64,000 nt of DNA from positions 1-64,000 of IMG/VR virus record IMGVR_UViG_3300032038_000062; one strand, 5' to 3'. Of the stretch, positions 1 through 64,000 are shown one piece after another. Origin of the DNA: a virus. Within the stretch, counting starts at the first letter, position 1. Each line of letters starts with the position of its first letter. The position numbers were made by a program, and so were the translations under genes. The notes under the pieces were generated by a model. That model was not told the DNA's origin and made no database searches. It was given only the letters and a program-made list of their open reading frames with translations.

Positions 1-86
1 TGAATTAATTTTTTTAAAAGTTGAGAGTCTTTCTTCTAAGGCAGAGTTAGTATTTTGTTCATTTGTCTCTGGCATAATATCTCTCC

Positions 87-1910
87 TTAATTATAAAATA
101 TTAATTTACGCTTTCTACCCTTACGTTTATAAGTACGAGAGTATTCGTCCTCTAATTCTTTAATTCTCCAAAGTCCATAGGAAAGTGCAGAGAACTTATC
201 CTTTGGTTTATGAGCATTAATACGTTCAACAGTAACTTCTACCGTATTTGGTTTTAAACGTAAATTAGCCATTTCATCAAAAAGTTTAGTAGTAAGAGTA
301 TGTGGCATTAGACGCTCGATACGTTGATTGGGCGTCATCTTTTGTCCAACTTTCGTTGCTAATAATGCGCTTTTTGCTTCTTGTTCTTTAATTAAAAAAC
401 GTACTTTTCCACTGTTAATTCTTGTATAAGCATTACCATTGATAGCTGAAATTGGAGTCGCCGGAGAGCCATCATTTTTCTTAATACTACTATTACCAGC
501 TTTCATACCAATTAATATATTAATGGCATTACTTGGCTGTATCCTTTGATAGTTTCTATCATTTTTAAATCCATAAGCTGGATATACCTTACCATTTCCA
601 GCATAAGTTTCTTTAATCATCTCGTCTGCCAAGCCCACGCCTAGTCCATTCGTATCTATAACGACTTCGCGAGGATTATAAAGAGCAATAAGCTCTTTTA
701 AATCTGCGGCTTGCGCTGAGAATGTTTTTGTTTCTGGAGTTAATCCTAAAACGATAAGGTTGACTAAAGTAGAATAAAAGTATCCACTACTTTCTTGGAT
801 ATTAACTCTCCATACACAAACGACTGTTTGGTCTGAGAGTCTACCTACGTCCGTCGATAATAAGTAAAATTCGTTGGGGTTATGTCTATTAATTGCACGC
901 TTCTCTGGATTTTTTATTGTCCTATATCTGCTCAATTTATCAAAGTTAAACCAAGATTCGCTGCTGCCGCCGCCCCAAATTGACATATATTCTGATGCGA
1001 ATGACTGCTCACTATAAGATGGTGACATTTTAAGATTATTAATATAAAGTCTATCTAATAAACCGTGCATAACTGGGATTCTATAATCACAGCCAAAAAC
1101 AAAAGAATCTTGCGGGTTCATAATTGAATTTTCAAAAAAGTCTTTTAATTTATCGTAAGCAAAAGTTGCTTTTGAACCTGCGGATGTCATACAAATAACT
1201 TGACGATTTGGTTCTCTTGGGTTTACTGTGCCGTCTGGCTCTCTCCTAGATACATTTAAAAGCGGCAAAACAACTTCATTAATTTCTACCTCATCGTGGT
1301 CACGAATCTCGTCTATTAATCCCCCGTGCCTTCTTCCACCACGAGTACTATCTAAGGCACCTACAACATCAAACTGGCTCCCGTTTCTAAATTTTAATGT
1401 AACGTAGTCTTTTCCGAAATTACCTGGAGTATCACTAATATGACCCCCGATTATTTCTTTCCTAATCAATGGAAAAAGGTCATAAATTTCTAGAATCTTC
1501 TCTCTTGCAATTTGTGCCGCTTGGTTCTTATTAGGCGCGCAGATAAATCTTTTTGTTTTTGGAATAAATATACACTGGAGTATCATTCCCATAATCGAGA
1601 TAAAGCTTTTGCTGAACGCGCGACATGCGGTAATATACACCTCTTTGTATCTCATGACCGCGCGCAGTACAATTCTTTGGTAGAAATATAAATCAAAAGA
1701 ACTATCGGTAGGTTTGATTAAGTCTAAAAATAAATCTGGATACATTATAAAGTAATCAAAATAATCCCTAAGTAGTTGCTCGTTTTCTTCTAAAAAAGCA
1801 GGAGTAAGAATTACCCCTTTCGAGAGCGGCACATTTTCTCTTAATGTAACTTCTACTTTTTCTAAAGCCTCATTAATCTTTGTTTCAATTAAATTTTTCT
1901 TCTCTTTCAA
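87..1910 (-). CDS. terL: Terminase large subunit (ATPase plus RNase-H-like nuclease)
   Basis: 607 aa. N-terminal ATPase region with Walker-B-like LIDEI. C-terminal nuclease-like VVIDTNGLGVGLADE. Overall TerL-like architecture. Confidence 0.75.
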   Translation of the reverse strand: MKEKKNLIETKINEALEKVEVTLRENVPLSKGVILTPAFLEENEQLLRDYFDYFIMYPDLFLDLIKPTDSSFDLYFYQRIVLRAVMRYKEVYITACRAFSKSFISIMGMILQCIFIPKTKRFICAPNKNQAAQIAREKILEIYDLFPLIRKEIIGGHISDTPGNFGKDYVTLKFRNGSQFDVVGALDSTRGGRRHGGLIDEIRDHDEVEINEVVLPLLNVSRREPDGTVNPREPNRQVICMTSAGSKATFAYDKLKDFFENSIMNPQDSFVFGCDYRIPVMHGLLDRLYINNLKMSPSYSEQSFASEYMSIWGGGSSESWFNFDKLSRYRTIKNPEKRAINRHNPNEFYLLSTDVGRLSDQTVVCVWRVNIQESSGYFYSTLVNLIVLGLTPETKTFSAQAADLKELIALYNPREVVIDTNGLGVGLADEMIKETYAGNGKVYPAYGFKNDRNYQRIQPSNAINILIGMKAGNSSIKKNDGSPATPISAINGNAYTRINSGKVRFLIKEQEAKSALLATKVGQKMTPNQRIERLMPHTLTTKLFDEMANLRLKPNTVEVTVERINAHKPKDKFSALSYGLWRIKELEDEYSRTYKRKGRKRKLIFYN

Positions 1911-1922
1911 ACGAATACCTCC

Positions 1923-2927
1923 TTAAATTTCCGCGGAAAACTCATTAGGTATACCAGCCATTAAATCTTCATATCCGTCATTATCAAAGTTATCCATATC
2001 TTCATAATCTCTATTAAGTCCATACTCGTCGTCTTCTTTATATGTATTATTCTTCTCGTATTCTTGTAATTCTTTCAAGGACTCAATGCGACGACTAATT
2101 TCATCACCAATATTACTCTCATTAACATAAAGGCGTTGATTGAAATTCTGAATATTCTTTATCGTACTATCAACAATATCCCTTGTAACTCCATCATAGT
2201 AATGTGGTTTAAAGCCTCTCTTCGTCAACCAAACAACTAGCTCGCCCGCTGAGTCAAAGTCACTAGCGTTCTTCGCATTCTTTGGAGTAAATTCTGCCGC
2301 CTTTACTAACTTATCATAGGAATTTAAAAGTTTGTCGAAGTCAGAACCTTCTTGAATTTTTTTGTCGATTTCCAATGACATACGGCAAATTTTTAAGGCT
2401 TGGTCTTTCTGTAAAGAACTATTAATATTTTGAGTTGTGTTAATGCCCGCGTAGAGATTTTCTAGGTAGTGTAAGTCTTCCTTACAATATGGTCCCCACT
2501 TCTCTTGAAGTTTTCTAATGTGTTCTTCCGCTACCAAGGGTAGTTCTTCCTCTATCATACCGACTTCCTTTAATTTCTTAAATTCCTGGAAATACTGCCC
2601 CCAATCCAATCCTTCATATTCATCGCTTAGAAAAGCCTCAGCATATTTAGAAAAAGCTTGGTCGCCCGCTAATTCTCTAAAGTGCTCAAACTCTTTTGGA
2701 ATAAAAGGAATATCAGCATATTGGCAAAACTTATTAATAATCTCCCAACTAAAATCTTCCTCTTTTAATAACTTCGCCATACAGTCATTGCACATTGGAA
2801 GGTATCCATCTGGATAGAAGCGGGATTTAGTTCTAGTATAATTGTCTGCTCCGAATGTACCGGCGCATTGTGTACACGTCTTAAAGACAAAACCACTTGG
2901 TTTTTTAACTTTTGGTTGAATACCCAT
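1923..2927 (-). CDS. Hypothetical protein with N-terminal CxxC...CxxC zinc-binding motif
   Basis: 334-aa ORF, CTQCAG...CNDCMAK, tightly spaced after terL. Confidence 0.5.
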   Translation of the reverse strand: MGIQPKVKKPSGFVFKTCTQCAGTFGADNYTRTKSRFYPDGYLPMCNDCMAKLLKEEDFSWEIINKFCQYADIPFIPKEFEHFRELAGDQAFSKYAEAFLSDEYEGLDWGQYFQEFKKLKEVGMIEEELPLVAEEHIRKLQEKWGPYCKEDLHYLENLYAGINTTQNINSSLQKDQALKICRMSLEIDKKIQEGSDFDKLLNSYDKLVKAAEFTPKNAKNASDFDSAGELVVWLTKRGFKPHYYDGVTRDIVDSTIKNIQNFNQRLYVNESNIGDEISRRIESLKELQEYEKNNTYKEDDEYGLNRDYEDMDNFDNDGYEDLMAGIPNEFSAEI

Positions 2928-3403
2928 TATTCCTCACTTCCTTTTCCTTTCTTTTCCGTTTTTGCGCTCTTAACAATTTGAATAAGATTTTTCTTTTGGC
3001 GCGTAGTGAGATTTTGGAAAGATTCTAGAACTTCGCCAAAGATAAGGTAAGCATCCTTGGGAGTAGTTGAAATCTTAAAACGAGTTTCTCCTTCCTCAAT
3101 AATTTTGGTGAGTTTCTTCTTGAGTTCGAGAGCGGTTTTTTCTTCTTCTGTTCCTTCCTCTAAAATTTTTCGCTCCGCCGCTAAATCTTTTTCTTCTTCC
3201 TCTTTCGTATATTCTATTTTTTCTTCTGTTATAATAGGAATATTGAGAAAGCACGCGACGCCTAAAAAGCTAAGCTCGTCTAACTCTAAAATTCCCTTTA
3301 AAAAGCTATCAAAAAGTTTTTGTTCTTTCTTCTTTCTTTCTAATACTTTCATAATACTATTTTGTTTCCTCCTTCTTTTTTCCTCCCCTAATCTCTTTCT
3401 CAC
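2927..3403 (-). CDS. Hypothetical highly charged (K/E-rich) protein
   Basis: 158-aa ORF; start overlaps the upstream gene's stop (ATGA). Confidence 0.4.
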   Translation of the reverse strand: MRKRLGEEKRRRKQNSIMKVLERKKKEQKLFDSFLKGILELDELSFLGVACFLNIPIITEEKIEYTKEEEEKDLAAERKILEEGTEEEKTALELKKKLTKIIEEGETRFKISTTPKDAYLIFGEVLESFQNLTTRQKKNLIQIVKSAKTEKKGKGSEE

Positions 3404-4688
3404 AACTCTTACAACGATTTGAGAATCCGTCTTTCGCTCTTCCTTTCCTCATAAAAAAGTTTGAATCGAGAAGGAGCGTTCTGCCGCAGCGCGCGCAAGT
3501 TTTGAAATTTTCGGGGAAGAAAATATTTCCTATGACTAAGTAATGAAGTTCTGCCGCTTCGTTAATTTTTTTGATGATTTGTTGACGAAAAATTGTTGAA
3601 ATATAGTTGACGGTATAAGAGCGTGAGTATTTTTCGTTAATAAAGTCTGCGATTTTTTGGTTTGGATATTTTTTGATTTTAAGAGAGAGAATATCTCGGT
3701 GAATTGGCGTTAAGTCCGCCATACTAATATAGAAGTTGAGAGTGTCGAGAAGTTCTTGACTAAGGCCTTCGACTTGTGGGGTTTGGGCGGAGTCCTCGAT
3801 ATCGTAGTAGGAAAGAAAAAGTTGGTAAACGTGTTCGAGTTCTCGAAAATCGAAGAAAAGAGGATTTTCTTTCTCGTTGCGCGACCAGTAGATTTGGGAA
3901 ATAGAGGCTAGTTCTTTTTCGGAGAAAGACTTGGGGTCAAGGTTATGGAAATCGGAAAAGAGTTTTTTTGAGGTTTGGTCTTTCTTTTGAAAGATGCCAA
4001 GTGGATAGACTGGGATATCGTAATCGAAAGTTAGGAACTCGGGATGGAATTGAGGTTGCGGAAGAATTGATTGGAGAGGTTCAGAGTAGGAATCGCGAAG
4101 AGAGAATTGTTCTCGGCGCTTTTCTACGAGAAGGTGGCGAAGTTTAAGATATTGGAAAGGATTAAGGGACTTGGCGCGAAGTTCAAGTTTTTCTTTTTCC
4201 TCGTCGGAAAAACGAGAAAGAAGTTCAGAACGGGGAGGAGTCTTTCTCTTCCCACTCTTAATATCGTAGTAGTTTAGGAGAAGATCGAGAGAGTCGATTT
4301 CTAGAAAGAGTTCGGAGAATTTTTCTTTTAGGGGAGTGGGAGCTTTTAAGAGAGCTTCCTCTCGATTAAAGGTTTCTTTCTTAATTTTGAGTGGGGGAGA
4401 AGAAGGAGATAGGATTACTTGTTCGTTAAAAGTTGGGGTTTCGAGAAGAGCGTCTAAAGATTCTTCTTCGTTCTTTCTATTCCAAGTCTTATTTTTAGTT
4501 TCGATATTAATTTCTTTTTTTTGGACTAGGTTTTTTCCGTCTTTTTCTTTTCCCCAAAGTATATAGTTAGCACAAGTTTCTTTCTCTTCGGGAGTTAAAG
4601 AGAAGTTAATTGAGTTTAGGTAGTTATGAAGAAACTCGGTGCGTTCTTCGATTGTGTCTATTGAGAAGTTTAGTTTAAGTCTATTCAT
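3357..4688 (-). CDS. Hypothetical protein with C-terminal zinc ribbon (CARCG...CKSCEK)
   Basis: 443-aa ORF, first gene of the leftward operon, RBS AGGAGG upstream. Confidence 0.5.
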   Translation of the reverse strand: MNRLKLNFSIDTIEERTEFLHNYLNSINFSLTPEEKETCANYILWGKEKDGKNLVQKKEINIETKNKTWNRKNEEESLDALLETPTFNEQVILSPSSPPLKIKKETFNREEALLKAPTPLKEKFSELFLEIDSLDLLLNYYDIKSGKRKTPPRSELLSRFSDEEKEKLELRAKSLNPFQYLKLRHLLVEKRREQFSLRDSYSEPLQSILPQPQFHPEFLTFDYDIPVYPLGIFQKKDQTSKKLFSDFHNLDPKSFSEKELASISQIYWSRNEKENPLFFDFRELEHVYQLFLSYYDIEDSAQTPQVEGLSQELLDTLNFYISMADLTPIHRDILSLKIKKYPNQKIADFINEKYSRSYTVNYISTIFRQQIIKKINEAAELHYLVIGNIFFPENFKTCARCGRTLLLDSNFFMRKGRAKDGFSNRCKSCEKEIRGGKKKEETK

Positions 4689-4913
4689 TATAGCCTCCTA
4701 TTATAATTTTCCCTCTATTAATATTATACCATAGGGTACATTAGTTTGTCAATTTTTAATTTCGTGAAAATTTATGATGTTAAATTTCAATTTTTAATTT
4801 CGTGAAAATTTTGTAGCAGACCCCGTAGGTCGATTACCAAAAATTGGCAAATTTCCTAAAATATACCCCTGTCAATGGGTAAAAAAATAAAGCGGCATAA
4901 AACCGCCTTACTT

Positions 4914-5237
4914 TTATATTATTTCATTTTCCTCGGTTAGATAAATTAAAAACCAGTATAAAATAAATTTTCTATCCTTAATACAGTTGTCAAGAAAAAA
5001 CCATTTGACCTCTGTTTTTGTTTTTCCTCTTGTAAATTCCGCCAAAAGTATTTTGATTTCTTTTCCGGTCTTTTCCTCTAAAAAATCAATGTTGTATTGT
5101 TCCTCTTTCGGGTTAATGATAATATCACCTTTCCAGTATTCCGTAATAAAATCAATTAAATAGATATAGCTTTTTGTCATTGTTAAAACCCCTTTACTTA
5201 AATAAAAATGTTTTGTTTTTCTTGCTAGGGCTTGCAA
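4914..5237 (-). CDS. Hypothetical protein. The real start is probably MTKSY near 5188.
   Basis: ORF plus conserved leader CATTTTTATTTAAGTAAAGGGG before the internal ATG. Terminator hairpin downstream at 4880-4912. Confidence 0.4.
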   Translation of the reverse strand: MQALARKTKHFYLSKGVLTMTKSYIYLIDFITEYWKGDIIINPKEEQYNIDFLEEKTGKEIKILLAEFTRGKTKTEVKWFFLDNCIKDRKFILYWFLIYLTEENEII

Positions 5238-5266
5238 GGCATTTCACCTTGCAAGCCTTATTTTTT

Positions 5267-5899
5267 TTACTTGCTGATACCGTACCATTCAATAAAATCA
5301 TCAAAAGTAATTCCATTAAAAAATAAATCACTTGTAAACTTTTCAAACTTGCTCTTGCTATTAGTAAAAGATTGTATTGACAAAATGTCATAATACCATG
5401 CGCCGCCGCTCTTTTTAACAGTATTCATATAGCCGCTAACTTTCTTGCGAATTAAGCCGTTATTTTTAAGGATATCCATAAAGTCGGATATCTCAAAAAA
5501 TAACACTTGCTTTTTAACGCTCTCTGACGGATAAAACCGCGGTACATACGCGATAAAATCACTTTTCATTAAAGGGCTTGAAGCGATAGAGCCGTCGCTA
5601 TTAAGTGTCGCCAAAGTGCCCGCGCCGCTCTTAATTTCAATTTTAACTTGCTTTCTTTTTTCGCCGTCTTTTTGATACTTTATGCAATCAAATTTGTTAT
5701 TGCCTTGTACCTCTTTAGAGCGGCTATACAAACCTAATTCAAAGTTAACAGCGCGTTCTAAAGCTCTGCCCTCAGCGCCGCTATTAACGCCTTTTTGCGC
5801 TTTTACATGAACATTCACATTTTGCGCGTATTCTAGATACTGTGCAAGCATAGCCGCCGCGATTGCTTTTTTAGTATTGCTGTTGTTGTTGTTTTTCAT
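5267..5899 (-). CDS. Hypothetical protein
   Basis: 210-aa ORF. Shares the 5' leader CATTTTTATTTAAGTAAAGGAG with the 4914 gene. Confidence 0.5.
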   Translation of the reverse strand: MKNNNNSNTKKAIAAAMLAQYLEYAQNVNVHVKAQKGVNSGAEGRALERAVNFELGLYSRSKEVQGNNKFDCIKYQKDGEKRKQVKIEIKSGAGTLATLNSDGSIASSPLMKSDFIAYVPRFYPSESVKKQVLFFEISDFMDILKNNGLIRKKVSGYMNTVKKSGGAWYYDILSIQSFTNSKSKFEKFTSDLFFNGITFDDFIEWYGISK

Positions 5900-6139
5900 T
5901 TTGTTTTTCTCCTTTACTTAAATAAAAATGTTTGGTTTTTGTGCTTTCGCTGCGCTTATTCTATCAGAAAAAAAGACCTTTTACAAGTATTTTCTTGTTT
6001 AGTCAATAATTAAATATTGCACTTTATTAAAACCGCAAGATAGTATTCGTCAATATACACAAAATGAAGTCTAACAAGTCTAAACGGTCTAAAAATGGCT
6101 TATCTATGCGGTTTTAGACCTATTAAGTCTAATACTAAT

Positions 6140-6168
6140 TTGCATTTATCGGGATAATGTGGTATAAT
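6140..6168 (+). promoter_or_regulatory. First early promoter, TTGCAT-N17-TATAAT
   Basis: -35 at 6140-6145, 17-bp spacer, -10 at 6163-6168, extended TG. Sits after the divergent intergenic region. Confidence 0.55.
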
Positions 6169-6191
6169 AATAAGCGAAATGGGGGATTAAA

Positions 6192-6419
6192 ATGAAAATC
6201 TTTGTGAAAAATGACAGTAAGAAAAAGTATTACAATAATGTAATAAACCGCTTAAATAATTACAAAAATGTAATAGAAAAGTTACAAAATGCCCTTAAAA
6301 TATTACAAAAAAGTTACAAGGTTGTAATAAGTATCTCCCTCTGGGCGCTCGACCGGTGTCTGCCGGACAGGTGCGGGCGTATGCCCTCAGTGGCGTCCCG
6401 TGTCAGTATATACGTCTAA
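6192..6419 (+). CDS. Hypothetical small protein. The 3' half runs through a GC-rich hairpin island.
   Basis: 75-aa ORF with RBS GGGGGA. Coding status of the GC-rich second half is uncertain. Confidence 0.4.
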   Translation: MKIFVKNDSKKKYYNNVINRLNNYKNVIEKLQNALKILQKSYKVVISISLWALDRCLPDRCGRMPSVASRVSIYV

Positions 6420-6638
6420 AGGAGCTGCGTTTGGGGACCTGGGAGCTGCGTTTGGCAGCGCGGGCAGCTGCGTTTCAAAAGAAGCTACGCTTTAAAGGGA
6501 GCTACGTCTAAGCGGAGCGTTGCCGCTGTAGGAGCTACAATTTTAGACTATTAAAGTCTAAGAGGAAAAAATAAACTATTGACTTTTTTATAAAAGAGTG
6601 ATATAATAATTATAGAATAAAGAAAGGGGATAAACCTA

Positions 6639-6905
6639 ATGGCAAGATACAAACTTACTTTTACAGACACAGAAACTGGTACAACTTATTTGCTTGATGA
6701 TAATATGCCCAGCTATGACAGCGCGGTTTTTGCCGCTTTGGATTATGTCGCGGACGGCGCAGTCAAAGCGGGCGAAAGTGGCGACACTGCCGCAGAAGTA
6801 AGGCTTTTTAACGCTGGACTTTCCATGGCTATAGAGTTCGCCGGAATGGCTGGGCTTGACTGCGCGAGTTGCTGCGGCTTTACCATCACAAGGAAAGGAG
6901 AATAA
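6639..6905 (+). CDS. Hypothetical early protein
   Basis: 88 aa, RBS AAAGGGGA, preceded by palindrome plus promoter. Confidence 0.55.
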   Translation: MARYKLTFTDTETGTTYLLDDNMPSYDSAVFAALDYVADGAVKAGESGDTAAEVRLFNAGLSMAIEFAGMAGLDCASCCGFTITRKGE

Positions 6906-7037
6906 AAGAGATTGCGCCAAGCGCAATCTTTCTGCCCTTAGGCTTCTAAAGTCTAAATTATTCTACTTTTAATCTTGACAATATTATTATAGTATGATAT
7001 AATATAGATAAAGTAAAAGAAAGGAAAAAGAGTAATT

Positions 7038-7298
7038 ATGGTTTATGTAATGACGTATCATACGCCTGTGGGCAACTTTTTGAGTGCTTGGAGTTCAAGG
7101 GACGCCGCTATTGAAGCTGTTTACACAATGATTGTAAATGGATATAAAGAAGCAAAGGCAGAAGGAAATGACAAAGCGGCAAACGAATTTTATGATATGG
7201 GATTGAAAGCTAATAAAGCATTTGCCGCTGGCAAGAATGACTTTGAGAGATGGCAGATTATTCCCTTGGAGATGGATACATTAGTTCAAGACGACTAA
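7038..7298 (+). CDS. Hypothetical early protein
   Basis: 86 aa, RBS AAAGGAAAAAGAG, own promoter. Confidence 0.55.
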   Translation: MVYVMTYHTPVGNFLSAWSSRDAAIEAVYTMIVNGYKEAKAEGNDKAANEFYDMGLKANKAFAAGKNDFERWQIIPLEMDTLVQDD

Positions 7299-7326
7299 GG
7301 TTATAGGTGACCATAACCTTTTTTCT

Positions 7327-7381
7327 TTAGACTTCTAAAGTCTAAGCAGAGATTGACAAAAGAAAAGAGATATGATATAAT
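7327..7381 (+). promoter_or_regulatory. Palindrome TTAGACTTCTAAAGTCTAA (7327-7345) plus early promoter TTGACA-N17-TATAAT (7353-7381)
   Basis: Representative of about 21 such units. Read directly. Confidence 0.7.
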
Positions 7382-7407
7382 ATGGATAGAATAAAGGAGG
7401 AGATATT

Positions 7408-7764
7408 ATGAAAGAAAAGAAAAAGAAAGAGAAAGATAACTTCCGTTTCTTTTTCATGACTATAAGTATACTTACTGCTGTAGTTGTTATTCTTGTGGGA
7501 TTTGTCGTAGTGATTTTGGAGTATAACACATCAATAGCGAGAATAAAAGTAAACATCTATCCGCTTTTAACCACAGTCACAGGAGTAGACAGAGATAAAG
7601 ACCTCGTAACCGTAGAAGATAATAACGGCTTTATCTGGCAGTTCGAAGGCGCAGATGATTGGGAAGAAGGCGACTTATGTAATTGCCTTATGGATAGCCA
7701 AGGAACAGAAAAAATTTTTGATGATGAAATTATAATGACAAAATATGAAAGCGGCGCGAGGTAG
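7408..7764 (+). CDS. Hypothetical membrane protein (one TM)
   Basis: 118 aa, RBS AAAGGAGGAG, hydrophobic segment ILTAVVVILVGFVVVIL. Confidence 0.55.
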   Translation: MKEKKKKEKDNFRFFFMTISILTAVVVILVGFVVVILEYNTSIARIKVNIYPLLTTVTGVDRDKDLVTVEDNNGFIWQFEGADDWEEGDLCNCLMDSQGTEKIFDDEIIMTKYESGAR

Positions 7765-7904
7765 CGCCCTTTCTTTCTTATTTTAGTTTAGACTTCTAAA
7801 GTCTAAGATTTTCTTGGAATTTTTTGGAAAAAATTTTTTGGAATTTTTCTTAAAATATATTAATTTCCTAAAATTAAGGGTTGACATTTTCCCATAATTA
7901 TGGT

Positions 7905-8100
7905 ATAATATAGACAATGAAAGAGAGAGAGAAGGGAATGATTCCAATGTGGTTGTAATTCACTAAACAATTCAATCAATAAACCATTCGATTGATAAAC
8001 CAGATGTACCAGACAGAAAGGGTTAAAGCAATGGCAAGAGATTCTCCCAATTAAGATAATATTGATATTTTGCTACGGAGGGGAATAATCCCCTTCTTTT
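7905..8100 (+). ncRNA. Candidate small non-coding RNA (promoter-to-terminator unit with no ORF)
   Basis: Early promoter GGGTTGACA...TGGTATAATATAGAC at 7868-7905. About 180 nt with only a 13-codon ORF. Strong terminator GGAGGGGAATAATCCCCTTCTTTTTT at 8073-8100. Confidence 0.45.
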
Positions 8101-8263
8101 TTATGTATTTTTAGACTTCTAAAGTCTAAGGACAAAAAATTATTTTGAAAAAGTAGTTGACTTTTTTATAACTCTATGATATAATATAGATACAGTCAAG
8201 GGAGATAGAAACCGACTGAATATAAAATTTGGGTGGCGACCGTCGCTAAAGGAGTTTTTATAA

Positions 8264-8616
8264 TGGCAGAAAAGAAGTACACACAGAGAGATTTTCTCAC
8301 AGATGTAATTAATGGAGTATTTAACGAAACCGTGACCGGCTACGCTCAGGAGCGCCTCAATAAGCTCGACGAGAAGAACGAGAAGCGCAAGGCAGAAACT
8401 TCTGCTAATCAGCTTAAAAACGCCCAGCTTTTGGAGGACTTCGTAACATTCATCACCGAGCAGGAGGAGCCGCAGACCACAACCGAAATTGCTAACCACT
8501 TCGGCTTGTCAACTCAGAAGGTTGCCCCGATTATGGCTAACGGCGTAAAGACCGAGCGCGTGACCGAAACCACGAAAACGGTCAACAAGAAGAAGTACAA
8601 GGCATACACCGCCTAA
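8264..8616 (+). CDS. Winged-helix DNA-binding protein, paralog A
   Basis: 117 aa from ATG 8264 with RBS AAAGGAG. C-terminal TTTEIANHFGLSTQKVAPIMANGVKTERV resembles a wHTH recognition helix plus wing. Paralog of 11769..12116. Confidence 0.6.
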
Positions 8617-8802
8617 GAAAGGAAAGGGTTACAAGTTTGTAACCCTTTTTCTCTTTTCCCTCCTTAGACTTCATATGTCTAACATATTTTTTATATTTTT
8701 AATAAAATATTAGTAATTAATTTGTATAATTTTTTGACTTTTATAGAAAAAACAATTATAATAATAGTAGAAAGAATGGAAAGAAAGGGAGGTTATAGCT
8801 CA

Positions 8803-8973
8803 ATGATTTGCAAAGTCAAGGAAAGTTTTGAACTATCAGAAATAGAGAAAAAAGTTTATGCTGATTTCCAAGAAATTCTAATTCAAATGAAAGAGGTTGC
8901 AACTGTTTCTGATACAAGACATTTAATTGAAACTATTTATTGTGACTTAGTAACTTTAATACCTCAGGTTTAG
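8803..8973 (+). CDS. Hypothetical small early protein
   Basis: 56 aa from ATG 8803 with RBS AAAGGGAGG. The upstream part of the 8722 ORF overlaps the promoter. Confidence 0.45.
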   Translation: MICKVKESFELSEIEKKVYADFQEILIQMKEVATVSDTRHLIETIYCDLVTLIPQV

Positions 8974-9075
8974 ACTTTAGAAGTCTAAGAAAATAGTATT
9001 TTTTCAAAAAAATAATTGACAAATAAAATTTTTTATGATATAATAATTATAGAAAATTGAAAGGAGGCTATTTTA

Positions 9076-9468
9076 ATGGCTACATCAAAAACTGCTTTGC
9101 GTGAAAAAGTGAGAAATTTTTATCTTGATAAAATCACAAAATTTCTTGACGGCGAGGGCGAAGAAATTTTGATGATTAAAACAAATCAATTTTGTTTTCC
9201 TGTGGTTGATGATGAAGGGAATGAATTGTTTATAAAAGTTGTTGTTTCTGTACCGAACGGCTCGAAGGACAAGAACGGTGCTACAATTCCCTTTGACGGC
9301 TACGGAGAGGCAATTGGTTATGAAACTGAGAAAAAGCAAAAAGAGGAAAAGAAAGCAGAGAAGGCAAAGAAAAAAGCCGAAAAAATGGAGCGTGACAGAT
9401 TGGAACGCCAGAGAAAGAAAGAACAGCAGGCAAACAAAGAAAAATACAGAGAGGGAAAAGGGGCATAA
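9076..9468 (+). CDS. Lys-rich early protein, paralog A (C-terminal K/E/R tail ending KGKGA)
   Basis: 130 aa. Paralog of 14235..14597, sharing the start of the N-terminal domain and the tail. Confidence 0.6.
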   Translation: MATSKTALREKVRNFYLDKITKFLDGEGEEILMIKTNQFCFPVVDDEGNELFIKVVVSVPNGSKDKNGATIPFDGYGEAIGYETEKKQKEEKKAEKAKKKAEKMERDRLERQRKKEQQANKEKYREGKGA

Positions 9469-9578
9469 AAACCCCTTTTTTCTCTAAAGGAATTTTAGAC
9501 TTCTAAAGTCTAAACAAGGGTTGACTTTTCTTTTATTGTATGATATAATATAACTACAGTAAGAAAAGGAGTGATTAA

Positions 9579-9779
9579 ATGTATATTGTAAAAAGACCGC
9601 AAGTTGTTTTAACAACTAAAGACCTTCAGGCAATCCGCACAACTATGCTGATATTAGATGAAGTTCTCGACAAGGACGATAACCTTGTGCTTGATATTGA
9701 TACTTCTTCAATAGCAAGGGCTTATGAAACTTTATGCGAGTTTGTTAAAGATTGCGAGATAGATGAGGAGGAAGAATAA
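9579..9779 (+). CDS. Hypothetical acidic early protein
   Basis: 66 aa, RBS AAAAGGAG. Confidence 0.5.
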   Translation: MYIVKRPQVVLTTKDLQAIRTTMLILDEVLDKDDNLVLDIDTSSIARAYETLCEFVKDCEIDEEEE

Positions 9780-9960
9780 AATGATGATTATTTGCGCAAT
9801 TTTTATTGCTGTCGGCATTATCGCTACGGTTGTCACCGCTATTAAGATTGATTTAAGTCACGACCCCACGCCGCCGCTGATTTTGTTTTTCTTTATAAGC
9901 GCAATCGTTACATTAAGCGCTATTGTCAGTTTTATCGTTGGTCATTTTACAGGAGTATGA
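9780..9960 (+). CDS. Small membrane protein (two TM)
   Basis: Start MMII with RBS GAGGAGG in the stop region of the upstream gene (translational coupling). Confidence 0.5.
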
Positions 9961-10101
9961 AGGTAAAACTTCATACTTTTTTTTACTATCTGTTTAGACT
10001 TCTAAAGTCTAAACTTTAATAGCAAGAGAAAAAAATTTTTTGAAAATGTATTGACTTTTTTATAATACTATGATATAATATAAATACAGTAAAGAAAGGA
10101 T

Positions 10102-10560
10102 TTGATAAACTTGAAAAGAAAAATTTGGTTCGATATGGATGGAACAATCGCTAACCTGTACGGCGTGGAAAATTGGCTTGACGATTTGAGGGCAGAAGTC
10201 CCACGACCGTACAAAATCGCAAAAGCAAATGTTAATTTGTCCCTTCTGGCTCGTTATCTCAACAAGTTGAGGGCGGGCGGCTATAAAATCGGCGTTATTA
10301 GTTGGACTTCCATGAAGTCAAGCCGAGAATATGAAGAAGAAGTCGCCGCCGCAAAAATTCATTGGCTTATCAATCACCTCCCTTCTGTTTGGTTTGATGA
10401 AGTTAATATTGTACCCTACGGCACAGAAAAAAATCTTTTCAATAAAGGGCGCGACCTGCTTTTTGATGATGATATCAGAGTAAGGGAAAAATGGACAGGC
10501 GAAAGTTATCCTCCCGAACAGATTTTCGACGTACTGCACAACTTGATTTCGGCGCTTTAA
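10102..10560 (+). CDS. HAD-superfamily 5'(3')-deoxyribonucleotidase-like hydrolase
   Basis: DMDGT motif I (IWFDMDGTIANLY). Size and layout resemble NT5C-type nucleotidases. The start may be TTG at 10111. Confidence 0.55.
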   Translation: MINLKRKIWFDMDGTIANLYGVENWLDDLRAEVPRPYKIAKANVNLSLLARYLNKLRAGGYKIGVISWTSMKSSREYEEEVAAAKIHWLINHLPSVWFDEVNIVPYGTEKNLFNKGRDLLFDDDIRVREKWTGESYPPEQIFDVLHNLISAL

Positions 10561-10672
10561 TGCGCTGAAATCTTTTTAGAAAATTTAGACTTCAAAAGTC
10601 TAAGAAAGAATAGAAAGGGGTTGACTTTTCTATAATTGTATGGTATAATATAGATAAGAAAGGAGGAGAAAT

Positions 10673-10912
10673 ATGAATATTCAATTAATCAGTAATGTAA
10701 AAATTAATTTAGAACCTTCAGAACTTAATGCTATAAATACTACAAAAAAAGTTTTAGAAAGAATTGAAGAAATTATTGATAGCGTCAAGAATGCCAATTT
10801 TTGGGAGTTTTTAAGCGAATATTATGATAATGATATTATAGAACTGCTTGACGATTTCCAACAAGATGATAGGTTAGAACGCCGCATTAAAGAATATCTC
10901 TGGGAGATATGA
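10673..10912 (+). CDS. Hypothetical early protein
   Basis: 79 aa, RBS AAAGGAGGAG. Confidence 0.5.
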   Translation: MNIQLISNVKINLEPSELNAINTTKKVLERIEEIIDSVKNANFWEFLSEYYDNDIIELLDDFQQDDRLERRIKEYLWEI

Positions 10913-11037
10913 CGACGAGGAAGAAGATTTTTAATCTTCTTCTTTTTTCTTTAGACTTCAAAAGTCTAAACTATAATTGACAAAAAATTTTATTTATGAT
11001 ATAATATAAATACAAAAAAGGAAAGCTGGGAGAAAAA

Positions 11038-11166
11038 TGAAAGAAAAACTTAACGAAATCGAAAAAGAAATTAAAGAAAAAATGGAAGAAAGCATATATA
11101 ATGACGATATTTATATTACTGTAACTATCGTTTTCGAAGTATTACACTCTATATTAGACGATTAGG
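11038..11166 (+). CDS. Small early protein (42 aa)
   Basis: Own promoter TTGACA..TGATATAAT at 10978-11013, RBS AAAGGAAAG, ORF below the 60-aa track cutoff. Confidence 0.4.
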
Positions 11167-11270
11167 CGGTCGCCGCTTTGTGATTTAGACTTCTAAAGTC
11201 TAAATTTTTATTGACCTATTAAATATATTATGATATAATATAAATGTAATAAAGAAAGGAGATTGTTTTA

Positions 11271-11582
11271 ATGTGTAAAAAAACTAAATATAAAAATTAT
11301 CGAATTGGAAAGTATCTTTTCACTGTAGAAATAAAAAAAGGCTGTGACTGTTTTGGAGATTATTTTTACATCACCATAAGAGATAGACACGACGCGCCGC
11401 GGAACTTTTTTGAGAGAATTAAACTAAAATTTAAGAACGAATATGCTATTGGAGATTCTTGCTGGCGCCCACTTTTTGACAAAAAAAATTTTGAGCGCTT
11501 TATCCTTGATAAGTTAGATTTTATTGTAGACAATAAATTTAACTTAGAAGAAGCAAACATTTTATGGGAAAATCTCGAATGA
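11271..11582 (+). CDS. Hypothetical early protein
   Basis: 103 aa, RBS AAAGGAGA. Confidence 0.5.
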   Translation: MCKKTKYKNYRIGKYLFTVEIKKGCDCFGDYFYITIRDRHDAPRNFFERIKLKFKNEYAIGDSCWRPLFDKKNFERFILDKLDFIVDNKFNLEEANILWENLE

Positions 11583-11768
11583 GATTTTCTTTTTGATTTT
11601 CTTTTAGACTTACAAAGTCTAAACCCCTAAATTTTTTTTGAAAAAAGTATTGACTTTTTTATTAAAATAGTTTATAATATACTTGTAAGGTTGAGAAAGG
11701 AAAGAAACCTTAATGAAACCTACAAAATAAAAATTTGGGTTGCGACCTACGCAAGAAAGAGGTTTATT

Positions 11769-12116
11769 ATGGCAGACAAGTACACTCAGAGAAATTTTTT
11801 GACAGACGTTATCAACGGCAATATTACCGAACAGGTGACCGCCTACGCCGAGGAAAGACTTGCGAAACTTGACGAGAAGAACGAAAAGCGCAAGGCTGAA
11901 ACCTCCGCCAATCAGCTCAAAAATATCCAGCTCGGCGAGGATATTGTCGCCTTCGTTACCGAGAACGGCGCGCAGACTACTTCCGAGATTGCAAGACAGT
12001 TCGGTGTTTCTACTCAGAAGATTGCGCCTATCACCAACGCACTTGTGAAGGAAGGCAAGCTGACCGAAACCACAAAGACGGTAGACAAGAAAAAGTATAA
12101 GGCGTTTACAGTTTAA
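11769..12116 (+). CDS. Winged-helix DNA-binding protein, paralog B
   Basis: 115 aa from ATG 11769. About 60% identical to 8264..8616, with a conserved leader and stem-loop upstream. Confidence 0.6.
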   Translation: MADKYTQRNFLTDVINGNITEQVTAYAEERLAKLDEKNEKRKAETSANQLKNIQLGEDIVAFVTENGAQTTSEIARQFGVSTQKIAPITNALVKEGKLTETTKTVDKKKYKAFTV

Positions 12117-12237
12117 CCGCCGAGGGGTACGCAAGTACCCCGACTTTTTTTAGATTTTCTTAGACGTTGTAAGTCTAAGATTAAATTGACTTTATTTTAT
12201 TTTATGGTATAATATAAATAATGAAGGAGGTAATATA

Positions 12238-12636
12238 ATGAAAATTCAGTATATTGCAAATGACGGAAAAATTTTTGATAATGAGTTTGACTGTCGGGAA
12301 TATGAGTCAAAAAAACAAGTAGATGAATTTCTCAATAAAAGAGAGCTAATCTTCTTGTCACGCTCAGGAGAAGTTCTTTTCGGAGAGATTGACGATTGCG
12401 CCGAGAGAGCTACTTATATTTTTGTTAATAGCGAGGCGGCACTTCAAGCTCTTTGGGGAGAAAATGAATGTCAGCGAGAAATCCGCCCACCCGAAGAAGG
12501 ATATTGGTATTATGATTATGAGTATGAAACCTGGAGAAGCATGAAAACTCAGGTTGAAATATTAGAAAATGAATTAGCTGAACTCAATAAAATTTATGAC
12601 CGCTTTGATTATCTTATAAGAAAACCTCAAGACTGA
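12238..12636 (+). CDS. Hypothetical early protein
   Basis: 132 aa, RBS GAAGGAGG. Confidence 0.5.
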   Translation: MKIQYIANDGKIFDNEFDCREYESKKQVDEFLNKRELIFLSRSGEVLFGEIDDCAERATYIFVNSEAALQALWGENECQREIRPPEEGYWYYDYEYETWRSMKTQVEILENELAELNKIYDRFDYLIRKPQD

Positions 12637-12747
12637 GGTTTTCTTTTTATTTTATTCTTAGACTTCTAAAGTCTAAAGTTAAATTGACTTTTTTAATCTT
12701 CTGTGATATAATATAGTTACAGTAAAGGAAAGAGAAAGGAAAATAAA

Positions 12748-12990
12748 ATGAAAGTAAAAACTAATAAATTTTGGGAAATTATCAACTATCTGTGTTTGAT
12801 TGGTCTTGTTATCGGTCAAATTACCGTAGGCTATGCTTACATCTTTGCGCAAATTATCTATCTGATTTGTAATACCGCCTCCGTTATTCGTGATATTAAA
12901 TTGCGGTTGCCGCCCTCTAATATTGTTAGGGACGCTTGCTTTACTGCAATTACTATTGGCTTAATTATTATCCGAGCGTTTTTCGGCTAA
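12748..12990 (+). CDS. Small membrane protein (two TM)
   Basis: 80 aa, RBS AAAGGAAAA. Confidence 0.5.
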   Translation: MKVKTNKFWEIINYLCLIGLVIGQITVGYAYIFAQIIYLICNTASVIRDIKLRLPPSNIVRDACFTAITIGLIIIRAFFG

Positions 12991-13215
12991 AATATCCTCC
13001 TTTACTTTATAGGTAGGCGTGGGCAATAGTCCACGCTATCCTATTAAAATTAGTTTAGACTTCCAAAGTCTAAGCCCACTCGTTGGGCGGTTAGCATAGG
13101 CTAACTTTTATTTTCTTTGAAAAAACTATTGACAAAACCGAAAAAATATGATATTATATATATGTCAGTTAGAGAGCGAAGGCAAACCTAAATTGACAGA
13201 AAGGAAAGTGATAAT

Positions 13216-14110
13216 TTTGAATTTTGAAAACAAAATTGACCGAAGAAAAAAATATTATTTGGTTTTTGATTGTGAAACCGCGACTTTGCCCTTCGCGGCA
13301 ACCATTGAAGAACCAAAAGACAAACAAAAAATTGCTATTGCTAAACCATTAATTTATGACTTGGGATGGCAGGTAATTGACCGCAAAGGGAATGTATATT
13401 GCCGCCGCTCGTATTTAGTCAGCGAAATTTTTTCCGTTCCTGCGGTTTTTAATACCGCGTATTATGCAAGCAAGCGCCCGATTTATCTTGATAAATTGGC
13501 AAAAGGTGAAATTATCCTGACCGATTGGAAAACAGCCACTGCAAAACTAGAAGAAGATTTACAAAAGGTTGAAGCGGTCGGCGCTTATAACTCAATGTTT
13601 GACTATAAAAAAGCAATTCCATTTACAGAAAAATATATCAAGATGTTATATTCTCCATACTATTATAAATGGGAAGAAAAGCAAATTGAGCATTGCAAGC
13701 ACATTTTATCAACGCCATATTATAAAAGTGATAATGAATTTAACCCTGAGATTTTCGAATTTAGGGATAAACAATATGCACTTTTTGACCTTTGGGGGCT
13801 GAGTTGCCGCCACCTCTTAAACAATAATGAATACAAACAAACTTGCATTAATAACGAATGGAAAACGGCAAGCGGGAAATTTTTCAAAACAAGCGCAGAA
13901 ACCGCATTCAGGTTTTTAACAAAAAACAATGATTTTATAGAAAGTCACACGGCTATTGAAGATACTATAATTGAGAGCCAAATTTTGACCGAAATTATAA
14001 AGCGCACAAAAAACAAATTTGAATTGGGGATTATTTATTTTCCCTTCCGTGAACTCGGAACAGTTAAAGATTTTGAAAACACACACGACAATATTTTTGA
14101 TTTATTCTAA
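13216..14110 (+). CDS. DEDDh-family 3'-5' exonuclease (DnaQ-like), paralog A
   Basis: Exo I LVFDCETATLP, Exo II YNSMFDYKKA, Exo III HTAIEDTIIES. Start TTG or GTG near 13207-13216 after RBS AAAGGA. Conserved leader shared with paralog B. Confidence 0.7.
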
Positions 14111-14234
14111 AAGAAAAAGGTTACAGAAATGTAACCTTTTTCCTCCAAAACTACCTTAGACTTTGTAAGTCTAAACCCTATTTGACTTCTCTATAATTAT
14201 ATAGTATAATATAGATAATAAAGGAGGTAATAAT

Positions 14235-14597
14235 ATGGCAAGTCGTTCTCAATTAAGAGCTAAAATCCGTCAAAAATATCTAACCCAAATTCGTGATTTT
14301 CTCAAATCACAAGGCGAAGAAGTTTTACTGACAAAAAGTAACCAACTGGCGATTCCAACCTGTGATGACGAAAACAACGAAGAAACACTTACAATTACTT
14401 TTGCTGTCCCTCTCGGCTCTAAAGCAGATAATGAACCTTTTGACCCATACACCGCTGCGGAAGTTTACGCACAAAATACAGAAAATAAAAGGGTTGAGGC
14501 TGAAAAGAGAGCAAAAGCAAAAGCAGAAAAAATTAAAAGAGATAAGGAGTACAGAGAAAAACAAAAAGCAAACAAAAAGAAAGGAAAAGGCGCATAA
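14235..14597 (+). CDS. Lys-rich early protein, paralog B
   Basis: 120 aa; same architecture and KGKGA end as 9076..9468. Confidence 0.6.
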   Translation: MASRSQLRAKIRQKYLTQIRDFLKSQGEEVLLTKSNQLAIPTCDDENNEETLTITFAVPLGSKADNEPFDPYTAAEVYAQNTENKRVEAEKRAKAKAEKIKRDKEYREKQKANKKKGKGA

Positions 14598-14788
14598 GCC
14601 TTTTCTTTTTAGAAGAATTTAGACTTTAGAAGTCTAAATCTTATGCTGCGGCGGTTAGCATAGACTAACTAAAAAATTTTTTATAAATTTATAAAAAAGT
14701 ATTGACAAATTAAAAAATCTATGCTATAATTGTATTGTCAGTTAGGGAAAGACGTTAAATCTAAATTGACAGAAAGAGGTTGATAATT

Positions 14789-15670
14789 TTGAATTTTGAA
14801 AAAAAACTTGACCGCCGCCGCAAATACTACCTTGTATTTGATTGTGAAACGGCAACTTTACCCTACGCGGCAAATTTTGAGGGTAAGGCAAGACAGGCAA
14901 TTTCTATTGCTAAACCATTAATTTATGATTTGGGTTGGCAAGTGATTGACCGTCAAGGCAATATTTACCGCCGCCGTTCGTACCTTGTTAGCGAAATTTT
15001 CAGCGTCCCTGCGGTTTTCAATACTGCATATTACGCAAGTAAACGTCCGATTTATCTCGAAAAATTAAATAATAACGAAATTATCCTGACCGACTGGAAA
15101 ACAGCCACCGCAATATTAGAAAAAGATTTGCAAGAGGTTTGCGCCGTTGGTGCTTATAATTCAATATTTGACTTTAAAAAAGCGATACCATTTACAGAAA
15201 GATATATAAAAGCGTTGTACTCACCGCACTATTATAAATGGGAACGGCGGCAAAACGAAATCTGCGACCGAATCGCAAGCGGAGAAATTCAAGAGAATAA
15301 TCAGACTTTTGACCCAGAAAATTTTTTCTTTAGAGAAAAAAATTATCCGTTGTTTGACCTTTGGGGCTTAAGTTGTAAACACTTATTAAATAATGATGAT
15401 TATAAAAAATCTTGTATTATGAATAAGTGGGAAACGGCAAGTAAAAAATATTTCAAAACTTCGGCGGAAACTTCATTTAGATATTTAACAAAAAATGATG
15501 ACTTTGAAGAAGCGCACACAGCTATTGAAGATACAATAATTGAGAGCTTAATTTTTGCCGAAATTGCAAAACGTACTAAAAATAAATTTGAAATGGGAAT
15601 TATTTATTTTCCGTTTAGAATTTTAGGCACTGTCAAACAATTCAAGGAACTAAACGATATTTTCGATTAA
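14789..15670 (+). CDS. DEDDh-family 3'-5' exonuclease, paralog B
   Basis: About 70% identical to paralog A; motifs LVFDCETATLP / YNSIFDFKKA / HTAIEDTIIES. Start TTG at 14780 or 14789. Confidence 0.7.
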   Translation: MNFEKKLDRRRKYYLVFDCETATLPYAANFEGKARQAISIAKPLIYDLGWQVIDRQGNIYRRRSYLVSEIFSVPAVFNTAYYASKRPIYLEKLNNNEIILTDWKTATAILEKDLQEVCAVGAYNSIFDFKKAIPFTERYIKALYSPHYYKWERRQNEICDRIASGEIQENNQTFDPENFFFREKNYPLFDLWGLSCKHLLNNDDYKKSCIMNKWETASKKYFKTSAETSFRYLTKNDDFEEAHTAIEDTIIESLIFAEIAKRTKNKFEMGIIYFPFRILGTVKQFKELNDIFD

Positions 15671-15798
15671 AGAAAGAAAAGGTTACAGAAATGTAACCTT
15701 TTCCCCCCCAAAATTATTTTAGACTTTGTAAGTCTAAATCCTATTTGACTTCTCTATAATTATATAGTATAATATAGATAATAAAGGAGGCGAAGATA

Positions 15799-16074
15799 AT
15801 GGTAGGCTATAAAATTATGAAAAATTTTGATAATTATAGATACACTTATACAGAAACAGTAGCAATTTGCTTATCTTTTGAAAGGGCAATACAATATCTT
15901 ATTGAAGAATGCGGCTTAGATGAAAATTATATCTATTCTGATTTTTATGGAAAAACCACATTAAAAGACGCATTCGGTAAAAACTGGTTATCAGAATTAA
16001 TTAATAATAAAATAACTTATTTTTCTTTTGAAGATTGTGATTATGAGATTGAAGAATGTAATATTTTAGAATAG
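15799..16074 (+). CDS. Hypothetical early protein
   Basis: 91 aa, RBS AAAGGAGG. Confidence 0.5.
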   Translation: MVGYKIMKNFDNYRYTYTETVAICLSFERAIQYLIEECGLDENYIYSDFYGKTTLKDAFGKNWLSELINNKITYFSFEDCDYEIEECNILE

Positions 16075-16360
16075 GGCACTCAGTGCCCCTTTTTATTTTA
16101 GACTTACGAAGTCTAAACTTTTCTAACCTTAGACTTACAACGTCTAAACTCATCAAATTTTCTCTCCCTCGTCAAACTTCTCACTATCTCGCGCCCAGTC
16201 ACTTCGTGTGTGTGTCCCCTAGTCTCCCTTTTCTAGCTTTTCTCCTGAAATGAGCTACGTTTTAAAATTTGAAATTATAAGGAAAAAGCGCTATAATATA
16301 TATAGAAAGTTAAGAAAGAATTAAAAGACTTTCAATCTATAAAAAAGAAAGGGAAACTAA

Positions 16361-16708
16361 ATGGAAAAGAAGATTACAGAAAAAGAGGTTATTAAAAGAC
16401 TTTCTCTCGGAGAATGTGACGAGGAAATGATTGAGTGGGCAACAGGTAAATATGAGAAGCTGTTAGCCGCCGAAGAGAAGAAAGCCGAGAAACAGAAGGA
16501 AAAAGCTCTTGAGAATAAGCCGATTATCGAAGCAATCGAAAGTGTACTCACAGATGAATACCAACCCGCATCAGTATTTGCTAATGCTGCGGACGTTAGC
16601 GTTCAGAAGATTGTCCACGTTCTAAAGGCTATGGATTCGGTAGAAGTCGGAGAAATTAAGATTACCGGAAAAGGAAAGTCAAACGGATATAGAAGAAGAG
16701 AGGTTTAA
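16361..16708 (+). CDS. Hypothetical early protein (last gene of the cassette)
   Basis: 115 aa, RBS AAAGGGAAA, promoter TTGAAA-N17-TATAAT at 16268-16296, terminator at 16700-16730. Confidence 0.5.
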   Translation: MEKKITEKEVIKRLSLGECDEEMIEWATGKYEKLLAAEEKKAEKQKEKALENKPIIEAIESVLTDEYQPASVFANAADVSVQKIVHVLKAMDSVEVGEIKITGKGKSNGYRRREV

Positions 16709-16709
16709 C

Positions 16710-17650
16710 CTCTCTTTTTTTTATACCCTTATTATTATATTATTATAATATTATAATATAATATAATATATAATAAAAAAATATTATAATAAAAATTTGA
16801 AAAAAAGCTAGAGCTGGGGCAGCACCAAATTATACCAAATCATACGATTTCATACCAAATCACACTATTTTATATAACTTTATACCTTCTCATATCCTTT
16901 TATATTCCCTTATACCCCTTTATATCCCCTTATACCAAACTATACAATTCCCTATAACCTTATACCAAACCATACACTATTCTCTACTACTAAACCCCTT
17001 TAATTCCTACTAAACCCCTTTATCTATTTCTAAACTAATTCCCCTTTGAACTTCCTCTTCTGAGTACTCGTCAGTTAGGAAAGACTCGAATCCTATACCC
17101 TTCCACTAATCTACCTAGATACGCCTATTGTAAGCAAACACAACGTTTTTCTTTTCGCTTAGAGCACAATCCTATTATTATAATATTATAATAAAACGTA
17201 TAAGCCCACCCATACGTTTTTCTTATACGCTTTTCTACGAATCCTATTATTATAATATTATAATATTATAAGCCCACTTATACGCCCAATTATCAGCTTT
17301 TTTATACGCTCCTATTGGAATCCTATTATAATAATATTATAAGAAAGATTATAAGCCCACTTATACGCTCTTCTACGAATCCTATTATTATAATATTATA
17401 ATATTATAATAAGATTATAATAGGATTATAATAAAACGTTGTTGTCTCGCCTAGCGCTAAAGCGCAAGGCTCAACCTATGGCTACGCCGTTGTCGCCTTA
17501 TGCTCTTCGAGCAACGGCAAAAACGTCTTCGCACAACGGGGAAGGAAGAAAACAAAGGGAACACAATTCTATTATTATATTATTATATTATAATATTATT
17601 ATAATATTTCTTAATTTGATAATAAGTATTTTTTTCTAATAATTCCTACA
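16710..17650. repeat. AT-rich repeat region at the convergence of early and leftward transcription
   Basis: Multiple palindromic ATTATAATATTATAAT elements. Four direct repeats of about 65 bp (AATCCTATTATTATAATATTATAATA...TAAGCCCACYYATACG) at about 17160-17440. Short TTATACC / CTTTATA repeats at 16830-17040. GC-rich island at 17440-17560. Confidence 0.7.
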
Positions 17651-17926
17651 AAATTTTAATCCCAGAATTCTTGGAAAATTTTTGGAAAATTTTCTATCCC
17701 ATAAAAGAGATTTCTGGAAAATTTCCCATTATTAGGTCGCGCCCGTCCGCATAAAATCGTTCAAATCCTAAAAAAAAGAAAGAGAGGACTAGCCTCTCTT
17801 TTATTCATATCTTATATATTCTTTTGAAGGAATAGTTATATCATACTCTGTTTGGCGAAAGCTTGTGCCTTGTAATATCTTCACAAACGTCAGCATGAAC
17901 ACATTCTTTACAAGTTGCCATAACAA

Positions 17927-18409
17927 TTACCTCCCGTTAATAATTTCGTATGTGTAACTGTCTATGTAGTTGCCGCATTCGTCTTTTGTAGTTTCGTGCC
18001 AATGGTGAATATATCCGTTATGACGCTTGCAGAACTTATCATAATGGCGTTTTACGGGGTTGCTACCTACCACATGCCACTCAATTCGATGGTGCGTTTT
18101 TACGAGTTCCTCCAGCTTTTGGAAAACATCTCTTCCAAGGAGAGGGTTTCCTTTGTCAAAGGAGAATAGCCCAAAATTCTGCACGGTATCACTATAATCA
18201 CTGATTCTGTATGTGAGGAATCCGATAAGGTTGTCGCCGCTATCAACGATTGCGAATTGGTACAGGTCGTCTTTCTCCTCAATTTTCGGCAAGCTGCTTC
18301 CACAACAATATCCGCAATAGTAGAAATAATCTGTAGTGTACAAGTGCTCGGTGAATTTTCTTGTAATTTCTTGTGCATATAAGAGTGCTGGCTTAAGCAT
18401 TGCTTTCAC
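17927..18409 (-). CDS. Hypothetical protein, possibly an acyltransferase-like fold
   Basis: 160-aa ORF with weak resemblance only. Confidence 0.4.
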   Translation of the reverse strand: MKAMLKPALLYAQEITRKFTEHLYTTDYFYYCGYCCGSSLPKIEEKDDLYQFAIVDSGDNLIGFLTYRISDYSDTVQNFGLFSFDKGNPLLGRDVFQKLEELVKTHHRIEWHVVGSNPVKRHYDKFCKRHNGYIHHWHETTKDECGNYIDSYTYEIINGR

Positions 18410-18666
18410 CCCTCTCTCACCGTAGTCGTAGCAATTGGACTATCAGGATTTATCATAAGAAGCGCTGCAACTGGTTCATACTCAGCTGTTGGATTTACAA
18501 GCGAAGTGGCGCCGGTGCGTAAATCTACCGCATTGTGGGCGTTATTGTTCTCGTCGATTATTGGAGCTATCTTCATTAAATAAGAACCAGAAAGAAGAAA
18601 AACTTCACCACATCCTATCTTCTCAAAAGATACCATATTCTTTTTCTTATTAATTTCTATCTTCAT
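18406..18666 (-). CDS. Hypothetical protein
   Basis: 86-aa ORF overlapping its neighbour by 4 nt. Confidence 0.45.
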   Translation of the reverse strand: MKIEINKKKNMVSFEKIGCGEVFLLSGSYLMKIAPIIDENNNAHNAVDLRTGATSLVNPTAEYEPVAALLMINPDSPIATTTVREG

Positions 18667-18860
18667 TTTCTTTTGCTTCTCCTTTCACTATATTACAAGA
18701 AAATTAAGTAGGCAATTATTGAAAAAATAATTTATAATTCTATTAATATTCTCCTTTTCCTTCTCTCTCCACCCTCTTACTCTCTTGGCGGCGGTACGCT
18801 TTTTTATTAGGAACTACTTGAGTTGTGGGTTTACGATACCAATAACCCCTTTTTCTCCTA

Positions 18861-19169
18861 TTAAATTCCTTCTGAGCTTTCTTGCTCATTTTTTCGTAAG
18901 AAACCATATTTATCCCACCAAATCTTCTCTTTTAATTTTATATGGGCTAAAGCGAGAGTATATTCAGCGCCGTTCATAGTAAGGAACTCTTCATCACTAG
19001 CCCATAGACTTACAATCCAATCTTGGCGGTCAACATCCCACCAATAACGGATTATATAAGGAGGAACATCATAGCAAAAGTGGATTATTGGTTGACCATA
19101 GGTATTGAACTTCTCAAAGGGAAGATAGCCGTTCTTTCCTTTCTTTACATCTTCTTGGGTTTTACTCAT
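18861..19169 (-). CDS. Hypothetical protein
   Basis: 102-aa ORF. Confidence 0.45.
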   Translation of the reverse strand: MSKTQEDVKKGKNGYLPFEKFNTYGQPIIHFCYDVPPYIIRYWWDVDRQDWIVSLWASDEEFLTMNGAEYTLALAHIKLKEKIWWDKYGFLRKNEQESSEGI

Positions 19170-19542
19170 TTGATAACTCCTCCTCTTCCTCCCAATTCAA
19201 GTTGCGGCAGTCCCTTAAAAGACGCTCATAGTGCGCGGGGTCTTCATTTCTAATCGAACCAAGAGGAAGAATTTTATCTCTATTCTTGGTATAAACACCC
19301 GTTATATCATAGTAAACCCCATCATATCTCCAGACAAAGTGTCCTTCGATTGGGTCATAACAAATACACCCCGCGCAATATCTTTGATAGAGGATTTCTG
19401 CAAACCAATAGCAGGCACCACAAGTAAAGAGTTTATCAACGCAATTAACCATTTCTTCACTATTTCCTGCCGCCATACGAAAACGCTCTATAAATTTAAG
19501 GATTGTTTTTGGGTTCTCCCTCGAACAACTCATTACTGGCAT
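19162..19542 (-). CDS. Hypothetical Cys-rich protein
   Basis: ORF 19162..19644; the start is probably the internal MPVMS, to limit overlap with the upstream gene. Confidence 0.4.
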   Translation of the reverse strand: MPVMSCSRENPKTILKFIERFRMAAGNSEEMVNCVDKLFTCGACYWFAEILYQRYCAGCICYDPIEGHFVWRYDGVYYDITGVYTKNRDKILPLGSIRNEDPAHYERLLRDCRNLNWEEEEELSNE

Positions 19543-20104
19543 AGAATTTACTACCTCCCTCAATAATTTCATCAAGAGTACACGGCGCCCAGTGCATATA
19601 AGGAACCATACAGCCAACATTATAACTGCGGATTTCCTTTTCAAGCAACGCCGCCACTTCTCTATCCACTCTCATTTGGATATTCCATTGGAAACTCACG
19701 TGGACATGAGCATAGAGTTGATAGCCGCCGTGGTATTGGTAGTCATAAGAACTCATAGGGAAATGAGTAAGGACTACTTTGCGCCCGTTATCCTCAATTA
19801 CATCGCTCTTCTCAATTTCTACAAAAAGTTTCCTAAAATCAGCATTACGCAAAAGTTTTTTATCGTGGTTTCCCACAATTAAGTGTTTCTTTCCATTAAG
19901 TTGGTTAAAGAGTTCGATTGTATGCTGCGCGCCGTACCAACTTACATCGCCAAGAATATAAACGTGGTCATCAATTCCGACCTTATCATTCCAAGCTTTA
20001 ATTAGACCGTTATCGTGGTCTTCAATCGTATCAAAAGGACGATTATCAAAGGCAAGACAATTCTTATGTCCGAAGTGAAGGTCACCAATATAAAAATTAG
20101 CCAT
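19496..20104 (-). CDS. Calcineurin-like metallophosphoesterase (Ser/Thr phosphatase-like)
   Basis: Motifs GDLHFGH, ILGDV, GNHD, THFP. Confidence 0.7.
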   Translation of the reverse strand: MANFYIGDLHFGHKNCLAFDNRPFDTIEDHDNGLIKAWNDKVGIDDHVYILGDVSWYGAQHTIELFNQLNGKKHLIVGNHDKKLLRNADFRKLFVEIEKSDVIEDNGRKVVLTHFPMSSYDYQYHGGYQLYAHVHVSFQWNIQMRVDREVAALLEKEIRSYNVGCMVPYMHWAPCTLDEIIEGGSKFYASNELFEGEPKNNP

Positions 20105-20387
20105 ATTTTATCCACGCTCCTAACCTTTTAGTTAATGTATCGAACGCTTGGTTACGCTTAGCTTTTGAAAGGAAATTTACCCTTACTTTTCTACTTCCAA
20201 CAATCAATACAATATCGTAGTAATAACCACGCATTATCTTACTATCTTGTTTATAGTAAGCACAAATTTCCTTAAAAGGAACAGTAATAGTTTTTGTGCC
20301 ATCTCTAAAAGAGATTCTATCCGCACTTTTTAGATTAGCATTATAACCATCATAGCACTCATTTACAGATATATTCTCACCAATCAC
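20097..20387 (-). CDS. Hypothetical protein
   Basis: 96-aa ORF with overlapping start/stop arrangement. Confidence 0.45.
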   Translation of the reverse strand: MIGENISVNECYDGYNANLKSADRISFRDGTKTITVPFKEICAYYKQDSKIMRGYYYDIVLIVGSRKVRVNFLSKAKRNQAFDTLTKRLGAWIKYG

Positions 20388-20674
20388 TCTTTCCTTTCCT
20401 CCTTTCCTTTTTCTTTAAAGTAGGAACAGCCAAGGTCATTAAATGCCTGCACAATATCTTCGGGCGTTACATCCACATTAGTGCCGCAAAAGTCATAAAC
20501 TCTTGTGACCTTAACCTCAAATATTTCGTCTATACCCCAGTTCTTTTCAATTTCTGCAACAGCAGCCGCTAAAGTATCTGTTCCTGCGGCGACTAAGCCG
20601 AAAGCAGTACCGAATTGTTCTTCCTCGCTACAATCGTTAAAAAATACTACTTTATAAGCAAACAAATGAGCCAT
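20384..20674 (-). CDS. Hypothetical protein
   Basis: 96 aa; directly downstream of a conserved promoter plus leader. Confidence 0.5.
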   Translation of the reverse strand: MAHLFAYKVVFFNDCSEEEQFGTAFGLVAAGTDTLAAAVAEIEKNWGIDEIFEVKVTRVYDFCGTNVDVTPEDIVQAFNDLGCSYFKEKGKEERKE

Positions 20675-20679
20675 ATTTC

Positions 20680-20760
20680 ATTTCCTTTCTTAACTTTTCT
20701 ATATATATTATATCAAAAAAAATATAAAAAATCAAATTAAAAAGCCCTCTCGTAAGTAAG
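20680..20760 (-). promoter_or_regulatory. Conserved minus-strand promoter TTGATT-N17-TGaTATAAT with leader ATATATAGAAAAGTTAAGAAAGG; rho-independent terminator hairpin (AAGCCCTCTCGTAAGTAAGAGGGCTT) at 20729-20758
   Basis: Reverse complement of 20686-20737 reads TTGATTTTTTATATTTTTTTTGATATAATATATATAGAAAAGTTAAGAAAGGAA then ATG. Confidence 0.65.
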
Positions 20761-20770
20761 AGGGCTTCTT

Positions 20771-21634
20771 TTACACATACTTGTCCAAGCCGAATTCCTT
20801 CATAATCTTCTCGATATTGAAGTTATTTTGCATACAATCCTCAAGGGTAATGTAAACGCTATTTTCATCGAGAATTTTGTTCTCTACCACATACTGATGA
20901 AGTTCATCGTGACTCAATTTTTTCATTATATCCGTACCGTAACCAAAACTATAACCATAGTCAGTTAAATTAGGAAGAGTTTCAAGATACTTAAATCCAA
21001 TTCTACGCTCCCAAGAAGCGTTACAAAGAGGAAAAGTAACTCGCTTCAAATCAAGCGGCTCTCGCCAATTCTTAACATCAACTGTACAGAACACATTTTC
21101 TTTACTTTGAGTTGCTGAATAGAGAAATGCTTTAACCGCAACTCGAATACCAGAAAGTTCAAGACGATTAATTATAGAACAAATTGCAATTCCGCCTTTT
21201 ACAAAATCTTGGGCATCTGTACCGCAACAACTATTATTAGCATAACCAATAGTAAGAACACGGTTCTTTCTCATTACTTGGTCACGAGTCATCATAGAAT
21301 TGGGAAGACCAAGAATAGCATTGGGAACACAAGGAGCAAAACCAACAATTCCAGTTTTCATACCGCCCGCATTGACCTTTAAATCCTTATTATTCCTTAC
21401 AACACCGCGGTCAATATCTTTAATTGGACCCTCCCAGCCCTTTTCAAGGAGATTAAATGCTTCTTCAAGACTTTGAGTTCCAGTCCAACTAGTATCACTT
21501 TTTCCAGAAGAGTGCTCGTCCGACATAGCCTTATTATTTTGCGTACGTTTTCCAAGAGTTTGGACAAGATTACGTACGCCAGAAAAGTGCTCAAATAACA
21601 ACTTACTCTTTGTTACTTCACTATAATCTCCCAA
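20771..21634 (-). CDS. Hypothetical protein, downstream partner of the AAA+ ATPase
   Basis: 287-aa ORF 12 nt after the ATPase gene. No clear MIDAS motif. Confidence 0.5.
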   Translation of the reverse strand: MGDYSEVTKSKLLFEHFSGVRNLVQTLGKRTQNNKAMSDEHSSGKSDTSWTGTQSLEEAFNLLEKGWEGPIKDIDRGVVRNNKDLKVNAGGMKTGIVGFAPCVPNAILGLPNSMMTRDQVMRKNRVLTIGYANNSCCGTDAQDFVKGGIAICSIINRLELSGIRVAVKAFLYSATQSKENVFCTVDVKNWREPLDLKRVTFPLCNASWERRIGFKYLETLPNLTDYGYSFGYGTDIMKKLSHDELHQYVVENKILDENSVYITLEDCMQNNFNIEKIMKEFGLDKYV

Positions 21635-21646
21635 TCTAAAACCTCC

Positions 21647-22852
21647 TTAAATACAAGTTTTTAGAGCCTTATAATATTTATTGCTCTTATACTCCATATC
21701 GTTTGCGATGATGTTACGGTCATCAGTAGACAAGCCCTTCAAGAGAGAGATATTAAGAACAGTCTTAATATCCATAGTACCTTCGAGCTTAGCAATGCGC
21801 TCAATCGCACGATAGGTTGCAAGGTGATGGATATGTGCCTTTTGTACTGCCTTACGGAAATCGTGGATAAAGGTAATCAACTCGTTGTTGCCATTTGCAA
21901 CAGCTTCCTCAATCTTAGGAGAATAGTCAATCTCCATCAAGGCATACCGGTCAAGAGAAGCGGCGTCAAGCTGATAACGACCGGTATACTCAATATCGGC
22001 GCCAGTACCGTAAGTGTTACCCGCAGCGATTACTCGGAAATCTTCGTGCGCAGTAACCTGACCAGTAGGAAAGTCAAAGTAACCGTTTGCGATTGCCGCA
22101 TTCAAGATAATAAGAACTTCGGGAATAGAACCGTCCATCTCGTCGAGGAAGAACAAGCCGCCATCTTTAAAAGCCTTATAAAAGGCAGTTTCGTGGTAAT
22201 GACCGTTAGCGTCGATAAAACCAGTCAACTTATACTCCTGAGTTACAGCGTTGGTAAAATAGAAGTTCAAACCTAAACCAGCGGCTACTTGCTGTGCAAG
22301 TACGTTCTTACCAGTGCCAGCGGGCCCCGCCAAGAAAACGGGAATTGCGGCAGAAACAAGAGTGAGTACGTCATCAAACTTCTCGTGGGTTACGCCAGTA
22401 ATCTTATTAATTGCATTGGGAGTAACAATTTCATGGCGCTGAGGAAGAAAACCAAACTCGTCAATGAGTCTTTTACGAACTACAGGGTAAACTTCCTTAA
22501 AGATAGACTCAGTAGAAGCCTCCGCAACAGTCTTGAAGAATAGCTCTTCCAACTTGCCACCAAGACCACTGCTTTCTCCACCGGCGGGCACAGTAACACC
22601 AGACATAGGAACTCCATCATAGTTATGACGCATCTTTTCAAGAGCCTTTTCCGCAGCGTTCTTATGGAAAGCCGCACGCTCAATTACAGGAGCGGGCAAA
22701 CCTTTTCTACCAGCTTCAATGCTGTTAAACTTATTACGAGGGTCGTAGTAGTGTCCCTGAAAAAGCAAGTAAAGATTCTTGCCGCCCTTTGCGAACTCCT
22801 CAGTATCAATTACATAGGTAATATTATCTTTTGCATAAACTACAGTAAACAT
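21647..22852 (-). CDS. MoxR / CbbQ / CobS-like AAA+ ATPase (AAA_5 type)
   Basis: Walker A LAGPAGTGKN, Walker B LFFLDEMD, sensor region. About 170-aa N-terminal extension of unknown function. Confidence 0.7.
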   Translation of the reverse strand: MFTVVYAKDNITYVIDTEEFAKGGKNLYLLFQGHYYDPRNKFNSIEAGRKGLPAPVIERAAFHKNAAEKALEKMRHNYDGVPMSGVTVPAGGESSGLGGKLEELFFKTVAEASTESIFKEVYPVVRKRLIDEFGFLPQRHEIVTPNAINKITGVTHEKFDDVLTLVSAAIPVFLAGPAGTGKNVLAQQVAAGLGLNFYFTNAVTQEYKLTGFIDANGHYHETAFYKAFKDGGLFFLDEMDGSIPEVLIILNAAIANGYFDFPTGQVTAHEDFRVIAAGNTYGTGADIEYTGRYQLDAASLDRYALMEIDYSPKIEEAVANGNNELITFIHDFRKAVQKAHIHHLATYRAIERIAKLEGTMDIKTVLNISLLKGLSTDDRNIIANDMEYKSNKYYKALKTCI

Positions 22853-22981
22853 ATGTATTATCTTCTCCTTTCAGTATAGCCTTTTTATTTATTGCTTTCT
22901 TAACTTTTCTATATATATTATAACAGAAAAAATATAAAAAGTCAATATGTTATATTGCTTTTTTAATAAAAAGGCGGGAAA

Positions 22982-23608
22982 TTATAATGCGAAAGTTGTC
23001 TCACTTCCGTCTTCTTGTTGAGTAATATACCGCGTTCTTCTAAAAGGTATTCCACAATTTGGGCAAAAATTTAACCCCGCCACCTCTTCTTTATCAGAAT
23101 TAATTTTAAAACCACAAGCGCCGCAGCGATAAGAGAATTGATTTGGCTCATTTGTTTTTACACGAATCTTCTCAAAATATCTTTTATTATCTGAAGTTAT
23201 TGTTTCTATTAAATTTAAACCCGCTAAAAAAGGAGTAGGATTACTAGCACTAATAGAAGCCTCCGCTAAAACTTCCTCAACAGCTATGCGCTCCATATAT
23301 TGAAGAAATTTTAGTCCAGAAGGTGGTTGTACTGCTGTATTATAACTACCACAACTTTGACAAAAATATTGCAGTTCACCTTGAAAAAGTGGCTTACCAC
23401 AGCATCCACAACGCCCTTCATCTTGCTTAACGGGATAAGATATTATACGAGAATCTCTAAGTTGTTTTTGTACTTGTTCTATATCTCGTTTTTCCTCTTC
23501 TTTATAACCGCCGCCTAGTTTTTCTACCGCCAAATGCAAACCAATTATATTTCCATCTATAGCTTCAAAGAACTTATCATCATAATATATTTTTTCTGCC
23601 ATAAACAC
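22982..23608 (-). CDS. Hypothetical protein with two zinc-ribbon motifs
   Basis: CGCCGK...CQSCG and CGACG...CPNCG. Confidence 0.5.
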   Translation of the reverse strand: MFMAEKIYYDDKFFEAIDGNIIGLHLAVEKLGGGYKEEEKRDIEQVQKQLRDSRIISYPVKQDEGRCGCCGKPLFQGELQYFCQSCGSYNTAVQPPSGLKFLQYMERIAVEEVLAEASISASNPTPFLAGLNLIETITSDNKRYFEKIRVKTNEPNQFSYRCGACGFKINSDKEEVAGLNFCPNCGIPFRRTRYITQQEDGSETTFAL

Positions 23609-23613
23609 TCCTA

Positions 23614-23838
23614 CTACATTTCTGTATCTACCTCATATAAACTGCAATATCTCGCTCTACTAAAAATATACGCTTTACGGCGCACAATGCAATAAATATC
23701 ACTATAGACCGAACCGCCTCTTCCATGAACACAATAACGGCATTGTGGATGTTTTTCTCTATATTTTACTACATCCTTCTCCTTATCTGTCGCTTGAGTT
23801 GTTTTATTCACCATTGCTTTTAAATCAAGCCCCATCAT
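23614..23838 (-). CDS. Hypothetical small Cys-containing protein
   Basis: ORF 23614..23949, trimmed to the internal MMGLD start to avoid a 125-nt overlap. Confidence 0.3.
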   Translation of the reverse strand: MMGLDLKAMVNKTTQATDKEKDVVKYREKHPQCRYCVHGRGGSVYSDIYCIVRRKAYIFSRARYCSLYEVDTEM

Positions 23839-24193
23839 TAACACCTTTAACTCTTGGATACCAACAATTAAAATCATTAATATCTTTTTCTTCATTCCGA
23901 TAAACTTCATATATTGAAGTTGGGTACATCGCACCACAAGTACTGTCATAATAATAAAAACAAAAATAGCGTCCTTTTATCTCTTTTACAATAGCTATAT
24001 CTTGTACTAGCACAGCGCGACCGCATATCTCATTCCACCAATACTCTTTTACCCCATTTCGTAAAACATAGTATTGAATAACTGTACCAACATCATTAAG
24101 TATATTCCTATCATCTTGGTTTAAATCTTTATCGAGAAGAAGATTATTAAGTGCCTTATTCTTCCTTTCTTCTGTAATACTGCCGCCGAACAA
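23825..24193 (-). CDS. Hypothetical protein
   Basis: 122-aa ORF. Confidence 0.45.
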   Translation of the reverse strand: MFGGSITEERKNKALNNLLLDKDLNQDDRNILNDVGTVIQYYVLRNGVKEYWWNEICGRAVLVQDIAIVKEIKGRYFCFYYYDSTCGAMYPTSIYEVYRNEEKDINDFNCWYPRVKGVNDGA

Positions 24194-24195
24194 TT

Positions 24196-24555
24196 TTATC
24201 CCTCCTTCTCAACCGTAAATTCTGGCTCCCAATCATAACTATATTTATCGAGTAAATCTTGATATTCTCTAGCAGCATATTCCCTCGCCGCCTCCGTTAC
24301 ACACTCAGATTCGGTTGTCCAGTTATCTCTATCTGAAAGAATTTTTTCAATTTCTTCTTTTGAAAATGTTCCTATCTTTTTGTAAGGCTTAGCTACCTCT
24401 TTCCAAGCGGCACTTATATATTTATCGTTTATATTTGAATTTCTTATCGCAGAATCATACATATCCTTACAATAACTACGATAAAATTCTAAAAATTTAT
24501 CATCTATCTTTACATCAAGACTTAAACGAACATTGATATTAAACTTAAAAAGCAA
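24196..24555 (-). CDS. Hypothetical protein
   Basis: 119-aa ORF. Confidence 0.45.
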   Translation of the reverse strand: MLFKFNINVRLSLDVKIDDKFLEFYRSYCKDMYDSAIRNSNINDKYISAAWKEVAKPYKKIGTFSKEEIEKILSDRDNWTTESECVTEAAREYAAREYQDLLDKYSYDWEPEFTVEKEG

Positions 24556-24925
24556 ATTCCATACCTACCCTTTCATTCTGTACGTCCCAATTACTAAATT
24601 CTCCATCACCCTCGATAAATTCAACTTTTAGTGGGTATCGACGCATTTCTTCTTTCATAAATTTTTTAATCACATCAACAAGTCTTTCTTCTTCATAGTA
24701 ACTATTATAAACTAGCCAACCTTTTTGTTCTTCATCTAGGCGTCCAGCAAATAAATCTCGTACATAGCCTTCATTAACTTGTGGGTGTGGAGCAAAAATT
24801 AAAGGGTGAGTTAAATAATGCTCACATAAATAACTATTAATAGCTTTTGCGGCATGTTGTAAACTAATTCTTCTTGATATAGTAACTTTATTAAAAGTGC
24901 CAGTGCATACTATTTCTTCACTCAT
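24545..24925 (-). CDS. Hypothetical protein (start MSEEIV)
   Basis: Conserved promoter plus leader sits immediately upstream of the ATG at 24925. Confidence 0.45.
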   Translation of the reverse strand: MSEEIVCTGTFNKVTISRRISLQHAAKAINSYLCEHYLTHPLIFAPHPQVNEGYVRDLFAGRLDEEQKGWLVYNSYYEEERLVDVIKKFMKEEMRRYPLKVEFIEGDGEFSNWDVQNERVGMEFAF

Positions 24926-25034
24926 ATCATATTCTCCTTTATTTTCTATATATATTATATCAAAAAAAACGTATAAAATCAAATAAATAAATAAGGAGTT
25001 AGATGACTAACTCCTTACTTTAATATATTATCGC

Positions 25035-25835
25035 TTACTTTGAATCAATATCACCAATATCTACGATAGTGCCACCGTCCGTAGAAACCTTTGGCAACTG
25101 ACCATTCCACTTCTCGATTTCTTTATTCTTAATTACCTTATCTGTCAACGAATCGTTCAAAAGTTTATTTGCTTCGGCGTCACCTTCAGCTTTAATTTTT
25201 GCTGCTTCTGCCTCAGCCTGTGCATTTGTAATAGCGGTCTGCTTCTCAGTTTCAGCCTTCAAGAGTTGTTGCTGGGCAACCTGCTTCTCTTCAATCGCAT
25301 TAATGAAGGCATCTGAGAAATCAAAATCAACAATATTAACATCAGTAATATATAGACCAATCTCATTCAGCTTTTCATTAAGTCCAGTAACAAGTCCCTC
25401 AGAAATCAAAATACGATTAGTCACGCTCTGCTCAGCAGTATATTCCGATACAATAGCCTTTAGCACTTCATTTACTGCGGGCACAACAAGTACATTTTCA
25501 TAGTCCGCACCAATGTTCTTGAAGATACTATAACTCTTTGCACTGTCTACTCGATAGTTAATTGCCAATACCGTACTGACACTTTGAAGGTCTTTTGAGA
25601 ATGCTTCGGTATTAACTTCTAGCTTCTGAATACGGTTATCAATGTCTTCTACTGACTGCACAAAGGGCGCCTTAAAGTGGATACCCTCTGAGAGAACACC
25701 TTCCTGTACACTGCCCATCGTAACTACGACGCCAGTATGACCGGGACTTACAATCGTAAAACAGTTGAACAGAACGATGATTGCGGCAATCGCAATGACT
25801 CCAATAACAATAACTCGCTTAATCAATTTCTCCAT
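25035..25835 (-). CDS. SPFH / Band-7 (prohibitin, HflC-like) membrane protein
   Basis: N-terminal TM then an SPFH-like region (GHTGVVVTMG...) and a C-terminal coiled coil (QQLLKAETEKQTAITNAQAEAEAAKIKAEGDAEA). Confidence 0.7.
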   Translation of the reverse strand: MEKLIKRVIVIGVIAIAAIIVLFNCFTIVSPGHTGVVVTMGSVQEGVLSEGIHFKAPFVQSVEDIDNRIQKLEVNTEAFSKDLQSVSTVLAINYRVDSAKSYSIFKNIGADYENVLVVPAVNEVLKAIVSEYTAEQSVTNRILISEGLVTGLNEKLNEIGLYITDVNIVDFDFSDAFINAIEEKQVAQQQLLKAETEKQTAITNAQAEAEAAKIKAEGDAEANKLLNDSLTDKVIKNKEIEKWNGQLPKVSTDGGTIVDIGDIDSK

Positions 25836-25919
25836 CTTATTAATTTCTCCTTTTTATTTAGTTTTAGTTTAAATGATGGTATGATTTACTTTTTAATTAA
25901 ATTTTAGATAACTCCTTTC

Positions 25920-26216
25920 TTAATATAAATCTTCACTATATAACTCGTTTTCAAGGCTATCGCGCTTTGCAACGAGAGTTGTAGTGCTTAATTGATGCCA
26001 CTCTTGAGCTTTTTCAAAAGCCTTATATCGGTCGTAAAAGATATTCCAATCATCAATAAAACCGTCTACCGTCGCGGTTACTTCCTTGTTCTTTATATCT
26101 GGTGAAAGCCGTTTGATATCTTCAAAAAGTTCATAACAATATGGGTGGCGGGCGCCGCAAACCATTAATTCCGTACCATCACGAAATTGAAATTTAACCG
26201 CCGCACTAACTAACAT
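25920..26216 (-). CDS. Hypothetical protein
   Basis: 98-aa ORF. Confidence 0.45.
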   Translation of the reverse strand: MLVSAAVKFQFRDGTELMVCGARHPYCYELFEDIKRLSPDIKNKEVTATVDGFIDDWNIFYDRYKAFEKAQEWHQLSTTTLVAKRDSLENELYSEDLY

Positions 26217-26226
26217 TTTAGCCTCC

Positions 26227-26532
26227 TTAATCTACCAATACGCCTGTTTTCGTATACCACCGATTTACAACTATGTGTTCTCGTCTTGGAAATACTTCAT
26301 AGGGCTGATTTTCATAGGAGTTTTCTTGATACTCTGTTAGACCAGCCTCCCACTCAACACAGAAGAACCTATTACCGACTTTAAAGATAGTTGTCATTGG
26401 CATCGTCCAGCGCTCTTTGTCGTAACTTTTTTGTTCATATTCTTCTAAAACATAGAACATATTTTCTATTTCTTCTTCGGAGAAGGTGTGACCGTTATCA
26501 AATTTTTCTAAAAAGTCCTTTTCATATTCCAT
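26227..26532 (-). CDS. Hypothetical protein
   Basis: 101 aa with the conserved promoter upstream. Confidence 0.45.
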   Translation of the reverse strand: MEYEKDFLEKFDNGHTFSEEEIENMFYVLEEYEQKSYDKERWTMPMTTIFKVGNRFFCVEWEAGLTEYQENSYENQPYEVFPRREHIVVNRWYTKTGVLVD

Positions 26533-26751
26533 ATTTATTTCCCTTTCTTAACTTTTCTATAATTATTATATCAAAAATATATAAAAAAGTCAAAAAGAAA
26601 AGGTTATCTTTTTAGTAAGATAACTAGTTTCTTTAAATATCTAACAATCCATTAATAAACAATAACAAAATTAATATAATAAACATACTAAGCCCAATCG
26701 TCTTCCATTAAAGTTCCACCGTTTTCTTCGAGCACTTTCTCTAATAACTCA

Positions 26752-28035
26752 TTACGGAAAGATTCCTGCATCTCTTCTGTATCCTCGCTTATATTCGTGG
26801 GGAAAGACAACTTCACCAATTCCATAGATATGATTCCTCCAAGAACTTACTATTAAAGCCACACTATATAATACTAAAGCAACGCAAAATACAACTTCAT
26901 AATTAAGTCCATTTTGTAATATAATTGCAGTAGTATTATTACCAGTTAATCCAGCAATAGCCCAAGCACTAAGCGCCAGTCCGTGGATTTCACTTACTTT
27001 TGAAAGTCCAAAATACTCTGTTAATAAGGCTGGTAATGTACTAAAACCGCCACCATAGCCAGCATTAACAACCAAAAGTAAAAGAACAATTATAAATGGT
27101 AGTATAGCTGAACTTCTAAATATAAGTGTAGAAATCAGCATAAAGATACAGCTAATAAAGATAATTTGATAAATTGTTTTTCTCGTTTTACAATGGTCAG
27201 ACAAGGTTGAGTAACCGATTCTGCCGCCAGCGTTAAATAAAGCAGTAATCATTGGAATTATAGCAGTCGCCGCAGCTAATCCAGTTAGATAAATATTGAT
27301 AATTTGTGTTTCATAGCTTATCAACATTAAACCACAATGGATATTAATAAAGAAGATAAGCCAAATTCTTCTAAAGTACCTATTCTTAAACATACTCAAA
27401 GAAAACTTTGGTATTTCTTTACTTTCAACCCAATCAATCGGTTTCTCTAATAAGAAATGACCGGTCATCATTATAATAAAATAAAAACCGCCTAAAATCA
27501 AGAACATTATCCAAATTCCAAACTGTGCGAGCAGCCAAGTCATAATGGGTGTGGCTATGGCTTTAGCTAAACCAAAACCAGCAATAGAAATGCCTGTTGC
27601 TAAACCCTTATTATCTTTAAACCATAGCATTAATGTTTTAACTGGTGAAAGATAACCTATTCCTAGTCCTATTCCCATTAATACACCATAGGATAAGTAA
27701 ATTCCTATAAGTGCTGGAATACCTTTTAATAATAGAATTGATAAACCAGTTCCTATCATACCACCGCTAAAGCATATTGCGGCGACAAGAGAAGATTTAT
27801 GAACATCTCTCTCAACATATCGTCCTCCAAAAGCCGCGGACATTCCCAAAAAGAAAATTGCTATTGAGAAAGCCCAGCCAACTGCAAATGGAGAAAGATT
27901 AACGTATTGCGCTATTTGGTCTTTAAAAGTAGACCAACAATATACTGTTCCTATTGAGCAGTGGATTAATAATGCTGGTATCGCGCCATTTAATATTTTA
28001 TTCCGTGTCATTATTCCTCCTTTATTCATATTCAT
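26752..28035 (-). CDS. MFS-type transporter (12 TM, OFA-like)
   Basis: 427-aa polytopic protein with MFS-like hydropathy periodicity. Confidence 0.65.
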   Translation of the reverse strand: MNMNKGGIMTRNKILNGAIPALLIHCSIGTVYCWSTFKDQIAQYVNLSPFAVGWAFSIAIFFLGMSAAFGGRYVERDVHKSSLVAAICFSGGMIGTGLSILLLKGIPALIGIYLSYGVLMGIGLGIGYLSPVKTLMLWFKDNKGLATGISIAGFGLAKAIATPIMTWLLAQFGIWIMFLILGGFYFIIMMTGHFLLEKPIDWVESKEIPKFSLSMFKNRYFRRIWLIFFINIHCGLMLISYETQIINIYLTGLAAATAIIPMITALFNAGGRIGYSTLSDHCKTRKTIYQIIFISCIFMLISTLIFRSSAILPFIIVLLLLVVNAGYGGGFSTLPALLTEYFGLSKVSEIHGLALSAWAIAGLTGNNTTAIILQNGLNYEVVFCVALVLYSVALIVSSWRNHIYGIGEVVFPHEYKRGYRRDAGIFP

Positions 28036-28321
28036 ACATCACATCATAACCGCGTGATTCTAAAAAATCATATATTTCCTTTGCCGCGCGACCTAATACT
28101 TCATAGGTTCTTCCCTTTCCATAAGAATCTTTCCATTCTATTATATATTGGAATTTTTCTGCAAGTTGTATATTATCTTTTACATCTTTTATAAAATTAT
28201 ATAAAGCTTTATGTCTAAAGGTACTTCTTTGACCTATTTCATAATAAACTTCAATATTGTATTCATAAATCGGTGGATGAAGGCTTACAGCTGGTGTTAT
28301 TATAAGGGTATATTCATTCAT
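28022..28321 (-). CDS. Small protein, Y-D-x-L-x-x-x-G-x-D-V family member 1
   Basis: C-terminal KEIYDFLESRGYDVMYEYE. Confidence 0.5.
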   Translation of the reverse strand: MNEYTLIITPAVSLHPPIYEYNIEVYYEIGQRSTFRHKALYNFIKDVKDNIQLAEKFQYIIEWKDSYGKGRTYEVLGRAAKEIYDFLESRGYDVMYEYE

Positions 28322-28704
28322 ATTTCCTCCTCACCAAATGGTAAATCAAGGGTTATTTTTTCTACAATACGTTCATCTGTTAAAATTACATCAAAATTCT
28401 CTTTAACTAACCAATCATAAATTTCCTCTTGAAAGTCTGTATTGCTATTAGATATATTTACAATACGATATTGTAAGTCAAAATGAGCACGGGCATATTC
28501 TTTAAATTTATTTAAACACACTTGACGGTCTTTAGAAGGATAAAATGTTTCGTCAAAAATACTACCAATTAATGGCATGACGTGAATAAAATAGCATTCT
28601 TCTGTGAAAGTACCATCAACTTGCACTATATATTTACTAAATTCCTCCCCAACTCTTTTTATGAGGTCAGATTTAGTTATAAGAGTAATTTTATTTTCTT
28701 CCAT
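28318..28704 (-). CDS. Small protein, family member 2
   Basis: C-terminal EEIYDWLVKENFDVILTDE. Confidence 0.5.
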   Translation of the reverse strand: MEENKITLITKSDLIKRVGEEFSKYIVQVDGTFTEECYFIHVMPLIGSIFDETFYPSKDRQVCLNKFKEYARAHFDLQYRIVNISNSNTDFQEEIYDWLVKENFDVILTDERIVEKITLDLPFGEEEI

Positions 28705-28706
28705 TA

Positions 28707-29018
28707 TTACACCTCAAACAGTACATCATTCTCGTGTTCTATCAATATATTATAAACTTCATTTATAAAATCTATCTCTTCTTTTGGGCTATCCTTTCTT
28801 GTTACGATAATAAAGGTGTATTGAGGAAGTGATATCGCCGCAGTCGCTATTTCTCCTAATACCGCAGTTTTATGACGAGAAGACGATGACATAAAATTAT
28901 GAGTCCAACATAACAAGTTAATATGGTGAGCCGAAAAACCAACCGAATAAATTACATTATCAACGGTTTGTTGTGCCATTAGAATTAGTCTTATTTCTTT
29001 CTTTTCTTTGGGTTCCAT
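28707..29018 (-). CDS. Small protein, family member 3
   Basis: C-terminal NEVYNILIEHENDVLFEV. Confidence 0.5.
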   Translation of the reverse strand: MEPKEKKEIRLILMAQQTVDNVIYSVGFSAHHINLLCWTHNFMSSSSRHKTAVLGEIATAAISLPQYTFIIVTRKDSPKEEIDFINEVYNILIEHENDVLFEV

Positions 29019-29300
29019 TTAATCACCTTCACCTTCCCATAATAAAACATCTACTCCGCATTTTAATAAATGGTCATATACACGCATCGTAAACTGTATA
29101 TCTTTTTCGTCTTTATCTTCTGTTATTTTTATATAAATCTGTTTTTCTTTCCATTCACAAAAACACCGCTCTTCAAGAAGAGTTATTAAATTATCCATTG
29201 TATTAATCCAGCCATCAATGGAATAATCACTATAACACATAACACAGTATTCATTTTTATTGTGCAGACAAAAACAATTTAAGAGCACTTTATTCTCCAT
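29019..29300 (-). CDS. Small protein, family member 4
   Basis: C-terminal MRVYDHLLKCGVDVLLWEGE. Confidence 0.5.
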   Translation of the reverse strand: MENKVLLNCFCLHNKNEYCVMCYSDYSIDGWINTMDNLITLLEERCFCEWKEKQIYIKITEDKDEKDIQFTMRVYDHLLKCGVDVLLWEGEGD

Positions 29301-29321
29301 AAATACCAGTCATCTTCCTTC

Positions 29322-29675
29322 TTAGTCCTCATTAATGCAATCCAAAACCCTTTTATCAAACCCAAACCAACTCTTCCATCCTTCACCTACTATCGTTTCT
29401 ACTTTAATAGTAACTTCAAGGCTAGGAAAGTAAGTCCTTAATTCTTGTACAAAAGTTTCATACATTTCTTTAACATTTTCTAAATTGCTATCTGTAAAAC
29501 CAAAACCTAAAACAACTCGTTTATCGGTTGTATATTCAAAAACAGTATTGCAACCTGAAATACTGTTTATAGCATTAATAGTTTTAATGGCTTTGTCATT
29601 ACTCTTACGAAAAGCCTTTAAATCATAAATATTCTTAGCTAAATTAATATAACCATAAGTTGTATATAACGCCAT
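29322..29675 (-). CDS. Small hypothetical protein (divergent or unrelated member of the array)
   Basis: 117 aa; lacks the C-terminal motif. Confidence 0.45.
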   Translation of the reverse strand: MALYTTYGYINLAKNIYDLKAFRKSNDKAIKTINAINSISGCNTVFEYTTDKRVVLGFGFTDSNLENVKEMYETFVQELRTYFPSLEVTIKVETIVGEGWKSWFGFDKRVLDCINED

Positions 29676-29687
29676 GTTCTTCTCCTT

Positions 29688-30026
29688 TTATCTAAACCAA
29701 AATTCTTCTTTTATCATTACATCCGCGCCAAGCTCTATTAATGTGTCATAAACGGCATTTGCATTTGCCATATTTATTTCGCTATTCATAGTTACATAAT
29801 AATGAGCTTCTGGGTGTTTTTTATAATAACTTCTAATACTATCTGTAAAAAATTCTAGCATCGTATCAGAACTAGCCGAAAAGGTTTGATCGGGTTTTCC
29901 CGGTTTAGCCCAAAAAAGTTTCATCCCAGTTTCTTGGCAAACTACTGATACACTTAAATCTATTAGCACTGGGTCTTCTCCAGAAAAGAAATCTTTTATT
30001 CTAATGTCTTTTACTTCCCTCTCCAT
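29688..30026 (-). CDS. Small protein, family member 5
   Basis: C-terminal NAVYDTLIELGADVMIKEE, with HYYV motif upstream. Confidence 0.5.
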   Translation of the reverse strand: MEREVKDIRIKDFFSGEDPVLIDLSVSVVCQETGMKLFWAKPGKPDQTFSASSDTMLEFFTDSIRSYYKKHPEAHYYVTMNSEINMANANAVYDTLIELGADVMIKEEFWFR

Positions 30027-30030
30027 TTAA

Positions 30031-30402
30031 TTATCCCCTATAAATCTCTGGCGGCTCCCACGTCCATTCTATTTCTTCTAATAGTATTACGTCTGCTCCA
30101 ATATTTACTAAAAAATTATATGTTTCATCAATTAGACCTTGTTCTTCTATGGTACTGTCATTATAATAAACAATATAGTAATGTAATTTTGGGTTATGAT
30201 GATAGTAATCAGCAAGTCCTTTTTTAACAAGTTCTATTTTATTTAAATTATCCTCATGATAAGGAATAGTATTATCAAGAGAAGATAACCATTCCGCACC
30301 AAATATTTTTATTTTATTTTCATTACTGTCATTTATTATTAAAACGCTGTTCTGCATAAAATGGGGGTTATTTTTAAAAAAATCTTTTACCTCTACAAAC
30401 AA
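30031..30402 (-). CDS. Small protein, family member 6
   Basis: C-terminal DETYNFLVNIGADVILLEE, with HYYIV motif upstream. Confidence 0.5.
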   Translation of the reverse strand: MFVEVKDFFKNNPHFMQNSVLIINDSNENKIKIFGAEWLSSLDNTIPYHEDNLNKIELVKKGLADYYHHNPKLHYYIVYYNDSTIEEQGLIDETYNFLVNIGADVILLEEIEWTWEPPEIYRG

Positions 30403-30421
30403 CTCTCCACTTCCAATCTAA

Positions 30422-30940
30422 TTACATATCGTCTGAAAACTCTTTAAATAAATTTTGAAGTTTTTCTACCGTATCTCCAGGTTCAACTAGAAAAGTTAAC
30501 ACTTTATCACTTGCATTACTTTTCCAATTTCCCCTAACCTTTATTTGCTCATTTCGCGCGACGTCGCATAAAAACTTCAAATATTCCTCCCAAGTTAAAT
30601 CAGAATATTGTTCTCTTGATAGCTGTACATCACTAACAAAACCGTCAGAATAATTACTACACCAATGGTTCTGGAAACTTTCATAATAACCCCAAATCGT
30701 CGCGGCAAGTTTTAAATTATTATAATATGTTTCATTATCTTTTTTCTGCGCCCAATAATTACCACCACATAGCGGAATAGGCTTTATTTTTTCCTCCGCC
30801 GCTTTGAGTAATTTCTTGGTAGAATCTACTCGTTCAAAAAAACTAGGATAATTTTCCTTAATTAAATTTAAAATAAATCTATCCCTCAATAATTTTGCTA
30901 ATTCTTCGTCTGTTAAATAATGACTCTTCTTAATATCCAA
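30422..30940 (-). CDS. Hypothetical protein
   Basis: 172-aa ORF. Confidence 0.45.
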   Translation of the reverse strand: MDIKKSHYLTDEELAKLLRDRFILNLIKENYPSFFERVDSTKKLLKAAEEKIKPIPLCGGNYWAQKKDNETYYNNLKLAATIWGYYESFQNHWCSNYSDGFVSDVQLSREQYSDLTWEEYLKFLCDVARNEQIKVRGNWKSNASDKVLTFLVEPGDTVEKLQNLFKEFSDDM

Positions 30941-31183
30941 TCACTCTTCCTCCGCATAGCAAATACTGGTAACATCTTTTGAACGAATAGGATATATTTC
31001 TTTTTCTTTAAGATGATTTTCTTTTACTCCATATAAGACTTTTCCAATCTTTTCTTCAAGAACTTCCACTTTTAATTTCTTAATACCTTCTAAAGTCCAA
31101 CCATTGGGTGGTGTTGCTAATCGGTATAATGTACTATCGCCGCAGTTTACAAAGACTTGATATTTACTCTTATCCATTATCAA
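30941..31183 (-). CDS. Hypothetical protein
   Basis: 80 aa with the conserved promoter upstream. Confidence 0.45.
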   Translation of the reverse strand: MIMDKSKYQVFVNCGDSTLYRLATPPNGWTLEGIKKLKVEVLEEKIGKVLYGVKENHLKEKEIYPIRSKDVTSICYAEEE

Positions 31184-31278
31184 TTCCTCCCTATTATTCT
31201 ATATATATTATACTAAAAAATATATAAAAAGTCAAAAAAAAAGAGTAGCCATTACAGCTACTCCTTTCTAAAAGTGCC

Positions 31279-32007
31279 TTAATTACCAAGAAAATATTCC
31301 CTCAACTCGCACTCGTGCTTCTTAAACTCTTTCGCCTCTTCTATTGTCAATCCGCCTACAAAAGAAGTAATCTTTTTAAGTGCTGTATCAAAATCATCGT
31401 CTTTACAATCTGCGATTAGCTTTTTAATTCGAGTTACGATTGGTGCCTCCTGCACTTCCTGCTTAGGAGTAATTTTCTTTTCACCAATATTCTTTTTGAG
31501 GAAATCTCCGATAGGAATAATAACCGGCTTAATTGAATTTTCGTCCTCTTTTTCATCTTGGTTCTTGTCATTAATAGGAGTAGCATTCTCCGCTAAAGCT
31601 CCAAAGAAAGCGTCAGCAGCTTCAATTACCTCGCTAGGAACATTTTTAATGCTACTTTTCTGCGCGGGCTTTTCGGGGTTTTTCGGAGTTTTTACTACTG
31701 CCTTTTGCTCTTTTTCCATTAATTCCTCAACAAAGGCTTCATAGACAGGGTTATCATAGGATACGATATCCTCAATCTCTTCAAGCTTATCGTCTTCTAT
31801 AGTCACAAAGAAGGCAATAAAATTACACAACCAATTCGCGCAAGAATCGCACAAATCATGGCTGACTCTTTCGTGTGGTCTGTTACCTTTCTTTACATAA
31901 AAGATATTATCAGCAATGTTGCCGCAACGCTCACAACGTTTTACGGGCATATCACTAGTGCGGGATAAAATTCTAAATAAATCGTTCATAATGACCTCCA
32001 TCATCAT
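31279..32007 (-). CDS. Hypothetical protein with N-terminal CxxC...CxxC zinc finger
   Basis: CERCG...CDSCANWLC. Confidence 0.45.
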   Translation of the reverse strand: MMMEVIMNDLFRILSRTSDMPVKRCERCGNIADNIFYVKKGNRPHERVSHDLCDSCANWLCNFIAFFVTIEDDKLEEIEDIVSYDNPVYEAFVEELMEKEQKAVVKTPKNPEKPAQKSSIKNVPSEVIEAADAFFGALAENATPINDKNQDEKEDENSIKPVIIPIGDFLKKNIGEKKITPKQEVQEAPIVTRIKKLIADCKDDDFDTALKKITSFVGGLTIEEAKEFKKHECELREYFLGN

Positions 32008-32366
32008 ATTTTAGTTATATTATGTTCTATATAATTAATAATCATAGGATTATGTATATCGTGTGAAAGTAAATAGAAATTGAGTTCTTTCTCTTCCCAG
32101 TTTGGTTTTATTTTATTGATGGGCGTTTTTAAATCTTTTGGAAAATCGTTGGGTGAGCAGAATAACAGCTTACTAACAAGTGTTAAACTACTTCCGGTCA
32201 TCTTTGTACTAAAGAAATCTATAATCTCTTTGGTACACATGACTTCTTCTTCTTTTCTCGTTTTTTCATTGCCTGAAAGTACAATTAAAATGCCTTTTAA
32301 TTCTCTTTGATTATCAAGCATTTTTAATGCTGTCTTAAACCAAGCACGATTAAGCGTATGTACCAC
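32004..32366 (-). CDS. Hypothetical protein
   Basis: 120-aa ORF. Confidence 0.4.
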   Translation of the reverse strand: MVHTLNRAWFKTALKMLDNQRELKGILIVLSGNEKTRKEEEVMCTKEIIDFFSTKMTGSSLTLVSKLLFCSPNDFPKDLKTPINKIKPNWEEKELNFYLLSHDIHNPMIINYIEHNITKI

Positions 32367-32367
32367 G

Positions 32368-32958
32368 TTACCACCTCACGTATACGTCTAAAACTCCGTA
32401 AGCACAACCAGTATCATATACTTTTCCTTCTCGTCCAAAAGGGGTGTCAACAATGCTATATCTTGGTAGCATACTCAAATCAGCAGCAAGCACGATATAA
32501 CCATCACCATCACAAACATATCCATCCTCAGTAGTATGTCTGCCAGGAATATTTAAACCATCGCCGGGCAAAACTAACTCACTGTAATAAGTCCAATTAT
32601 AGCCGCCCCAGCTAATCACCCCTGAATTTTGGAACTTGTCAGGAGAATACAGGGCGCCATTATCAACATTAGAACTAGCATAACTGTGACTCCTATCTTC
32701 TGCGTCTTCATTGTCCTCAGTCTTCTCACTTTCAACGGTTTCTGCCTTTATAGCTTTTGTTGTTGGTTGAGTGGTTTTTACTGTGGTCGGCTCAGCTGTG
32801 GTAGAGGTGGTGGTAGTTGAATCTACGGTTGTTACTACCTTTGTTACCTCTGTCATACTTTGTTCATTTGATTTTGAATCTGAATTACAGGCAGTAAAGG
32901 TTGAAAGACCTATTAATACTGCCGCGAGCGCTATAAAAGCTCTCTTAAAAAATTTCAT
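32368..32958 (-). CDS. Lipoprotein with C-terminal 3D (MltA-like / YocH-like) domain, putative peptidoglycan-acting
   Basis: Signal peptide with lipobox-like ...STFTAC, Thr/Ser-rich linker, C-terminal ...VDTPFGREGKVYDTGCAYGVLDVYV matching the 3D-domain Asp pattern. Confidence 0.55.
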   Translation of the reverse strand: MKFFKRAFIALAAVLIGLSTFTACNSDSKSNEQSMTEVTKVVTTVDSTTTTSTTAEPTTVKTTQPTTKAIKAETVESEKTEDNEDAEDRSHSYASSNVDNGALYSPDKFQNSGVISWGGYNWTYYSELVLPGDGLNIPGRHTTEDGYVCDGDGYIVLAADLSMLPRYSIVDTPFGREGKVYDTGCAYGVLDVYVRW

Positions 32959-33022
32959 TCAATTCCCCTTTCTTTTATTATAATATTATTATAATACTTT
33001 TTTCAAATATATTCAAATATTA

Positions 33023-33817
33023 TTACCTAAACATATCTTTAAAGACCAGATTAAGGATATAATTTCCCTTCTTATGAGAAGCACTATAATCTTCTTCTCT
33101 TGATGCTCTACCACCAAAAAAGAGAAGGAATGGTCGCGCAAGTTCCTTTAATTCTTTAAAATCTCCCTCAATCAACTGCCTTTGTTCTTGTGTAAATTCT
33201 TTACTTCCATTTTTTACAGCAAGAAGTTCTTTCTTGGACATTCCATATGGCGCGCAATCATTTTCCACAATATCATCGTAGAAAACACTTTCATATAAAG
33301 GATAACCCTTTAAAAAAGATTGCAAAACGCCAGCCATATAAAAACAATGATGTGCTCTATAATGCCCATTTCCATTAGTTTTATCCCAATCAAAAGCAGT
33401 TACTCTGCCCATAATCTCTCGAAGCAGAGCGTTTTCTTCTCCATAGCTGCTTTCATACAAAACTTTCTCACAATAATCTCCCATATATACTTCATAATCA
33501 CGGTGGAAATAACTGTATTCTTCTTCTCTAAATAGGTAACTATAACAACACATATAGTGACGTAAATCGCCGTTTTCCTTAAAGAACTCTCTCATATCTT
33601 TAACGATAACAGTATCTCCAAGGACTTCAACTTCTTTTGATTTTACACCTTGTACATCATAAACCTCTTCTTTATGTGGAAAAACATAAAAAATACAGTC
33701 AAGGTCACTATTAGCGTCGTTTAATCCAGTAAGTTGACTGCCCCAAACGAAAGCCGCGAAAACTTCTCGTCCATAGCTCTTTTCATATTCTTCTAACAAT
33801 TTAGATAAAGTATTCAT
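33023..33817 (-). CDS. Pol-beta-superfamily nucleotidyltransferase domain protein
   Basis: N-terminal G-S-x(9)-S-D-L-D motif (WGSQLTGLNDANSDLD). The C-terminal 180 aa are unassigned. Confidence 0.5.
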   Translation of the reverse strand: MNTLSKLLEEYEKSYGREVFAAFVWGSQLTGLNDANSDLDCIFYVFPHKEEVYDVQGVKSKEVEVLGDTVIVKDMREFFKENGDLRHYMCCYSYLFREEEYSYFHRDYEVYMGDYCEKVLYESSYGEENALLREIMGRVTAFDWDKTNGNGHYRAHHCFYMAGVLQSFLKGYPLYESVFYDDIVENDCAPYGMSKKELLAVKNGSKEFTQEQRQLIEGDFKELKELARPFLLFFGGRASREEDYSASHKKGNYILNLVFKDMFR

Positions 33818-33829
33818 AATTCCTCCTTT

Positions 33830-34795
33830 CTATCCATAGTAACCCGAATAATCAATAAAACAAGGAGTCCCATCTATTCTAAAGCCATAATTACCGTCAT
33901 GAATATCTTGGCTAATTATTTCAGATAAATGTTTATCCTTTTTTCTAGGAGAAAAAAGAAACCTCAATAGCCTCTTAACCTTCTTTCTCCCATAGGTTTT
34001 TGCCGCTAGTTCTAACCAAACAGCACGAATTATAATACCGTCCTTTTCTGCCCGTTCCGCTGCTTTTTTAGACCAATTATGAACTTTAACGTCTGGATAA
34101 AGTTCTTCTAAACTTTCATCAAAATCAGAAAGCGCTTCCGCTCGCTCTTGAATATATAAAACCCGCTCTCCTATATCTATTTTATCTATACGAGCAAAAA
34201 AGCAATCTATCTTTTTTTCTTTCATCTTTTGATAAACCTTATATTCCACACCGCAATAATTCTCTGCGCCAAGCGGTACTTTATTATACTTTAAATAATA
34301 GTGTTTTTTTCTTAACTCTGTATTAGAAGAAATCCAACTACTAGTATAATCACTACTTGTATCACTGAGATTATGGTCTAAAAACCAATCTTCTGGTACT
34401 TGTGAAATATAATTTTTCGCGGCAAGTTCAAAAATTTCTTGAAAGATATCATCATCTTTTTCCCTGCGTAAAATTGATTGACAACGGTCTAACCAATGGG
34501 CAGCATCCATATAAAAACCATCGCAAGGAAGTTTAATAACGTAATCTATTCTTTTATCCTCTGGCACAATTACAACCTTACTTGCGCCATTATGAAGCGT
34601 AAGCCCTTGATTTCCAATTTCCGTACTAAATAAGGGCTTAAACGCTTCACATATTACTTCTTCTGTTTCTTCTTTGTATGTGCTGCTATAAAGATTACAC
34701 GCCCCAACTATTGCTAAATTTTGTGGAAGCATAAAATCATACAAAAAAACTCTTTTCTCTAAATCATCTTTAATCTTAGATAAATTATACCCCAT
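33830..34795 (-). CDS. Hypothetical protein
   Basis: ORF 33830..34879, trimmed to the internal MGYNLSK start. Confidence 0.4.
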   Translation of the reverse strand: MGYNLSKIKDDLEKRVFLYDFMLPQNLAIVGACNLYSSTYKEETEEVICEAFKPLFSTEIGNQGLTLHNGASKVVIVPEDKRIDYVIKLPCDGFYMDAAHWLDRCQSILRREKDDDIFQEIFELAAKNYISQVPEDWFLDHNLSDTSSDYTSSWISSNTELRKKHYYLKYNKVPLGAENYCGVEYKVYQKMKEKKIDCFFARIDKIDIGERVLYIQERAEALSDFDESLEELYPDVKVHNWSKKAAERAEKDGIIIRAVWLELAAKTYGRKKVKRLLRFLFSPRKKDKHLSEIISQDIHDGNYGFRIDGTPCFIDYSGYYG

Positions 34796-35159
34796 TAAAC
34801 TCCCACGCAATTTTAGTGTAATCGGTCTTATCGCTATATAAGAAATCTCGTCCTTCCTTTTCCCACACAGCACAATCATTTACAATAAAATTGTTTATAG
34901 CTGAGAAGTAATTCCAAGGAGAGTCATAGTTATCTAACCAAACCTTCTTTGTCTGTCCAGTTCTTTTATCTACCATCATAATAGTAGTAAAAAGCTGACC
35001 ACCGGAACCGTCATCAAAAGGTGACCATCTAGCATCTATTTGGCGCATAATGAAGCGTCCGCGCCACAGATTATCATTCTCAATGCCTTTATTAAGACGT
35101 CGAATATTCTTATTAATGGCGCGCTGTGCCTTTTTACGCATCTTACGTCTTGACTTCAT
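34785..35159 (-). CDS. Hypothetical basic protein
   Basis: 124 aa, N-terminal K/R-rich. Confidence 0.45.
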   Translation of the reverse strand: MKSRRKMRKKAQRAINKNIRRLNKGIENDNLWRGRFIMRQIDARWSPFDDGSGGQLFTTIMMVDKRTGQTKKVWLDNYDSPWNYFSAINNFIVNDCAVWEKEGRDFLYSDKTDYTKIAWEFNGV

Positions 35160-35173
35160 AATTAAAACCTCCT

Positions 35174-35563
35174 TTAAAAATCTTCGTGCACGAAGTTATC
35201 TTGGACAAAAACTCGTCTACTTACAAGGTCGCCCCACTCAATAATTTCTTCTTTGTCACTACAATACTCATAAATACAATCTGAGATTTCAGCAAACAAA
35301 GCTGTTTCGTCCCAATATTGTTTACCATTGTCTGTGTAACAGTAATAAATACCCTTGTCGTATTCATCGTTGCCGCTTAGGCAATTTATTATATCTTCTT
35401 CGGTGATAACGACTCGTTCCCAATCTCCTTTTTTAAGAGAACGTCTTCTGGGCTGCCCAAAATCGCTATTGAAATATTCTTGTACTTCTTTTACAAGTTC
35501 CTTAATATCTACTTCTAGCTCACAGAGAGCATAATTATAACAAGAGTGAATAGATATTTTCAT
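35174..35563 (-). CDS. Hypothetical protein, paralog of 35571..35933
   Basis: Shared pattern I(H/Y)xSxYxYxxCE...GxWExVVITExE; start trimmed to MKISIH. Confidence 0.45.
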   Translation of the reverse strand: MKISIHSCYNYALCELEVDIKELVKEVQEYFNSDFGQPRRRSLKKGDWERVVITEEDIINCLSGNDEYDKGIYYCYTDNGKQYWDETALFAEISDCIYEYCSDKEEIIEWGDLVSRRVFVQDNFVHEDF

Positions 35564-35570
35564 TTTGTAA

Positions 35571-35933
35571 TCATCTCCTATTAAGAGTAATTTCCTCGGA
35601 GTATTTTTGTCCGCGGTCAACTATCTTCTCGTTTTCATCTACCAAATCTATTAAAGTTTCAGACATAAAGTCAGCGAGAGACCATTCTTCCCACTCTCCA
35701 TCTCCAAGATAACCATAGACAATTCTACCTTTATTGCCTTCATCTTTAAGCATTTCAATAACTTCTATTTCTGTTATAACTACGGGTTCCCAAGCTCCCT
35801 TTGTGGTAGACCAGCCATAAGTTGAACCAAAATCTAATTTGAGTTCTTCTTGAAGTCTTTGCGTTAACTCCGCCGTATCAAATCTTGATTCACATATAAG
35901 ATAACTATAAGAGGAACGGACATAAATTTCCAT
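35571..35933 (-). CDS. Hypothetical protein, paralog of 35174..35563
   Basis: 120 aa with the conserved promoter upstream. Confidence 0.45.
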   Translation of the reverse strand: MEIYVRSSYSYLICESRFDTAELTQRLQEELKLDFGSTYGWSTTKGAWEPVVITEIEVIEMLKDEGNKGRIVYGYLGDGEWEEWSLADFMSETLIDLVDENEKIVDRGQKYSEEITLNRR

Positions 35934-36030
35934 ATAATTTCTCCTTCCTTATTTTCTATATATATTATATCAAAAATAATATTAAAAATCAAATATATTT
36001 ATTGATGATGAATACATATAGAAAGTTAAG

Positions 36031-36669
36031 TTACCAAGGATAACTAATATAAATGTAACTAAACCCAAAAGACAAATTATTTCGTTCAATCCAATAATAT
36101 CTTAATAACTTTAATACAAGTTTAAATTTTTGTTTATCATCAAAAGCAAAATATAAATCTAAATCTTCAAAAGCTGTGGTTGTTTGGTGTACTACTTCTA
36201 CAGTTCTTTCGATAGTCCCTTGTATTTCCCTGAAAAGTTCTGCCACCTCTTTAAACATTTCTCTTTGTACTACCTCAAAACGACCAAAAGGATTTCTTTC
36301 CTCTTGCTTTTTCATATATTCTTTTGCCGTATAGGTGGGATTAACATCACTATAATATTCCTCTATAGCTGCGCAAGTAAAGGCTTCTCCATAATCATAG
36401 AAAGACATAAGACCTTCATCCTTTGTTTCAACCGTATAAATAATATTAAATGGCGGTGGCGCAGCCTCTTCAACTATACGTTGGTCTACCAAAGAAACTA
36501 ACCAGCTATTTTTAAAAAAAAGAGTCCAAATACCAAAATCAACATAGCAATATTCTTTTTCCTCTGTATTTTTTTCTTCCCAATCTGCTTTAGAAATTAT
36601 CTTATCTTCTAATATAGAGTAATACCCTTCATCAGTTTTAAAGGAGGGTAGTATATGACTAATATCCAT
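36031..36669 (-). CDS. Hypothetical protein
   Basis: 212 aa with the conserved promoter upstream. Confidence 0.45.
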   Translation of the reverse strand: MDISHILPSFKTDEGYYSILEDKIISKADWEEKNTEEKEYCYVDFGIWTLFFKNSWLVSLVDQRIVEEAAPPPFNIIYTVETKDEGLMSFYDYGEAFTCAAIEEYYSDVNPTYTAKEYMKKQEERNPFGRFEVVQREMFKEVAELFREIQGTIERTVEVVHQTTTAFEDLDLYFAFDDKQKFKLVLKLLRYYWIERNNLSFGFSYIYISYPW

Positions 36670-36755
36670 AGTATTCTCCTATCATTTTTTCTATATTTAT
36701 TATACATTAATTATATAAAAAAGTCAAAAAAATAAAGGACTATATAATAGTCCTT

Positions 36756-38540
36756 TTATACTGTTAAAAAACTAGTTATAATTTGTTGGAAATTCTTTAA
36801 GAAATGTGCCCGAATAGTTGTCTTTTTTTGTGCTTCGTATCTTTGTTCATTCCAAGCATCCATTGCAGTGGCTTTATATTTTTTCTGCCATTTTTGCTGG
36901 TCTTTCGCCTTAGGAAAAAGAATTGGGGGAACATCAATACTAACATTAACTATATTTCTTACTCGGCTAACATCTTCTTTTGCAAATTTAATAGCATCAG
37001 CTAATAAAAAAAGAATAAAAGAAAGAGGGACATATATACCATTTAAATCCATCAAATGAATAGCCGTAGGTCCGGGAGATTCTCCACCTAAAGTCTGAAA
37101 ATCATCGAATAAAAAAAGAGCAATATTCTGTGCTAATAAATTTTCAATGTCACCTTTATTAAGAACTTTTTCTCCTATCGCGTCCTCAGCTAATTGTAAA
37201 ATAATTCCCATAAGTGTTTTATAATTCTTTCTTGTAGAACGAGAAACATCATTCATCATTTCCAAGAAATTACTAATATTTTGTTTTTTACCAGCGCTAA
37301 AGCCGCCAAATTTATCATTATAAGTATAGTTCTTAGCAGAAGAATAAACAATAAAACCATTTCTAACATCTTTCAAATCATCATATAACTTCTCAATAGC
37401 TTTAACGTTTTTTGCTCTGTTTATAGAACCGCTACCAGCTTGATAGGATTCTGCTAAACTGCGCGCAACTCTATCAGCATCTATTTCAAGTGTTATGATA
37501 TTATCTGCTTTCATACCGGTCGCGCCAGACGATACAGAACCGCCCTTTTGTCCAGTTTTCTTTAATATAGTATTAACCGTAAAATTCTCAAAAGCCTCCA
37601 ATGTTAAGCCGCCACGCTGATGGATATTTACGCCTACTTGTTTAAAAGTAGCATCATTAGCAATACCATATTTTCCTTTTTCATTCCTTGTCCGAGAAGC
37701 TATACGACCGTTACTATCTATTTCTTCTGTGAGTGCCTTAATTACATCTTGTACCTTATATATATCAAAAAGCTGCTGTACAAAAGGTGAAGAATTACTA
37801 TCTTCTTGCGACAATGCAAAATAAAGCTCTTGATAGGCTTCTCTTTGTCTTTGAAGTTCTTCTGGAGATAGACTTAATTCTAATTCAGCTTGTAATTCCA
37901 ATTCTCGTTCTGGAGAAAACATACGAAGCGCTGCTTGCTTACAAGTTTCTCTTAGCCTAACTTGAAGAAATTCCTTTGCAGCTTCTTCTAAACTTTTATT
38001 TGGTGGTAAGTTATTAAAAACTTCTTCTAAGCCTTTTGCGATATCGTCTAAATCTATTTCTATTTGTTGAATTAGATAAGTATGGTAAACAGAAATAATA
38101 CTTTTCTGACCGCCGCTTAATAATTTATTTGTGACTGGACTAATTCTCTTCTTACTAGTTTGAATTAAAGTAACATTACGTTCATATATTTCTTTAATAC
38201 CAAGAGTCGAGTTGATAGCTTTTGTTAGACCATCATATAACTCTTTAAAATCATTTAATCTTCCACCAGTAAGAAAGCGCGAAGCATCAATTTCTGTTCC
38301 AAAAACGTCTTGTAAGACCTTGATTTCTTTAGATAGCTCTGCTTCTGCCATAGCACGTACTTTGCTATCATCAACTACACTTTCTCCTATTTCTTCTCTA
38401 TAGCGACTAAGAGTTGGTTTAATCTTCCCATATAAATAAGAATAGCCATCACGATTATTTTTTAATCGTTCATAATAGACATAATTACTTGCCATACTTC
38501 CACTATCACTATTTAATAAAACATATTCATCGAGAGCCAT
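36756..38540 (-). CDS. Large hypothetical protein (594 aa)
   Basis: Long ORF; no motif recognised. Confidence 0.45.
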   Translation of the reverse strand: MALDEYVLLNSDSGSMASNYVYYERLKNNRDGYSYLYGKIKPTLSRYREEIGESVVDDSKVRAMAEAELSKEIKVLQDVFGTEIDASRFLTGGRLNDFKELYDGLTKAINSTLGIKEIYERNVTLIQTSKKRISPVTNKLLSGGQKSIISVYHTYLIQQIEIDLDDIAKGLEEVFNNLPPNKSLEEAAKEFLQVRLRETCKQAALRMFSPERELELQAELELSLSPEELQRQREAYQELYFALSQEDSNSSPFVQQLFDIYKVQDVIKALTEEIDSNGRIASRTRNEKGKYGIANDATFKQVGVNIHQRGGLTLEAFENFTVNTILKKTGQKGGSVSSGATGMKADNIITLEIDADRVARSLAESYQAGSGSINRAKNVKAIEKLYDDLKDVRNGFIVYSSAKNYTYNDKFGGFSAGKKQNISNFLEMMNDVSRSTRKNYKTLMGIILQLAEDAIGEKVLNKGDIENLLAQNIALFLFDDFQTLGGESPGPTAIHLMDLNGIYVPLSFILFLLADAIKFAKEDVSRVRNIVNVSIDVPPILFPKAKDQQKWQKKYKATAMDAWNEQRYEAQKKTTIRAHFLKNFQQIITSFLTV

Positions 38541-38548
38541 ATAATCAC

Positions 38549-38818
38549 CTACTTAATTTTGAAGTATTCCTTTAATGAGTAAGTACCATCAATAAATTCA
38601 ATCCAATCGCCGGCAATACGCTTTATCTCAATAACTTCTTGCGGTTGCCGCACTTTAACAACTTGCGCTTTTAGTGATGGACCTCTTCTTGAATTTACCA
38701 AAACTAAAGCAGTCGCTTTTCTTACTTTTGTATCTTTCTTTACTTTTTCGCTAGGTAAAGAAATCTTTTTCTTCTTTATATCCTTAACCATAATACCTCC
38801 TAAATACAAAAAAGGCAT
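38549..38818 (-). CDS. Hypothetical basic protein
   Basis: 89-aa ORF. Confidence 0.4.
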   Translation of the reverse strand: MPFLYLGGIMVKDIKKKKISLPSEKVKKDTKVRKATALVLVNSRRGPSLKAQVVKVRQPQEVIEIKRIAGDWIEFIDGTYSLKEYFKIK

Positions 38819-38873
38819 TTCTCACGAAACGCCTATGGTATATATAAACAGATAGATTATTTGACCTATCTGA

Positions 38874-39587
38874 CTAGAGGTTTAATTCAATAACTAAATG
38901 GTAGAGAATTGTAACTTTATCAGTAAGGTCAAAACTATCGTGGTAATGACCAAAAAACCAATGTTTATATGTAATTTTGTCTTCGACTATATCTAAAAAC
39001 TGCTCCATAGACTTATCTATTTCATCTTGGTTGACACCAAAAAGAAATAACTCTTCCAATTCTCTCTCGAATTTAAGTGGAACTGTATGAGAGAAGATAT
39101 AATCAAATGAGTTCTCTTTTTCTAAGATTTCTAAAATTTTTTCCTTTTCTTCATTTGTCATTTGCTCACTTTCAAACCAACGACCAGCGCCACGATATAG
39201 ACGATAGTATTTATCTATACTGTATGCGCCGCCCAAACATAGACACTTTCTATCTTTAAGATAAAAGATACCATCCTCTGGGAAGATGATATTTGGTCTA
39301 TTTGGTTCTACCCAAGTATAACATTTTAATTCCTCATTATAAACACGTTTATAAGAAGGAATATTCCACGCTCTTTCTTCGTGGTTGCCGTGAGTGCCGA
39401 TAATAGTGATGGGCATTTTAGCGAGTTTATTTTTAACGTGAGCATCACGTTCATCAAGAAAATAATTTAAGCCAAGGTCGCCGCAAATTACAAGATAATC
39501 TTCCTTTGTCGTATTTTCTTGTTCACATAAAGTTTTAATTCTTGAAAGAGAACCGTGAATGTCACCCGTACAAAACGCTCTATTCAA
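38874..39587 (-). CDS. Calcineurin-like metallophosphoesterase (second copy, different family member)
   Basis: GDIHG, GDLG, GNHE motifs. Confidence 0.7.
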   Translation of the reverse strand: MNRAFCTGDIHGSLSRIKTLCEQENTTKEDYLVICGDLGLNYFLDERDAHVKNKLAKMPITIIGTHGNHEERAWNIPSYKRVYNEELKCYTWVEPNRPNIIFPEDGIFYLKDRKCLCLGGAYSIDKYYRLYRGAGRWFESEQMTNEEKEKILEILEKENSFDYIFSHTVPLKFERELEELFLFGVNQDEIDKSMEQFLDIVEDKITYKHWFFGHYHDSFDLTDKVTILYHLVIELNL

Positions 39588-39752
39588 CTTTATCCCACCT
39601 TATCTTACTGCCGCAACAATGGCAATATTTATCGAAGCGGAGAATTATTGTTCGACATTCTCCACAAGTCCAACAGCTTAACTTTTTAATCGGAATTGTA
39701 CCTCTAAGTATTCTCAAAAGTCTTCTCATATAATCCTCCTTCTTAAATAATA

Positions 39753-39826
39753 TGGCGGCGCCGCCCAGACTCGAACTGGGAAGGACAGAATCAAAATCTG
39801 TTATGTTACCATTACATCACGACGCT
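39753..39826 (-). tRNA. tRNA-Gln (anticodon TTG)
   Basis: Hand-folded cloverleaf; anticodon loop TTTTGAT; A1/C72 unpaired (Gln-like weak 1:72); CCA encoded. Confidence 0.55.
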
Positions 39827-39935
39827 ATATCTATGGACTTTCTGATAGATGGGCAACTTCAACGAGAGGTTTTCTATCTTTTTGGTATCCATTACGAGGG
39901 CTTATCCCAACCAACCTATCACGTGAGTAGGAAAT

Positions 39936-40028
39936 TGGCGACGCGGGTGAGACTCGAACTCACACACCACCGAAGTGATTACTCAGGGATTAGCAATCCC
40001 CTATCTTACCAATTAGGCTTACCGCGCC
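39936..40028 (-). tRNA. tRNA-Ser (anticodon GCT), type II
   Basis: Long variable arm, loop TTGCTAA, T-loop TTCGAGT, CCA encoded. Confidence 0.7.
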
Positions 40029-40198
40029 AAATCTTTATCTTTATAGATAATCATAGCAAAAAAGTTATATATATAATCCTCTCTTATTACAAACTTAATA
40101 TCTATAACTTCTTGCCTATCGCGCTCTAGTTTTTCAATTTCTCGGTTTATTTTGTCTTCAAGTGTAGTCGGTTTTTGTTCAATTAATATTTTTACTTT
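40019..40198 (-). CDS. Small hypothetical protein inside the tRNA array
   Basis: About 59 aa from MKVKIL with RBS GAGGTAA; preceded by a repeated 150-nt element. Confidence 0.3.
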   Translation of the reverse strand, partial: KVKILIEQKPTTLEDKINREIEKLERDRQEVIDIKFVIREDYIYNFFAMIIYKDKDLAR

Positions 40199-40366
40199 CA
40201 TGTTACCTCGCATTTATATAAAATGAAGTAGATAAGGATTTGCACCTTATATGTGCCTTAGTATCCTCCAAAAAAATCCCGTACATAACGTCTCGGTTTT
40301 AATTACAGTCTGTTACCCACAGCAACGCTTGCGTCTACCTATTCCGCCACTACTTCATATATCTAC

Positions 40367-40442
40367 TGGCACGCCTAGAGGGACTTGAACCCACAACCAG
40401 CTAGTTCGTAGCTAGCTACTCTTTCCATTGAGCTACAGGCGC
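40367..40442 (-). tRNA. tRNA-Arg (anticodon ACG)
   Basis: Anticodon stem GCTAG/CTAGC with loop CTACGAA; T-loop TTCAAGT. Confidence 0.7.
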
Positions 40443-41758
40443 ATATTAATCAGTCAAAGCAACAACAATAGCAGCCGCAACAGCCACAGAGAGAAACAAT
40501 CCTATTAAAATTCCTATAATAATAATGGGTATAAATATATTAACATAACCCAAAAATATTAAAATAGCAAAAAAGACGATAAAAATAAGGGAGATATATA
40601 CAATACTTTTGATTTGATTTCTTTTCATATAATCAATGATACGGTTAAATTTATTCTTCAATGCAGTATTCCTCTACAAAATAATGTATTCCACTCCTAT
40701 AAGCAATTGAATCAAGTTCTTCAATAGAAAGACCTTTTACTTTTTCTTCATCTATTGCCCAAACAGCAACAAGCGCATTCTCAGCCATTACTTCATCGAG
40801 CATCTCGTAAAATTTTTCCTCGTCTTCACTATCTTCTTCGCTAAGACAGTTGGTAGCTCTTTCTCCGAGAGAGGTCATAATATCATCGTAATCGTCCATA
40901 AGATTCATACATCTCTCAAAGCAGAAATCACAGGCGTCATTCATATCTTTAGCTTCGATAACGCCAGAGTCTTCAATGCCATGAAGACCTTGGTAGATAT
41001 TTTCTGTTGCATAGTAGTAAAATCTGCCCATACTATCCCTTCTTTCTTTTCTTCTTCTTTTGTCCTCCACGGAAAGAAATTTTGGTATCAAAACCGTGGT
41101 TAGTAATCTTATCATCATTAGTAAGTCCGATAGACTCTCTACGCTCAGCGGCGGTACGCTCTAAAGAAAAATATTCCTCTATTGCTAAATAGATGTCTAA
41201 GGGATTAATTAACTCAGCAAAGCCGCTTGCCTTTAAAAGAGGAATATCATAGATTATAGTACGCTCATTATTACGATAACCATACTCTACGCTTAAACTA
41301 TACTCCTTTGTATAATTACCCCTATTAATTGCATCAATAGCAATTTTATGCTTTCTATCTTCTGTCTTTGCTGACCAATGAGCAAACCAGTCATCGCCTT
41401 TTAACTTGATATAATTAAATGAAAGGAGTTTTCTATCGGTATTATAATTTGTCCAAGTTAAAACGAGATTAATAATATAATCTTTTACGTAGCCGTAGTC
41501 ATCTAAGTCAAGAACCTTAGCCTCAAACAACCAAAATCTATTACATACTTGGAGTAAAATATATGAAATTTGACCCAGTTTATTAATGCCGTAAGTAATA
41601 TAATTTAAACCTTTACAAACTTCGTCTTTAGTAAGAATAAAAGACCTAGTTCTATCGAAAGTTACTGTTTTATCGGGATAAACACCTTGTAAGTAATCAT
41701 AGAAGTCGTAATTCTTGTCTATAATCTTCACAATAGAACTCCTTTCTTCGATATTATT

Positions 41759-41835
41759 TGGAACCCCGACTCGGATTCAAACCGAGGACATACCGCTTAG
41801 AAGGCGGTTCTTCTGTTCAGGCTGAAGTACCGGGG
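41759..41835 (-). tRNA. tRNA-Arg (anticodon TCT)
   Basis: Anticodon loop CTTCTAA; T-loop TTTGAAT. Confidence 0.6.
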
Positions 41836-41844
41836 TATATAATG

Positions 41845-41918
41845 TGGACCACCAAGCGGGAGTTGAACCCGCGCCTTTTGGTTGGAAGCCAAATATTCTA
41901 CCGTTAAACTACTGATGG
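41845..41918 (-). tRNA. tRNA-Gly (anticodon TCC)
   Basis: Stem TTTGG/CCAAA with loop CTTCCAA; T-loop TTCAACT. Confidence 0.65.
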
Positions 41919-42211
41919 ATATTCCAGCTGTTAATAAACCGCTGGCGCTTCGAGCGGATTGCCTACGATAAAATCATTGAAAATTGTGTAGTAATCGCCT
42001 TCTGATACAAGCCACAGCTCTTCAAATTCAAGAGCATAAAGATTACCGATAATAGACTTTGCGCGAACCTTTAGACCATTGCCGTCCTCGACAAAAACCT
42101 CTTTATCACACTTTGCTGCAAGTGCGGTAATAGTTTCGGCTTCCTTTACTGTGTCCATATAGATTTTTGCTCTCATAAGAACCTCCTAAAAATTTTAATA
42201 CCCGAAAGGGC

Positions 42212-42294
42212 TGGTGGTAGTGACAGGATTCGAACCTGCACGCCGAAGCCATACCTTCTAAAAGTACGTTGTCTGCCAATTCCAGCACACTACC
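42212..42294 (-). tRNA. tRNA-Leu (anticodon TAG), type II
   Basis: Acceptor GGTAGTG/CACTACC, loop TTTAGAA, T-loop TTCGAAT. Confidence 0.55.
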
Positions 42295-42301
42295 TTATAT
42301 G

Positions 42302-42386
42302 TGGTGCCAATAATCGGACTTGAACCGATACGCCCGAAGGACAAGAGTGTTTGAGACTCCCGTGTCTGCCGTTCCACCATATTGGC
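42302..42386 (-). tRNA. tRNA-Leu (anticodon CAA), type II
   Basis: Loop CTCAAAC; T-loop TTCAAGT. Confidence 0.65.
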
Positions 42387-42544
42387 ATATTCAAGACACT
42401 TTTATATAACTTTCTCATTCCTTAAATAAGTGTTGTATAAATAAAGTTGCTGTAAGTGTCTTTTATTTCTCTCTTAACTTTCTATATATATTATAACAAA
42501 TATATTATAAAAAAGCAAATTAATATATTGATTTATAAATAAAA

Positions 42545-42616
42545 TGGTGGGAAATGGTGGATTCGAACCACCGCTACTGTCACAAACTAGCGTGCTACCA
42601 TTACACTAATCATCCC
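42545..42616 (-). tRNA. tRNA, possibly His (GTG); acceptor and anticodon stem imperfect
   Basis: T-arm GGTGGTTCGAATCCACC and CCA present; anticodon assignment tentative. Confidence 0.4.
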
Positions 42617-43061
42617 ATAATATACCAATAGTAGGACTACTGCCCTACTACTGGCTTTTAATTTATTCTGATTTATTTTCCGCAAAGCCGCCAGAAAGCA
42701 GCATTAACGGCAACAAATTATCTGTTGAACCCTCATTCTTATTCAAAAGCAAAAACATAAGTGGATTAATCTTATTTGAACCACCCATCGCCATCATCAG
42801 TGCCATCGTACTCATATCCAAACATTATCACTTGCTATGTCACCCTGTAAAATCATAGACATTGGCTCTTCCATCAAATTTCTCCTTTCTTTCTTCTTTT
42901 GGTGCACCACCTCGGTACTGCCCCGAGCATCCCCAAATTAAAAGTTTGGTGCCTTACTTCTTGGCTAGTGGTGCTAATTAAATTATCAAAGTACAAAACA
43001 CAAGTTCAGGGTTATAAATTAAAAGTTTATTCCTAAATTATAATTGCTGTATGTGTCTATG

Positions 43062-43135
43062 TGGTACGAAGGGAAAGAATTGAACTTTCATCTATCGCTT
43101 ATCAGACGATTGCCCTGCCATTGTGCTACCTTCGT
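43062..43135 (-). tRNA. tRNA-Ile (anticodon GAT)
   Basis: Loop CTGATAA; T-loop TTCAATT. Confidence 0.65.
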
Positions 43136-43409
43136 ATATGACTGGAATTTATCTCGTTAGTCCAGTGGCTCCGGCATCCCTACTTCTATCCCGCGTGAGC
43201 TAGCGGCAAGATTTACTTTGCGTCTTTATTAGTCGTTTTCCACTAAAGCCACATATCACTAACTTAAAGTTGAGTGCCGGTGGTAGTTTAATCTTGAAAT
43301 CCATGATAACGACCTCTGAGTGTTCCTGCGTAGCAACAGTTATCCTTTGAGAATGGGTGGTTGATAATCCGAAACCGCCAACGATTGAACGCGTTATGCT
43401 ACTAAGCGC

Positions 43410-43486
43410 TGGTACTCCATATTAGAATCGAACTAATGACCTCCTGTTTGTAGGACAGGCGCTCTAACCTGCTGAGCTAATAGAGT
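43410..43486 (-). tRNA. tRNA-Val (anticodon TAC)
   Basis: D-stem GCTC/GAGC; anticodon stem CCTGT/ACAGG with loop CCTACAA. Confidence 0.55.
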
Positions 43487-43764
43487 ATATGGTGACCGAG
43501 TGTGCAGTTAGTCGACTGGTGTAACCTCCCAGCGCTTCAATCACACGCATCCCCATTGGATTTCACAAACTTTTATACTAGGACTTCCGCGGCGAACTAC
43601 CTCGTTGAGTTGTTACTCAATGTGTTCCAATTAATTAGGGCTATATTTTCTTCTCGGCTTTTAATACTTGCCTATCGGTCAAATAGTAGTAATTGGTTTA
43701 GCCTATCGTTTATAGTGCCGTTGAGACCGATTGGACTACTACTAATCTCCTCTTGCACTTATTG

Positions 43765-43837
43765 CGACTCCAACGGGACTTGAACCCATGACCTCTAGCG
43801 TGACAGCTAGCGTTCTACTCTTCTGAACTATGAAGCC
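43765..43837 (-). tRNA. tRNA, probably Asp (GTC); CCA not encoded
   Basis: T-loop TTCAAGT; anticodon region CTAGC-TGTCAC-GCTAG has a 6-nt loop as read. Confidence 0.45.
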
Positions 43838-44051
43838 ATATCAGGGCTTTAAGGTCAGCCAACCGCACATTTGTTGATTGCTGGAATTTTTGCTTTTCCA
43901 ATCTCTTAATTGTAACTTCATTTATCGTTTCTAAAGTTTTCTTTCCTTAACTTTCTATATATATTATAACAAATATATATTAAAAAATCAATTTTTCTTT
44001 TCTTTTATCTTTTACGAATAATAGCTACTTAATTTTTCACCAGAAAATATT

Positions 44052-44127
44052 TGGTAGAAGCTAGGAGAATTGAACTCCTGACCTGTTGTTTGCAAGACAA
44101 CTGCTCTACCAGCTGAGCTAAGCCCTC
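44052..44127 (-). tRNA. tRNA-Ala (anticodon TGC)
   Basis: G3:U70 identity pair present; loop CTTGCAA. Confidence 0.65.
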
Positions 44128-44191
44128 AGATATTGGGTTATTGTTGCACTATCAACTACTTACAAGGTCCTCTTACCTAAGCCCATATTAA

Positions 44192-44267
44192 TTGGCACGG
44201 CTCAAGGGATTTGAACCCTTATCCGAGGTTTTGGAGACCCCTATTCTAGCCCATTGAACTATCGCCG
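44192..44267 (-). tRNA. tRNA-Trp (anticodon CCA), acceptor base imperfect
   Basis: Loop CTCCAAA; T-loop TTCAAAT. Confidence 0.5.
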
Positions 44268-44350
44268 CATATATTGGCAGTCATTTCCTACTGCCGTGAA
44301 GATTAAAGGATTCCATCTTCTATATTCATATTCCAGAATATACCCTTATA

Positions 44351-44425
44351 TGGCTCCAAGGGTGGGATTCGAACCCACAACCACTCGGTTAACAGCCGAA
44401 TGCACTACCATTGTGCTACCTTGGA
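44351..44425 (-). tRNA. tRNA-Asn (anticodon GTT)
   Basis: Loop CTGTTAA; T-loop TTCGAAT. Confidence 0.7.
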
Positions 44426-44618
44426 ATATATAACCGACAGTGGGGTGACACTCCCACATCTCCTTTAATCCTCCTTTAAAGGCGACAGCTGCCCGTTCCG
44501 TCCTTGTCGATTTATAATGGTTTTTCTATCTTAAAGATATAGCTATAAACAAGGTCACCATAAACTATTCTGTGCCTCCATATTCACTCTATAGCAAAGA
44601 AAAATATTTCAACGGCGC

Positions 44619-44703
44619 TGGTACTGATAACAGGACTTGAACCTGCACGCCAATAAGACAATAGAACCTTAATCTATCGCGTCTGCCAATTCCGCCATAT
44701 CAG
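44619..44703 (-). tRNA. tRNA-Leu, type II (anticodon reads AAG, unusual; TAA not excluded)
   Basis: Perfect 7-bp acceptor; loop TTAAGGT. Confidence 0.5.
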
Positions 44704-44729
44704 TATATAATCATGCTGCATATTAATAT

Positions 44730-44814
44730 TTGGTGGGCAGGGTTGGACTCGAACCAACGTATCGTTACCGAGAGAGGGTTACAGCCTCCTGCAATTGCCG
44801 CTATGCGACCTACC
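44730..44814 (-). tRNA. tRNA-Tyr (anticodon GTA), type II
   Basis: Loop CTGTAAC; T-loop TTCGAGT. Confidence 0.65.
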
Positions 44815-44823
44815 CATATAAAA

Positions 44824-44900
44824 TTGGTGCACCGTCAGGGACTTGAACCCTGAGCCTACTGATTATGAGTCAGTTGCTCTGACCAACTGAGCTAACGGTA
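44824..44900 (-). tRNA. tRNA-Met (anticodon CAT), elongator type
   Basis: G1:C72 paired; loop CTCATAA. Confidence 0.7.
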
Positions 44901-44906
44901 CAAACA

Positions 44907-44983
44907 ATGGTAACTCGTAGGAGATTCGAACTCCTGCTTTCAGATTGAGAATCTGATGTTGTAGCCAACTTAACTAACGAGCC
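44907..44983 (-). tRNA. tRNA-Glu (anticodon CTC)
   Basis: Stem TCAGA/TCTGA with loop TTCTCAA. Confidence 0.6.
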
Positions 44984-45057
44984 ATATTAATGTTAGAATC
45001 AACCACTTATCTAACTTTGATAGACCTCAGACATTGCTCCTTTCTATCTTACCCCTC

Positions 45058-45135
45058 TGGTGACACCACTGGGGATTGAACCCAGACTCTCCACCTTGAA
45101 AGGGTGGCGTGTTATACCGATTCCACTATGGTGCC
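45058..45135 (-). tRNA. tRNA-Glu (anticodon TTC)
   Basis: Stem CCACC/GGTGG with loop CTTTCAA. Confidence 0.7.
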
Positions 45136-45381
45136 ATATAAATTCCCTTTCGGGAAGATGACCGTAGGTAACTGTCTGGTTACTCCTTTCGACTAGATAC
45201 CAAGCTAGCCGCTACTTCACGACGTAGAACGATAAGTTATCCTATCCACTTATAGGGTAGTTATTCTTTTCGACAATAACCACTTAAACCCGCAGACCTT
45301 TATGGCGCTGAAAGTTCCTTTTCTTTTCTTAACTTTCTTTATATATATTATAATGTATTTATATAAAAAAGTCAAAAATTT

Positions 45382-45627
45382 TTAATCTAATTCCCACCAA
45401 TAATCGAAAGTTCGTCTATATGAACCACCATTAGGAATATCCTTTGTATGTCGAACCTTTCGATTACTCAAATTGCGGAGGTATTTTGCTCTTTTAGATT
45501 TATAAAATCTAACCCATCTATGTTTTTCTTCGTTATACCAAATGGTGCGATGTCCAGCTCTAGCAAAAGTTTGCCTTGCCCTCTTTATATCTCCCATTTT
45601 TCTACGGTGGCTCATAGTAACCTCCAA
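45382..45627 (-). CDS. Small basic (R/K-rich) hypothetical protein inside the tRNA array
   Basis: 81-aa ORF with RBS GGAGG; preceded by the repeated 150-nt element. Confidence 0.4.
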   Translation of the reverse strand: MEVTMSHRRKMGDIKRARQTFARAGHRTIWYNEEKHRWVRFYKSKRAKYLRNLSNRKVRHTKDIPNGGSYRRTFDYWWELD

Positions 45628-45800
45628 GGTTTATGAATTAGCATATATGATAAGGATTTGCACCTTATATGATAGTCTTTACCTCGGTGCGGGTCGCACG
45701 TGTCTTTAAACTCTTTTTTTAAGTGGTAGCGCTAATTCCACCCTGGCAACTATCTCCCGCTAGCGCGTCTACCTATTCCGCCACATATATACTATTTTAA

Positions 45801-45895
45801 TGGCGATGCCCCTCGGATTCGAACCGAGACGCCGCATCCCTACGACTACTAATGCTTTTCAAGAGCATTTCCTTACCAATTAGGATTAGGACACC
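45801..45895 (-). tRNA. tRNA-Ser (anticodon TGA), type II
   Basis: Stem ATGCT/AGCAT with loop CTTGAAA. Confidence 0.7.
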
Positions 45896-46358
45896 ATATA
45901 AGGAATAAGACTCATCTTATTCCTTAACCCATAGTCCGAAGACGTCTGGGGCAATTCAAAGAAAAAATCAGAAACGGTCTTGCCAAACCACTTCTTACAA
46001 AAAGTATAAATACTTTTTCAATCATAATATAAAAGGTTTTCTCATTTCGAAGATAACCTTAAACTCCGCTCTTTCGTTACTACCCAAGAGTGCGTCACAC
46101 AAAGGTGATAGGGAATCCGCCACGGATGCTATATTATTATAGGTTCCCGTTATTCTGTCCATCTCTTTAACCCACCGTGGAGGTTTACTAGTATTAACTA
46201 CGGGCGAATTAGTTTTCATATAACAACCAGTATTAGAAAACTATTATAAAAGACTATACTGACGTATTTTAGGGTGTTCCCCAAGGAATACAGTTTCCAA
46301 ATTGTACAGACTCTTGTTTAAACAGGTACACGACGTGAACATATCTGTACTGGTACCC

Positions 46359-46432
46359 TCGAAGTGGAGGGATTCGAACCCCCGATATCACGGTCCCAAA
46401 CCGCGCGCCTTACCAAACTAGACTACACCTCG
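46359..46432 (-). tRNA. tRNA-Pro (anticodon TGG); CCA not encoded
   Basis: C1:G72 (Pro-like); loop TTTGGGA; T-loop TTCGAAT. Confidence 0.55.
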
Positions 46433-47164
46433 ATATTTGGTGGTTGTATTTTTAAGTCTTCACCCACCGAAGTTCGGACTCACATAACTAAATACACAAT
46501 AATAAATACATAAATAATAAATACATAATCGTCCTACCCTAAGTATTCTAGGAAGACTCTATTTATCTTTACACTATTTCTAAACCAATACATATAATAC
46601 CTCAATTCTAAAAATAACTATAAATTAATTAACTAATGTTTATGAAATACCATATAATCGGCTCTCCTTTCTTTTTAGGGTACTTAATTTTACAACATAA
46701 TTTAATAAATGGACGATTATGTTGGGAGGCAACTTTCAATTGTCTACCTCTAAGTTTGAGTGTCTACCGCCACTACTTATTTTTTTCTATTAATTTTTAA
46801 CTTTAACTTTAATCGTGGCAGGATAACTGTTACTCCTCACGAGAACAACGATACTAAGCCGTTGACCTTGTCGCACCTGTATCGCCGGACGCCTTGCGCT
46901 TGCTTTCTCCCACTAAGCTGGGGATAATTACCACTCTAATTATCAAGAGACACAGTTTCACCCGCCTACTGTCAAGTCAGCGTTTAACGCACACTCTCAC
47001 GTCTAAACCTCCTCGGTGTTTAGACACCGCCTTTCATCGAATGGAAAGGTACACTAACTCTTCTATCGGGACGCAGTCCGACGCCCGCATTTATTTAACG
47101 ACACTGTCGATGTCACTAAACTCAGCGATTTCATATAATTTTTTCTAAATAATCCTGAGTTTAA

Positions 47165-47238
47165 TGGTTACAGGGATGGGACTTGAACCCATACCTCTAG
47201 CTTATGAGGCTAGTAAGCTCCCATTACTCTACCCTGTA
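47165..47238 (-). tRNA. tRNA (anticodon CAT), second copy; Ile2 (lysidine) or Met
   Basis: Stem CTAGC/GCTAG with loop CTCATAA. Confidence 0.65.
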
Positions 47239-47243
47239 ATATG

Positions 47244-47315
47244 GAGATTTCGCGCGGACTTGAACCGCGACTTCTGGTTTTGCAGACCAGCGCCTTACCA
47301 GTTTGGCTACGAAAT
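47244..47315 (-). tRNA. tRNA-Cys (anticodon GCA)
   Basis: Stem CTGGT/ACCAG with loop CTGCAAA. Confidence 0.7.
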
Positions 47316-47403
47316 CATTTCTTTTCTCTTAACTTTCTATATATATTATATTATAATTATATAAAAAAGTCAAAATAGATTTTATTGCTTTTACTGTTAA
47401 GAG

Positions 47404-47480
47404 GCTAGAAAGATGGAGCAAGTAGCCGGATTCGAACCGACGTCCCCAGTATGGCGCACTAGAATTCTAAACAAACTAAA
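47404..47480 (-). tRNA. tRNA with non-canonical anticodon loop (GCGCCAT); identity undetermined
   Basis: Good acceptor and T-arm (GTCGG TTCGAAT CCGGC) and CCA; anticodon loop lacks U33. Confidence 0.45.
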
Positions 47481-47483
47481 CTA

Positions 47484-47558
47484 TACCTGCATATGGAGCC
47501 GAATCACCGTTATGCTCGGAGGTCAAGAGGTTACAAATCTCCCGTTTTACTGATTAAA
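47484..47558 (-). tRNA. tRNA-like, possibly Thr (TGT), with non-canonical T-loop
   Basis: Perfect acceptor GCCGAAT/ATTCGGC plus CCA; D-stem GTTT/AAAC; loop TTTGTAA. Confidence 0.4.
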
Positions 47559-48411
47559 CTAATTCGGCATATTAAGTACTAAGTATTGTTCCTTTCTTCA
47601 TCTGTATATTCATAAAAAAGGAAGTAAAAGAAACAACTTTCCTTATTTACTTATTAATTTAGCTATCTTATTATTATACAAGACGCGGATAGCTAAATAC
47701 AAATAAACAAATACTCAATGTAACTTTTATCTTCCACGAGAACCTCTCATTCTCACATTATTCCAATAAAATATTTTTAATAAATAATAAATTGCTGATT
47801 GCGTCTTATTATAGAATATTTCGGTGATATTAAGTGGGACTTTAAGAGTTAAGGTATAAAATTTTAATGCAAGACACCTTCCAGTGTTGGATTTGAACCA
47901 ACTAATCTTTTTTTGCTAAAAAGACGAATTAACCATTATCTTCGGAATAAAATTGCTGTACGTGTCTTATTAAGATTATATATTAACTTTGCAGTCGCCG
48001 CAACTCACGTTTCAATGCTTTTATGATTCTCGCATTAGCTGTCGCATCACGCGATTCGAGCTTTTTAATTCGATTTTCATAGTAAAGTTTTGTACGCATT
48101 TAATCACCTTTCATTTAATACTCGACACCTTTTGCAAATAAGCAGGCAGTTTATTGATGGAGCCTAATCATTTTATAGCGTTGCTGCAAGTGTCTTTTTG
48201 GGGAACCAATAGATTATACTAGGCTAAAATTTTCAAAGTTAAAAAGTGCATATGATAATTAACTTCTTTGCGCTACGCTTTTAGTAACGGTTTACATCGC
48301 CGCTTCTAGCCTCTTATAGCTAGCTATAAGTTTACGAAAAGTATAATCAGCTTTGAGGTCAGCCAACCGCACATCTTTATCCTGTACTCATAGTCGAATT
48401 TTGCTAAGACT

Positions 48412-48500
48412 TGGTACCGGTCACCAGACTCGAACTGGTACGCCTATTAACTAGGCTACGGATTTTAAGTCCGCTATGTCTTCCATTCCATCACACCGGC
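48412..48500 (-). tRNA. tRNA-Leu (anticodon TAA), type II
   Basis: Loop CTTAAAA; T-loop TTCGAGT. Confidence 0.6.
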
Positions 48501-48771
48501 ATTTATATTAAGGATTCGAGCGCTTTACTAAGAAGAAAGTCGCGCGGCTTTTGATAACGCAGAGCCGCCAAACTGCTAGCAAAGAGAATTTATCTTAAAA
48601 AAGTTATTACCCCGTTAGCGCCGAGAGGGCGGTCTTTTTAATGAAAGGAGTGACAGATAGAAACCGATTGCCGCCCTCTCGTTCAACGAATTAACTTTAA
48701 ATCTCTTAACTTTCTATATATATTATAGCAAAATTATTTATTTTTTGCAAATTTTTTATTGCTATATTATC

Positions 48772-48918
48772 TTAACGGTCAATGTCTGTATAGAAAAATG
48801 CTTGATAATCTGTACCTACTTCCTTATAAAAATTCTCAGCATCTTCTAAGTAGTTTTCATCGAAAAACTCCTCTAATTCTTCGGGGCTAAAACCTAAATC
48901 AAAATCATCAAAGAACAT
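48772..48918 (-). CDS. Small acidic hypothetical protein
   Basis: Start MFFDDFDLGF directly after the conserved promoter plus leader at 48925-48985. Confidence 0.4.
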   Translation of the reverse strand: MFFDDFDLGFSPEELEEFFDENYLEDAENFYKEVGTDYQAFFYTDIDR

Positions 48919-48985
48919 TTTTATACCGCCTTTCTTAACTTTTCTATATATATTATATATGGTTTTTATAAAAAAATCAAAAAAA

Positions 48986-49405
48986 TTATACCCATTGATA
49001 TTGCGGCAACTGCTCATTAAACAATTTATATCTAAGCCAATCATCTAAAAAAATTGCTAATAAAGATATAAAAAACCATAGCACCGTAAATGGTAGACAT
49101 ATTTGTCCTAAAATATTAAATGGCATATTAGAATAATCCCAAACGTGTAAGTTTAATAGTAAATTTAAAATAATGCCTGAAATAAACTCAATTATTGTAA
49201 TAATAACTGCGCTTGCCGCCATTTGGTATAATAAAGGTATTTTTTTAAACTGTGGAATTTCATTAATCAATCCCACTAAAACAAAACATAGTCCTCCGAC
49301 AATCCCCATAGTCCAGTGTGTCCTACTTCTAAATAAAATTTCTAAAAGGCAATATAAGCTGCCTCCTACTATAAAAAGGAATAGATACTTACTCACTTTT
49401 TTCAT
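48986..49405 (-). CDS. Membrane protein (4 TM), function unknown
   Basis: 139 aa, hydrophobic. Confidence 0.5.
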   Translation of the reverse strand: MKKVSKYLFLFIVGGSLYCLLEILFRSRTHWTMGIVGGLCFVLVGLINEIPQFKKIPLLYQMAASAVIITIIEFISGIILNLLLNLHVWDYSNMPFNILGQICLPFTVLWFFISLLAIFLDDWLRYKLFNEQLPQYQWV

Positions 49406-50156
49406 TGCTATTATCCTCTATTTGTGAATATAAGTCTTTTAATGGCTGTGATTGATATTCTTCTGGAATTTCAATTCCATATTCAATCGCTGCAATTTCT
49501 TCAATCGTTTCCAGTGAATTAACATATTCTCTTAAAGAATTAAAATATGTTACATGAAACATTTTATGGAATATACTAGCTGTAACAACTTTCATCATAT
49601 CAGCCGCAGTATAATAAGTACATAGTTCGCCATCGGCGTGGTAGGACACATATTCTGCTCCAAGATTAATCTGCGCCTGACGCTCCATTAAATTAATTTG
49701 GTCTTCCTTTGCGAGAGAATAATGGCGAGTTATTCCATCTGTTAAAGTTACATCTACTCCAGCTTCAATTACTTGATTACAAGTTTTGTCTAATTCTTTA
49801 ATTTTGTATTCTTTTATAAAATCAATCTCTTCATCTGATGGTGGTTCATCGTCAATAGGCTCATCACTCTCTTCTTCTGAACGTTCGTCAAGAGCTTTCC
49901 GTAATGCATCATATTCAATTTTATCTATTTCTTCATAAGTCACAGTAACGAAACCCAAGTAGCTAGGGAATAGTGGTCGTCCCTCTAATTGCCAAATAGT
50001 AGTATTATTATAAGATAAAATACCCATAATATAAGGCGAATTATAGTCACAATAATTAACCATATTAGATTTACTATTCCAAGTAACAAACAAAATATTT
50101 TCTAAAGCATCTACTACTTGTCCTTCTGTATTTAATACTTTTATATATCTAGTCAT
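49389..50156 (-). CDS. Hypothetical acidic protein
   Basis: 255-aa ORF. Confidence 0.5.
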   Translation of the reverse strand: MTRYIKVLNTEGQVVDALENILFVTWNSKSNMVNYCDYNSPYIMGILSYNNTTIWQLEGRPLFPSYLGFVTVTYEEIDKIEYDALRKALDERSEEESDEPIDDEPPSDEEIDFIKEYKIKELDKTCNQVIEAGVDVTLTDGITRHYSLAKEDQINLMERQAQINLGAEYVSYHADGELCTYYTAADMMKVVTASIFHKMFHVTYFNSLREYVNSLETIEEIAAIEYGIEIPEEYQSQPLKDLYSQIEDNSNEKSE

Positions 50157-50194
50157 AGTTCCTCCTTCTTTTATCTTTATTTTATATAATAATT

Positions 50195-50503
50195 TTAAGA
50201 AACGCGATTCACTAAACTTAATTCAGCAGTAAATTCTCGACACAATCTATATGATTTCTTTAAATGTGCTTTTCTTTCTTTTGGACCACCACCAAATTCA
50301 TGGATAATTCCAGCAGAGAAAACTTCACGATAAGCCTTCTCTGCTAAACTATACAAAGTATAAACTCCTAAATCTATTTGTGTTCCATCATCGTCTACTA
50401 AATTTTGTCTTTTTATCCATTGTCCAACATCTACTGCTAATTTTCCTAAAATATCAACATATTCTATCTCTGATGTATCTCTATAAGATGCTAAAACACT
50501 CAT
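50195..50503 (-). CDS. Hypothetical protein
   Basis: 102-aa ORF. Confidence 0.45.
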   Translation of the reverse strand: MSVLASYRDTSEIEYVDILGKLAVDVGQWIKRQNLVDDDGTQIDLGVYTLYSLAEKAYREVFSAGIIHEFGGGPKERKAHLKKSYRLCREFTAELSLVNRVS

Positions 50504-50537
50504 AAAATACTCTCCTATTTAATTGCTAGCGTAGTAA

Positions 50538-53500
50538 TTATGTATTAGAGGTTTTACGACCGATACACAGGCCGAAAGCCACACCATTGCTATTGTAAGC
50601 ATTGGAACTGTGGCTGTTACCGTCGTCAATCACAAGACGGAAGTACGACGTGTTAATATCTGGTGTTCTTAACCACCACCAGTTACCATTTCCAGTTTCA
50701 ACTACGCCTCTTGCGTACTTAATTTTCTTATTTATGAAATAAGTACAAGCTTTTACTGGAGCAATATTGCTCCAAAGTTCTTTATTCCAAACAACACGAT
50801 TTTGTGAGCCAAATACATCAACAATAGAAAGTAAGAATAAATTATCTTTAGAACAAACCATATCATCGGTAGATAATGTTCCATTACCAGAACTTGCCCA
50901 CACATTAACAGTAGAAATCATAACACGAAGTTTAAATGGTAAATATCCCCATACAGTTGTATTTAACCAACTTCTCATTTCTGATTTATCCCAACCACCA
51001 ACATTATTAGAAGGATTCATTCTATGATTGGTTAAAGTATTATGAGCCACAAATAAGAAATTCGCAGCCTTTCCTGGCTCATCAGCTAATTCATATCTTA
51101 AAATTTCTGCAATATCAAAATCTAATTGTTTAATATTGTCATAAGCTGCTGTACCATCAGATTTACAAATATCTACAGCAATTCTACTTTTACCTATTTG
51201 GTAATATTGTTGTATCGTTGCATCTTCTGGGTCACTCATCATAATAGCATAAAATTCTTCTGGAGTATATAAAATTTTATCGTTTGTCACAGAAGTAGTA
51301 TTATTATTTGTACCTGGAATATAGCATAAATAATTATTAATTCCTGCATCAGCAGCTGTCCAGTCAACTTCTTTAAGTTGTGGTAAAGTACAAGAAGTAA
51401 ATACAGCAACAGCTTTTACATTTTCGTGTACATTTTCAATCGTATTTTCATTAGCAGTAGCAGAAGTATTACCACCACCATCTTTTGACAACTCCCAATG
51501 GTCAAATAAATAGTGAATTGCAGAAGTTCCGCTACCAGTACTTTCTTTAACTGGGAAAGCACTTAAATCAGTTCTATTATTACCATAAGTAGCAGTATAA
51601 TCATTACCTGTATACTTACTTACCTCTTGTTCATCTACCAAACTATTATTAACATAGAACTTTACTTTATATTGGTTGTAAACTTCTCCTGCAACTATAT
51701 TAAGATTTGGATACGCTCTATTTAATTCTCCCTTAAAGGTATCACCTATTTTATTAATAGTTATAGTACCAGTAATCTCTGGGTAATTATTGTGGTTAGA
51801 ATCAATAGTATCATCGCTCTTTAATCGCTTAGTCTTTAAACTAGAATCTAATAAAGTGCTAAGTAAATCATTTTCATCATCACCTAAAGCAACATTTATA
51901 TTAATAAGTCTAACACCCGTTAAACGACTTAAATTATTCTTTAATATCTCAAGAACTGGAATACCACTAGTATTTTCAATTCTTAATCTCTTTACATTTG
52001 AATAATCATCGTCTTCTATTGAATAATCATTAATAGTACCTTGGTCAATTAATTTTAAGAAAGTAATTGCTTTGGGAAGATGTAATGTTTCCAATCTCGC
52101 GCCAGCGGGTAAAGTAACTCCACTGAACGAACTGCCAGCTGCGTAAATGTGCTTAATAGCAGCGTTTTGAGACAAGTCTAGAATCTCAGCATTACCACTT
52201 AATAAACCACCAACATTTAAAGTTTCAAGAAGTTTAAGACTTTGAATTTGTGAAATTAAAGCAGATAAACTTAAATTACTATTTTCTTGTTCTGCTTCGT
52301 TACCATAAATAAAAGTGCTTAAATTAGGCGCCTTTTCTAAATTTAAGGTTTGTGGATTACACCCACTCATATTTAAGGTTTTTAAACAACTTGCTCCGAA
52401 AATATAAATATCATCATTACCAGATGCATTTGTATAAAAATACATAGTAGATGGATTATTTTCTCTAAATAATACTGGAACAGAAGAGTTATTCGGATAT
52501 ACCAAAGAACCACTATCACTATTACCATATATAATAGCTGGATAAAAGTCCTGTAAACCAGTTATTGAAATAGTATGTTCACCTGCAGTTGGTCTAAAGA
52601 ATATTCTATCGGTTTTAAAAGCTGTTGCGGCATATTTAGAATCATAAAGATTCGCTCTTCTACGCATCCAATTTTCTTTTTGGAATCTACGGTCAGTTTG
52701 CAATCTTTTATAATCGCCAGTTGTTTTTCCTTCGGTAATTTTAGTTGTTCCATCTGGATTTGTAACAATCTCTGTATATGGCTTTGTCCAAGCGTCATCG
52801 TATTTATAACCCATATCACGGTTAACAAGGGCTTCTACTAATGTATTAAGACCTTCTGTTAAATGCACACGCTTGAAATTCTCAAATGTAAGTCCTTTAC
52901 TAGCTAAAATTTGATAAGCCTCTTTTATTTCAGCCTGGAAGCTATCTTCAAACATAAGCCATAAAGGTGAATCCCAACCGTTATATCCATGTTGACCATC
53001 ATCAGGAATAATATAATCCCAATCTGCATTATAAGGTATTTTTAATTTACCAACATTCTCAGCACCAAAAGCGCTATCTAAATCGTATAAATCAATATAC
53101 CAAATACCAAAAGTAGAATTTGTCCAATCTATATTATTAATATTAACAGTACCATCATTATTTAATATTGCTGGAGTGTGTTCCGTTATAGAAGTTATTG
53201 TATTTCCAAGGTAATCTTTAACATTTACGCCCGCAGCTAATAATTCATTACCTTTATATCTATCTTTTAAGTTTTCACAGCGTAAAAACATATTTTTGGC
53301 TCTATTATCTACCAGTCCAGTAAACTGTAAAAAGCAATAATAAACAAGCGCATGATTCATATTAAAATGCTTTGTAAATTCTGCTTTAAAAATGGCTTTT
53401 CTATAATCTTTTTCTGTCGTATAAGTTACGCCATTATAGGTGTACGTACCAGCTTCTGTACTAGCTGTCCAATAATTAGCTCTTTGACATACCCAACTAA

Positions 53501-56500
53501 ATAAATATTGAATATAATCATATTTTGGTGATAAATTTTCCTTTTTTAAATCATCCTGGTCTGGATAACTACATTCTAGCGCGCCTTTAACTAAATAATC
53601 TCCATTACCATCATCAACTAATAAATGGTCAGATTTAAATTTACAAATATCTGTTGTGTTATTTAAAAATTCCCATCTCTGAGTCGCGGTATCATTACCT
53701 TCATCATTGCTATCTTCAAGTCCAAAACTCTTGCTATTACCTTTATCATTATTTAACATACCTACACCGGCGAAAGTAATTGTAGAGGTTTCTCCATTCG
53801 CACTTAATGTTTCAAAAAATAATAAACAAGGAAAACCATAAACGGTATTTTGATATCTTTCATCTATTTGTTGGCTTGGCGTTTTATCGGTAAATAAACC
53901 ATTCGCAATGTTAGCATTAAAAGTATTAGCATGGTCTATTGACATATAGTCAATTTTAAAACATAATGTGCTTTCTGGAATTGAAGCGCAATCTATTTCT
54001 TCTTTACTAGAATCATACACAAATTCTGATACTCCATCTGGATTTGTTGTGGTGTATCCCTTGAGCGGCCATTTTACTTTTTTAATTCCATTCGCAAATC
54101 TTCTTAAATATATTTTTAAATTTTTTCTAATATATTGTTGTGAACTTGTACCTTGAACTTTATTGTAGCAACAAAAACGACCAATATCTTTATTTGTATA
54201 ACCTATTTCACTTGTCCAATTTGGATTTTCATCATTTAAATCTAATACTCTAGTAAAGCCATCATTATTATCGGCTGGAAAAGTTAAAGTTATTCCAGCA
54301 TATCTAACTCCTTCATCGCTTTTTATCGGTGAAATAAAATTACTCTGATTCTCATATCCTTTTAATTTTAATACCCTATATCTTTTAATAGCTTCATTAT
54401 AAGAAACATCATTATTAGCTAAAATGTCATTTCTTTTAGCAAGATTTTCTCGTTGTTCAAGAGTATCTTTTGAAGCAATATAATTCTGCAACACTTCTGT
54501 TGCTGATAATTCTTTACCATAGATTTTAACATTATATAAATCTACAACTGCTTTATTACTACCTATAGTAATATATTGCGGTACTGCTAATGTATCACTA
54601 CTATTATATGGTACACTACTACCATAGATACCATTAATATATATATTAACAGCTTGTTTATTTTCACCGTGGGAATTTAATTTTTCAAGAACAAAACTTA
54701 ATCTTATTCTTTGCCCTTTTTGTACATATGCCGCTGAAGCACTTTCTTCAAATGTAATAAAACCATCTTTAATATCACCAGATTGCAATAAATCAGTTTT
54801 AAAGCCACAAGTTAAAGGAGTAACTTTTATACCAACAAAATCCTCACTTTCATCTGTTGTATCTGGAATTACTGAATCGGGAGCATTTGCACAACTAATA
54901 ATAACAGCACTATCATCAGAACTTGCTTCAACCTTATAATCAATTTCAATGGTACGTCCATTATCAAAAATAGATGGATTTTCCATATTATCAATAATTA
55001 TATTATTACCTTTTTCATCGGTAAAATTAGTAGTAAAAGGCTTAAATTGAATTTCTGTTCGCGCGCTTCCGCTTAATCTTAATACTCTTCTATTTTCATT
55101 TAAAGTATTTAATTGAATAAAGCCATTACCATTATCTAGCCAGTTAAAATTACTATTTCGTGTATATATTGTATAGTTATTATTAGTATATGATAATTCC
55201 TCTTTTCCTTCAGAGCTGTTGGTATATTGTGTCGGGTCTAAATCATATAATAAACCAGTTGTAATATACTTAATTTTAGCACTATATGGGCTTACAAACT
55301 GATTAACTACAGCATTAACCGTTTTAGTAATACCAGACAAGGTAAATTCAACCTTGTAAGTACCGTATTCTTTATACTCATTATAACTAAAACCAATAGT
55401 ATGAATTTGTCTTACAGATAAATCATTTTCTTCTTTTACAGCTAATTCATTATCCTCACTATCAAGTAAACGGATAACAAGCCCATCTACTATATCTCCA
55501 CCAGGCTGAACAACGCTATAAGTAATACTTAAAGTTTCTCCTTCAGTAATTGCTTCTGGCGTTTTAATACCCATTAAAGGATATTTATTTTCTTGACTTG
55601 TTGTATTTACAAAAATTACATTCTCAATTATATTAGAATATACCCCATCTTCTGTAATAAAATATGCCCTCAATGAGTGCGCACCGTAAGTATAACCCGG
55701 TAGATTAATAGTATAATTCAGTGCAATACCATCCGTAGTTCCAATATCTATTCCACCAACAGTTTGTCCGTCAACACTTCTTGTCGTTAATTCAACATCA
55801 TCCACAAATATGTGCATAATTTTTTTAATACCAGCACCATGCGGAGTATATTGTAAATCTATATAACCATTACCAGGAAAAATACTAGTAGACCAATTCT
55901 TAAAAGCATTAGTCTGTATTTCTAATGAAATTGGCACACTTCTAACTTCAAATACTAAAGTCTTTTGTGGAGTAATATCCGTTCCTTGTTGGTCTATTTG
56001 AGTCGCGCCCCTCGCAGTTACAGTAATATTCAATATTTTATTCTCTTGCAGCATCGCCGCAGTAATTGGAATCGTAATATCACCTTGCTGATAACCTTCT
56101 GTTATATTAAAAAAGGTACGATACGCACTATCACTTTCAGTAGAATATTTATATTGCGCCTTAATGTTCGGCGCGGTTGTAGTTTGTTCATAACCAGATA
56201 TTGTACTTTGTAATTCTTCATAGTGAACAACTAAATTCGTTGATCTTCCAGATGCGGTAGTAAAATTCGTAGATTTACCAGAATTATTATAGAATGTTAA
56301 AACCGTTTGTCCAATAGATGTTCCACCCTCTGGTAATTCAACCGCATTAGTTCCTGGAAGCTGAACACCATTGTTATCGACTAAAATAATGCTCTTTTTA
56401 TCATTAATTACTGTGCTAGATATGTTGACAAATTGTAAACCTTGTGGAGGGAGCGGCTTTGGATTACCCATAGCTTGATTTTTTCCATTAACCAGTTGAA

Positions 56501-57416
56501 CAGCATTATTTTCAATCTGTACATCCGCAACATATTTACTATCAAACTCATCTTTTGAGTAAGAATCCCCACCGACTATTACAAATTCTTCATCACTCGC
56601 AATATATCTATAATGAATATATCCATTTTCACTATCGCCAATATAATAATCTATATCTGGGTCACCATTTTGTGGTAACTCATCATCAATTATATAACTT
56701 CCACCAGATTGTGTTTTTGTGTAAGTACCAGTAGTTGTATTGACAGTTTGGATTATATAATTTTTATATTTTCCATTTTCTAATAAACTAATAGACATAC
56801 CAGCAGTAATATCACCAGCTATAATAGCATCTCTTAATGCAGCTTCTGAAGTAAACGCTGCACCACCACCAAAACTTATCTTTTTCCAAATATAATATGT
56901 CCCATTCGTACCAAAACATTCATACAAAGCATCATTTGCTTTAATAATATCGCCAGGATTACCAACAGTTGAAGTTGTAGGAACATTTCCACTGCTAGTT
57001 TTGGTATATCTATTATCTGATTCTATCTTTGAGTATGAATTGCCACTAATTATTTCATAATCATTATCAATCCAACGATAATGAATATAATTATTATTTT
57101 CTAATTTATAATAATCAGTTTTTTCATCGCCTTCTTGCGGCAAATCATCGTTCTCACCTAAAATCATATATTTTACTTTCGTATTATCATATGTATCTCT
57201 TCTTAAAATTTCGGTGTATTTTAATCCACCAGTGGCAGACGCATCTGTTTCTAAAATATAAAGTTTATATTTATTAGTGCTTAAATCAACTAATTTTACT
57301 AATTGCCCAGCCTTTGCTAGACCAGATAATCTATATGCGTCTAGTCTTTCTGATGTAGTAAAAATCAAATAATTCTCTGACACTGGTGATGTAATTATCA
57401 TATCACCCTTTACCAT
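50538..57416 (-). CDS. Giant protein (2292 aa): putative tail fiber / host-recognition protein with internal repeats and LRR-like segment
   Basis: Duplicated module DYYxxENxYIHYRxI...GxSYSK near the N-terminus. LRR-like run around LKTLNMSGCNPQTLNLEKAPNLS...LETLNVGGLLSGNAEILDLSQN. Asn/Thr-rich beta-type composition. C-terminal domain ending ...NGNWWWLRTPD...GLCIGRK. Confidence 0.6.
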   Translation of the reverse strand: MVKGDMIITSPVSENYLIFTTSERLDAYRLSGLAKAGQLVKLVDLSTNKYKLYILETDASATGGLKYTEILRRDTYDNTKVKYMILGENDDLPQEGDEKTDYYKLENNNYIHYRWIDNDYEIISGNSYSKIESDNRYTKTSSGNVPTTSTVGNPGDIIKANDALYECFGTNGTYYIWKKISFGGGAAFTSEAALRDAIIAGDITAGMSISLLENGKYKNYIIQTVNTTTGTYTKTQSGGSYIIDDELPQNGDPDIDYYIGDSENGYIHYRYIASDEEFVIVGGDSYSKDEFDSKYVADVQIENNAVQLVNGKNQAMGNPKPLPPQGLQFVNISSTVINDKKSIILVDNNGVQLPGTNAVELPEGGTSIGQTVLTFYNNSGKSTNFTTASGRSTNLVVHYEELQSTISGYEQTTTAPNIKAQYKYSTESDSAYRTFFNITEGYQQGDITIPITAAMLQENKILNITVTARGATQIDQQGTDITPQKTLVFEVRSVPISLEIQTNAFKNWSTSIFPGNGYIDLQYTPHGAGIKKIMHIFVDDVELTTRSVDGQTVGGIDIGTTDGIALNYTINLPGYTYGAHSLRAYFITEDGVYSNIIENVIFVNTTSQENKYPLMGIKTPEAITEGETLSITYSVVQPGGDIVDGLVIRLLDSEDNELAVKEENDLSVRQIHTIGFSYNEYKEYGTYKVEFTLSGITKTVNAVVNQFVSPYSAKIKYITTGLLYDLDPTQYTNSSEGKEELSYTNNNYTIYTRNSNFNWLDNGNGFIQLNTLNENRRVLRLSGSARTEIQFKPFTTNFTDEKGNNIIIDNMENPSIFDNGRTIEIDYKVEASSDDSAVIISCANAPDSVIPDTTDESEDFVGIKVTPLTCGFKTDLLQSGDIKDGFITFEESASAAYVQKGQRIRLSFVLEKLNSHGENKQAVNIYINGIYGSSVPYNSSDTLAVPQYITIGSNKAVVDLYNVKIYGKELSATEVLQNYIASKDTLEQRENLAKRNDILANNDVSYNEAIKRYRVLKLKGYENQSNFISPIKSDEGVRYAGITLTFPADNNDGFTRVLDLNDENPNWTSEIGYTNKDIGRFCCYNKVQGTSSQQYIRKNLKIYLRRFANGIKKVKWPLKGYTTTNPDGVSEFVYDSSKEEIDCASIPESTLCFKIDYMSIDHANTFNANIANGLFTDKTPSQQIDERYQNTVYGFPCLLFFETLSANGETSTITFAGVGMLNNDKGNSKSFGLEDSNDEGNDTATQRWEFLNNTTDICKFKSDHLLVDDGNGDYLVKGALECSYPDQDDLKKENLSPKYDYIQYLFSWVCQRANYWTASTEAGTYTYNGVTYTTEKDYRKAIFKAEFTKHFNMNHALVYYCFLQFTGLVDNRAKNMFLRCENLKDRYKGNELLAAGVNVKDYLGNTITSITEHTPAILNNDGTVNINNIDWTNSTFGIWYIDLYDLDSAFGAENVGKLKIPYNADWDYIIPDDGQHGYNGWDSPLWLMFEDSFQAEIKEAYQILASKGLTFENFKRVHLTEGLNTLVEALVNRDMGYKYDDAWTKPYTEIVTNPDGTTKITEGKTTGDYKRLQTDRRFQKENWMRRRANLYDSKYAATAFKTDRIFFRPTAGEHTISITGLQDFYPAIIYGNSDSGSLVYPNNSSVPVLFRENNPSTMYFYTNASGNDDIYIFGASCLKTLNMSGCNPQTLNLEKAPNLSTFIYGNEAEQENSNLSLSALISQIQSLKLLETLNVGGLLSGNAEILDLSQNAAIKHIYAAGSSFSGVTLPAGARLETLHLPKAITFLKLIDQGTINDYSIEDDDYSNVKRLRIENTSGIPVLEILKNNLSRLTGVRLININVALGDDENDLLSTLLDSSLKTKRLKSDDTIDSNHNNYPEITGTITINKIGDTFKGELNRAYPNLNIVAGEVYNQYKVKFYVNNSLVDEQEVSKYTGNDYTATYGNNRTDLSAFPVKESTGSGTSAIHYLFDHWELSKDGGGNTSATANENTIENVHENVKAVAVFTSCTLPQLKEVDWTAADAGINNYLCYIPGTNNNTTSVTNDKILYTPEEFYAIMMSDPEDATIQQYYQIGKSRIAVDICKSDGTAAYDNIKQLDFDIAEILRYELADEPGKAANFLFVAHNTLTNHRMNPSNNVGGWDKSEMRSWLNTTVWGYLPFKLRVMISTVNVWASSGNGTLSTDDMVCSKDNLFLLSIVDVFGSQNRVVWNKELWSNIAPVKACTYFINKKIKYARGVVETGNGNWWWLRTPDINTSYFRLVIDDGNSHSSNAYNSNGVAFGLCIGRKTSNT

Positions 57417-57442
57417 TTTAACACCTCCGTATTAAAATTTAT

Positions 57443-58987
57443 TTAATTATTATTGTATCTTACCTCTGATAATTTTAATACTATATTAATATTATTTATA
57501 TTTGAAGGGTTAGCGTGTTCATACCCCTTAACATATAAACGAATATCTGTCGGCATATTATTTTCAATATATATTCCCATACAGAATCCCTCTTCTAACT
57601 TAGTAATTAATTCAATACTTGGTTCTATATCTATTTTAGTATTCTCTGTTATAGTATATTTATTATCAAAAATACTTGCATTAATAGTATAATAATGTAA
57701 ATTATTTTGTGAAATATAAGTCCAATTTTGTACTCCAATATTATAATTCATTATAAAATCTTTACCACCACCAATATTACCCTGTTCAGATAATTCTTTA
57801 ATATAATCATCTACCGCTCCAATAGTTGGAAGCATTTTATTTCTATTGGTATTACTCAAAGTCGTATCGTTAAAAGCTGTGGCAATATTTTTTTGGGATA
57901 AGATTTTTGTTAAAGTATAAGTATAAGAACCATTTTCTAACACTCTATTTCTGCAATATATTTCGCCTTTAGTAGAAAATATATACTGAGTTAAATTACT
58001 AGTCCCCGCGATATAGCTTGGAATAATTGTATAATCACCAGCTTCAAGCCCGTTTACATTACCACTAATGGTTTCTGTATATCTATATATCGTTCCAGGC
58101 TCAACGCAATCATTCAAGATGCTCGTGCTAGTATATTTAATAGCATTAGCTTTATTAATTTTATCATCATCTAATGAATCTAATGCAGTACTTATCTTTT
58201 TTAATGCATCCATAATATTAACTGGAATTACATCACCAATTTTAGTTGAATCATCAAAACTATCAGAGCCTACTTTTGTAGATAAACTATTTATATTATT
58301 AGTATTATCATTAATACTTGCTTTTAAATTTCTTGCTAATTCTTTAATACGATATAAATTTAAATATTTCTGTTTATTTGCTTCTGATAAGGTGGAAGTT
58401 AAAATATCATTAATACTAATATCACTATTATTTTCTTTTCGTTCATATACATCAGTTGCCTCTATAAAATTTTCTAATGTATCAACTAACGTATCTAAAC
58501 TGCCTAATGCTGCTTGTATATCTCCTAATTGATTTATAGCAGCTATTAAATTTTGCATAGTAATACTTTCACTATCAGTTAAAATAATATTTAAGTCAGA
58601 AGTATCCGTTGTAATAGCATCATCAATAACATAATGAAACTCTGTACTTTTTCCAAGAAGAGAATATTTTACCTCATTATTAACGGTTGTTGTCATACCA
58701 TATGCTACTAAATGAAAAACACCCGAACTGGCGCCACTACCCATAATAGAACTTGGAATATAGTATTCTACAATATTCGTATTAAATCTACTTTTATAGG
58801 CAAAATGACTTACAATATTACTAGAACTTTCTCCATCTTTAAGAAAATTAACAACGTATACGCAGTCATTATTTCCTAACTCCGCAGGCATATGGAAGTT
58901 CAAGACAGTACTTAAATGCTCACCGGCATAGCCTAAAAATATAGAGCCGCCTTTATCAGCATAAAAGTCTAAATCTATAATCCTCAT
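57443..58987 (-). CDS. Hypothetical large protein (514 aa), probably virion or tail-associated
   Basis: Asn/Thr/Ser-rich; adjacent to the giant gene. Confidence 0.5.
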   Translation of the reverse strand: MRIIDLDFYADKGGSIFLGYAGEHLSTVLNFHMPAELGNNDCVYVVNFLKDGESSSNIVSHFAYKSRFNTNIVEYYIPSSIMGSGASSGVFHLVAYGMTTTVNNEVKYSLLGKSTEFHYVIDDAITTDTSDLNIILTDSESITMQNLIAAINQLGDIQAALGSLDTLVDTLENFIEATDVYERKENNSDISINDILTSTLSEANKQKYLNLYRIKELARNLKASINDNTNNINSLSTKVGSDSFDDSTKIGDVIPVNIMDALKKISTALDSLDDDKINKANAIKYTSTSILNDCVEPGTIYRYTETISGNVNGLEAGDYTIIPSYIAGTSNLTQYIFSTKGEIYCRNRVLENGSYTYTLTKILSQKNIATAFNDTTLSNTNRNKMLPTIGAVDDYIKELSEQGNIGGGKDFIMNYNIGVQNWTYISQNNLHYYTINASIFDNKYTITENTKIDIEPSIELITKLEEGFCMGIYIENNMPTDIRLYVKGYEHANPSNINNINIVLKLSEVRYNNN

Positions 58988-59138
58988 ACGTCACTGTTCA
59001 CCTCCATAAATTATTAAAGACCACGGTCTTTCTCAAAAGTAAGTAGAAAAAAGAAAAAACAACTCTAATAATCTAATTTATAAATAAAAAAAGAAGAACA
59101 GATAAAAATCTGTTCTTCTACATCGCATTTATATTCAA

Positions 59139-59678
59139 TTATTCGAGCACTTTAAGCGGTCCTTTTGCACTATCAACTGCTTCCTGCCAATCTTTTTCTG
59201 AACCGCCACCGATAAGAAAAATATCCCTTGCATTTTTAAAACCTTTAAATGTAAAGTAATCAATGACCTGAAAATTTGCATCTAAGCAATCAACAAGAGA
59301 ATTATACTTTTTTACAAATACACTGTGAAGTAAACGGTAAAATTTATCCTGTAATTTCTTTTTGGCAATTAATTTACCAACCTTTTCATCGTAGACATCT
59401 TCTGGTGAACATTTAGCAATACCTCGTGCTTGCCAAGCCTTTCTATCCTCGTCCATAACATTAAGATAAAGAGCCACCTCGTTTTGAGGATAACGTTTAT
59501 TATCTTTTAATGCAACACAAACTTGAATATAATTCTCCTCTAGCTTACTAAGCCAGTCAATACCCTTTTCTGTGTCTAGTTTTGCAACCACGACGCCCTT
59601 ATCTTCATTAATATGATAAATAACGGGAATCTTTTTAATACATTTGTTTAACTGTTTTAACGCCTTATCTAATTCCAT
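59139..59678 (-). CDS. Hypothetical protein
   Basis: 179-aa ORF. Confidence 0.45.
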   Translation of the reverse strand: MELDKALKQLNKCIKKIPVIYHINEDKGVVVAKLDTEKGIDWLSKLEENYIQVCVALKDNKRYPQNEVALYLNVMDEDRKAWQARGIAKCSPEDVYDEKVGKLIAKKKLQDKFYRLLHSVFVKKYNSLVDCLDANFQVIDYFTFKGFKNARDIFLIGGGSEKDWQEAVDSAKGPLKVLE

Positions 59679-59679
59679 T

Positions 59680-59973
59680 TTATTTCCTTTCTTCTAATAA
59701 AATTTTTGTTCTTCTATTCAACTCATCTATTAAAGACTGAGCAGATTTATAATTATCAAAATAAGCTACTGGGTATCCATGCCCCTTACCAACAATTTCT
59801 GCGCCATACAAATCACGACACATTCTTAAAAAATCAGCATATGATAAGGACATAATTCTTGCCGCAAGAATATTATAACTACCAGTTGTACCTTCAAGCG
59901 GCAAAAGCGGAAAATTAGGAGTAATCATATACTTATGAGAAATTGGGCTTTCTGTCATTAAAAAGTAAACCAT
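59680..59973 (-). CDS. Hypothetical protein
   Basis: 97-aa ORF. Confidence 0.45.
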   Translation of the reverse strand: MVYFLMTESPISHKYMITPNFPLLPLEGTTGSYNILAARIMSLSYADFLRMCRDLYGAEIVGKGHGYPVAYFDNYKSAQSLIDELNRRTKILLEERK

Positions 59974-59985
59974 AATTACTCCTTT

Positions 59986-60288
59986 CTATATAAGCATCTC
60001 GTCCCAAAGAGAAGCAATTTCTTCTCTCTCTTCTTCTGTGAGTGTGCATAAATCTCCCCAATTATAAATACCCTCAAATAAGCTAGAATCTAAGTTAGGA
60101 ATTTCCTCTTTATGGAAAACCGTTTTCTTTTGATTTTCTCTTGAAACATAATTAGGAATAATATACTTCTTAACAGTACTTGGCGCTGGACGTCCGCCCA
60201 TTGCTCTGCTTACACCAGCATAAGTACCAATTTGAAGATAAAGTTCATTTATTTCTATAATTTGGTCTTGGGTAATTTGACTAGCCAT
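59986..60288 (-). CDS. Hypothetical protein
   Basis: 100 aa with the conserved promoter upstream. Confidence 0.45.
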   Translation of the reverse strand: MASQITQDQIIEINELYLQIGTYAGVSRAMGGRPAPSTVKKYIIPNYVSRENQKKTVFHKEEIPNLDSSLFEGIYNWGDLCTLTEEEREEIASLWDEMLI

Positions 60289-60363
60289 TTTATAACTCCT
60301 TTCCTAACTTTCTATATATATTATAGAATAAAATTGAAAAAGAGTCAAAAATATCCGAAGATT

Positions 60364-61836
60364 TTACGCCAGAGTAACTGGCGCATATCTTTCAGACATT
60401 AACACATCTTCCATAAGTTCGATAGCAGTCTTATCAATAGAATTAATAAGTTGCTTAAAAGTAGAAGTTGCATGACCGCCAACAAGAAGAACATTCTTAT
60501 CTTTTGTCAAGAAAGTATCATTTCTACTATCAACATTCCAGAAGATTAGCTTAGGCAACTTATAACCCTTACTTTCGTAGAGCTTTTCCATTGCCGCCAC
60601 AAAATCGGTGCTGCCGCAATTATCAATCTCCATATCAGAAACGACTACAACTGCCTTTGGCATTTCTTCTGTGGATACGCCCTCTTCAATAGCTAAGCCT
60701 AAAATCTGTCTAAATACAGATTCTAAGTTAGTATTCATACCCCAATCTGCTCTTGCTACTCCTTGAAGAATAGACAAAAGAGAAGACTCTTCGGGAATTT
60801 TATGAAATCTAGGGCTAGAAGAGAAATTCATAAACAAGTTATGATATGCTCCCTTATTTCTTTGTGCAAAATAAACGGCAAGACCAAGAGCACTAGAAAT
60901 AGGCAATCTATCACAGTCAAACATCGAACCAGAAGTATCCGCAACCACAATGACATTTGATTCTGTGCCATTGAGATAATCAGGGAGCGCCTTCCACTGA
61001 GCCTCAATTACATCATCTATCATTGAGTTAATACCATAGCCGCGAATATAAGAACGGACTAAATCATAGGGATAAAGAACATCCGCCTTAATAGTTTGCT
61101 CTCCACTCTTAACCTTATTCATAAAGTCGGAAAATGCTTCTGACTTCAACTTAAAAGCATTACGATATTTCTTCATCGCATAACTGGGAACAGACTGGAA
61201 ATCAATGTCATTCCACTCTCTTGCACTCATCTTCTTCTCGACAATTTTTAAGTGAGCGCGCAACTTAGAGAGAAGTTTACGATATTCTTGTTCAGAAATA
61301 TCCCAAGCCTTACAAATTTTCTTCGCTAAGGCGCGAGTTGCTTTTGAAGAAGTATTAATAGAAGGAAGCCACTTAGCTAAAAGAGAAATGTGCGCTTTCT
61401 CTTTAAGCATACCTAGAATTAAGTTATCAGAAATGATAACTTTTCTAAGATATTCAAGTACCCCATTCTCTAAACTTGTACCAAAAAGTACATAAAGAGA
61501 ATCCCAGCGGTTATACTCTTCCACAAGGTGGAAATTCTTTCTAACAACTTCAGGATGGTTTTCTGCCAGCCATTTTAAAACCACCTTAAAAGTTCTTCTT
61601 TCTCCTAAACCACCTCTGATATCACCGCAATAAAAGGCGCACTTAGTAGCAAGTAATGGATTTTCATTAAAAGCCGCGGCAAACTTTTCAGCAATCTCAT
61701 GCTCTTGACGTGAGCGTAATGCACCACAAGTTGAGAAAAAATCTAACATAGCGCTATCAGTCGTATTATATGCTAAAGCGCCATTTTCAGTTAAAGTTTC
61801 TGTACTCTTTGTTGAAAATGCTTCTGCAAAATTCAT
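60364..61836 (-). CDS. vWA-domain protein (TROVE / DUF2828-like N-terminal region plus C-terminal von Willebrand A domain)
   Basis: MIDAS motif DTSGSM in VIVVADTSGSMFD followed by a Rossmann-like pattern; N-terminal about 280 aa alpha-helical. Confidence 0.6.
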   Translation of the reverse strand: MNFAEAFSTKSTETLTENGALAYNTTDSAMLDFFSTCGALRSRQEHEIAEKFAAAFNENPLLATKCAFYCGDIRGGLGERRTFKVVLKWLAENHPEVVRKNFHLVEEYNRWDSLYVLFGTSLENGVLEYLRKVIISDNLILGMLKEKAHISLLAKWLPSINTSSKATRALAKKICKAWDISEQEYRKLLSKLRAHLKIVEKKMSAREWNDIDFQSVPSYAMKKYRNAFKLKSEAFSDFMNKVKSGEQTIKADVLYPYDLVRSYIRGYGINSMIDDVIEAQWKALPDYLNGTESNVIVVADTSGSMFDCDRLPISSALGLAVYFAQRNKGAYHNLFMNFSSSPRFHKIPEESSLLSILQGVARADWGMNTNLESVFRQILGLAIEEGVSTEEMPKAVVVVSDMEIDNCGSTDFVAAMEKLYESKGYKLPKLIFWNVDSRNDTFLTKDKNVLLVGGHATSTFKQLINSIDKTAIELMEDVLMSERYAPVTLA

Positions 61837-62014
61837 ATCTATACACCTTTCCTTTTCTTAATTTATTTTCTATAATTATTATAGAAAAATTTTATGCTTT
61901 TTTCAATTTTTATCATAAATAAAAAATTCCCCTTTTCATTTATAATATATATTAAATAAGATATTATAACTAGTTCTCACTAAAATACAAATTTTAACTT
62001 TCTTTTCTAAAAAT

Positions 62015-62052
62015 TGATATAAAAGAAAAAATAGACTATAATATAATAAAGA
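62015..62052 (+). promoter_or_regulatory. Rightward promoter TTGATA-N17-TATAAT in the divergent region
   Basis: Read directly; precedes the 62074 gene. Confidence 0.5.
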
Positions 62053-62073
62053 ATAATAGAGAGGTGTAATTAA

Positions 62074-62499
62074 TTGATGAATCTATCAAATTTAAAAGAT
62101 AATGAAAAGGTACAATTATATGATAAAATTCTTGCAGCTAATATGTGTAATTTTATGACTTTAAAAAAACGTAATGCTTTTAATGGTTATTGGATAGATG
62201 ATTTTCAGAATAGTGATGTAGATAAAATTACTTTTGAAATAATTAAATTAATTAGTAATATTGAAGAAGTAGAAGAAATAGTAATACATACTAAAGGTTT
62301 TGATAATTTTATCAAATATCTTGAATTTAAATATAATAATAGAAAAGGTAATATAAAATTTAAAAGAAGAAAAAATACTGATGAAATTTATAAACCTTTT
62401 TTACAATCATTAAAAGATGTAGCTAATGCTTATAATTTAGATATGAGTGTATATACTGATATATATAATACTTTTTATAATATAGGAGATAATAAATGA
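62074..62499 (+). CDS. Hypothetical protein
   Basis: 141-aa ORF; stop overlaps the RNase H start (ATGA). Confidence 0.45.
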   Translation: MMNLSNLKDNEKVQLYDKILAANMCNFMTLKKRNAFNGYWIDDFQNSDVDKITFEIIKLISNIEEVEEIVIHTKGFDNFIKYLEFKYNNRKGNIKFKRRKNTDEIYKPFLQSLKDVANAYNLDMSVYTDIYNTFYNIGDNK

Positions 62500-62963
62500 A
62501 AATAAAAGTTTATACTGACGGAAGTTGTCGTGGAAACGGCGGCATAAATGCACGTGGCGGTTGGGGCTTTGTTATTTTTGACGAAGAAGGTAATTTTCTT
62601 AAAGAGGGAAGCGGTGCCAGTTTTAATACAACGAATAATAAAATGGAAATGATTGCTGTAATTGAAGCCATTAATTGGATAGAAGAAAATTTAGAAAAAG
62701 ATACAAATTTCTATGAGATATATACCGACTCGGCTTACATCCATAATTGTATGACACAAAGATGGTATATAAATTGGAGAAATAATAATTGGAAAAATAG
62801 TAAAAAAGAGCCAGTTAAAAATAGAGAGTTATGGGAACAAATTATCCCTTATTTTATAAAAGCTAATTTTACCTTTCGAAAGGTGAAAGGCCATGCTGGT
62901 ATACCAGAAAATGAATATGTAGATAAATTAGCTACTATTGCGGCAGACAATTTATTAAAGTAA
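62496..62963 (+). CDS. rnhA: Ribonuclease HI
   Basis: YTDGSC...GGWG, NNKMEMIAVIEAI, YTDSAYIHNCM, VKGHAGIPENEYVDKLA: the canonical RNase H catalytic pattern (D-E-D-D). Confidence 0.85.
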   Translation: MKIKVYTDGSCRGNGGINARGGWGFVIFDEEGNFLKEGSGASFNTTNNKMEMIAVIEAINWIEENLEKDTNFYEIYTDSAYIHNCMTQRWYINWRNNNWKNSKKEPVKNRELWEQIIPYFIKANFTFRKVKGHAGIPENEYVDKLATIAADNLLK

Positions 62964-62980
62964 AATAGCGGGGTGAAATT

Positions 62981-63514
62981 TTGAAAGTATATATAATAAA
63001 CGGTGTTCCTATGTCTGGGAAAAGTCAGTTTTGTGATTTCTGTATAGAATATTTAAATAAAAGAGGAGCTTATGGTAGCTCTATATCAACTGTAAGTTTA
63101 ATAAAAGCTATAGCTTCTGCTGTTGGTTGGGATGGGATAAAGAGTCCAGAAGATAGAAAGTTTTTAAGTGATTTAAAAAAACTATTAACTGACTGGAATG
63201 ACATTCCATATAAAAGTACTGTTGATGCGATAATGCAGGATTATACAAAACTGTGCGGTTTTGGTGTTCCAGAAGATAAGATATTATTTTTTGTCCATTG
63301 TAGAGAGCCAGAAGAAATAAAGAAATTTGTTGAGCGACTAGGCGCAAAAACTATTCTTGTACGTAGAGAAGAAATGGAAAAACTACAACAATCAAATGAT
63401 AGCGATGAAGGCGTTTTTGACTATGAGTATGACTATACAATAGAAAACTCTGGCGATTTAGACGATTTATATAATAAAGCTATGACTTTTGTAGATTCAC
63501 AACTTATGTATTAA
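62981..63514 (+). CDS. P-loop kinase, dNMP-kinase-like
   Basis: Walker A GVPMSGKS at the N-terminus; small (177 aa); sits in a replication-gene context. Confidence 0.5.
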   Translation: MKVYIINGVPMSGKSQFCDFCIEYLNKRGAYGSSISTVSLIKAIASAVGWDGIKSPEDRKFLSDLKKLLTDWNDIPYKSTVDAIMQDYTKLCGFGVPEDKILFFVHCREPEEIKKFVERLGAKTILVRREEMEKLQQSNDSDEGVFDYEYDYTIENSGDLDDLYNKAMTFVDSQLMY

Positions 63515-63526
63515 GGAGGATTAAAT

Positions 63527-64000
63527 GGGATTAATTGATAATGTAGATTTTTTTGAGTTAGAAACAGAAAGATATTGGTCTTTTCCAAAATCATACCGCG
63601 GCAACCCAAAAACAGAAACAAAAAATATGATTTTTAGTAATGAATATATTGGTTCTCGAAAAATAGATGGGGCATATTATCGTTTTGTTAAAGATATGGA
63701 TGGTAATATGAGTTTACAAGGACGTAATCGCTCAGTTAAAGGAATTTTTCTTAATAAGATAGGACACGTTCCGCACTTACAGAAATTCTTTAATGAGCTT
63801 CCTAATGGTACTTGTCTACTTGGAGAACTATATTTCCCTGGTGATGAAGGCTCACATCGAGTTACTACTATTACTGGCTGCGGAGAGAAAAAAGCCATTG
63901 AGCGCCAGAATGCCGGTAAAAAATTAAATTATTATGTCTTTGATGTGTGGGCTTTTAATGGAAAATCTTTATTAGATACTTCCATAGAGCAACGAATTAA
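63527..64000 (+). CDS. ATP-dependent DNA/RNA ligase (5' partial, continues beyond the window)
   Basis: Nucleotidyltransferase motif I K-x-D-G (GSRKIDGAYYRF); open through the window end. Confidence 0.5.

Follow-up and report, generated by a model that had tools for sequence, protein, structure and literature searches.

Six of the seven small genes that lie back-to-back on the minus strand at positions 28022-30402 of a 64,000-nt stretch of viral DNA (hereafter the window) are, on the evidence of profile comparisons, members of one homologous family, and these six represent a real, previously unnamed small-protein family restricted to a single phage clade. The DNA comes from a large phage of the kind recovered from rumen or gut metagenomes, and the array sits in an accessory region. 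We propose that the six genes constitute an old family of small, soluble, acidic single-domain proteins, and that the array would be co-transcribed with two upstream genes (g9 and g8) and with a downstream MFS transporter gene from an invariant sigma-70-type promoter. Taken together, this structural and evolutionary description is one that we hold with considerable confidence.

ORF calling across the window recovered all seven ORFs of 93-128 aa that the initial annotation had placed here, each at its expected position on the minus strand. Read in the direction of transcription, they are g7 (30031..30402; 123 aa, TTG start, motif TYNFLVNIGADVIL), which is the copy that was modelled; g6 (29688..30026; 112 aa, motif VYDTLIELGADVMI), a full-length paralog of g7; g5 (29322..29675; 117 aa), which lies inside the array without belonging to the family; g4 (29019..29300; 93 aa, motif VYDHLLKCGVDVLL), which has seven cysteines; g3 (28707..29018; 103 aa, motif VYNILIEHENDVLF), in which N replaces the usual G of the motif, a G being found in most g3 orthologs; g2 (28318..28704; 128 aa, motif IYDWLVKENFDVIL), which carries a C-terminal tail of 20 residues; and g1 (28022..28321; 99 aa, motif IYDFLESRGYDVMY), the last gene of the array, which shares its first 4 nt with the end of g2. 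Intergenic gaps within the array range from -4 to 21 nt, and a purine-rich, Shine-Dalgarno-like stretch precedes most of the genes. The family proteins are acidic and soluble, with a pI of 4.5-5.4 and a net charge of -4 to -12.

The motif Y-(D/N)-x-L-x3-(G/N)-x-D-V occurs in six of the seven array genes and nowhere else in the window. When the pattern Y[DN]x[LIVMF]x5[DE]V[LIVM] was scanned across the 545 stop-to-stop segments of the window, it matched six times, always in the family genes, as compared with a mean of 0.07 and a maximum of 2 matches in residue shuffles, which bears out the earlier claim of a shared C-terminal motif; the aromatic (H/Q)-Y-Y-(I/V) element reported upstream of it is likewise present and corresponds to strand beta4 in the model of g7. 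The relationship among the six extends well beyond this motif. In hhalign comparisons of the six ortholog-group profiles, all 15 pairs scored E <= 0.005, whereas any pair that involved one of two control neighbours scored E >= 0.08; with each group set against the remaining five, E values were 8e-11 to 5e-5 over 37-66 columns in the register of the motif, as opposed to 0.29-0.65 for the controls (g8, E 0.29; g9, E 0.65). The pair g6 and g7 aligned over 109 aa by BLASTP (E 6.5e-11 in a nine-protein set) and over 100 columns at 95% probability by hhalign. Also by hhalign, g3 aligned with g7 over 64 columns at 95% probability (E 7e-9 against the other groups), and g2 did so over 44 columns at 92% probability (E 2.2e-8 against the other groups); g4 and g1 joined the other five groups at E 2.3e-5 over 37 columns and E 5.2e-5 over 51 columns, respectively. 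The profile-profile check of the C-terminal similarity was thus significant for all six members, none of which could be assigned to a named family, and what had been taken for a tandemly amplified set of paralogs is a genuine one. By the same token, the view that the remainder of each protein is unrelated had to be abandoned, as had the implication that only a short tail of some 15 residues is shared, because the common region spans 37-66 residues and, in the case of g6 and g7, the entire protein.

The initial annotation was right to set g5 apart as lacking the motif, and the family profile does not detect it either. A MAFFT alignment did place its residues MYETF under the IYDFL of the family, and we considered the possibility that g5 is a very divergent member; this was rejected because of its E value against the family profile (0.23 in hhalign; a separate profile search gave E 9) and because its predicted topology, beta-alpha-beta-beta-alpha-beta, is a different, ferredoxin-like one. 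We therefore regard g5 as a predicted ferredoxin-like gene, unrelated to its neighbours, that is lodged in the array.

No credible match to a known family emerged from Pfam, PHROGs and PADLOC (searched with all seven proteins), NCBIfam (g7 and g5) or PDB sequences (the six-member profile), in keeping with the earlier remark that the motif fits no family that could be named. All these searches returned matches at chance level only: the best PADLOC score for g7 was 13.5 bits, PHROGs yielded nothing below E 0.04, and the best PDB sequence match to the family profile, TRAPPC2 (E 0.39), was rejected as noise. A literature search brought up no specific account of it. A search of 1.84 billion representative proteins recovered the family as 11 clusters, all from one phage clade. 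A near-identity DNA search with positions 26000-33000 against GenBank phages and PLSDB plasmids gave no match, tblastn with g7 and g2 against GenBank phages gave none at E <= 0.1, and an IMG/VR search for loci related through g8 returned no relative; a look-up of the exact g7 protein found no identical one, and its orthologs were used instead. In a bacterial genome collection queried with g5, the sole match was a phage-like contig in an Erysipelotrichaceae MAG, and this phage group may possibly infect Erysipelotrichaceae.

Related phages carry syntenic arrays in which each paralog has its own orthologs, at 59-100% identity (the eighteen orthologous clusters of g4 span this same range, 59-100%). 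Since every copy is represented in this way, the tandem duplications that produced the six genes would have occurred well before the sampled phages split. A recent duplication or gene conversion was rejected, the sole DNA-level repeat being the 19 nt that encode the motif, at 84-89% identity. The N-terminal parts have long diverged between paralogs but are 63-83% identical between orthologs in related phages, where the C-terminal module is 83-88% identical, so there is no ongoing N-terminal hypervariability; the description of these N-termini as hypervariable does not stand, and this ortholog conservation rules out a diversity-generating behavior. The dN/dS ratios of the array genes lie at 0.16-0.67, with g2 the highest at 0.5-0.67; elsewhere they are 0.03-0.09 (MFS gene), 0.04-0.06 (g8) and about 0.2 (g9). 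All remain below 1 and give no hint of positive selection, which an arms race would lead one to expect. The paralogs are old, and the selection on them is purifying, if relaxed. Gene content nevertheless differs between related phages, which answers the question about copy-number variation raised at the outset. One locus (L014, which ends before the MFS position) is missing g7 while keeping g6 and the other family genes, and another locus (L008) carries a second, divergent array of four genes. An additional gene is found in L006 and L007, where it is a doubtful member (E 0.022 against the family, 51 columns in register), and its presence in L012-L014 is suggested by a gap of about 350 nt.

An AlphaFold2 model was built for g7, one of the six members, from a 73-sequence alignment. 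It is of moderate confidence (pLDDT 72.6, pTM 0.67, with the N-terminal beta-meander at pLDDT 66-77) and forms a single domain, beta1-beta2-beta3-alpha1-beta4-alpha2-beta5, which is an RNase H/RuvC-like topology with the three-layer alpha/beta core of RNase H-like folds. The best matches in a structural search of BFVD were phage RuvC resolvases, at TM 0.5-0.6. The conserved stretch corresponds to alpha1-beta4-alpha2-beta5, the core of the fold, with E-I-Y-D-x-L forming the buried face of alpha2 and G-x-D-V-x-L the turn into beta5. The initial annotation had envisaged a common adaptor joined to variable targeting domains; this does not agree with a single 123-aa domain that has the conserved stretch at its core. 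In the other members, by extension from the g7 model, the N-terminal parts would be expected to complete the same fold rather than to form domains of their own. Only I77, Y95, L98, D104 and V105 are invariant or nearly so across the family, the acidic D104 being located at the start of beta5. As these conserved residues (Tyr, Leu, Val, Ile and one Asp) lie in core elements, they look structural.

The genomic context suggests that g9, g8, the array and the MFS gene form one probable operon. Its likely start is a sigma-70-type promoter at 31207..31235 on the minus strand (TTGACT-17-TATAAT), directly preceded by a terminator-like hairpin of the intrinsic type (31237..31269, minus strand; 15-bp stem and T-run) that terminates the transcription unit upstream of it. 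The first gene is g9 (30941..31183, minus strand; 80 aa), followed by the strongly conserved g8 (30422..30940, minus strand; 172 aa), for which family libraries gave no credible match but sub-threshold ones only, at E >= 0.049; neither belongs to the family. Directly 3' of the array lies the MFS transporter gene (26752..28011, minus strand; Pfam MFS_1, 8.9e-24), which matches the NCBIfam L-lactate MFS transporter (4.5e-70, below the model cutoff) and the oxalate/formate family (3.5e-38). It probably starts at the ATG at 28011 (419 aa, RBS AAAGGAGG) rather than at 28035, and its orthologs are 419 aa long. The next consensus promoter, TTGACT-17-TATAAT with a TG element (26565..26593, minus strand), starts the following transcription unit. 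There are 31 near-consensus promoters in the window, as compared with 1.3 expected. The terminator and the promoter are invariant in 7 related loci, and the whole intergenic region that contains them is almost so, the dS of neighbouring coding sequence being 0.2-0.6, and the promoter type suggests that host RNA polymerase would transcribe the operon. Apart from genes of no assigned function, the neighbourhood encodes an SPFH protein, a MoxR-like ATPase and a transporter. The window also carries several other duplicated genes.

With respect to function, we propose that each paralog would combine a common scaffold with a diverged surface and thereby bind, stoichiometrically, a different host or phage macromolecule, and that such binding would serve an accessory function of the host-takeover or counter-defence type. 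A binding role in host interaction or anti-defence is plausible by analogy. The acidity, the small size, the sigma-70-type promoter and the faster evolution relative to the neighbours are compatible with anti-defence without being specific to it. That the paralogs act as binders in host takeover or counter-defence is thus a tentative reading, drawn from protein size and charge, the type of promoter, the rate of evolution and analogy, and it could well prove wrong. The binder model leaves the strict linkage between the array and the MFS gene unexplained.

This linkage is precisely what would be accounted for if the array encoded cytoplasmic partners of the transporter, whether accessory or regulatory, with a part in gating, assembly or metabolite handling, as constant adjacency and co-transcription would then both be expected. 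The MFS gene lies within about 10 nt of g1 in every locus long enough to tell (the window, L001-L007, L011 and L015), and a single promoter is found 5' of the array, with none of consensus quality inside it. However, six diverged paralogs are hard to account for with a single transporter, and g7 is missing from L014 while g6 and the other family genes stay (the MFS position lying beyond the end of that locus). Moreover, the array genes evolve 5-20 times faster than the MFS gene, so there is no signal of co-evolution, and we know of no MFS accessory protein with this fold. We consider this explanation rather unlikely.

Small, diverged, acidic paralogs in tandem are typical of immunity-gene clusters, and the array could conceivably encode immunity or antitoxin-like proteins, or superinfection-exclusion proteins, arranged like the immunity genes of polymorphic toxins. 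The tandem style of the array and the lack of an enzymatic signature in the family fit this idea; at the same time, nothing resembling a toxin gene could be recognised within the operon or on either side of it, and the bacterial genome collection, queried with the embedded gene g5, offered nothing beyond the one phage-like MAG contig. Such a role appears improbable.

The structural matches could also be taken at face value, as all of them are to RNase H-like nucleases, and the array would then encode active small nucleases of the RuvC/YqgF type, such as junction resolvases or enzymes of RNA processing, with duplicates that would act on different substrates. A length of 93-128 aa is near that of YqgF/RuvX (120-150 aa), and in four of the six groups the beta1-beta2 region has an acidic residue at an aligned position. 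Because this residue is semi-conserved at the beta1-beta2 turn of g7, g6, g3 and g2, some copies might, with low probability, still bind metal. Nevertheless, judged by group consensus, no carboxylate at the end of beta1, after beta4 or after beta5 is common to the six paralogs, and D25 of g7, at the end of beta1, varies even between orthologs, being kept in about 40% of them. The g7 model stops directly after beta5, so the C-terminal helix that bears the last catalytic residues of RuvC is absent. None of the six proteins matched Pfam RuvC, RuvX or RNase H at E <= 1, the PDB sequence profile search returned no nuclease, and the net charge is unfavourable to nucleic-acid binding. Since the carboxylates of RuvC, YqgF, RNase H and integrase are not conserved, the family proteins are most likely non-catalytic and probably not nucleases; an active nuclease family is very unlikely. 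A long shot of a different kind is that the paralogs are catalytically dead decoys or inhibitors with a RuvC/RNase H fold, each of which would block a different machine of host nucleic-acid processing or defence, with RuvC/RNase H-fold effectors and junction-processing enzymes as possible targets.

Finally, degenerate ankyrin-like interaction modules, with the motif as a repeat remnant, are scarcely credible: although the family profile matched five ankyrin-repeat proteins in the 1.84-billion-protein library at E <= 1e-3 (P0092 with 20 stretches, P0094, P0099, P0100 and P0102), the stretches, of the form DVY(D/H/N)LLV(S/N)(K/E)GADVS, cover profile positions 79-98 only, that is about 20 residues (helix 2 and turn) present once per family protein, TPLH and the first helix are absent, Pfam Ank gives no match at E <= 1, D-V-x-L is a sheet-paired beta-strand in the g7 model, and it is RNase H-like folds that the protein as a whole resembles.

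If the family members do bind host or defence factors, the array would amount to six related scaffolds with different specificities, drawn from almost unstudied large rumen and gut phages, and a nuclease-derived, catalytically dead fold would be added to the phage accessory proteins. Should the decoy reading prove true, phage counter-defence would gain a structural class that is new and diversifies through tandem duplication. The value at present lies in a well-delimited new family, its fold probable and its operon defined, which can aid annotation and serve as a list of candidates; its constant linkage to a phage-borne transporter of the lactate/oxalate-formate type is a further lead.

In comparison with known systems, the family differs from RuvC/YqgF (RuvX) proteins, exemplified by Lactococcus phage 67 RuvC (PDB 4ktw), RuvX (7ess) and the Cas12f RuvC domain (8dzj), in that it has neither a detectable sequence relationship to them nor a conserved catalytic Asp/Glu set, lacks the helix after beta5, is strongly acidic and occurs as six diverged tandem copies instead of one gene. 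The only outside resemblance of the motif (I/V)Y(D/N)xLxxxGxDV(L/M/I) is a local one, to ankyrin helix 2 and the following loop (..V..LL..GADVN.), which in the family is set in a predicted beta-alpha-beta unit within a sheet, and this most likely reflects convergence on a helix, a glycine turn and an extended segment. Large lytic phages are known to carry small accessory multigene families, for instance early host-takeover clusters behind strong sigma-70 promoters. No sequence or functional link is known between the family and any characterised takeover or anti-defence protein, and the likeness is one of genomic style: here, as in takeover clusters, small acidic proteins are encoded in a packed operon of variable gene content behind a consensus promoter of the host type.

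Seven small ORFs of 93-128 aa (g1-g7) lie on the (-) strand at 28022-30402, separated by gaps of -4 to 21 nt and in most cases preceded by a purine-rich Shine-Dalgarno-like stretch; their transcription order is g7 (30031-30402), g6, g5, g4, g3, g2 and g1 (28022-28321). Six of the seven proteins, which are hydrophilic and acidic with pI values of 4.5-5.4 and net charges of -4 to -12, terminate in (I/V/T)-Y-(D/N)-x-L-x3-(G/N)-x-D-V-(L/M/I), with a hydrophobic strand of the (H/Q)-Y-Y-(I/V) type ~15-20 residues before this motif. The initial annotation, which described a tandem array with six members sharing a C-terminal motif, was correct, because a permissive regular expression built on the motif hit g1-g4, g6 and g7 and nothing else among the window's 545 stop-to-stop segments: six matches, as opposed to a mean of 0.07 matches in residue shuffles. 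At the DNA level, similarity between the copies is confined to the 19-nt stretch encoding the motif.

At the protein level, BLASTP within the array related g6 to g7 across 109 residues (E 6.5e-11 in a search of the nine-protein set), and g2 to g6 and g3 to g7 across 36-63 residues. With one profile per array gene, built from orthologs in related metagenomic phages, all 15 pairs among the six ortholog groups gave hhalign E <= 0.005 (the top pairs being g7-g6 over 100 columns, g7-g3 over 64 and g7-g2 over 44, each at >91% probability), and every pair involving either of two neighbouring control genes gave E >= 0.08. When each group was compared with the other five, E ranged from 8e-11 to 5e-5 over 37-66 columns. 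By these extents the shared region takes up between half and two-thirds of each protein at its C-terminal end, reaching well beyond the 15-residue motif. Thus, the profile comparison proposed earlier found the C-terminal similarity significant and bore out an unnamed, tandemly amplified family, while the statement that the rest of each protein is unrelated has to be abandoned.

The motifless seventh gene, g5 (29322-29675 (-), 117 aa), does stand outside the family, as its lack of the motif had implied (leave-one-out hhalign E 0.23, family HMM E 9), and no further member was found among the window genes. It is predicted to be ferredoxin-like, carries an invariant C-terminal SWFGFDKRVLDC segment, gave no family match and is highly conserved. 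Pairwise dN/dS is 0.12-0.17 for g5, 0.16-0.67 for the six family genes, 0.03-0.09 for the adjacent MFS transporter gene and 0.04-0.06 for g8, an upstream gene of the same operon; judged by these ratios, the family genes evolve faster than their neighbours, still under purifying selection. Paralogs can for the most part not be aligned over their N-terminal 40-50 residues; among orthologs, identity is 63-83% in the N-terminal parts and 83-88% in the C-terminal module. The N-termini are therefore not hypervariable as had been claimed, and the divergence between the copies is old, with no hypervariation still under way.

When 1.84 billion representative proteins were searched exhaustively with the family profile in HMMER, only 16 matched at E <= 1e-3, 11 of them small family proteins and five ankyrin-repeat proteins; tblastn with g7 and g2 (E <= 0.1) detected no homolog in GenBank phages. 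The family is thus real, yet very narrowly distributed. All database homologs are orthologs of single array genes (59-100% identical) from ENA, Logan and JGI metagenome assemblies, several labelled STEW19, RUG or TONG22, which we take to be rumen datasets. Contigs of 57-138 kb preserve a syntenic block in which genes of 80 aa and 172 aa precede, in that order, the array and then the MFS transporter. Gene content nevertheless differs among relatives, as the suggested copy-number comparison revealed: two loci have, between g5 and g4, a further gene of 112 aa (L006 10586-10924; L007 9571-9909) that is absent from the window, and g7 is missing from L014. The extra gene bears a degenerate motif (ITMDFFYKHEIECLV) and aligns with the family in register (hhalign E 0.022, 51 columns), so that this doubtful member may be a very divergent seventh one; a ~350 nt gap at the g5/g4 position in L012-L014 is consistent with the same gene. 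A short unrelated contig (L008, Logan SRR16020867, 1-1540) is almost filled by at least four far more divergent family members in tandem (89, 100, 123-130 and 127 aa) and points to a second expansion, independent of the first, in a phage more distantly related. The syntenic phage contig L015 (CACYJD010000002.1, 29.3 kb) had been placed in the rumen MAG "uncultured Erysipelotrichaceae bacterium RUG11995"; this either hints weakly at the host or is an artefact of binning.

A strong hairpin terminator (31269-31237 (-)) directly precedes a TTGACT-17-TATAAT promoter (31235-31207 (-)) located 5' of g9, the 80-aa first gene of the operon, and the 100-nt intergenic region holding both is nearly invariant in seven loci, with a dS of 0.2-0.6 in nearby coding sequence. 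Since the next promoter of like quality (26593-26565 (-)) lies downstream of the MFS gene, the transcription unit would run g9-g8-g7...g1-MFS. Sites that differ from TTGACT-N17-TATAAT at no more than one position number 31 in the window, where 1.3 were expected; many have the TG of an extended -10, and they are spread over 6579-15773 (+) and 20707-60348 (-). Much of this phage thus appears to be transcribed by a host sigma-70-type polymerase, and the array would be an early or middle transcript. The spacer often starts TTTTTTATA, suggesting a phage-specific extended promoter consensus. Seventeen of the sites lie at 6579-15773 (+), mostly ahead of a small ORF, in what looks like an early-gene block. 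Four other paralogous pairs occur in the window (8233-8616/11691-12116, 69% identity; 9076-9468/14235-14597, 42%; 13148-14110/14780-15670, 74%; 35174-35620/35571-35933, 36%), and this phage has undergone frequent gene duplication, for the most part in the promoter-rich + strand block.

The MFS gene (26752-28011 (-)), 95-99% identical among related phages, directly follows the array wherever a locus extends far enough, and, as an auxiliary gene, is unusual in a phage. NCBIfam matched it best to the L-lactate MFS transporter (4.5e-70, below cutoff) and to the oxalate/formate antiport family; its start was probably misannotated at ATG 28035, the ATG at 28011 having a perfect RBS and giving 419 aa as in orthologs. 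The flanking genes are accessory in type: an SPFH/Band 7 protein (25035-25835 (-)), a MoxR-like AAA_5 ATPase with a DUF7192 partner (20771-22852 (-)), a nucleotidyltransferase, phosphoesterases and 24 tRNA genes (39753-48500 (-)). For one of these tRNAs (43764-43837), ARAGORN gives a four-base anticodon (gtca) and no amino acid; possible explanations are a tRNA-Asp whose anticodon loop is enlarged and a tRNA resembling frameshift suppressors. Together with a 2292-aa protein with a C-terminal DUF6273 (50538-57416 (-)) and a DUF2828/DUF7788 protein (60364-61836 (-)), which shares 38-44% identity with proteins from large phages of Bacillus, Synechococcus and the gut, the MoxR-like and SPFH genes indicate a ~130 kb phage without a close GenBank relative.

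The AlphaFold2 model, made for g7 from a 73-sequence alignment of the whole family, is of moderate quality (pLDDT 72.6, pTM 0.67; 80-90 in the C-terminal half, 66-77 in the N-terminal strands). Two short helices are followed by beta1 (19-25), beta2 (30-34), beta3 (44-47), alpha1 (52-69), beta4 (74-79, the "HYYIV" element), alpha2 (85-100, bearing Y95 and L98) and beta5 (104-109, "DVILLE"). Among viral models, Foldseek ranked phage RuvC resolvases best (E 9e-4, TM 0.5-0.6). In this model the C-terminal module is alpha1-beta4-alpha2-beta5, the core of a single domain, and would be too small for an independent adaptor, so the proposed pairing of a common adaptor with variable targeting domains is not supported. 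The residues conserved family-wide (I77, Y95, L98, D104 and V105, g7 numbering) look structural, and D104, at the N-terminal end of beta5, would lie away from the canonical active-site side. At none of three sites (the end of beta1 and those following beta4 and beta5) do the six paralogs have a carboxylate in common, and D25 of g7 varies even within g7 orthologs; for these reasons the proteins, in spite of a nuclease-like fold in the one copy modelled, are probably not nucleases.

Large phages commonly carry small accessory proteins in tandem families. Here, six old, clade-restricted paralogs without conserved catalytic residues form part of one operon, and a single RNase H-like domain is predicted from the modelled copy. 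We tentatively propose that the copies could be non-enzymatic binders, in which a common scaffold with diverged surfaces would engage host (or phage) macromolecules in a role of the takeover or counter-defence type. That they serve as accessory partners of the MFS transporter, to which their linkage is constant, seems unlikely; that they act in immunity or exclusion, quite unlikely; and that they are active small nucleases, very unlikely given carboxylates not conserved across the paralogs. The remaining probability belongs to something else. Two features are worth following: a nuclease-derived fold that is apparently dead, and the phage-borne transporter of the monocarboxylate/oxalate-formate type to which the array is constantly linked.

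The five ankyrin-repeat proteins (P0092, P0094, P0099, P0100 and P0102) match the family profile at positions 79-98 only, many times each, and the three that were read (P0099, P0100 and P0102) show DVY(D/H/N)LLV(S/N)(K/E)GADVS or a close variant, which corresponds to helix 2 plus the turn in an ankyrin repeat; this comes nearest to a name for the motif. That the array proteins are themselves ankyrin-like modules is scarcely credible: the likeness is local, Pfam Ank models matched no family protein at E <= 1, and, unlike ankyrin-repeat proteins, the phage proteins carry the element once each, without TPLH or the first helix, and in a different structural context.

Follow-up and report, generated by a model that had tools for sequence, protein, structure and literature searches.

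A T5-style tRNA array in a rumen-type phage, with apparently decaying members and tRNAs of an alternative elbow

The tRNA region of phage T5, whose record (AY543070) annotates promoters, tRNA-like stable RNAs, a pseudo-tRNA and HNH genes, has a layout closely similar to that of the locus considered here. Phage tRNAs neutralise the effectors of PARIS and retron systems (PMC11464382, PMC11555353). The effector AriB contacts the D-loop of its targets base-specifically; cleavage is impaired by U16→C, and with a T5 tRNA it is not restored by a swap of the anticodon stem-loop alone (PMC12409363).

The locus lies in a window of 64,000 nt, the whole stretch of DNA that was analysed (positions 1 to 64,000 of IMG/VR record IMGVR_UViG_3300032038_000062). 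The source is a rumen-type phage, and the window also encodes terminase, tail-fibre-like and 2292-aa proteins. Its 27 tRNA genes, all on the minus strand, lie within 39753..48500 and occupy 2124 nt of that 8748-nt region, which they share with promoters, small ORFs and non-tRNA RNAs. The account we favour, and hold to be probable, is that of a T5-style phage tRNA region containing both lesioned members and members with an alternative elbow. A large array had been claimed from hand folding in the original prediction, and it is real: ARAGORN at default settings finds 24 of the genes, Rfam RF00005 contributes a His-like gene (hit at 42548..42615) and Thr(TGT) (hit at 47497..47568), and Lys(TTT) scores 44.5 bits on Rfam with laxer filters (hit at 42903..42974; gathering score 29). 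All of the anticodons listed earlier were recovered. A big genome, also claimed, is likewise plausible, at well above 100 kb; the 73-kb contig of a relative overlaps the window at one end only.

The array appears to comprise several units, apparently set apart by a strong sigma-70-like promoter that is present five times. In the whole window there are nine occurrences of the motif TATAATATATATAGAAAGTTAAG, against an expectation of zero. The five in-array copies, exact or near-exact and located by motif scan, lie where the original prediction had divided the array, and all point the same way as the tRNAs, on the minus strand: 48705..48751 (TTGCAA-17-TATAAT with ATATATAGAAAGTTAAG), 47328..47373 (TTGACT-17-TATAAT), 45328..45375 (the same hexamers and spacing, core with three mismatches), 43946..43991 (TTGATT-17-TATAAT) and 42473..42518.

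Most members are called by both ARAGORN and Rfam: Gln(TTG) (39753..39826, 52.2 bits), class II Ser(GCT) (39936..40028), Arg(ACG) (40367..40442), Arg(TCT) (41759..41836, RF00005 52.1 bits), Gly(TCC) (41845..41918), Leu(TAG) (42212..42294), Leu(CAA) (42302..42386), Ile(GAT) (43062..43135), Val(TAC) (43410..43486), Ala(TGC) (44052..44127), Trp(CCA) (44193..44268), Asn(GTT) (44351..44425), Leu(AAG) (44619..44704), Tyr(GTA) (44731..44815), elongator-type Met(CAT) (44825..44901), Glu(CTC) (44908..44983), Glu(TTC) (45058..45135), class II Ser(TGA) (45801..45895), Pro(TGG) (46359..46432), a second CAT tRNA, Met or Ile2 (47165..47238), Cys(GCA) (47242..47316) and class II Leu(TAA) (48412..48500). Several peculiarities noted by hand hold up. 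Ala has its G3:U70 pair, together with an A2·C71 mismatch; Pro has C1:G72, and A73. The AAG gene is a good class II Leu tRNA with A34 (51.4 bits; 97.8% identity in the related contigs L013-15). CCA is encoded in 25 of the 27 genes, the exceptions being, as had been seen, Pro and Asp (43764..43837); the CCA of Pro is encoded in L013 and not in L001.

Interspersed with the tRNA units are small ORFs and elements resembling stable RNAs; those described below are all on the minus strand. A skipping-rope RNA (RF02924; 44432..44512; 56.5 bits, gathering score 36.7) is directly 5' of tRNA-Asn, a position shared with L014. Two RNAs are framed like tRNAs. The first (40225..40356; 97.6% identity to L013 9840..9964) has a 7-bp acceptor-like stem, a class-II-type D-arm GCGGAATAGGTAGACGC, an 80-nt insert and a 6-bp T-stem with T-loop TGCAAAT, and lacks CCA; the second (45643..45790) has the same frame around an unrelated 96-nt insert. 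A tRNA-like cloverleaf (47878..47952) that scores only 17.5 bits on RF00005 is enclosed in an AAGACAC...GTGTCTT stem (47866..47968). The 731-nt spacer at 46434..47164, devoid of ORFs, G+C-richer in its core and about 86% conserved in L013-15, is possibly a structured RNA (z=-4.0). An ORF at 45382..45615 encodes a very basic protein of 77 aa.

The decoding set is near-minimal and close to complete, with U34 in four-codon boxes and G34 or U34 in two-codon boxes; A34 is used for Leu-CUU and Arg-CGU. Codon-usage compensation, as proposed, may apply: the set fits the phage's preference for A/T-ending codons.

Comparison with relatives shows both loss and replacement. L012 is syntenic with the window at 80–95% nucleotide identity; L013-15 are about 85–98% identical over aligned blocks (spacers 86–98%); the more distant L001 has 31 tRNAs, a tmRNA and a ROOL RNA. 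This lineage has lost Phe, a second His-like gene and a 148-aa gene present in relatives, and the ROOL RNA and two canonical Lys genes of L012 are deleted; Lys(TTT) with the alternative elbow sits where L012 has ROOL, Lys and Lys. The suggestion that Lys and Phe genes lay hidden in the spacers was thus half right: Lys is present (42900..42974), whereas no tRNA-Phe was found in the array, where the gene has been deleted. Additional Phe, Asp and His tRNA genes could lie beyond the 64-kb window.

Three members are damaged. Asp(GTC) (43764..43837), reported by ARAGORN as 'tRNA-???(gtca)', has lost one C relative to L012, so that its anticodon loop is 6 nt long (TGTCAC), or 8 nt if the stem is taken as 4 bp; CCA has become CAA, a T-stem C is now T, and the Rfam score is 50.4 bits versus 64.8 in L012 (−14). 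His(GTG) (42545..42616; found by Rfam, with a structure from ARAGORN) retains G-1, and differs from L012 in having lost 3 nt from the 3' strand of its anticodon stem and in an A3·C70 mismatch (41.3 versus 60.3 bits, −19). Gly(GCC) (47414..47490, an ARAGORN call) has U33→C, G19→T and C28→T relative to L013 (44.4 versus 55.0 bits, −11). Its loop GCGCCAT, without U33, had been described correctly at coordinates 10 nt too low (47404..47480). The short (or enlarged) loop of Asp and the truncated anticodon arm of His were not among the atypical features listed earlier; the His deletion is likewise absent from relatives. Canonical calls for every member, offered as the outcome that would dispose of the oddities, are not what ARAGORN and Rfam give: the atypical tRNAs persist.

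The syntenic close relatives, 80–95% identical, have canonical Asp, His and Gly(GCC) at the matching sites; each lesion was compared with one close lineage only, and its direction is taken from the canonical state and from L001. On these alignments the changes are recent and lineage-specific, and they affect features critical to function: the length of the anticodon loop, the anticodon stem, U33, G19 and CCA. Because close relatives have canonical versions, the three genes look like impaired or decaying copies, not conserved decoys, although C33 in Gly(GCC) does not necessarily abolish function. Nor is erosion unique to this lineage, since Tyr, Asn and the second CAT gene are lower-scoring in L013 and L014.

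Two other accounts of the lesions deserve consideration. They might be errors of sequencing or assembly: the lineage is represented by one sequence, and what Asp has lost is a single nucleotide of a CC run. Each gene carries changes of mixed kinds, however, substitutions together with an indel (3 nt in His), and the unbroken long ORFs, including that of 2292 aa, argue against an indel-prone sequence; we regard error as highly improbable. Alternatively, the lesioned genes might be deliberate decoys, frameshifters or nuclease-resistant variants. Mutation of the anticodon loop is a proposed escape from anticodon nucleases, Asp and His belong to the Q34-type tRNAs, which colicin-E5-like enzymes cleave (PMC10264068), and the genes still lie in transcription units with intact neighbours. 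That the changes are not conserved speaks against such a role: loops, stems and CCA at the matching positions are canonical in L012, L013 and L001, a fact that tells against the earlier proposal of decoys for the C33 Gly and the CCA-less Asp. Moreover, each gene has several independent degenerative changes, and the damage strikes features that any ribosomal function needs (7-nt loop, 5-bp anticodon stem, variable loop). The suppressors suggested earlier are not there either, as no tRNA of the array has a stop-reading anticodon. This purposeful reading is, to our judgment, very unlikely.

Decay is not the explanation for two further atypical genes. Thr(TGT) (47494..47568; 41.7 bits on Rfam, which settles a call made only tentatively before) has D-loop AATCAGTA (A18 G19) and T-loop AGCATAA (A54 G55 C56 A57 U58); this non-canonical T-loop had been recognised, again 10 nt too low (47484..47558). 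Lys(TTT), picked up by neither ARAGORN nor the filtered Rfam scans, forms 20 of 21 pairs in a cloverleaf scan and has a D-loop ending in AGTA, T-loop GGCAGTA, A73 and an encoded CCA. L013 has the Thr gene at 100% identity, between flanks that differ by 5–13%; the distant L002 matches it in T-loop and D-loop, with compensatory changes in the stems. The Thr-type D-arm was found on 41 IMG/VR viral contigs, yielding 13 distinct Thr sequences in which 95.6% of cells are paired (69% in shuffles), both sides change at 13 of the 21 pairs, and the covariation score is 0.70, versus 0.15 when shuffled and no more than 0.17 when the partners are slid. The stems are fully turned over; AGCATAA and the D-loop are invariant. 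An unannotated copy of the Thr type occurs within the tRNA array of the cultured Aeromonas phage phiWae14. Judged by covariation, Thr(UGU) is an intact tRNA under selection, and Lys(UUU), for which no close homologue was found elsewhere, is probably another; the D-arm of Lys is identical to that of an alternative-elbow tRNA-Cys in L108 and L109.

Several changes that go together have rebuilt the elbow: G18→A is coupled to Ψ55→G, and A·U or G·G stands in place of U54·A58. G19:C56, R57 and G53:C61 are retained. Among 192 cloverleaves with TC or GC at T-loop positions 55–56, those fetched by D-arm patterns being left out, loss of the D-loop GG tracks G55 (GG/TC 175, noGG/GC 13, GG/GC 3, noGG/TC 1; Fisher p=1.5e-16), a correlation from which we infer that A18 and G55 pair in three dimensions. 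As the sole Thr and Lys decoders of the array, Thr(UGU) and Lys(UUU) very probably serve in translation; in 15 loci the alternative-elbow Thr is unaccompanied by a canonical Thr tRNA.

Why the elbow was rebuilt admits two readings, each tentative. It may have no purpose, being a neutral, structurally equivalent form that arose, as in organelles, under A+T mutation pressure and lessened dependence on modification; equally doubtful is the joint proposal that it spread by tRNA duplication, anticodon switching and horizontal exchange among phage arrays. The genomes are A+T-rich (30–41% G+C), one identical D-arm, GTTTAATYAGTAAAAC, serves at least six isoacceptor types, which fits duplication followed by anticodon remodelling, and the fold is kept because tertiary partners change jointly. 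Arg(TCT) has another neutral-looking swap, A19:U56 in place of G19:C56 (D-loop ..GA.., T-loop TTTGAAT). Yet most tRNAs of those A+T-rich arrays keep GG/TΨC (175/192), and invariance across 13 lineages and in the Aeromonas phage indicates strong purifying selection on the variant.

The other reading, possible though far from established, supposes that the D- and T-loops of Thr(UGU) and Lys(UUU) were reshaped to avoid tRNA nucleases of the host or its prophages while ribosome and synthetases still bind; a candidate would be a PARIS/AriB-like Toprim enzyme. The two alternative-elbow tRNAs of the window correspond to AriB's two prime targets, Lys UUU and Thr UGU (PMC12409363), a match spotted after the fact. 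AriB reads the D-loop as well, and neutralisation of effectors by phage tRNAs is the known precedent cited above. Of the alternative-elbow tRNAs in the scans, Thr(UGU) is by a wide margin the most widespread, a predominance that the search pattern itself partly created, and an Asn(GUU) form exists (L054); the form is not specific to AriB targets, however, as Ala, Trp, Ile, Phe, Gly, Cys, Val, His, Asp, Gln and Leu have it also. The resistant Thr, Lys and Asn tRNAs of T5, unlike Thr and Lys here, have canonical elbows. The anti-nuclease idea of the original prediction, a misfit for the lesions, thus survives as a candidate for these conserved tRNAs, where it adds a purpose to the T5-style account and does not replace it.

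As far as sequence comparison can tell, alternative-elbow tRNAs are a widespread, mostly unannotated phage class, all but confined to contigs that are viral or short MAG pieces and missing from ordinary bacterial tRNA sets. Such tRNAs could carry neither m5U54 nor Ψ55, and any protein that reads the D-loop and elbow would see them altered. The array as a whole probably keeps phage translation independent of the host tRNA pool; the gain may come from codon supply, from insurance in case tRNAs are depleted, or from both.

The tRNA genes of the array are all on the minus strand. Within 39753..48500 ARAGORN, with default settings, reports 24 of them; two more, one His-like (42548..42615, 41.3 bits) and one Thr(TGT) (47497..47568, 41.7 bits), come from the Rfam tRNA model, and a Lys gene from a cloverleaf scan, for a total of 27 that take up 2124 of 8748 nt. 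CCA is encoded in 25 of the 27, and every locus scores between 37 and 73 bits on RF00005, above the curated gathering score of 29 bits that defines membership. With 27 genes clustered on one strand within 8.7 kb of a phage genome, this is a phage tRNA array; the window DNA is that of a phage, and terminase, tail-fibre-like and 2292-aa DUF6273 proteins are encoded in it. The original prediction, at least 26 tRNAs folded by hand, therefore stands with small corrections, and the anticodons it listed are right throughout. It also had copies of a promoter dividing the array: the motif TATAATATATATAGAAAGTTAAG occurs nine times in the window against an expectation of zero, and five copies fall within the array just where they were predicted, co-directional with the tRNAs and with TTGAYT upstream at 17 nt. 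The decoding set is near-minimal and matches the codon preferences of the phage: among CTN codons, CTT, the one served by Leu(AAG), has a 60% share, and the phage also prefers AAA, ACA/ACT and GAA. The array would supply translation independently of the host pool. The suggestion that aberrant members might be suppressors fails, as no anticodon among the 27 genes in the window matches CTA, TCA or TTA; a tRNA(CTA) is present in a more distant relative, L001.

Megablast found no near match to the array among GenBank phages. The closest architecture is that of the T5 tRNA region (AY543070, about 28-41 kb): there too a one-strand cluster (about 24 tRNA genes) is divided into units by many promoters, and small ORFs lie between the tRNAs, with HNH endonuclease genes in addition. 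The T5 promoter sequence differs from that of the window. Also unlike T5, the window carries a skipping-rope RNA, and relatives carry ROOL and tmRNA. A further difference is in the tRNAs themselves: those of T5, including the Thr, Lys and Asn tRNAs that resist PARIS, have canonical GG and TΨC loops, and the Thr and Lys tRNAs of the window do not. The array as such belongs to a known type; the tRNAs with an alternative elbow are the variant part.

Scored as G18 G19 in the D-loop and U54 U55 C56 R57 A58 in the T-loop, the canonical elbow signature is present in 23 of the 27 genes. The exceptions are Thr (A18 G19 with AGCAU), Lys (A18 G19 with GGCAG), Arg(TCT) (G18 A19 with UUUGA) and Gly(GCC) (G18 U19). 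Competence for decoding, taken as an anticodon loop of 7 nt that carries U33 and is closed by a 5-bp stem, divides the array differently: 24 of 27 genes have it, Thr and Lys among them, and Asp, His and Gly(GCC) do not. Comparison with close relatives tells such cases apart, since odd tRNAs in a single genome can be decaying copies.

Syntenic relatives were obtained by searching with proteins encoded inside the array; they lie on IMG/VR viral contigs and in metagenome assemblies. L012 is a 6.8-kb metagenome contig, 80-95% identical to the window, with the order Asp-Val-Ile-[ROOL]-Lys(TTT)-Lys(CTT)-His-Leu-Leu-Gly-Arg. L013, L014 and L015 come from ENA assemblies (the label of one names a 2019 rumen data set); in aligned blocks identity is about 85-98%, and the three jointly span Leu(TAA) to Ala. 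The more distant L001, a 68.5-kb IMG/VR contig, has 31 tRNAs, a tmRNA and a ROOL RNA along with its tRNA(CTA). L002-L006, reached with the 594-aa and 255-aa proteins that flank the array, proved too distant for it to be aligned. The 73-kb contig L013 overlaps the window at one end only, which makes a genome of more than 110 kb probable.

Against these relatives the three genes that fail the decoding test are visibly lesioned. The Asp gene (43764..43837) has lost one C from the anticodon arm that reads GCTAGC-CTGTCAC-GCTAG in L012, leaving an anticodon loop of 6 nt, or of 8 nt if the stem has 4 bp, as ARAGORN draws it ("gtca"); CCA has become CAA, and the T-stem has a C→T change. The His gene (42545..42616) has a 3-nt deletion on the 3' side of its anticodon stem; the stem is now mismatched and the variable loop is down to 1 nt. 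G3→A also introduces an A3·C70 mismatch. Gly(GCC) (47414..47490) differs from its L013 counterpart by U33→C, G19→T and C28→T. The three genes score lower on the Rfam model than those of the relatives, by 14 (Asp), 19 (His) and 11 bits (Gly(GCC)). The canonical state of these genes is found in L001 as well. The 6-nt-loop Asp, the deleted His and the C33 Gly are not variants maintained among related phages. Sequencing error is unlikely, given several independent changes per gene and unbroken long ORFs. Judged from these alignments, Asp, His and Gly(GCC) are most simply impaired or decaying copies. T5 likewise has an annotated pseudo-tRNA in its array. Erosion is not one-sided, since some genes of the relatives (Tyr, Asn) score below those of the window. 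The original prediction had singled out the C33 Gly and the Asp without CCA as special members; with canonical versions in the relatives, damage is the probable account. Its interpretation was thus partly right: the genes it stressed are probably damaged, and the interest lies in Thr and in a Lys gene that it overlooked. The two odd neighbours it placed at 47404..47480 and 47484..47558 are real genes, with both coordinate pairs 10 nt too low.

The second of these, tentatively called Thr(TGT), is a real tRNA (47494..47568, Rfam 41.7 bits) with the alternative elbow. Its D-loop AATCAGTA gives A18 G19, and its T-loop AGCATAA gives A54 G55 C56 A57 U58. The gene is 100% identical in L013, with flanks that differ by 5-13%; in the distant phage L002 the loops are the same and the stem changes are compensatory. 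An exact 18-mer of its T-arm has no match in IMG/VR, but a search with its D-arm TAGTTTAATYAGTAAAAC succeeded, on 41 IMG/VR contigs. Among 13 distinct Thr(TGT) sequences the loops are invariant and the stems turn over: standard pairs fill 95.6% of stem cells (69% in shuffles), 13 of the 21 pairs have changed on both sides (about 9.5 in shuffles), and the covariation score is 0.70 (0.15 in shuffles and at most 0.17 with slid partners). This pattern of substitution points to maintenance of the variant by selection among related phages.

The Lys(UUU) gene (42900..42974), which the original prediction did not find but thought might lie in a spacer, was recovered by hand parsing and by a loop-agnostic cloverleaf scan that yields ~1.2 false positives per 128 kb of shuffled sequence. 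The cloverleaf is perfect, with anticodon loop CTTTTAA, A73 and CCA. It is missed by ARAGORN even at 80% stringency and by filtered Rfam scans; it scores 44.5 bits on the Rfam tRNA model when 121 nt are submitted alone, an input short enough for the filters to be lax. The D-loop ends in AGTA and the T-loop is GGCAGTA. Its D-arm is identical to that of an alternative-elbow tRNA-Cys in two other phages, and its T-loop to that of a Gly(TCC) in another contig, L054; no other Lys gene with this D-arm was found.

The alternative elbow is not confined to one amino acid. The Thr D-arm also occurs in Ala (with G3:U70), Trp, Ile, Phe, Lys and Gly tRNAs, with T-loops of the form NGCRNNN. Linkage between the two loops was assessed in 192 tRNA cloverleaves whose T-loop reads TC or GC at positions 55-56, none of them retrieved with the D-arm patterns. 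GG in the D-loop goes with TC in 175, and a D-loop without GG goes with GC in 13; the mixed classes hold three (GG with GC) and one (no GG with TC). The changes are thus tightly linked (Fisher's exact p=1.5e-16). The alternative-elbow tRNAs retain G19:C56, R57 and G53:C61, the other pillars of the tRNA elbow (PMC7912444). Arg(TCT) of the window presents a third swap, A19:U56. The 54·58 swap also occurs alone: in L001, Glu(CTC) and Gly(TCC) (5752..5824 and 11991..12061) keep GG and U55 C56, with T-loops ATCGTGC or GTCAGCA that place A54..U58 or G54..G58.

Copies of the class are easily overlooked. No other Thr tRNA accompanies the alternative-elbow gene at 15 loci, and about half of these genes escape ARAGORN. 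A cultured phage, Aeromonas phage phiWae14, has a Thr copy in its tRNA array, unannotated in the GenBank record. The D-arm gives 50 matches in bacterial genomes; only ~4-6 are tRNAs, on short or MAG contigs, and the remainder were set aside as chance matches in A+T-rich DNA. Elements of ~55-60 nt that combine an acceptor stem with the alternative D-arm and a T-arm of the TGCAATT type, and that lack an anticodon arm, are found on Mycoplasma-type MAG contigs and three viral contigs (L060, L064, L034, L042, L056). The literature searched contains no description of phage tRNAs with G55/A18 elbows, which does not prove that none exists; a 2020 review of non-canonical tRNAs does not mention phage tRNAs (PMC7609411).

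Loss of the G18G19/TΨC signature is compatible with translation elsewhere. tRNA-Pyl and type II mitochondrial tRNAs also lack it and still translate (PMC7609411), and positions 54·58 are altered, as in the phage class, in the A54·A58 of eukaryotic initiator tRNA (PMC7912444). The tRNA-Pyl and mitochondrial examples have altered arm lengths or no D-loop/T-loop contact; the phage class differs from them in keeping a standard 7/4/5/5 cloverleaf and G19:C56, with only 18/55 and 54/58 swapped. In the array, the alternative-elbow Thr and Lys genes are the only decoders for their amino acids. As sole decoders, with purifying selection evident for Thr and presumed for Lys, they are taken to be working tRNAs, in which m5U54 and Ψ55 would be impossible.

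Why the elbow should have been rebuilt is a separate question. One perspective supposes an anti-nuclease purpose. Phage tRNAs proposed or shown to resist defence (mycobacteriophage C1 arrays; T5 against PARIS and the retron PtuAB) come, as here, in near-complete sets in lytic phages, and phage tRNAs depart from the host type at nuclease contact sites (PMC10264068, PMC11464382, PMC11555353, PMC12409363). AriB, the PARIS nuclease, has Lys(UUU) and Thr(UGU) as its two main targets, and it contacts the D-loop, which the alternative elbow alters, along with other positions of the tRNA body (PMC12409363). The escapes described involve the anticodon loop or stem, or single D-loop bases, whereas in the window the whole D-loop/T-loop core is replaced by correlated changes. 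Resistance would be a candidate function. Many other isoacceptors, however, take the alternative-elbow form, and the resistant tRNAs of T5 keep canonical elbows. With evidence on both sides, an anti-nuclease purpose is possible but on the doubtful side. That the elbow change was neutral in origin is also conceivable, and we would not favour it either.

A broader reading, which we put forward tentatively and think rather unlikely to hold in full, is that of a widespread 'stealth' tRNA class in phage arrays, most of it overlooked by standard tools. That is, the D-loop/T-loop core would be re-coded as A18·G55, with 54·58 as A·U or G·G; such a tRNA would still fit ribosome and synthetases; it would no longer be a substrate for the m5U54/Ψ55 enzymes or for other host factors that read the elbow and D-loop; critically, it would escape tRNA-cleaving defence nucleases such as PARIS AriB; and the same arrays would use the G55-type tRNA frame to carry variable RNA inserts.

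Such framed RNAs are present in two copies in the window, 40225..40356 (-) and 45643..45790 (-), with a covarying 7-bp acceptor-like stem and 6-bp T-stem. Five more were found in other phages (L013 9837.., L001 13041.., L049 1457.., L051 (-) 6269.. and L009 8033..). All share an invariant class-II-type D-arm GCGGAATAGGTAGACGC and a G55-type T-loop TGCAAAT, and have no CCA; the inserts, 50-122 nt, are unrelated and differ even between near-identical frames (L049 and L051). The plan is that of T5 RNA1 (144 nt), in which a class-II-type D-arm (GCCGGAATTGGTAGACGG) is followed by a long insert and then by a T-arm with an acceptor-like closure, and T5 has 'tRNA-like stable RNAs with unknown functions' annotated among its tRNAs; the two window copies and the five others follow this plan with covarying stems, a likeness of architecture only. 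The framed RNAs match no Rfam family, give nothing with ARAGORN even with introns and tmRNA allowed, and, like the small spacers, are not unusually stable by thermodynamic folding. ATAT (usually TATAT) stands directly 5' of ~20 of the 27 tRNA genes and of the framed RNAs, and may be a shared processing context.

Other structured RNAs share the array. The skipping-rope RNA (RF02924, 44432..44512 (-)) scores 56.5 bits against a gathering score of 36.7 and covers model positions 1-80 of 80; in the window and in L014 (3912..3994) it lies 6 nt upstream of tRNA-Asn, so that a tRNA follows it and not the terminator described for the family. Skipping-rope and ROOL (RF03087) are structured RNAs of unknown function; ROOL, like GOLLD, is often found near tRNAs and in phages, and Weinberg et al. 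2017 give no tRNA or phage context for skipping-rope (PMC5737381). ROOL lies inside the arrays of L012 (2899..3482, 329 bits) and L001 (15385..15989, 339 bits); neither it nor any other known large RNA matches the window spacers even at E<=1. A further element, AAGACACNTRCAGCAA, occurs four times in the window (0.16 expected), at 42447..42462, 43044..43059, 47953..47968 and 48181..48196, all (-); each copy pairs with a downstream GTGTCTT, closing an element of 65-105 nt. Within the element of the 43044 copy, immediately upstream of the Lys gene, is a hairpin that resembles a Lys anticodon arm (ATAAA-CTTTTAA-TTTAT). The element of the 47953 copy contains a tRNA-like cloverleaf, and its closing stem has a compensatory change relative to L013. 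Two identities were considered for this region and rejected. An "Ala(AGC)" tRNA at 47878..47952, reported by ARAGORN at a relaxed threshold only, scores 17.5 bits on RF00005 and is not a tRNA. A YrlA/Y RNA at 47866..47968 would call for a tRNA-like D/T module, GNCGAAN0-1G close to the 5' end and a same-strand Ro60 (TROVE) gene within 4 kb; there is no GNCGAA motif, and the nearest candidate gene for an RNA-binding protein (DUF2828/DUF7788, 60364..61836) is 12 kb off and gives no TROVE match in Pfam.

By folding stability only one spacer stands out, a 731-nt ORF-free stretch between the second CAT tRNA and Pro (46434..47164 (-)), with a folding z of -4.0 (20 shuffles) and a G+C-richer core of about 310 nt. 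It is about 86% conserved in L013-L015 and matches no Rfam family; RNAalifold on the core, with effectively two sequences, finds only two compensatory pairs. The Asp-Val spacer (43487..43763 (-)) is not unusually stable (z=-0.8). It is 95-99% identical to L001 7550..7629 and 7763..7959, although one protein encoded in the array has only 62% aa identity. The Glu-Glu (44984..45057) and Trp-Ala (44128..44192) spacers are similarly conserved, and the latter also matches the unrelated phages L017 and L051. Such identity reflects either conserved RNAs or recent exchange of array modules.

Three proteins may be connected with these RNAs. A very basic 77-aa protein is encoded inside the array (45382..45615 (-)); its homologue in the unrelated contig L016 (3589..3840) lies among genes for PTH2 peptidyl-tRNA hydrolase, a PARG-like protein and T4-type RNA ligase 1, neighbours that suggest a link to tRNA repair. 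A 490-aa DUF2828/DUF7788 protein (60364..61836 (-); PHROG 850 'RNA-binding protein', E=2e-123) may be Ro-like; it has no TROVE match in Pfam. A 264-aa putative nucleotidyltransferase (33023..33817 (-)), 6 kb from the array, has a weak NTP_transf_2 match (21.7 bits, cut-off 21) and could, going by that match, act on tRNA 3' ends. Sequence searches of PDB gave nothing for the DUF2828 protein or the nucleotidyltransferase-like one.

The lineage of the window has also lost ground relative to its relatives: it lacks Phe, a 94-nt His-like gene, a 148-aa gene, two canonical Lys genes and ROOL. The single alternative-elbow Lys gene, 75 nt long, stands exactly in place of ROOL+Lys(TTT)+Lys(CTT) of L012. 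The 94-nt gene, a tRNA-His(GTG) by ARAGORN that Rfam does not report, sits in the Tyr-Phe interval (L013 10900..10993, also L014 and L015), and its segment is deleted in the window. L013 further carries a 609-aa reverse transcriptase (RVT_1, 3538..5367) upstream of the array, between 2232-aa and membrane-protein genes, and a 225-aa HNH_3-like gene (7484..8161) inside it; the window has neither. Mobile elements appear to remodel the array region, as HNH genes do in T5.

Phage tRNA arrays are now viewed as counter-measures to tRNA-targeting immunity. An entire class of this kind, conserved and with the otherwise universal elbow redesigned in a correlated manner, would mean that a tRNA has a second route to becoming 'foreign' while remaining translatable. 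Annotation undercounts phage tRNAs, ARAGORN having missed three of 27 here. The class is also a natural experiment on which elbow nucleotides are needed by the ribosome, RNase P, the CCA enzyme, TruB/TrmA and the defence nucleases.

Follow-up and report, generated by a model that had tools for sequence, protein, structure and literature searches.

A tRNA look-alike and other conserved structured RNAs in the tRNA region of a phage genome

In this phage the minus-strand tRNA region at 39.7–48.5 kb is not a series of tRNA operons separated by empty spacers but an RNA-gene island, and it comprises at least six promoter-driven units. All positions refer to the window, the whole stretch of 64,000 nucleotides that was analysed. 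Comparative sequence analysis indicates that the island holds four or more families of conserved, structured RNA that are absent from Rfam 15, among them c, X, Y and i1; novelty is set here by Rfam 15, and un-named phage RNA motif catalogues may already list these families. For each of these four, tens to hundreds of further phage contigs hold members with compensatory base changes, and the pattern searches demanded exact conserved blocks, so that block conservation was partly imposed by the search. The support for structured elements is comparative and not thermodynamic, because single-sequence MFE z-scores are unremarkable (c1, −0.8; c2, −0.8; X, −0.8; Y-holding spacer, +1.1).

ARAGORN identifies 24 tRNAs and Rfam two more, all on the minus strand. 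The first-pass annotation had treated the region as one or two operons, a description that does not hold, as a sigma-70-like promoter-plus-leader repeat present in six copies divides it. The same promoter and leader are carried by three unrelated IMG/VR phages (L219, L252 and L230).

45319–45386, minus strand: sigma-70-like promoter and conserved leader (TTGACT-17-TATAAT, then ATATATAGAAAGTTAAGR), from repeat family D1 and a promoter scan; the five other copies are at 42464–42531, 43937–44004, 47319–47386, 48696–48763 and 48926–48993
43044–43058, minus strand: box (a), AGACACNUACAGCAA, from a motif search; other copies at 42447–42461, 47953–47967 and 48181–48195
43846–43870, minus strand: box (b), AUGUGCGGUUGGCUGACCUUAAAGC; second copy at 48350–48374

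Both short repeats described previously are present. Repeat (a), TTGCTGTANGTGTCT, matches at 42447, 43044, 47953 and 48181, the last with one mismatch (four matches against 0.01 expected). It recurs at matching places in relatives and also in L001, L033, L228 and L242, and three of the four window copies lie 8–35 nt downstream of a −10-like hexamer, as read from the sequence. The two copies of repeat (b) were likewise recovered (two matches against 0 expected), with the earlier start of 43853 a few bases off; this box is conserved in L230, L159 and L238.

Six spacers (42620–43060, 43140–43400, 43490–43760, 44430–44615, 45140–45300 and 46440–47160) had been reported to lack a minus-strand ORF of 60 aa or more, and this is correct; the longest minus-strand ORFs found in spacers are 52, 34, 30 and 36 aa. 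The suggestion that structured noncoding RNAs are embedded in them is borne out, but not for tmRNA, RNase P or introns. Rfam scanning returned tRNAs and, as the only non-tRNA family above threshold, the skipping-rope RNA; tmRNA, RNase P RNA, 6S RNA and group I/II introns were absent at the gathering thresholds, at E ≤ 5 on 39000–49500 and at E ≤ 10 on the 720-nt spacer. To take an empty Rfam scan as a refutation would be misleading, because the main elements appear to be real families missing from Rfam 15.

44432–44512, minus strand: skipping-rope RNA (RF02924), 56.5 bits against a gathering score of 36.7, model positions 1–80 of 80
42899–42974, minus strand: cryptic non-canonical tRNA-Lys(UUU)-like gene, from nhmmer alignment and an MFE cloverleaf

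The skipping-rope RNA lies 6 nt upstream of tRNA-Asn within spacer 44430–44615 and is also found in relatives L012, L019 and L024. The island further holds tRNAs overlooked by the finders, including the tRNA-Lys(UUU)-like gene in spacer 42620–43060, at which ARAGORN reports nothing even with relaxed thresholds. This gene has an acceptor stem GCACCAC/GUGGUGC, anticodon loop CUUUUAA, T-loop GGCAGUA and an encoded ACCA, with a D-loop lacking GG. The cloverleaf is its MFE structure (ensemble frequency 0.48), and tRNA regions of L033, L257, L244 and L255 align with the gene in nhmmer.

45643–45790, minus strand: element c2, tRNA-like scaffold RNA, 148 nt (sequence, family pattern and covariation)
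40225–40356, minus strand: element c1, same scaffold as c2, 132 nt (sequence and repeats)

Element c2 consists of an acceptor-like stem ATATATG/CATATAT, U8-G9, a D-arm GCG-GAAUAGGUAGA-CGC, a 96-nt core, CAU and a T-arm AUAAGG-UGCAAAU-CCUUAU. It follows tRNA-Ser(tga) at a distance of 10 nt and precedes an 81-aa ORF. Element c1 has the acceptor-like stem GAAGTAG/CTACTTC and an 80-nt core; tRNA-Arg(acg) precedes it by 10 nt, and a 64-aa ORF follows. The termini noted as shared are exact in both copies (20 nt at 40331–40350 and 45765–45784; 23 nt at 40231–40253 and 45649–45671), and the cores are unrelated, as had been stated. What the first-pass annotation missed is that a 7-bp stem of perfect complementarity closes each copy and differs between the two.

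The general plan of c is a 7-bp acceptor-like stem, a tRNA-Leu-type (class II) D-arm and a T-arm with loop UGCAAAU, enclosing a hypervariable core of 45–100 nt. At least 119 IMG/VR contigs and 69 bacterial species genomes, mostly Bacillota, contain the family pattern, and the element is present, unannotated, in the cultured lactic acid bacteria phages Leuconostoc phage Ln-9 and Lactiplantibacillus phage H1-Guo; most members are in small temperate phages or prophages. Covariance analysis of 83 distinct sequences agrees with the tRNA mimic proposed earlier: the stems covary strongly, with 92.2% of paired cells (71.5% in shuffles) and a covariation score of 0.569 compared with 0.154 in shuffles (0/500) and 0.07–0.15 in slid controls. 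We assign a 7-bp stem because pairs 1–7 are formed in 86–99% of sequences and pairing falls to 63% at the eighth position and 42% at the ninth. The UGCAAAU loop is also found in members recovered without requiring it. Element c differs from a tRNA in having G in place of U55, a T-stem of 6 rather than 5 bp, no anticodon arm and no encoded CCA. The 158 distinct cores form 115 clusters and are enriched in T-loop-like hairpins (20 against 3.1 expected), and no antisense target of the cores was found within the window. The element is co-oriented with its flanking long ORFs in 65/73 and 48/61 cases.

43207–43313, minus strand: Y motif, 107-nt pseudoknotted RNA (nhmmer matches and alignment)
43493–43682, minus strand: X motif, multi-helix RNA of about 190 nt, closed by P1 (UUGACCGA/UCGGUCA)
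44134–44185, minus strand: i1 motif, 52-nt conserved RNA (GGCUUNGGUAAGAGGACCNUNUAAGUAGUUGAUAGUGNAACAAUAACC) with a variable closing stem (nhmmer matches)
43691–43763, minus strand: conserved 73-nt hairpin element (AGUAGUAGU...ACUACU) between tRNA-Asp and X (identity to relatives and MFE fold)

Motif Y occurs in 45 IMG/VR contigs. Its helices are P1 (GUCGUU/AACGAC), P2 (CAAGAU/AUCUUG), which crosses P1, P3 (ACUACCAC/GUGG..UAGU) and a variable hairpin P4; 96.5% of cells are paired, and the covariation score is 0.448 compared with 0.121 in shuffles (0/500). Motif X, present in 11 IMG/VR contigs, adjoins tRNA-Val directly on its 5′ side, and RNAalifold predicts 29 pairs, 21 of them with compensatory changes. 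The i1 motif sits between tRNA-Trp and tRNA-Ala and is found in 30 IMG/VR contigs; two pairs outside its GG/CC are formed in 25/29 and 26/29 sequences, with four pair types each. Neither Y nor i1 has an Rfam match (E ≤ 5), nor does X. The 73-nt hairpin element is 98.8% identical to L001 and 96.9% identical to L012, and is absent from L020. The invariant unpaired nucleotides and pseudoknots of these motifs suggest ligand or protein binding, or catalysis, for Y, X and i1.

It is highly improbable that the spacers code for small proteins on either strand. ORFs of 30–93 aa do exist (for example, 93 aa at 43502–43783 and 84 aa at 46894–47148, both plus strand), but the real genes here are all on the minus strand and the conserved small ORFs (81, 64 and 65 aa) lie outside the RNA elements. 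Moreover, relatives and distant homologues are set apart by 1-nt indels and by large inserted hairpins (133 nt in the X of L001; the variable P4 of Y), and stem substitutions are compensatory. A different possibility is self-cleavage: Y and/or i1 could be ribozymes that process tRNA or ROOL precursors, in the manner of the HDV-like theta ribozymes that occur next to phage tRNAs (PMC10879173). Y has a nested P1/P2 pseudoknot and many invariant unpaired nucleotides, often begins a few nucleotides past the 3′ end of a tRNA and in one clade stands immediately before ROOL. We nevertheless regard a ribozyme as unlikely. Rfam ribozyme families give no match at E ≤ 5, the distance from Y to the tRNA varies from 4 to about 90 nt, and Y has neither the 3-bp P3/L3 nor the post-P1 P4 arrangement of HDV-like ribozymes.

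The pattern of identities among relatives indicates that RNA cassettes are exchanged between near-identical phages. The c2 core is found at the c1 locus in L020, L021 and L023 with 99% identity (99.3% in L020, where the flanks are 84% identical), and the c1 core occupies the c2 position in L024 and L266 with 97.5% identity. X together with tRNA-Val is 95.6–98.8% identical to L001 (X alone, 95.6%); the anchor gene shows 71% DNA and 62% protein identity to the same phage. In L012, positions 8072–8909 (ROOL at 8067–8647, a tRNA and a 104-aa ORF) replace window positions 42974–42820. The ROOL cassette is carried by L012 and L024 and is absent at the corresponding window site.

42620–42898, minus strand: small-ORF segment (52-aa ORF at 42663–42821), the position of the ROOL cassette in L012 and L024
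46434–47164, minus strand: 720-nt spacer (Z), from comparison with close relatives and fold z-scores
45136–45318, minus strand: promoter-proximal leader (V) upstream of tRNA-Glu(ttc), from identity to relatives

The 720-nt spacer had been singled out as GC-rich and as the favourite site of a structured RNA. The first description applies to its upper-coordinate half (0.45 at 46800–47199) but not to its lower half (0.30 at 46400–46799), and as a structured RNA Z has less support than any other candidate. Its GC-rich module (about 46800–47150) is probably structured, and the AT-rich lower half is nearly invariant across relatives. Z is lineage-restricted, with conservation confined to the close relatives L019, L020, L012 and L266; 13 of its 185 predicted pairs are compensatory, fold z-scores are −4.0 (entire spacer) and −1.8 (GC-rich part), and the spacer alone has no Rfam match (E ≤ 10). 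Coding is unlikely because of 1-nt indels. Leader V is 91–94% identical in relatives, equal to its flanks, and with a fold z-score of −1.2 it gave no independent sign of structure.

These two segments, neither with a strong structural signal, are among the points in favour of regarding the spacers as non-functional, that is, as decayed tRNA genes and homing-endonuclease or cassette scars, with c a tRNA-Leu pseudogene carrying inserted junk. The array is indeed a mosaic in which homing-endonuclease-like ORFs (PDDEXK_5 and GIY-YIG) lie between tRNAs in relatives, a degenerate GTGGCGGTAGACAC stretch lies within the 720-nt spacer and L244 retains a truncated 5′ half of c. In our view decay is very unlikely to account for the elements. 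Compensatory changes keep the acceptor-like and T stems of c across its 83 distinct sequences and many hosts, stem length is fixed at 7 bp, and the G55 T-loop and CAU junction are kept in hundreds of unrelated phages. Identical cores remain 97–99% conserved while their flanks diverge, and the helices of Y, X and i1 covary.

A further possibility is that the elements act purely in cis, c being a tRNA-like site for RNase P/RNase Z at which tRNAs are parted from the mRNAs that follow, comparable to mitochondrial tRNA punctuation, with functionless cores, and X, Y and i1 being structured leaders or spacers that direct tRNA maturation. In the window, each c copy has a tRNA on one side and, on the other, a small ORF with a Shine–Dalgarno sequence, c in temperate phages lies between a late regulator (DUF1492) and small ORFs plus terminase genes, and the frequent start of Y just after a tRNA fits the same scheme. 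Taken jointly for c and for X, Y and i1, we consider this somewhat unlikely. A cleavage signal needs no core of 45–100 nt, yet the cores are kept (element length 97–149 nt, median 131), fold in a subfamily-specific manner and move horizontally as whole units; between c2 and L087 two compensatory pairs, read by eye, fall in a predicted pseudoknot. In other phages X and Y are separated by 5 kb and have ORFs, not tRNAs, as neighbours.

A possible partner of the c RNAs in this phage, by analogy with tRNA-like Y RNAs, is encoded by the 490-aa ORF at 60364–61836, for which a Ro60/TROVE plus vWA fold is predicted (pLDDT 86, pTM 0.85). The top seven PDB matches of the model are all Ro60/TROVE over the full length (TM 0.49–0.58), and a phage Ro60 structure is available as PDB entry 9l5y. 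The c RNAs, or another array RNA, might thus be Y-RNA analogues that bind this protein, the variable core choosing tethered partners. YrlA and Yrn1, the bacterial and phage Ro60 partners, also have tRNA-like D and T arms (PMC4201824), and in L229, L257, L272, L107, L244 and L082 a Ro60-like gene is located no more than 10 kb from an array. We consider such a role rather unlikely. The Rfam YrlA model has no match in the island, and YrlA has a permuted order (T, acceptor loop, D), whereas c follows the tRNA order. The Ro-like gene is 15–20 kb from the c loci, compared with the roughly 400 bp around Ro60 genes examined in the Y RNA study (PMC4201824). Ro60 cannot be the general partner of c, because most c-family loci have no nearby Ro60-like gene (0/69 genome loci and 2/119 viral loci, within the fetched flanks).

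The interpretation that we favour, with moderate confidence, is that of an RNA-gene island with structured cassettes in which the c frame is a processing and stability scaffold and the core is the effector. Element c would be co-transcribed with the upstream tRNA and excised by RNase P at the 5′ end and by 3′ tRNA-processing enzymes. We infer this excision from shape, because a 7-bp acceptor stem stacked on the T-arm and a D/T elbow would present tRNA-like features to these enzymes, and the frame may therefore serve both processing and stability. The tRNA look-alike c is widespread and, by its absence from Rfam 15, apparently undescribed. Its hypervariable core of 45–100 nt would be the effector, most probably a decoy or adaptor that binds protein and is subject to diversifying selection in phage–host conflict.

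Every tRNA gene of the window is on the minus strand, within 39.7–48.5 kb; 24 are ARAGORN calls and two more, at 42548–42615 and 47497–47568, come from Rfam. The first-pass annotation described several spacers of this array as free of minus-strand ORFs of 60 aa or more, which is borne out for every spacer that it listed. The repeat families that it proposed are also real: the short repeat box (a) is present in four copies against 0.01 expected and box (b) in two against 0 expected, and both termini of element c, a tRNA look-alike RNA, are exact in both copies. The higher GC content ascribed to the 720-nt spacer holds in its upper half and not in the rest. A repeat search additionally revealed a 68-nt repeat, D1, with six copies in the array, which was absent from the earlier list. 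In a promoter scan, the minus strand of D1 shows a sigma-70-like promoter (TTGACT/TTGATT, 17 nt, TATAAT) with a conserved leader, ATATATAGAAAGTTAAGR, behind it, and the six copies therefore divide the array into at least six transcription units. Single-sequence thermodynamic z-scores were mostly non-significant, so stability is not used as evidence here.

Rfam 15 was scanned at gathering and permissive E-values with the window, with the 720-nt spacer by itself and with 24 loci that belong to the new families, and the only families to appear across these scans were tRNA, skipping-rope, ROOL, tmRNA and DUF3800-XI. The earlier suggestion of an embedded tmRNA, RNase P RNA, 6S RNA or group I/II intron found no match at E ≤ 5 across 39000–49500. 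None of these had an Rfam match at E ≤ 10 on the 720-nt spacer by itself either, and ARAGORN reported no tmRNA in the window. Models for ROOL, GOLLD, YrlA and ribozymes gave no match in 39000–49500 (E ≤ 5) or in the 720-nt spacer (E ≤ 10); for ROOL (RF03087) this holds at the gathering threshold in the window, at E ≤ 5 in 39000–49500 and at E ≤ 10 in 46430–47170. No match in these scans overlies c, X, Y, i1 or the 720-nt spacer. At least four conserved RNA families within one 6-kb stretch are missing from Rfam 15 and have no annotation in the GenBank records examined.

RNA elements of the array other than tRNA genes
40225–40356, minus strand: element c, copy c1
45643–45790, minus strand: element c, copy c2
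43207–43313, minus strand: Y motif
43493–43682, minus strand: X motif
44134–44185, minus strand: i1 motif
46434–47164, minus strand: 720-nt spacer, probably structured in its GC-rich part
44432–44512, minus strand: skipping-rope RNA (RF02924), 56.5 bits against a gathering score of 36.7, model positions 1–80 of 80, E = 8e-11

Skipping-rope RNA is the sole non-tRNA family of Rfam 15 above its curated threshold in the window, and it scores 51–61 bits in relatives. In the original description of the family, a Rho-independent terminator is the typical 3' context (PMC5737381). Here, instead, a tRNA-Asn lies 6 nt downstream. The terminator scan found no minus-strand terminator-like site between 44351 and 44432, and the only site that the scan flagged nearby is a plus-strand hairpin (44440–44457) inside the RNA itself.

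A 7-bp stem of different sequence in each copy closes element c (transcribed strand: GAAGTAG/CTACTTC in c1, ATATATG/CATATAT in c2). Inside this stem follow, in order, U-G, a class-II D-arm (GCG-GAAUAGGUAGA-CGC), a core of 80 nt (c1) or 96 nt (c2), CAU and a T-arm-like hairpin (AUAAGG-UGCAAAU-CCUUAU). The U-G and D-arm are nearly invariant and are two mismatches from tRNA-Leu(aag) of the window. We note that the 5' block GGCGGAAUAG (40331–40350 and 45765–45784) resembles, with a one-base insertion, the sequence GNCGAAN0-1G conserved in YrlA (PMC4201824); since the block is also that of a tRNA-Leu D-arm, this likeness may be a coincidence.

Covariation was assessed on an ends-only alignment of 83 distinct members. 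In this alignment 92.2% of cells are paired, compared with 71.5% in shuffles, and the covariation score is 0.569, compared with 0.154 in shuffles (0/500) and 0.07–0.15 with the partners slid. Stem pairs 1–7 are 86–99% paired and include all four Watson–Crick types, while pairing falls to 63% at the eighth position and 42% at the ninth, indicating that the stem is held at the length of a tRNA acceptor (7 bp). Three of the six pairs of the T-stem covary. The G at T-loop position 55 recurs in members recovered by the 5' block alone (contigs L001 and L244, with cores as short as ~45 nt) and is therefore not an artefact of the search pattern.

Compared with a canonical tRNA, c retains an acceptor stem in which the 5' and 3' ends pair over 7 bp and a D-arm with G18 G19 and U8. 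It departs from the 5-bp T-arm with T54-Psi55-C56-R57-A58, having 6 bp, the loop UGCAAAU and G55, and the anticodon arm (5 bp, 7-nt loop, U33) is replaced by a heterogeneous core of 45–100 nt. Neither ARAGORN, also at relaxed thresholds, nor the Rfam tRNA model calls it, and none of 15 members tested has an Rfam match.

At least 119 IMG/VR contigs and the genomes of 69 species carry the pattern GGTAGACGC-N(70-100)-AGGTGCAAATCCT; the species are mostly Bacillota (Paenibacillus, Bacillus, Weissella, Leuconostoc, Levilactobacillus, Clostridia and Erysipelotrichaceae), with a few MAGs of other phyla. The 158 distinct cores fall into 115 blastn clusters and are enriched in T-loop-like hairpins (20, with 3.1 expected). 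Antisense matches of the cores within the window are no longer than 11 nt, which is the chance level. Element c is co-oriented with the flanking long ORFs (65/73 upstream, 48/61 downstream). About one third of the loci have tRNAs within 4 kb, and the remainder are typically at late-region boundaries of temperate phages. No protein neighbour is universally conserved; the neighbours are heterogeneous and include HNH and MazG as well as two putative assignments, a late-regulator-like ORF that has no Pfam match and a terminase-like ORF. Two cultured phages carry c in unannotated intergenic DNA: Leuconostoc phage Ln-9, following an HNH gene at the genome end, and Lactiplantibacillus phage H1-Guo, where an ORF annotated as a DUF1492 regulator and the terminase module flank it. 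T7-like Synechococcus phages of INPHARED (KC310802 4103–4129, KC310806, MH540083 and MW015080) have 27-nt stretches without annotation that match the 5' block at 96%. These could be tRNA-like elements related to c, or tRNA-Leu genes missed in the annotation of cyanopodoviruses.

Among GenBank and INPHARED phages no close relative was found by megablast, sensitive blastn gave tRNA matches only, and X and Y had no match. Relatives were instead anchored on a 232-aa ORF inside the array (41033–41731). A PF06541 membrane protein upstream of the array was tried as an anchor for further relatives and proved useless, as it belongs to a large bacterial family. The anchor recovered one divergent IMG/VR contig, L001 (62% protein identity), and graded metagenomic relatives, of which L012, L019, L020 and L024 span the array. 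We note that the bin of a rumen MAG with the label uncultured Erysipelotrichaceae includes one close relative, L157 (the contig of L013; GenBank CACYJD010000002), which is weak evidence for a host in that family.

Comparison with these relatives shows that the array is a mosaic in which blocks of 90–97% identity are broken by swapped cassettes. PDDEXK_5 and GIY-YIG ORFs sit between the tRNAs of the relatives, and no such homing-endonuclease-like ORF is present at the matching positions of the window.

PD-(D/E)XK_5 or GIY-YIG (homing-endonuclease-like) ORFs in relatives
L012: 5559–6038 and 7493–7930
L019: 4723–5352
L018: 613–1386
L020 and L024: also present

These ORFs are the likely drivers of the mosaicism. 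ROOL is among the cassettes: in L012 and L024 it occupies the exact place of a 154-nt segment of the window (42974–42820), and it scores 326–339 bits in L001, L012 and L024. In addition to ROOL, L001 carries a true tmRNA (18419–18729, tag ADYSAYKMAA). DUF3800-XI RNA (RF02975), which the window lacks, is another exchangeable cassette, observed in the tRNA arrays of the close relative L019 (3922–3969) and of an unrelated phage, L220 (2683–2718).

The cores of element c, diverse as they are, stay conserved as units and are exchanged between loci. L020, L021 and L023 carry the c2 core at 99.3% identity, but at the c1 locus (flanks 84% identical), and in L024 and L266 it is the c1 core that occupies the c2 locus. 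In L012, L016/L017 and L018 these two loci have other cores, at least three of them and all unrelated. The only distant member of the c2 subfamily, L087, differs from c2 by two compensatory pairs in a predicted core pseudoknot (GCGGG/CCCGC versus GACGG/CCGUC), as read by eye from these two lineages.

The 7-bp acceptor stem stacked on the T-arm, the D/T elbow and the distance of 10 nt from the preceding tRNA, which equals the spacing between tRNAs in the array, suggest that c would be excised by the tRNA-processing enzymes. The tRNA-like frame would then serve processing and stability, with the core as the functional part. The latter is suggested by the maintained core length, the subfamily-specific fold, the intact horizontal transfer and the wholesale replacement among near-identical phages, a pattern typical of determinants under conflict-driven diversification. 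The main rival is that c is purely cis-acting punctuation of the array. In our view, and with modest confidence, the favoured reading is that c is a protein-binding decoy or adaptor.

Several known RNAs resemble c in part. The T4 RNAs RNAC and RNAD are about 120–140 nt in length and are matured together with tRNAs; to our knowledge they belong to no family with a conserved frame and a hypervariable core, and none is known in temperate Bacillota phages. The array RNAs described here are likewise located inside a phage tRNA cluster. In common with the tRNA-like domain of tmRNA and with viral tRNA-like structures, c mimics the acceptor and T-arm and places a non-tRNA insert between its 5' and 3' halves. 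It differs from them in having no tag ORF, G3:U70 or encoded CCA, and in its canonical class-II D-arm. Another parallel in design is the engineered 'tRNA scaffold' for recombinant RNA expression reportedly introduced by Ponchon and Dardel in 2007. In this scaffold an arbitrary RNA takes the place of the anticodon arm and the frame confers correct processing and nuclease resistance; the architecture is that of c, whereas the scaffold is a laboratory device. We know of no description of a natural tRNA scaffold with interchangeable inserts. Neither the conserved c sequence nor such a family was found in the literature searched. It is possible that c, Y, X or i1 has been listed previously under an anonymous identifier in un-named phage RNA catalogues, such as that of 2023 with 10,006 phage RNA candidates. 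All four families appear to be new, above all the design of c, in which a conserved tRNA frame holds interchangeable unrelated inserts.

Homologues of Y were obtained by nhmmer, which tied 43318–43207 of the window to three unrelated IMG/VR loci, followed by application of a block pattern. The pattern is present in 45 contigs, mostly phage contigs of 60–400 kb. An alignment of 31 distinct sequences contains four helices: P1 is (G)CGUU/AACG(C), P2 pairs the 6–9 nt following GGAUUU with the nucleotides following AAGUAA, P3 is invariant and P4 is a variable hairpin. Since P1 and P2 cross, the fold is a pseudoknot. In the alignment 96.5% of cells are paired, and the covariation score is 0.448, compared with 0.121 in shuffles (0/500) and 0.04–0.11 in slid controls. 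All six pairs of P2 show double changes, and the lone long-range pair changes from U-A to C-G.

Y usually starts shortly past a tRNA 3' end, a context that it shares with the HDV-like theta ribozymes, which are small pseudoknotted RNAs that directly flank the tRNAs of gut phages (PMC10879173). Whereas a theta ribozyme has a minimal HDV-like fold, Y is 107–170 nt long with an 8-bp P3 around a variable hairpin. No HDV-like Rfam model matched at E ≤ 5 in 39000–49500. Y also departs from the HDV-like arrangement, a nested double pseudoknot with a 3-bp P3, L3, P4 after P1 and a catalytic C in J4/2, in the length of its P3 and in having no helix between the 3' strands of P1 and P2.

In one clade Y is located directly before ROOL.

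Loci with Y directly before ROOL
L214: 2340–3153
L216, L224, L237, L240, L249 and L250: same arrangement

In a further locus, L229, ROOL is 258 nt downstream of Y, and ROOL-like sequence is present in 30 of the loci compared. Y and ROOL may form a functional pair. ROOL and GOLLD are phage and prophage RNAs of unknown function that are typically near tRNA islands (PMC5737381, PMC12286853). They are ornate cage-forming RNAs of 580–800 nt; the array elements described here, by contrast, are 50–190 nt and unrelated to them in sequence.

The X motif (43682–43493) and the adjacent tRNA-Val are 95.6–98.8% identical to L001, in which the anchor gene is 71% identical in DNA and X carries a 133-nt hairpin insertion within the motif. 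A two-block pattern for X is present in 11 IMG/VR contigs, and RNAalifold on 11 sequences predicts a closing P1 and four inner helices, with compensatory changes in 21 of 29 pairs. In a separate IMG/VR scan with one 17-mer from X, 9/10 matches were due to chance. The i1 motif is a 52-nt element inside the 65-nt spacer between tRNA-Trp and tRNA-Ala; it occurs in 30 IMG/VR contigs, with a nearly invariant core and a covarying closing stem. Unrelated phages also have box (b) and the promoter-leader, and box (a) recurs at matching places in relatives. The leader at 45136–45318 is without independent support.

The 720-nt spacer is conserved in close relatives only, with compensatory changes in 13 of 185 predicted pairs. 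No wider homologues were found in IMG/VR, nor for a first block of it in the JGI metagenomes, and a second block recovered only another close relative, L266; we therefore consider this spacer to be lineage-restricted and weakly supported. It has indels of 1 nt, which argue against coding, and its GC-rich part is probably structured.

Four tRNA-like genes lie outside the default ARAGORN list.

Non-canonical and overlooked tRNA genes
42899–42974, minus strand: cryptic tRNA-Lys(UUU)-like gene in the spacer 42620–43060; cloverleaf fold, ensemble frequency 0.48
42548–42615, minus strand: His-like tRNA; Rfam 41.3 bits
47494–47568, minus strand: tRNA-Thr(tgt) with an odd T-arm; Rfam 41.7 bits, ARAGORN at relaxed threshold only
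47878–47952, minus strand: weak Ala(agc)-like tRNA; ARAGORN at relaxed threshold only

In the tRNA-Lys(UUU)-like gene, which encodes ACCA, both elbow partners are altered: the D-loop lacks G18-G19 and the T-loop is GGCAGUA, which is why ARAGORN and Rfam miss it. The gene could thus encode a form of tRNA-Lys able to evade tRNA-targeting nucleases of the host. The remainder of its spacer consists of small ORFs, at the position of ROOL in relatives. The four-base anticodon that ARAGORN assigned to 43764–43837 (minus strand; 'tRNA-??? (gtca)') is an artefact; the gene has an ordinary 7-nt loop, CUGUCAC, and 78% identity to tRNA-Asp(gtc) of L001, and is thus a tRNA-Asp. L001 itself has a tRNA with the anticodon CTA (19228–19298; 'Pyl' according to ARAGORN) of amber-suppressor type, which may indicate stop-codon recoding in that phage. 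As tRNA finders overlook non-canonical phage tRNAs, inventories of phage tRNA genes are incomplete.

A candidate protein partner for the array RNAs is encoded elsewhere in the window.

60364–61836, minus strand: Ro60-like ORF of 490 aa; Pfam DUF2828 and DUF7788, weak VWA_2

The AlphaFold model of this ORF (pLDDT 86, pTM 0.85) has the TROVE helical ring and, following it, a vWA domain. In Foldseek the top seven PDB matches are all Ro60/TROVE chains, including Ro60 of Thermus phage phiLo (E 1e-6 to 3e-4, TM 0.49–0.58, >500 columns); the alignment is full-length and the sequence identity is only 14%. More than 8000 metagenomic homologues were found. Two further genes of the window are recorded here: an AAA_5 (MoxR-like) ATPase at 21647–22852 (minus strand), of a class that frequently accompanies vWA proteins, and, at 26752–28035 (minus strand), a Major Facilitator Superfamily transporter, which is unusual phage cargo.

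Bacterial and phage Ro60 proteins bind Y RNAs that have tRNA-like modules, and in M. smegmatis RNase P cleaves YrlA, which carries a 7-bp acceptor-like stem and to which CCA is added (PMC4201824). Since this phage encodes a Ro60-like protein, the array RNAs are candidate partners in this phage, and by analogy the protein is a possible partner of the tRNA-like and other array RNAs. YrlA and Yrn1 are modular like c, each combining a tRNA-like D/T module with a second module. The order in the permuted YrlA is, however, T-arm, closed acceptor stem-loop and D-arm, with the RNA ends forming the Ro-binding stem, whereas that of c is D-arm, core and T-arm with an open acceptor stem. The Rfam YrlA model does not match c at E ≤ 5. 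Y RNA genes adjoin rsr; the Ro60-like gene of the window lies 15–20 kb from c1 and c2. Within the flanks analysed a Ro60-like gene is present at 0/69 genome loci of the c family and, among the matches listed, at 2/119 viral loci, so a link to Ro60 cannot be general for the family.

A joint reading of these elements, which we advance tentatively and consider somewhat improbable, is that c is a natural tRNA-scaffold platform of Bacillota phages, in which unrelated RNA effectors, many in number and rapidly exchanged, would all be expressed, processed and stabilised through one conserved frame derived from tRNA-Leu, and that Y, X and i1 are further undescribed classes of functional RNA in large gut and rumen phages. 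Under this reading the effector modules could act as decoys or aptamers directed at proteins of host defence or at those that target tRNAs, c could supply Y-RNA-like adaptors in Ro60-encoding phages, and Y, X and i1 would possibly work with ROOL. If it is true, c would correspond, at the RNA level, to the variable accessory genes that encode proteins in anti-defence islands.

The RNAs of unknown function already known from phage tRNA islands include T4 RNAC and RNAD (species 1 and 2), small stable RNAs from the phage tRNA gene cluster (PMC3014915), GOLLD and ROOL (PMC5737381, PMC12286853), skipping-rope and theta ribozymes (PMC10879173). Phage tRNA islands hold more conserved RNAs than present annotation reveals. 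With at least 119 viral contigs and 69 bacterial species, the c family is a directly testable system; it makes a clear processing prediction, cleavage by RNase P at the 7-bp stem, and its presence in the cultured dairy and gut phages Ln-9 and H1-Guo aids such tests. The exchange of its hypervariable module between near-identical phages resembles what conflict would leave behind. Should the cores be effectors, they would represent a new viral route to the diversification of functional RNAs and a natural precedent for an RNA-expression tool of the laboratory.
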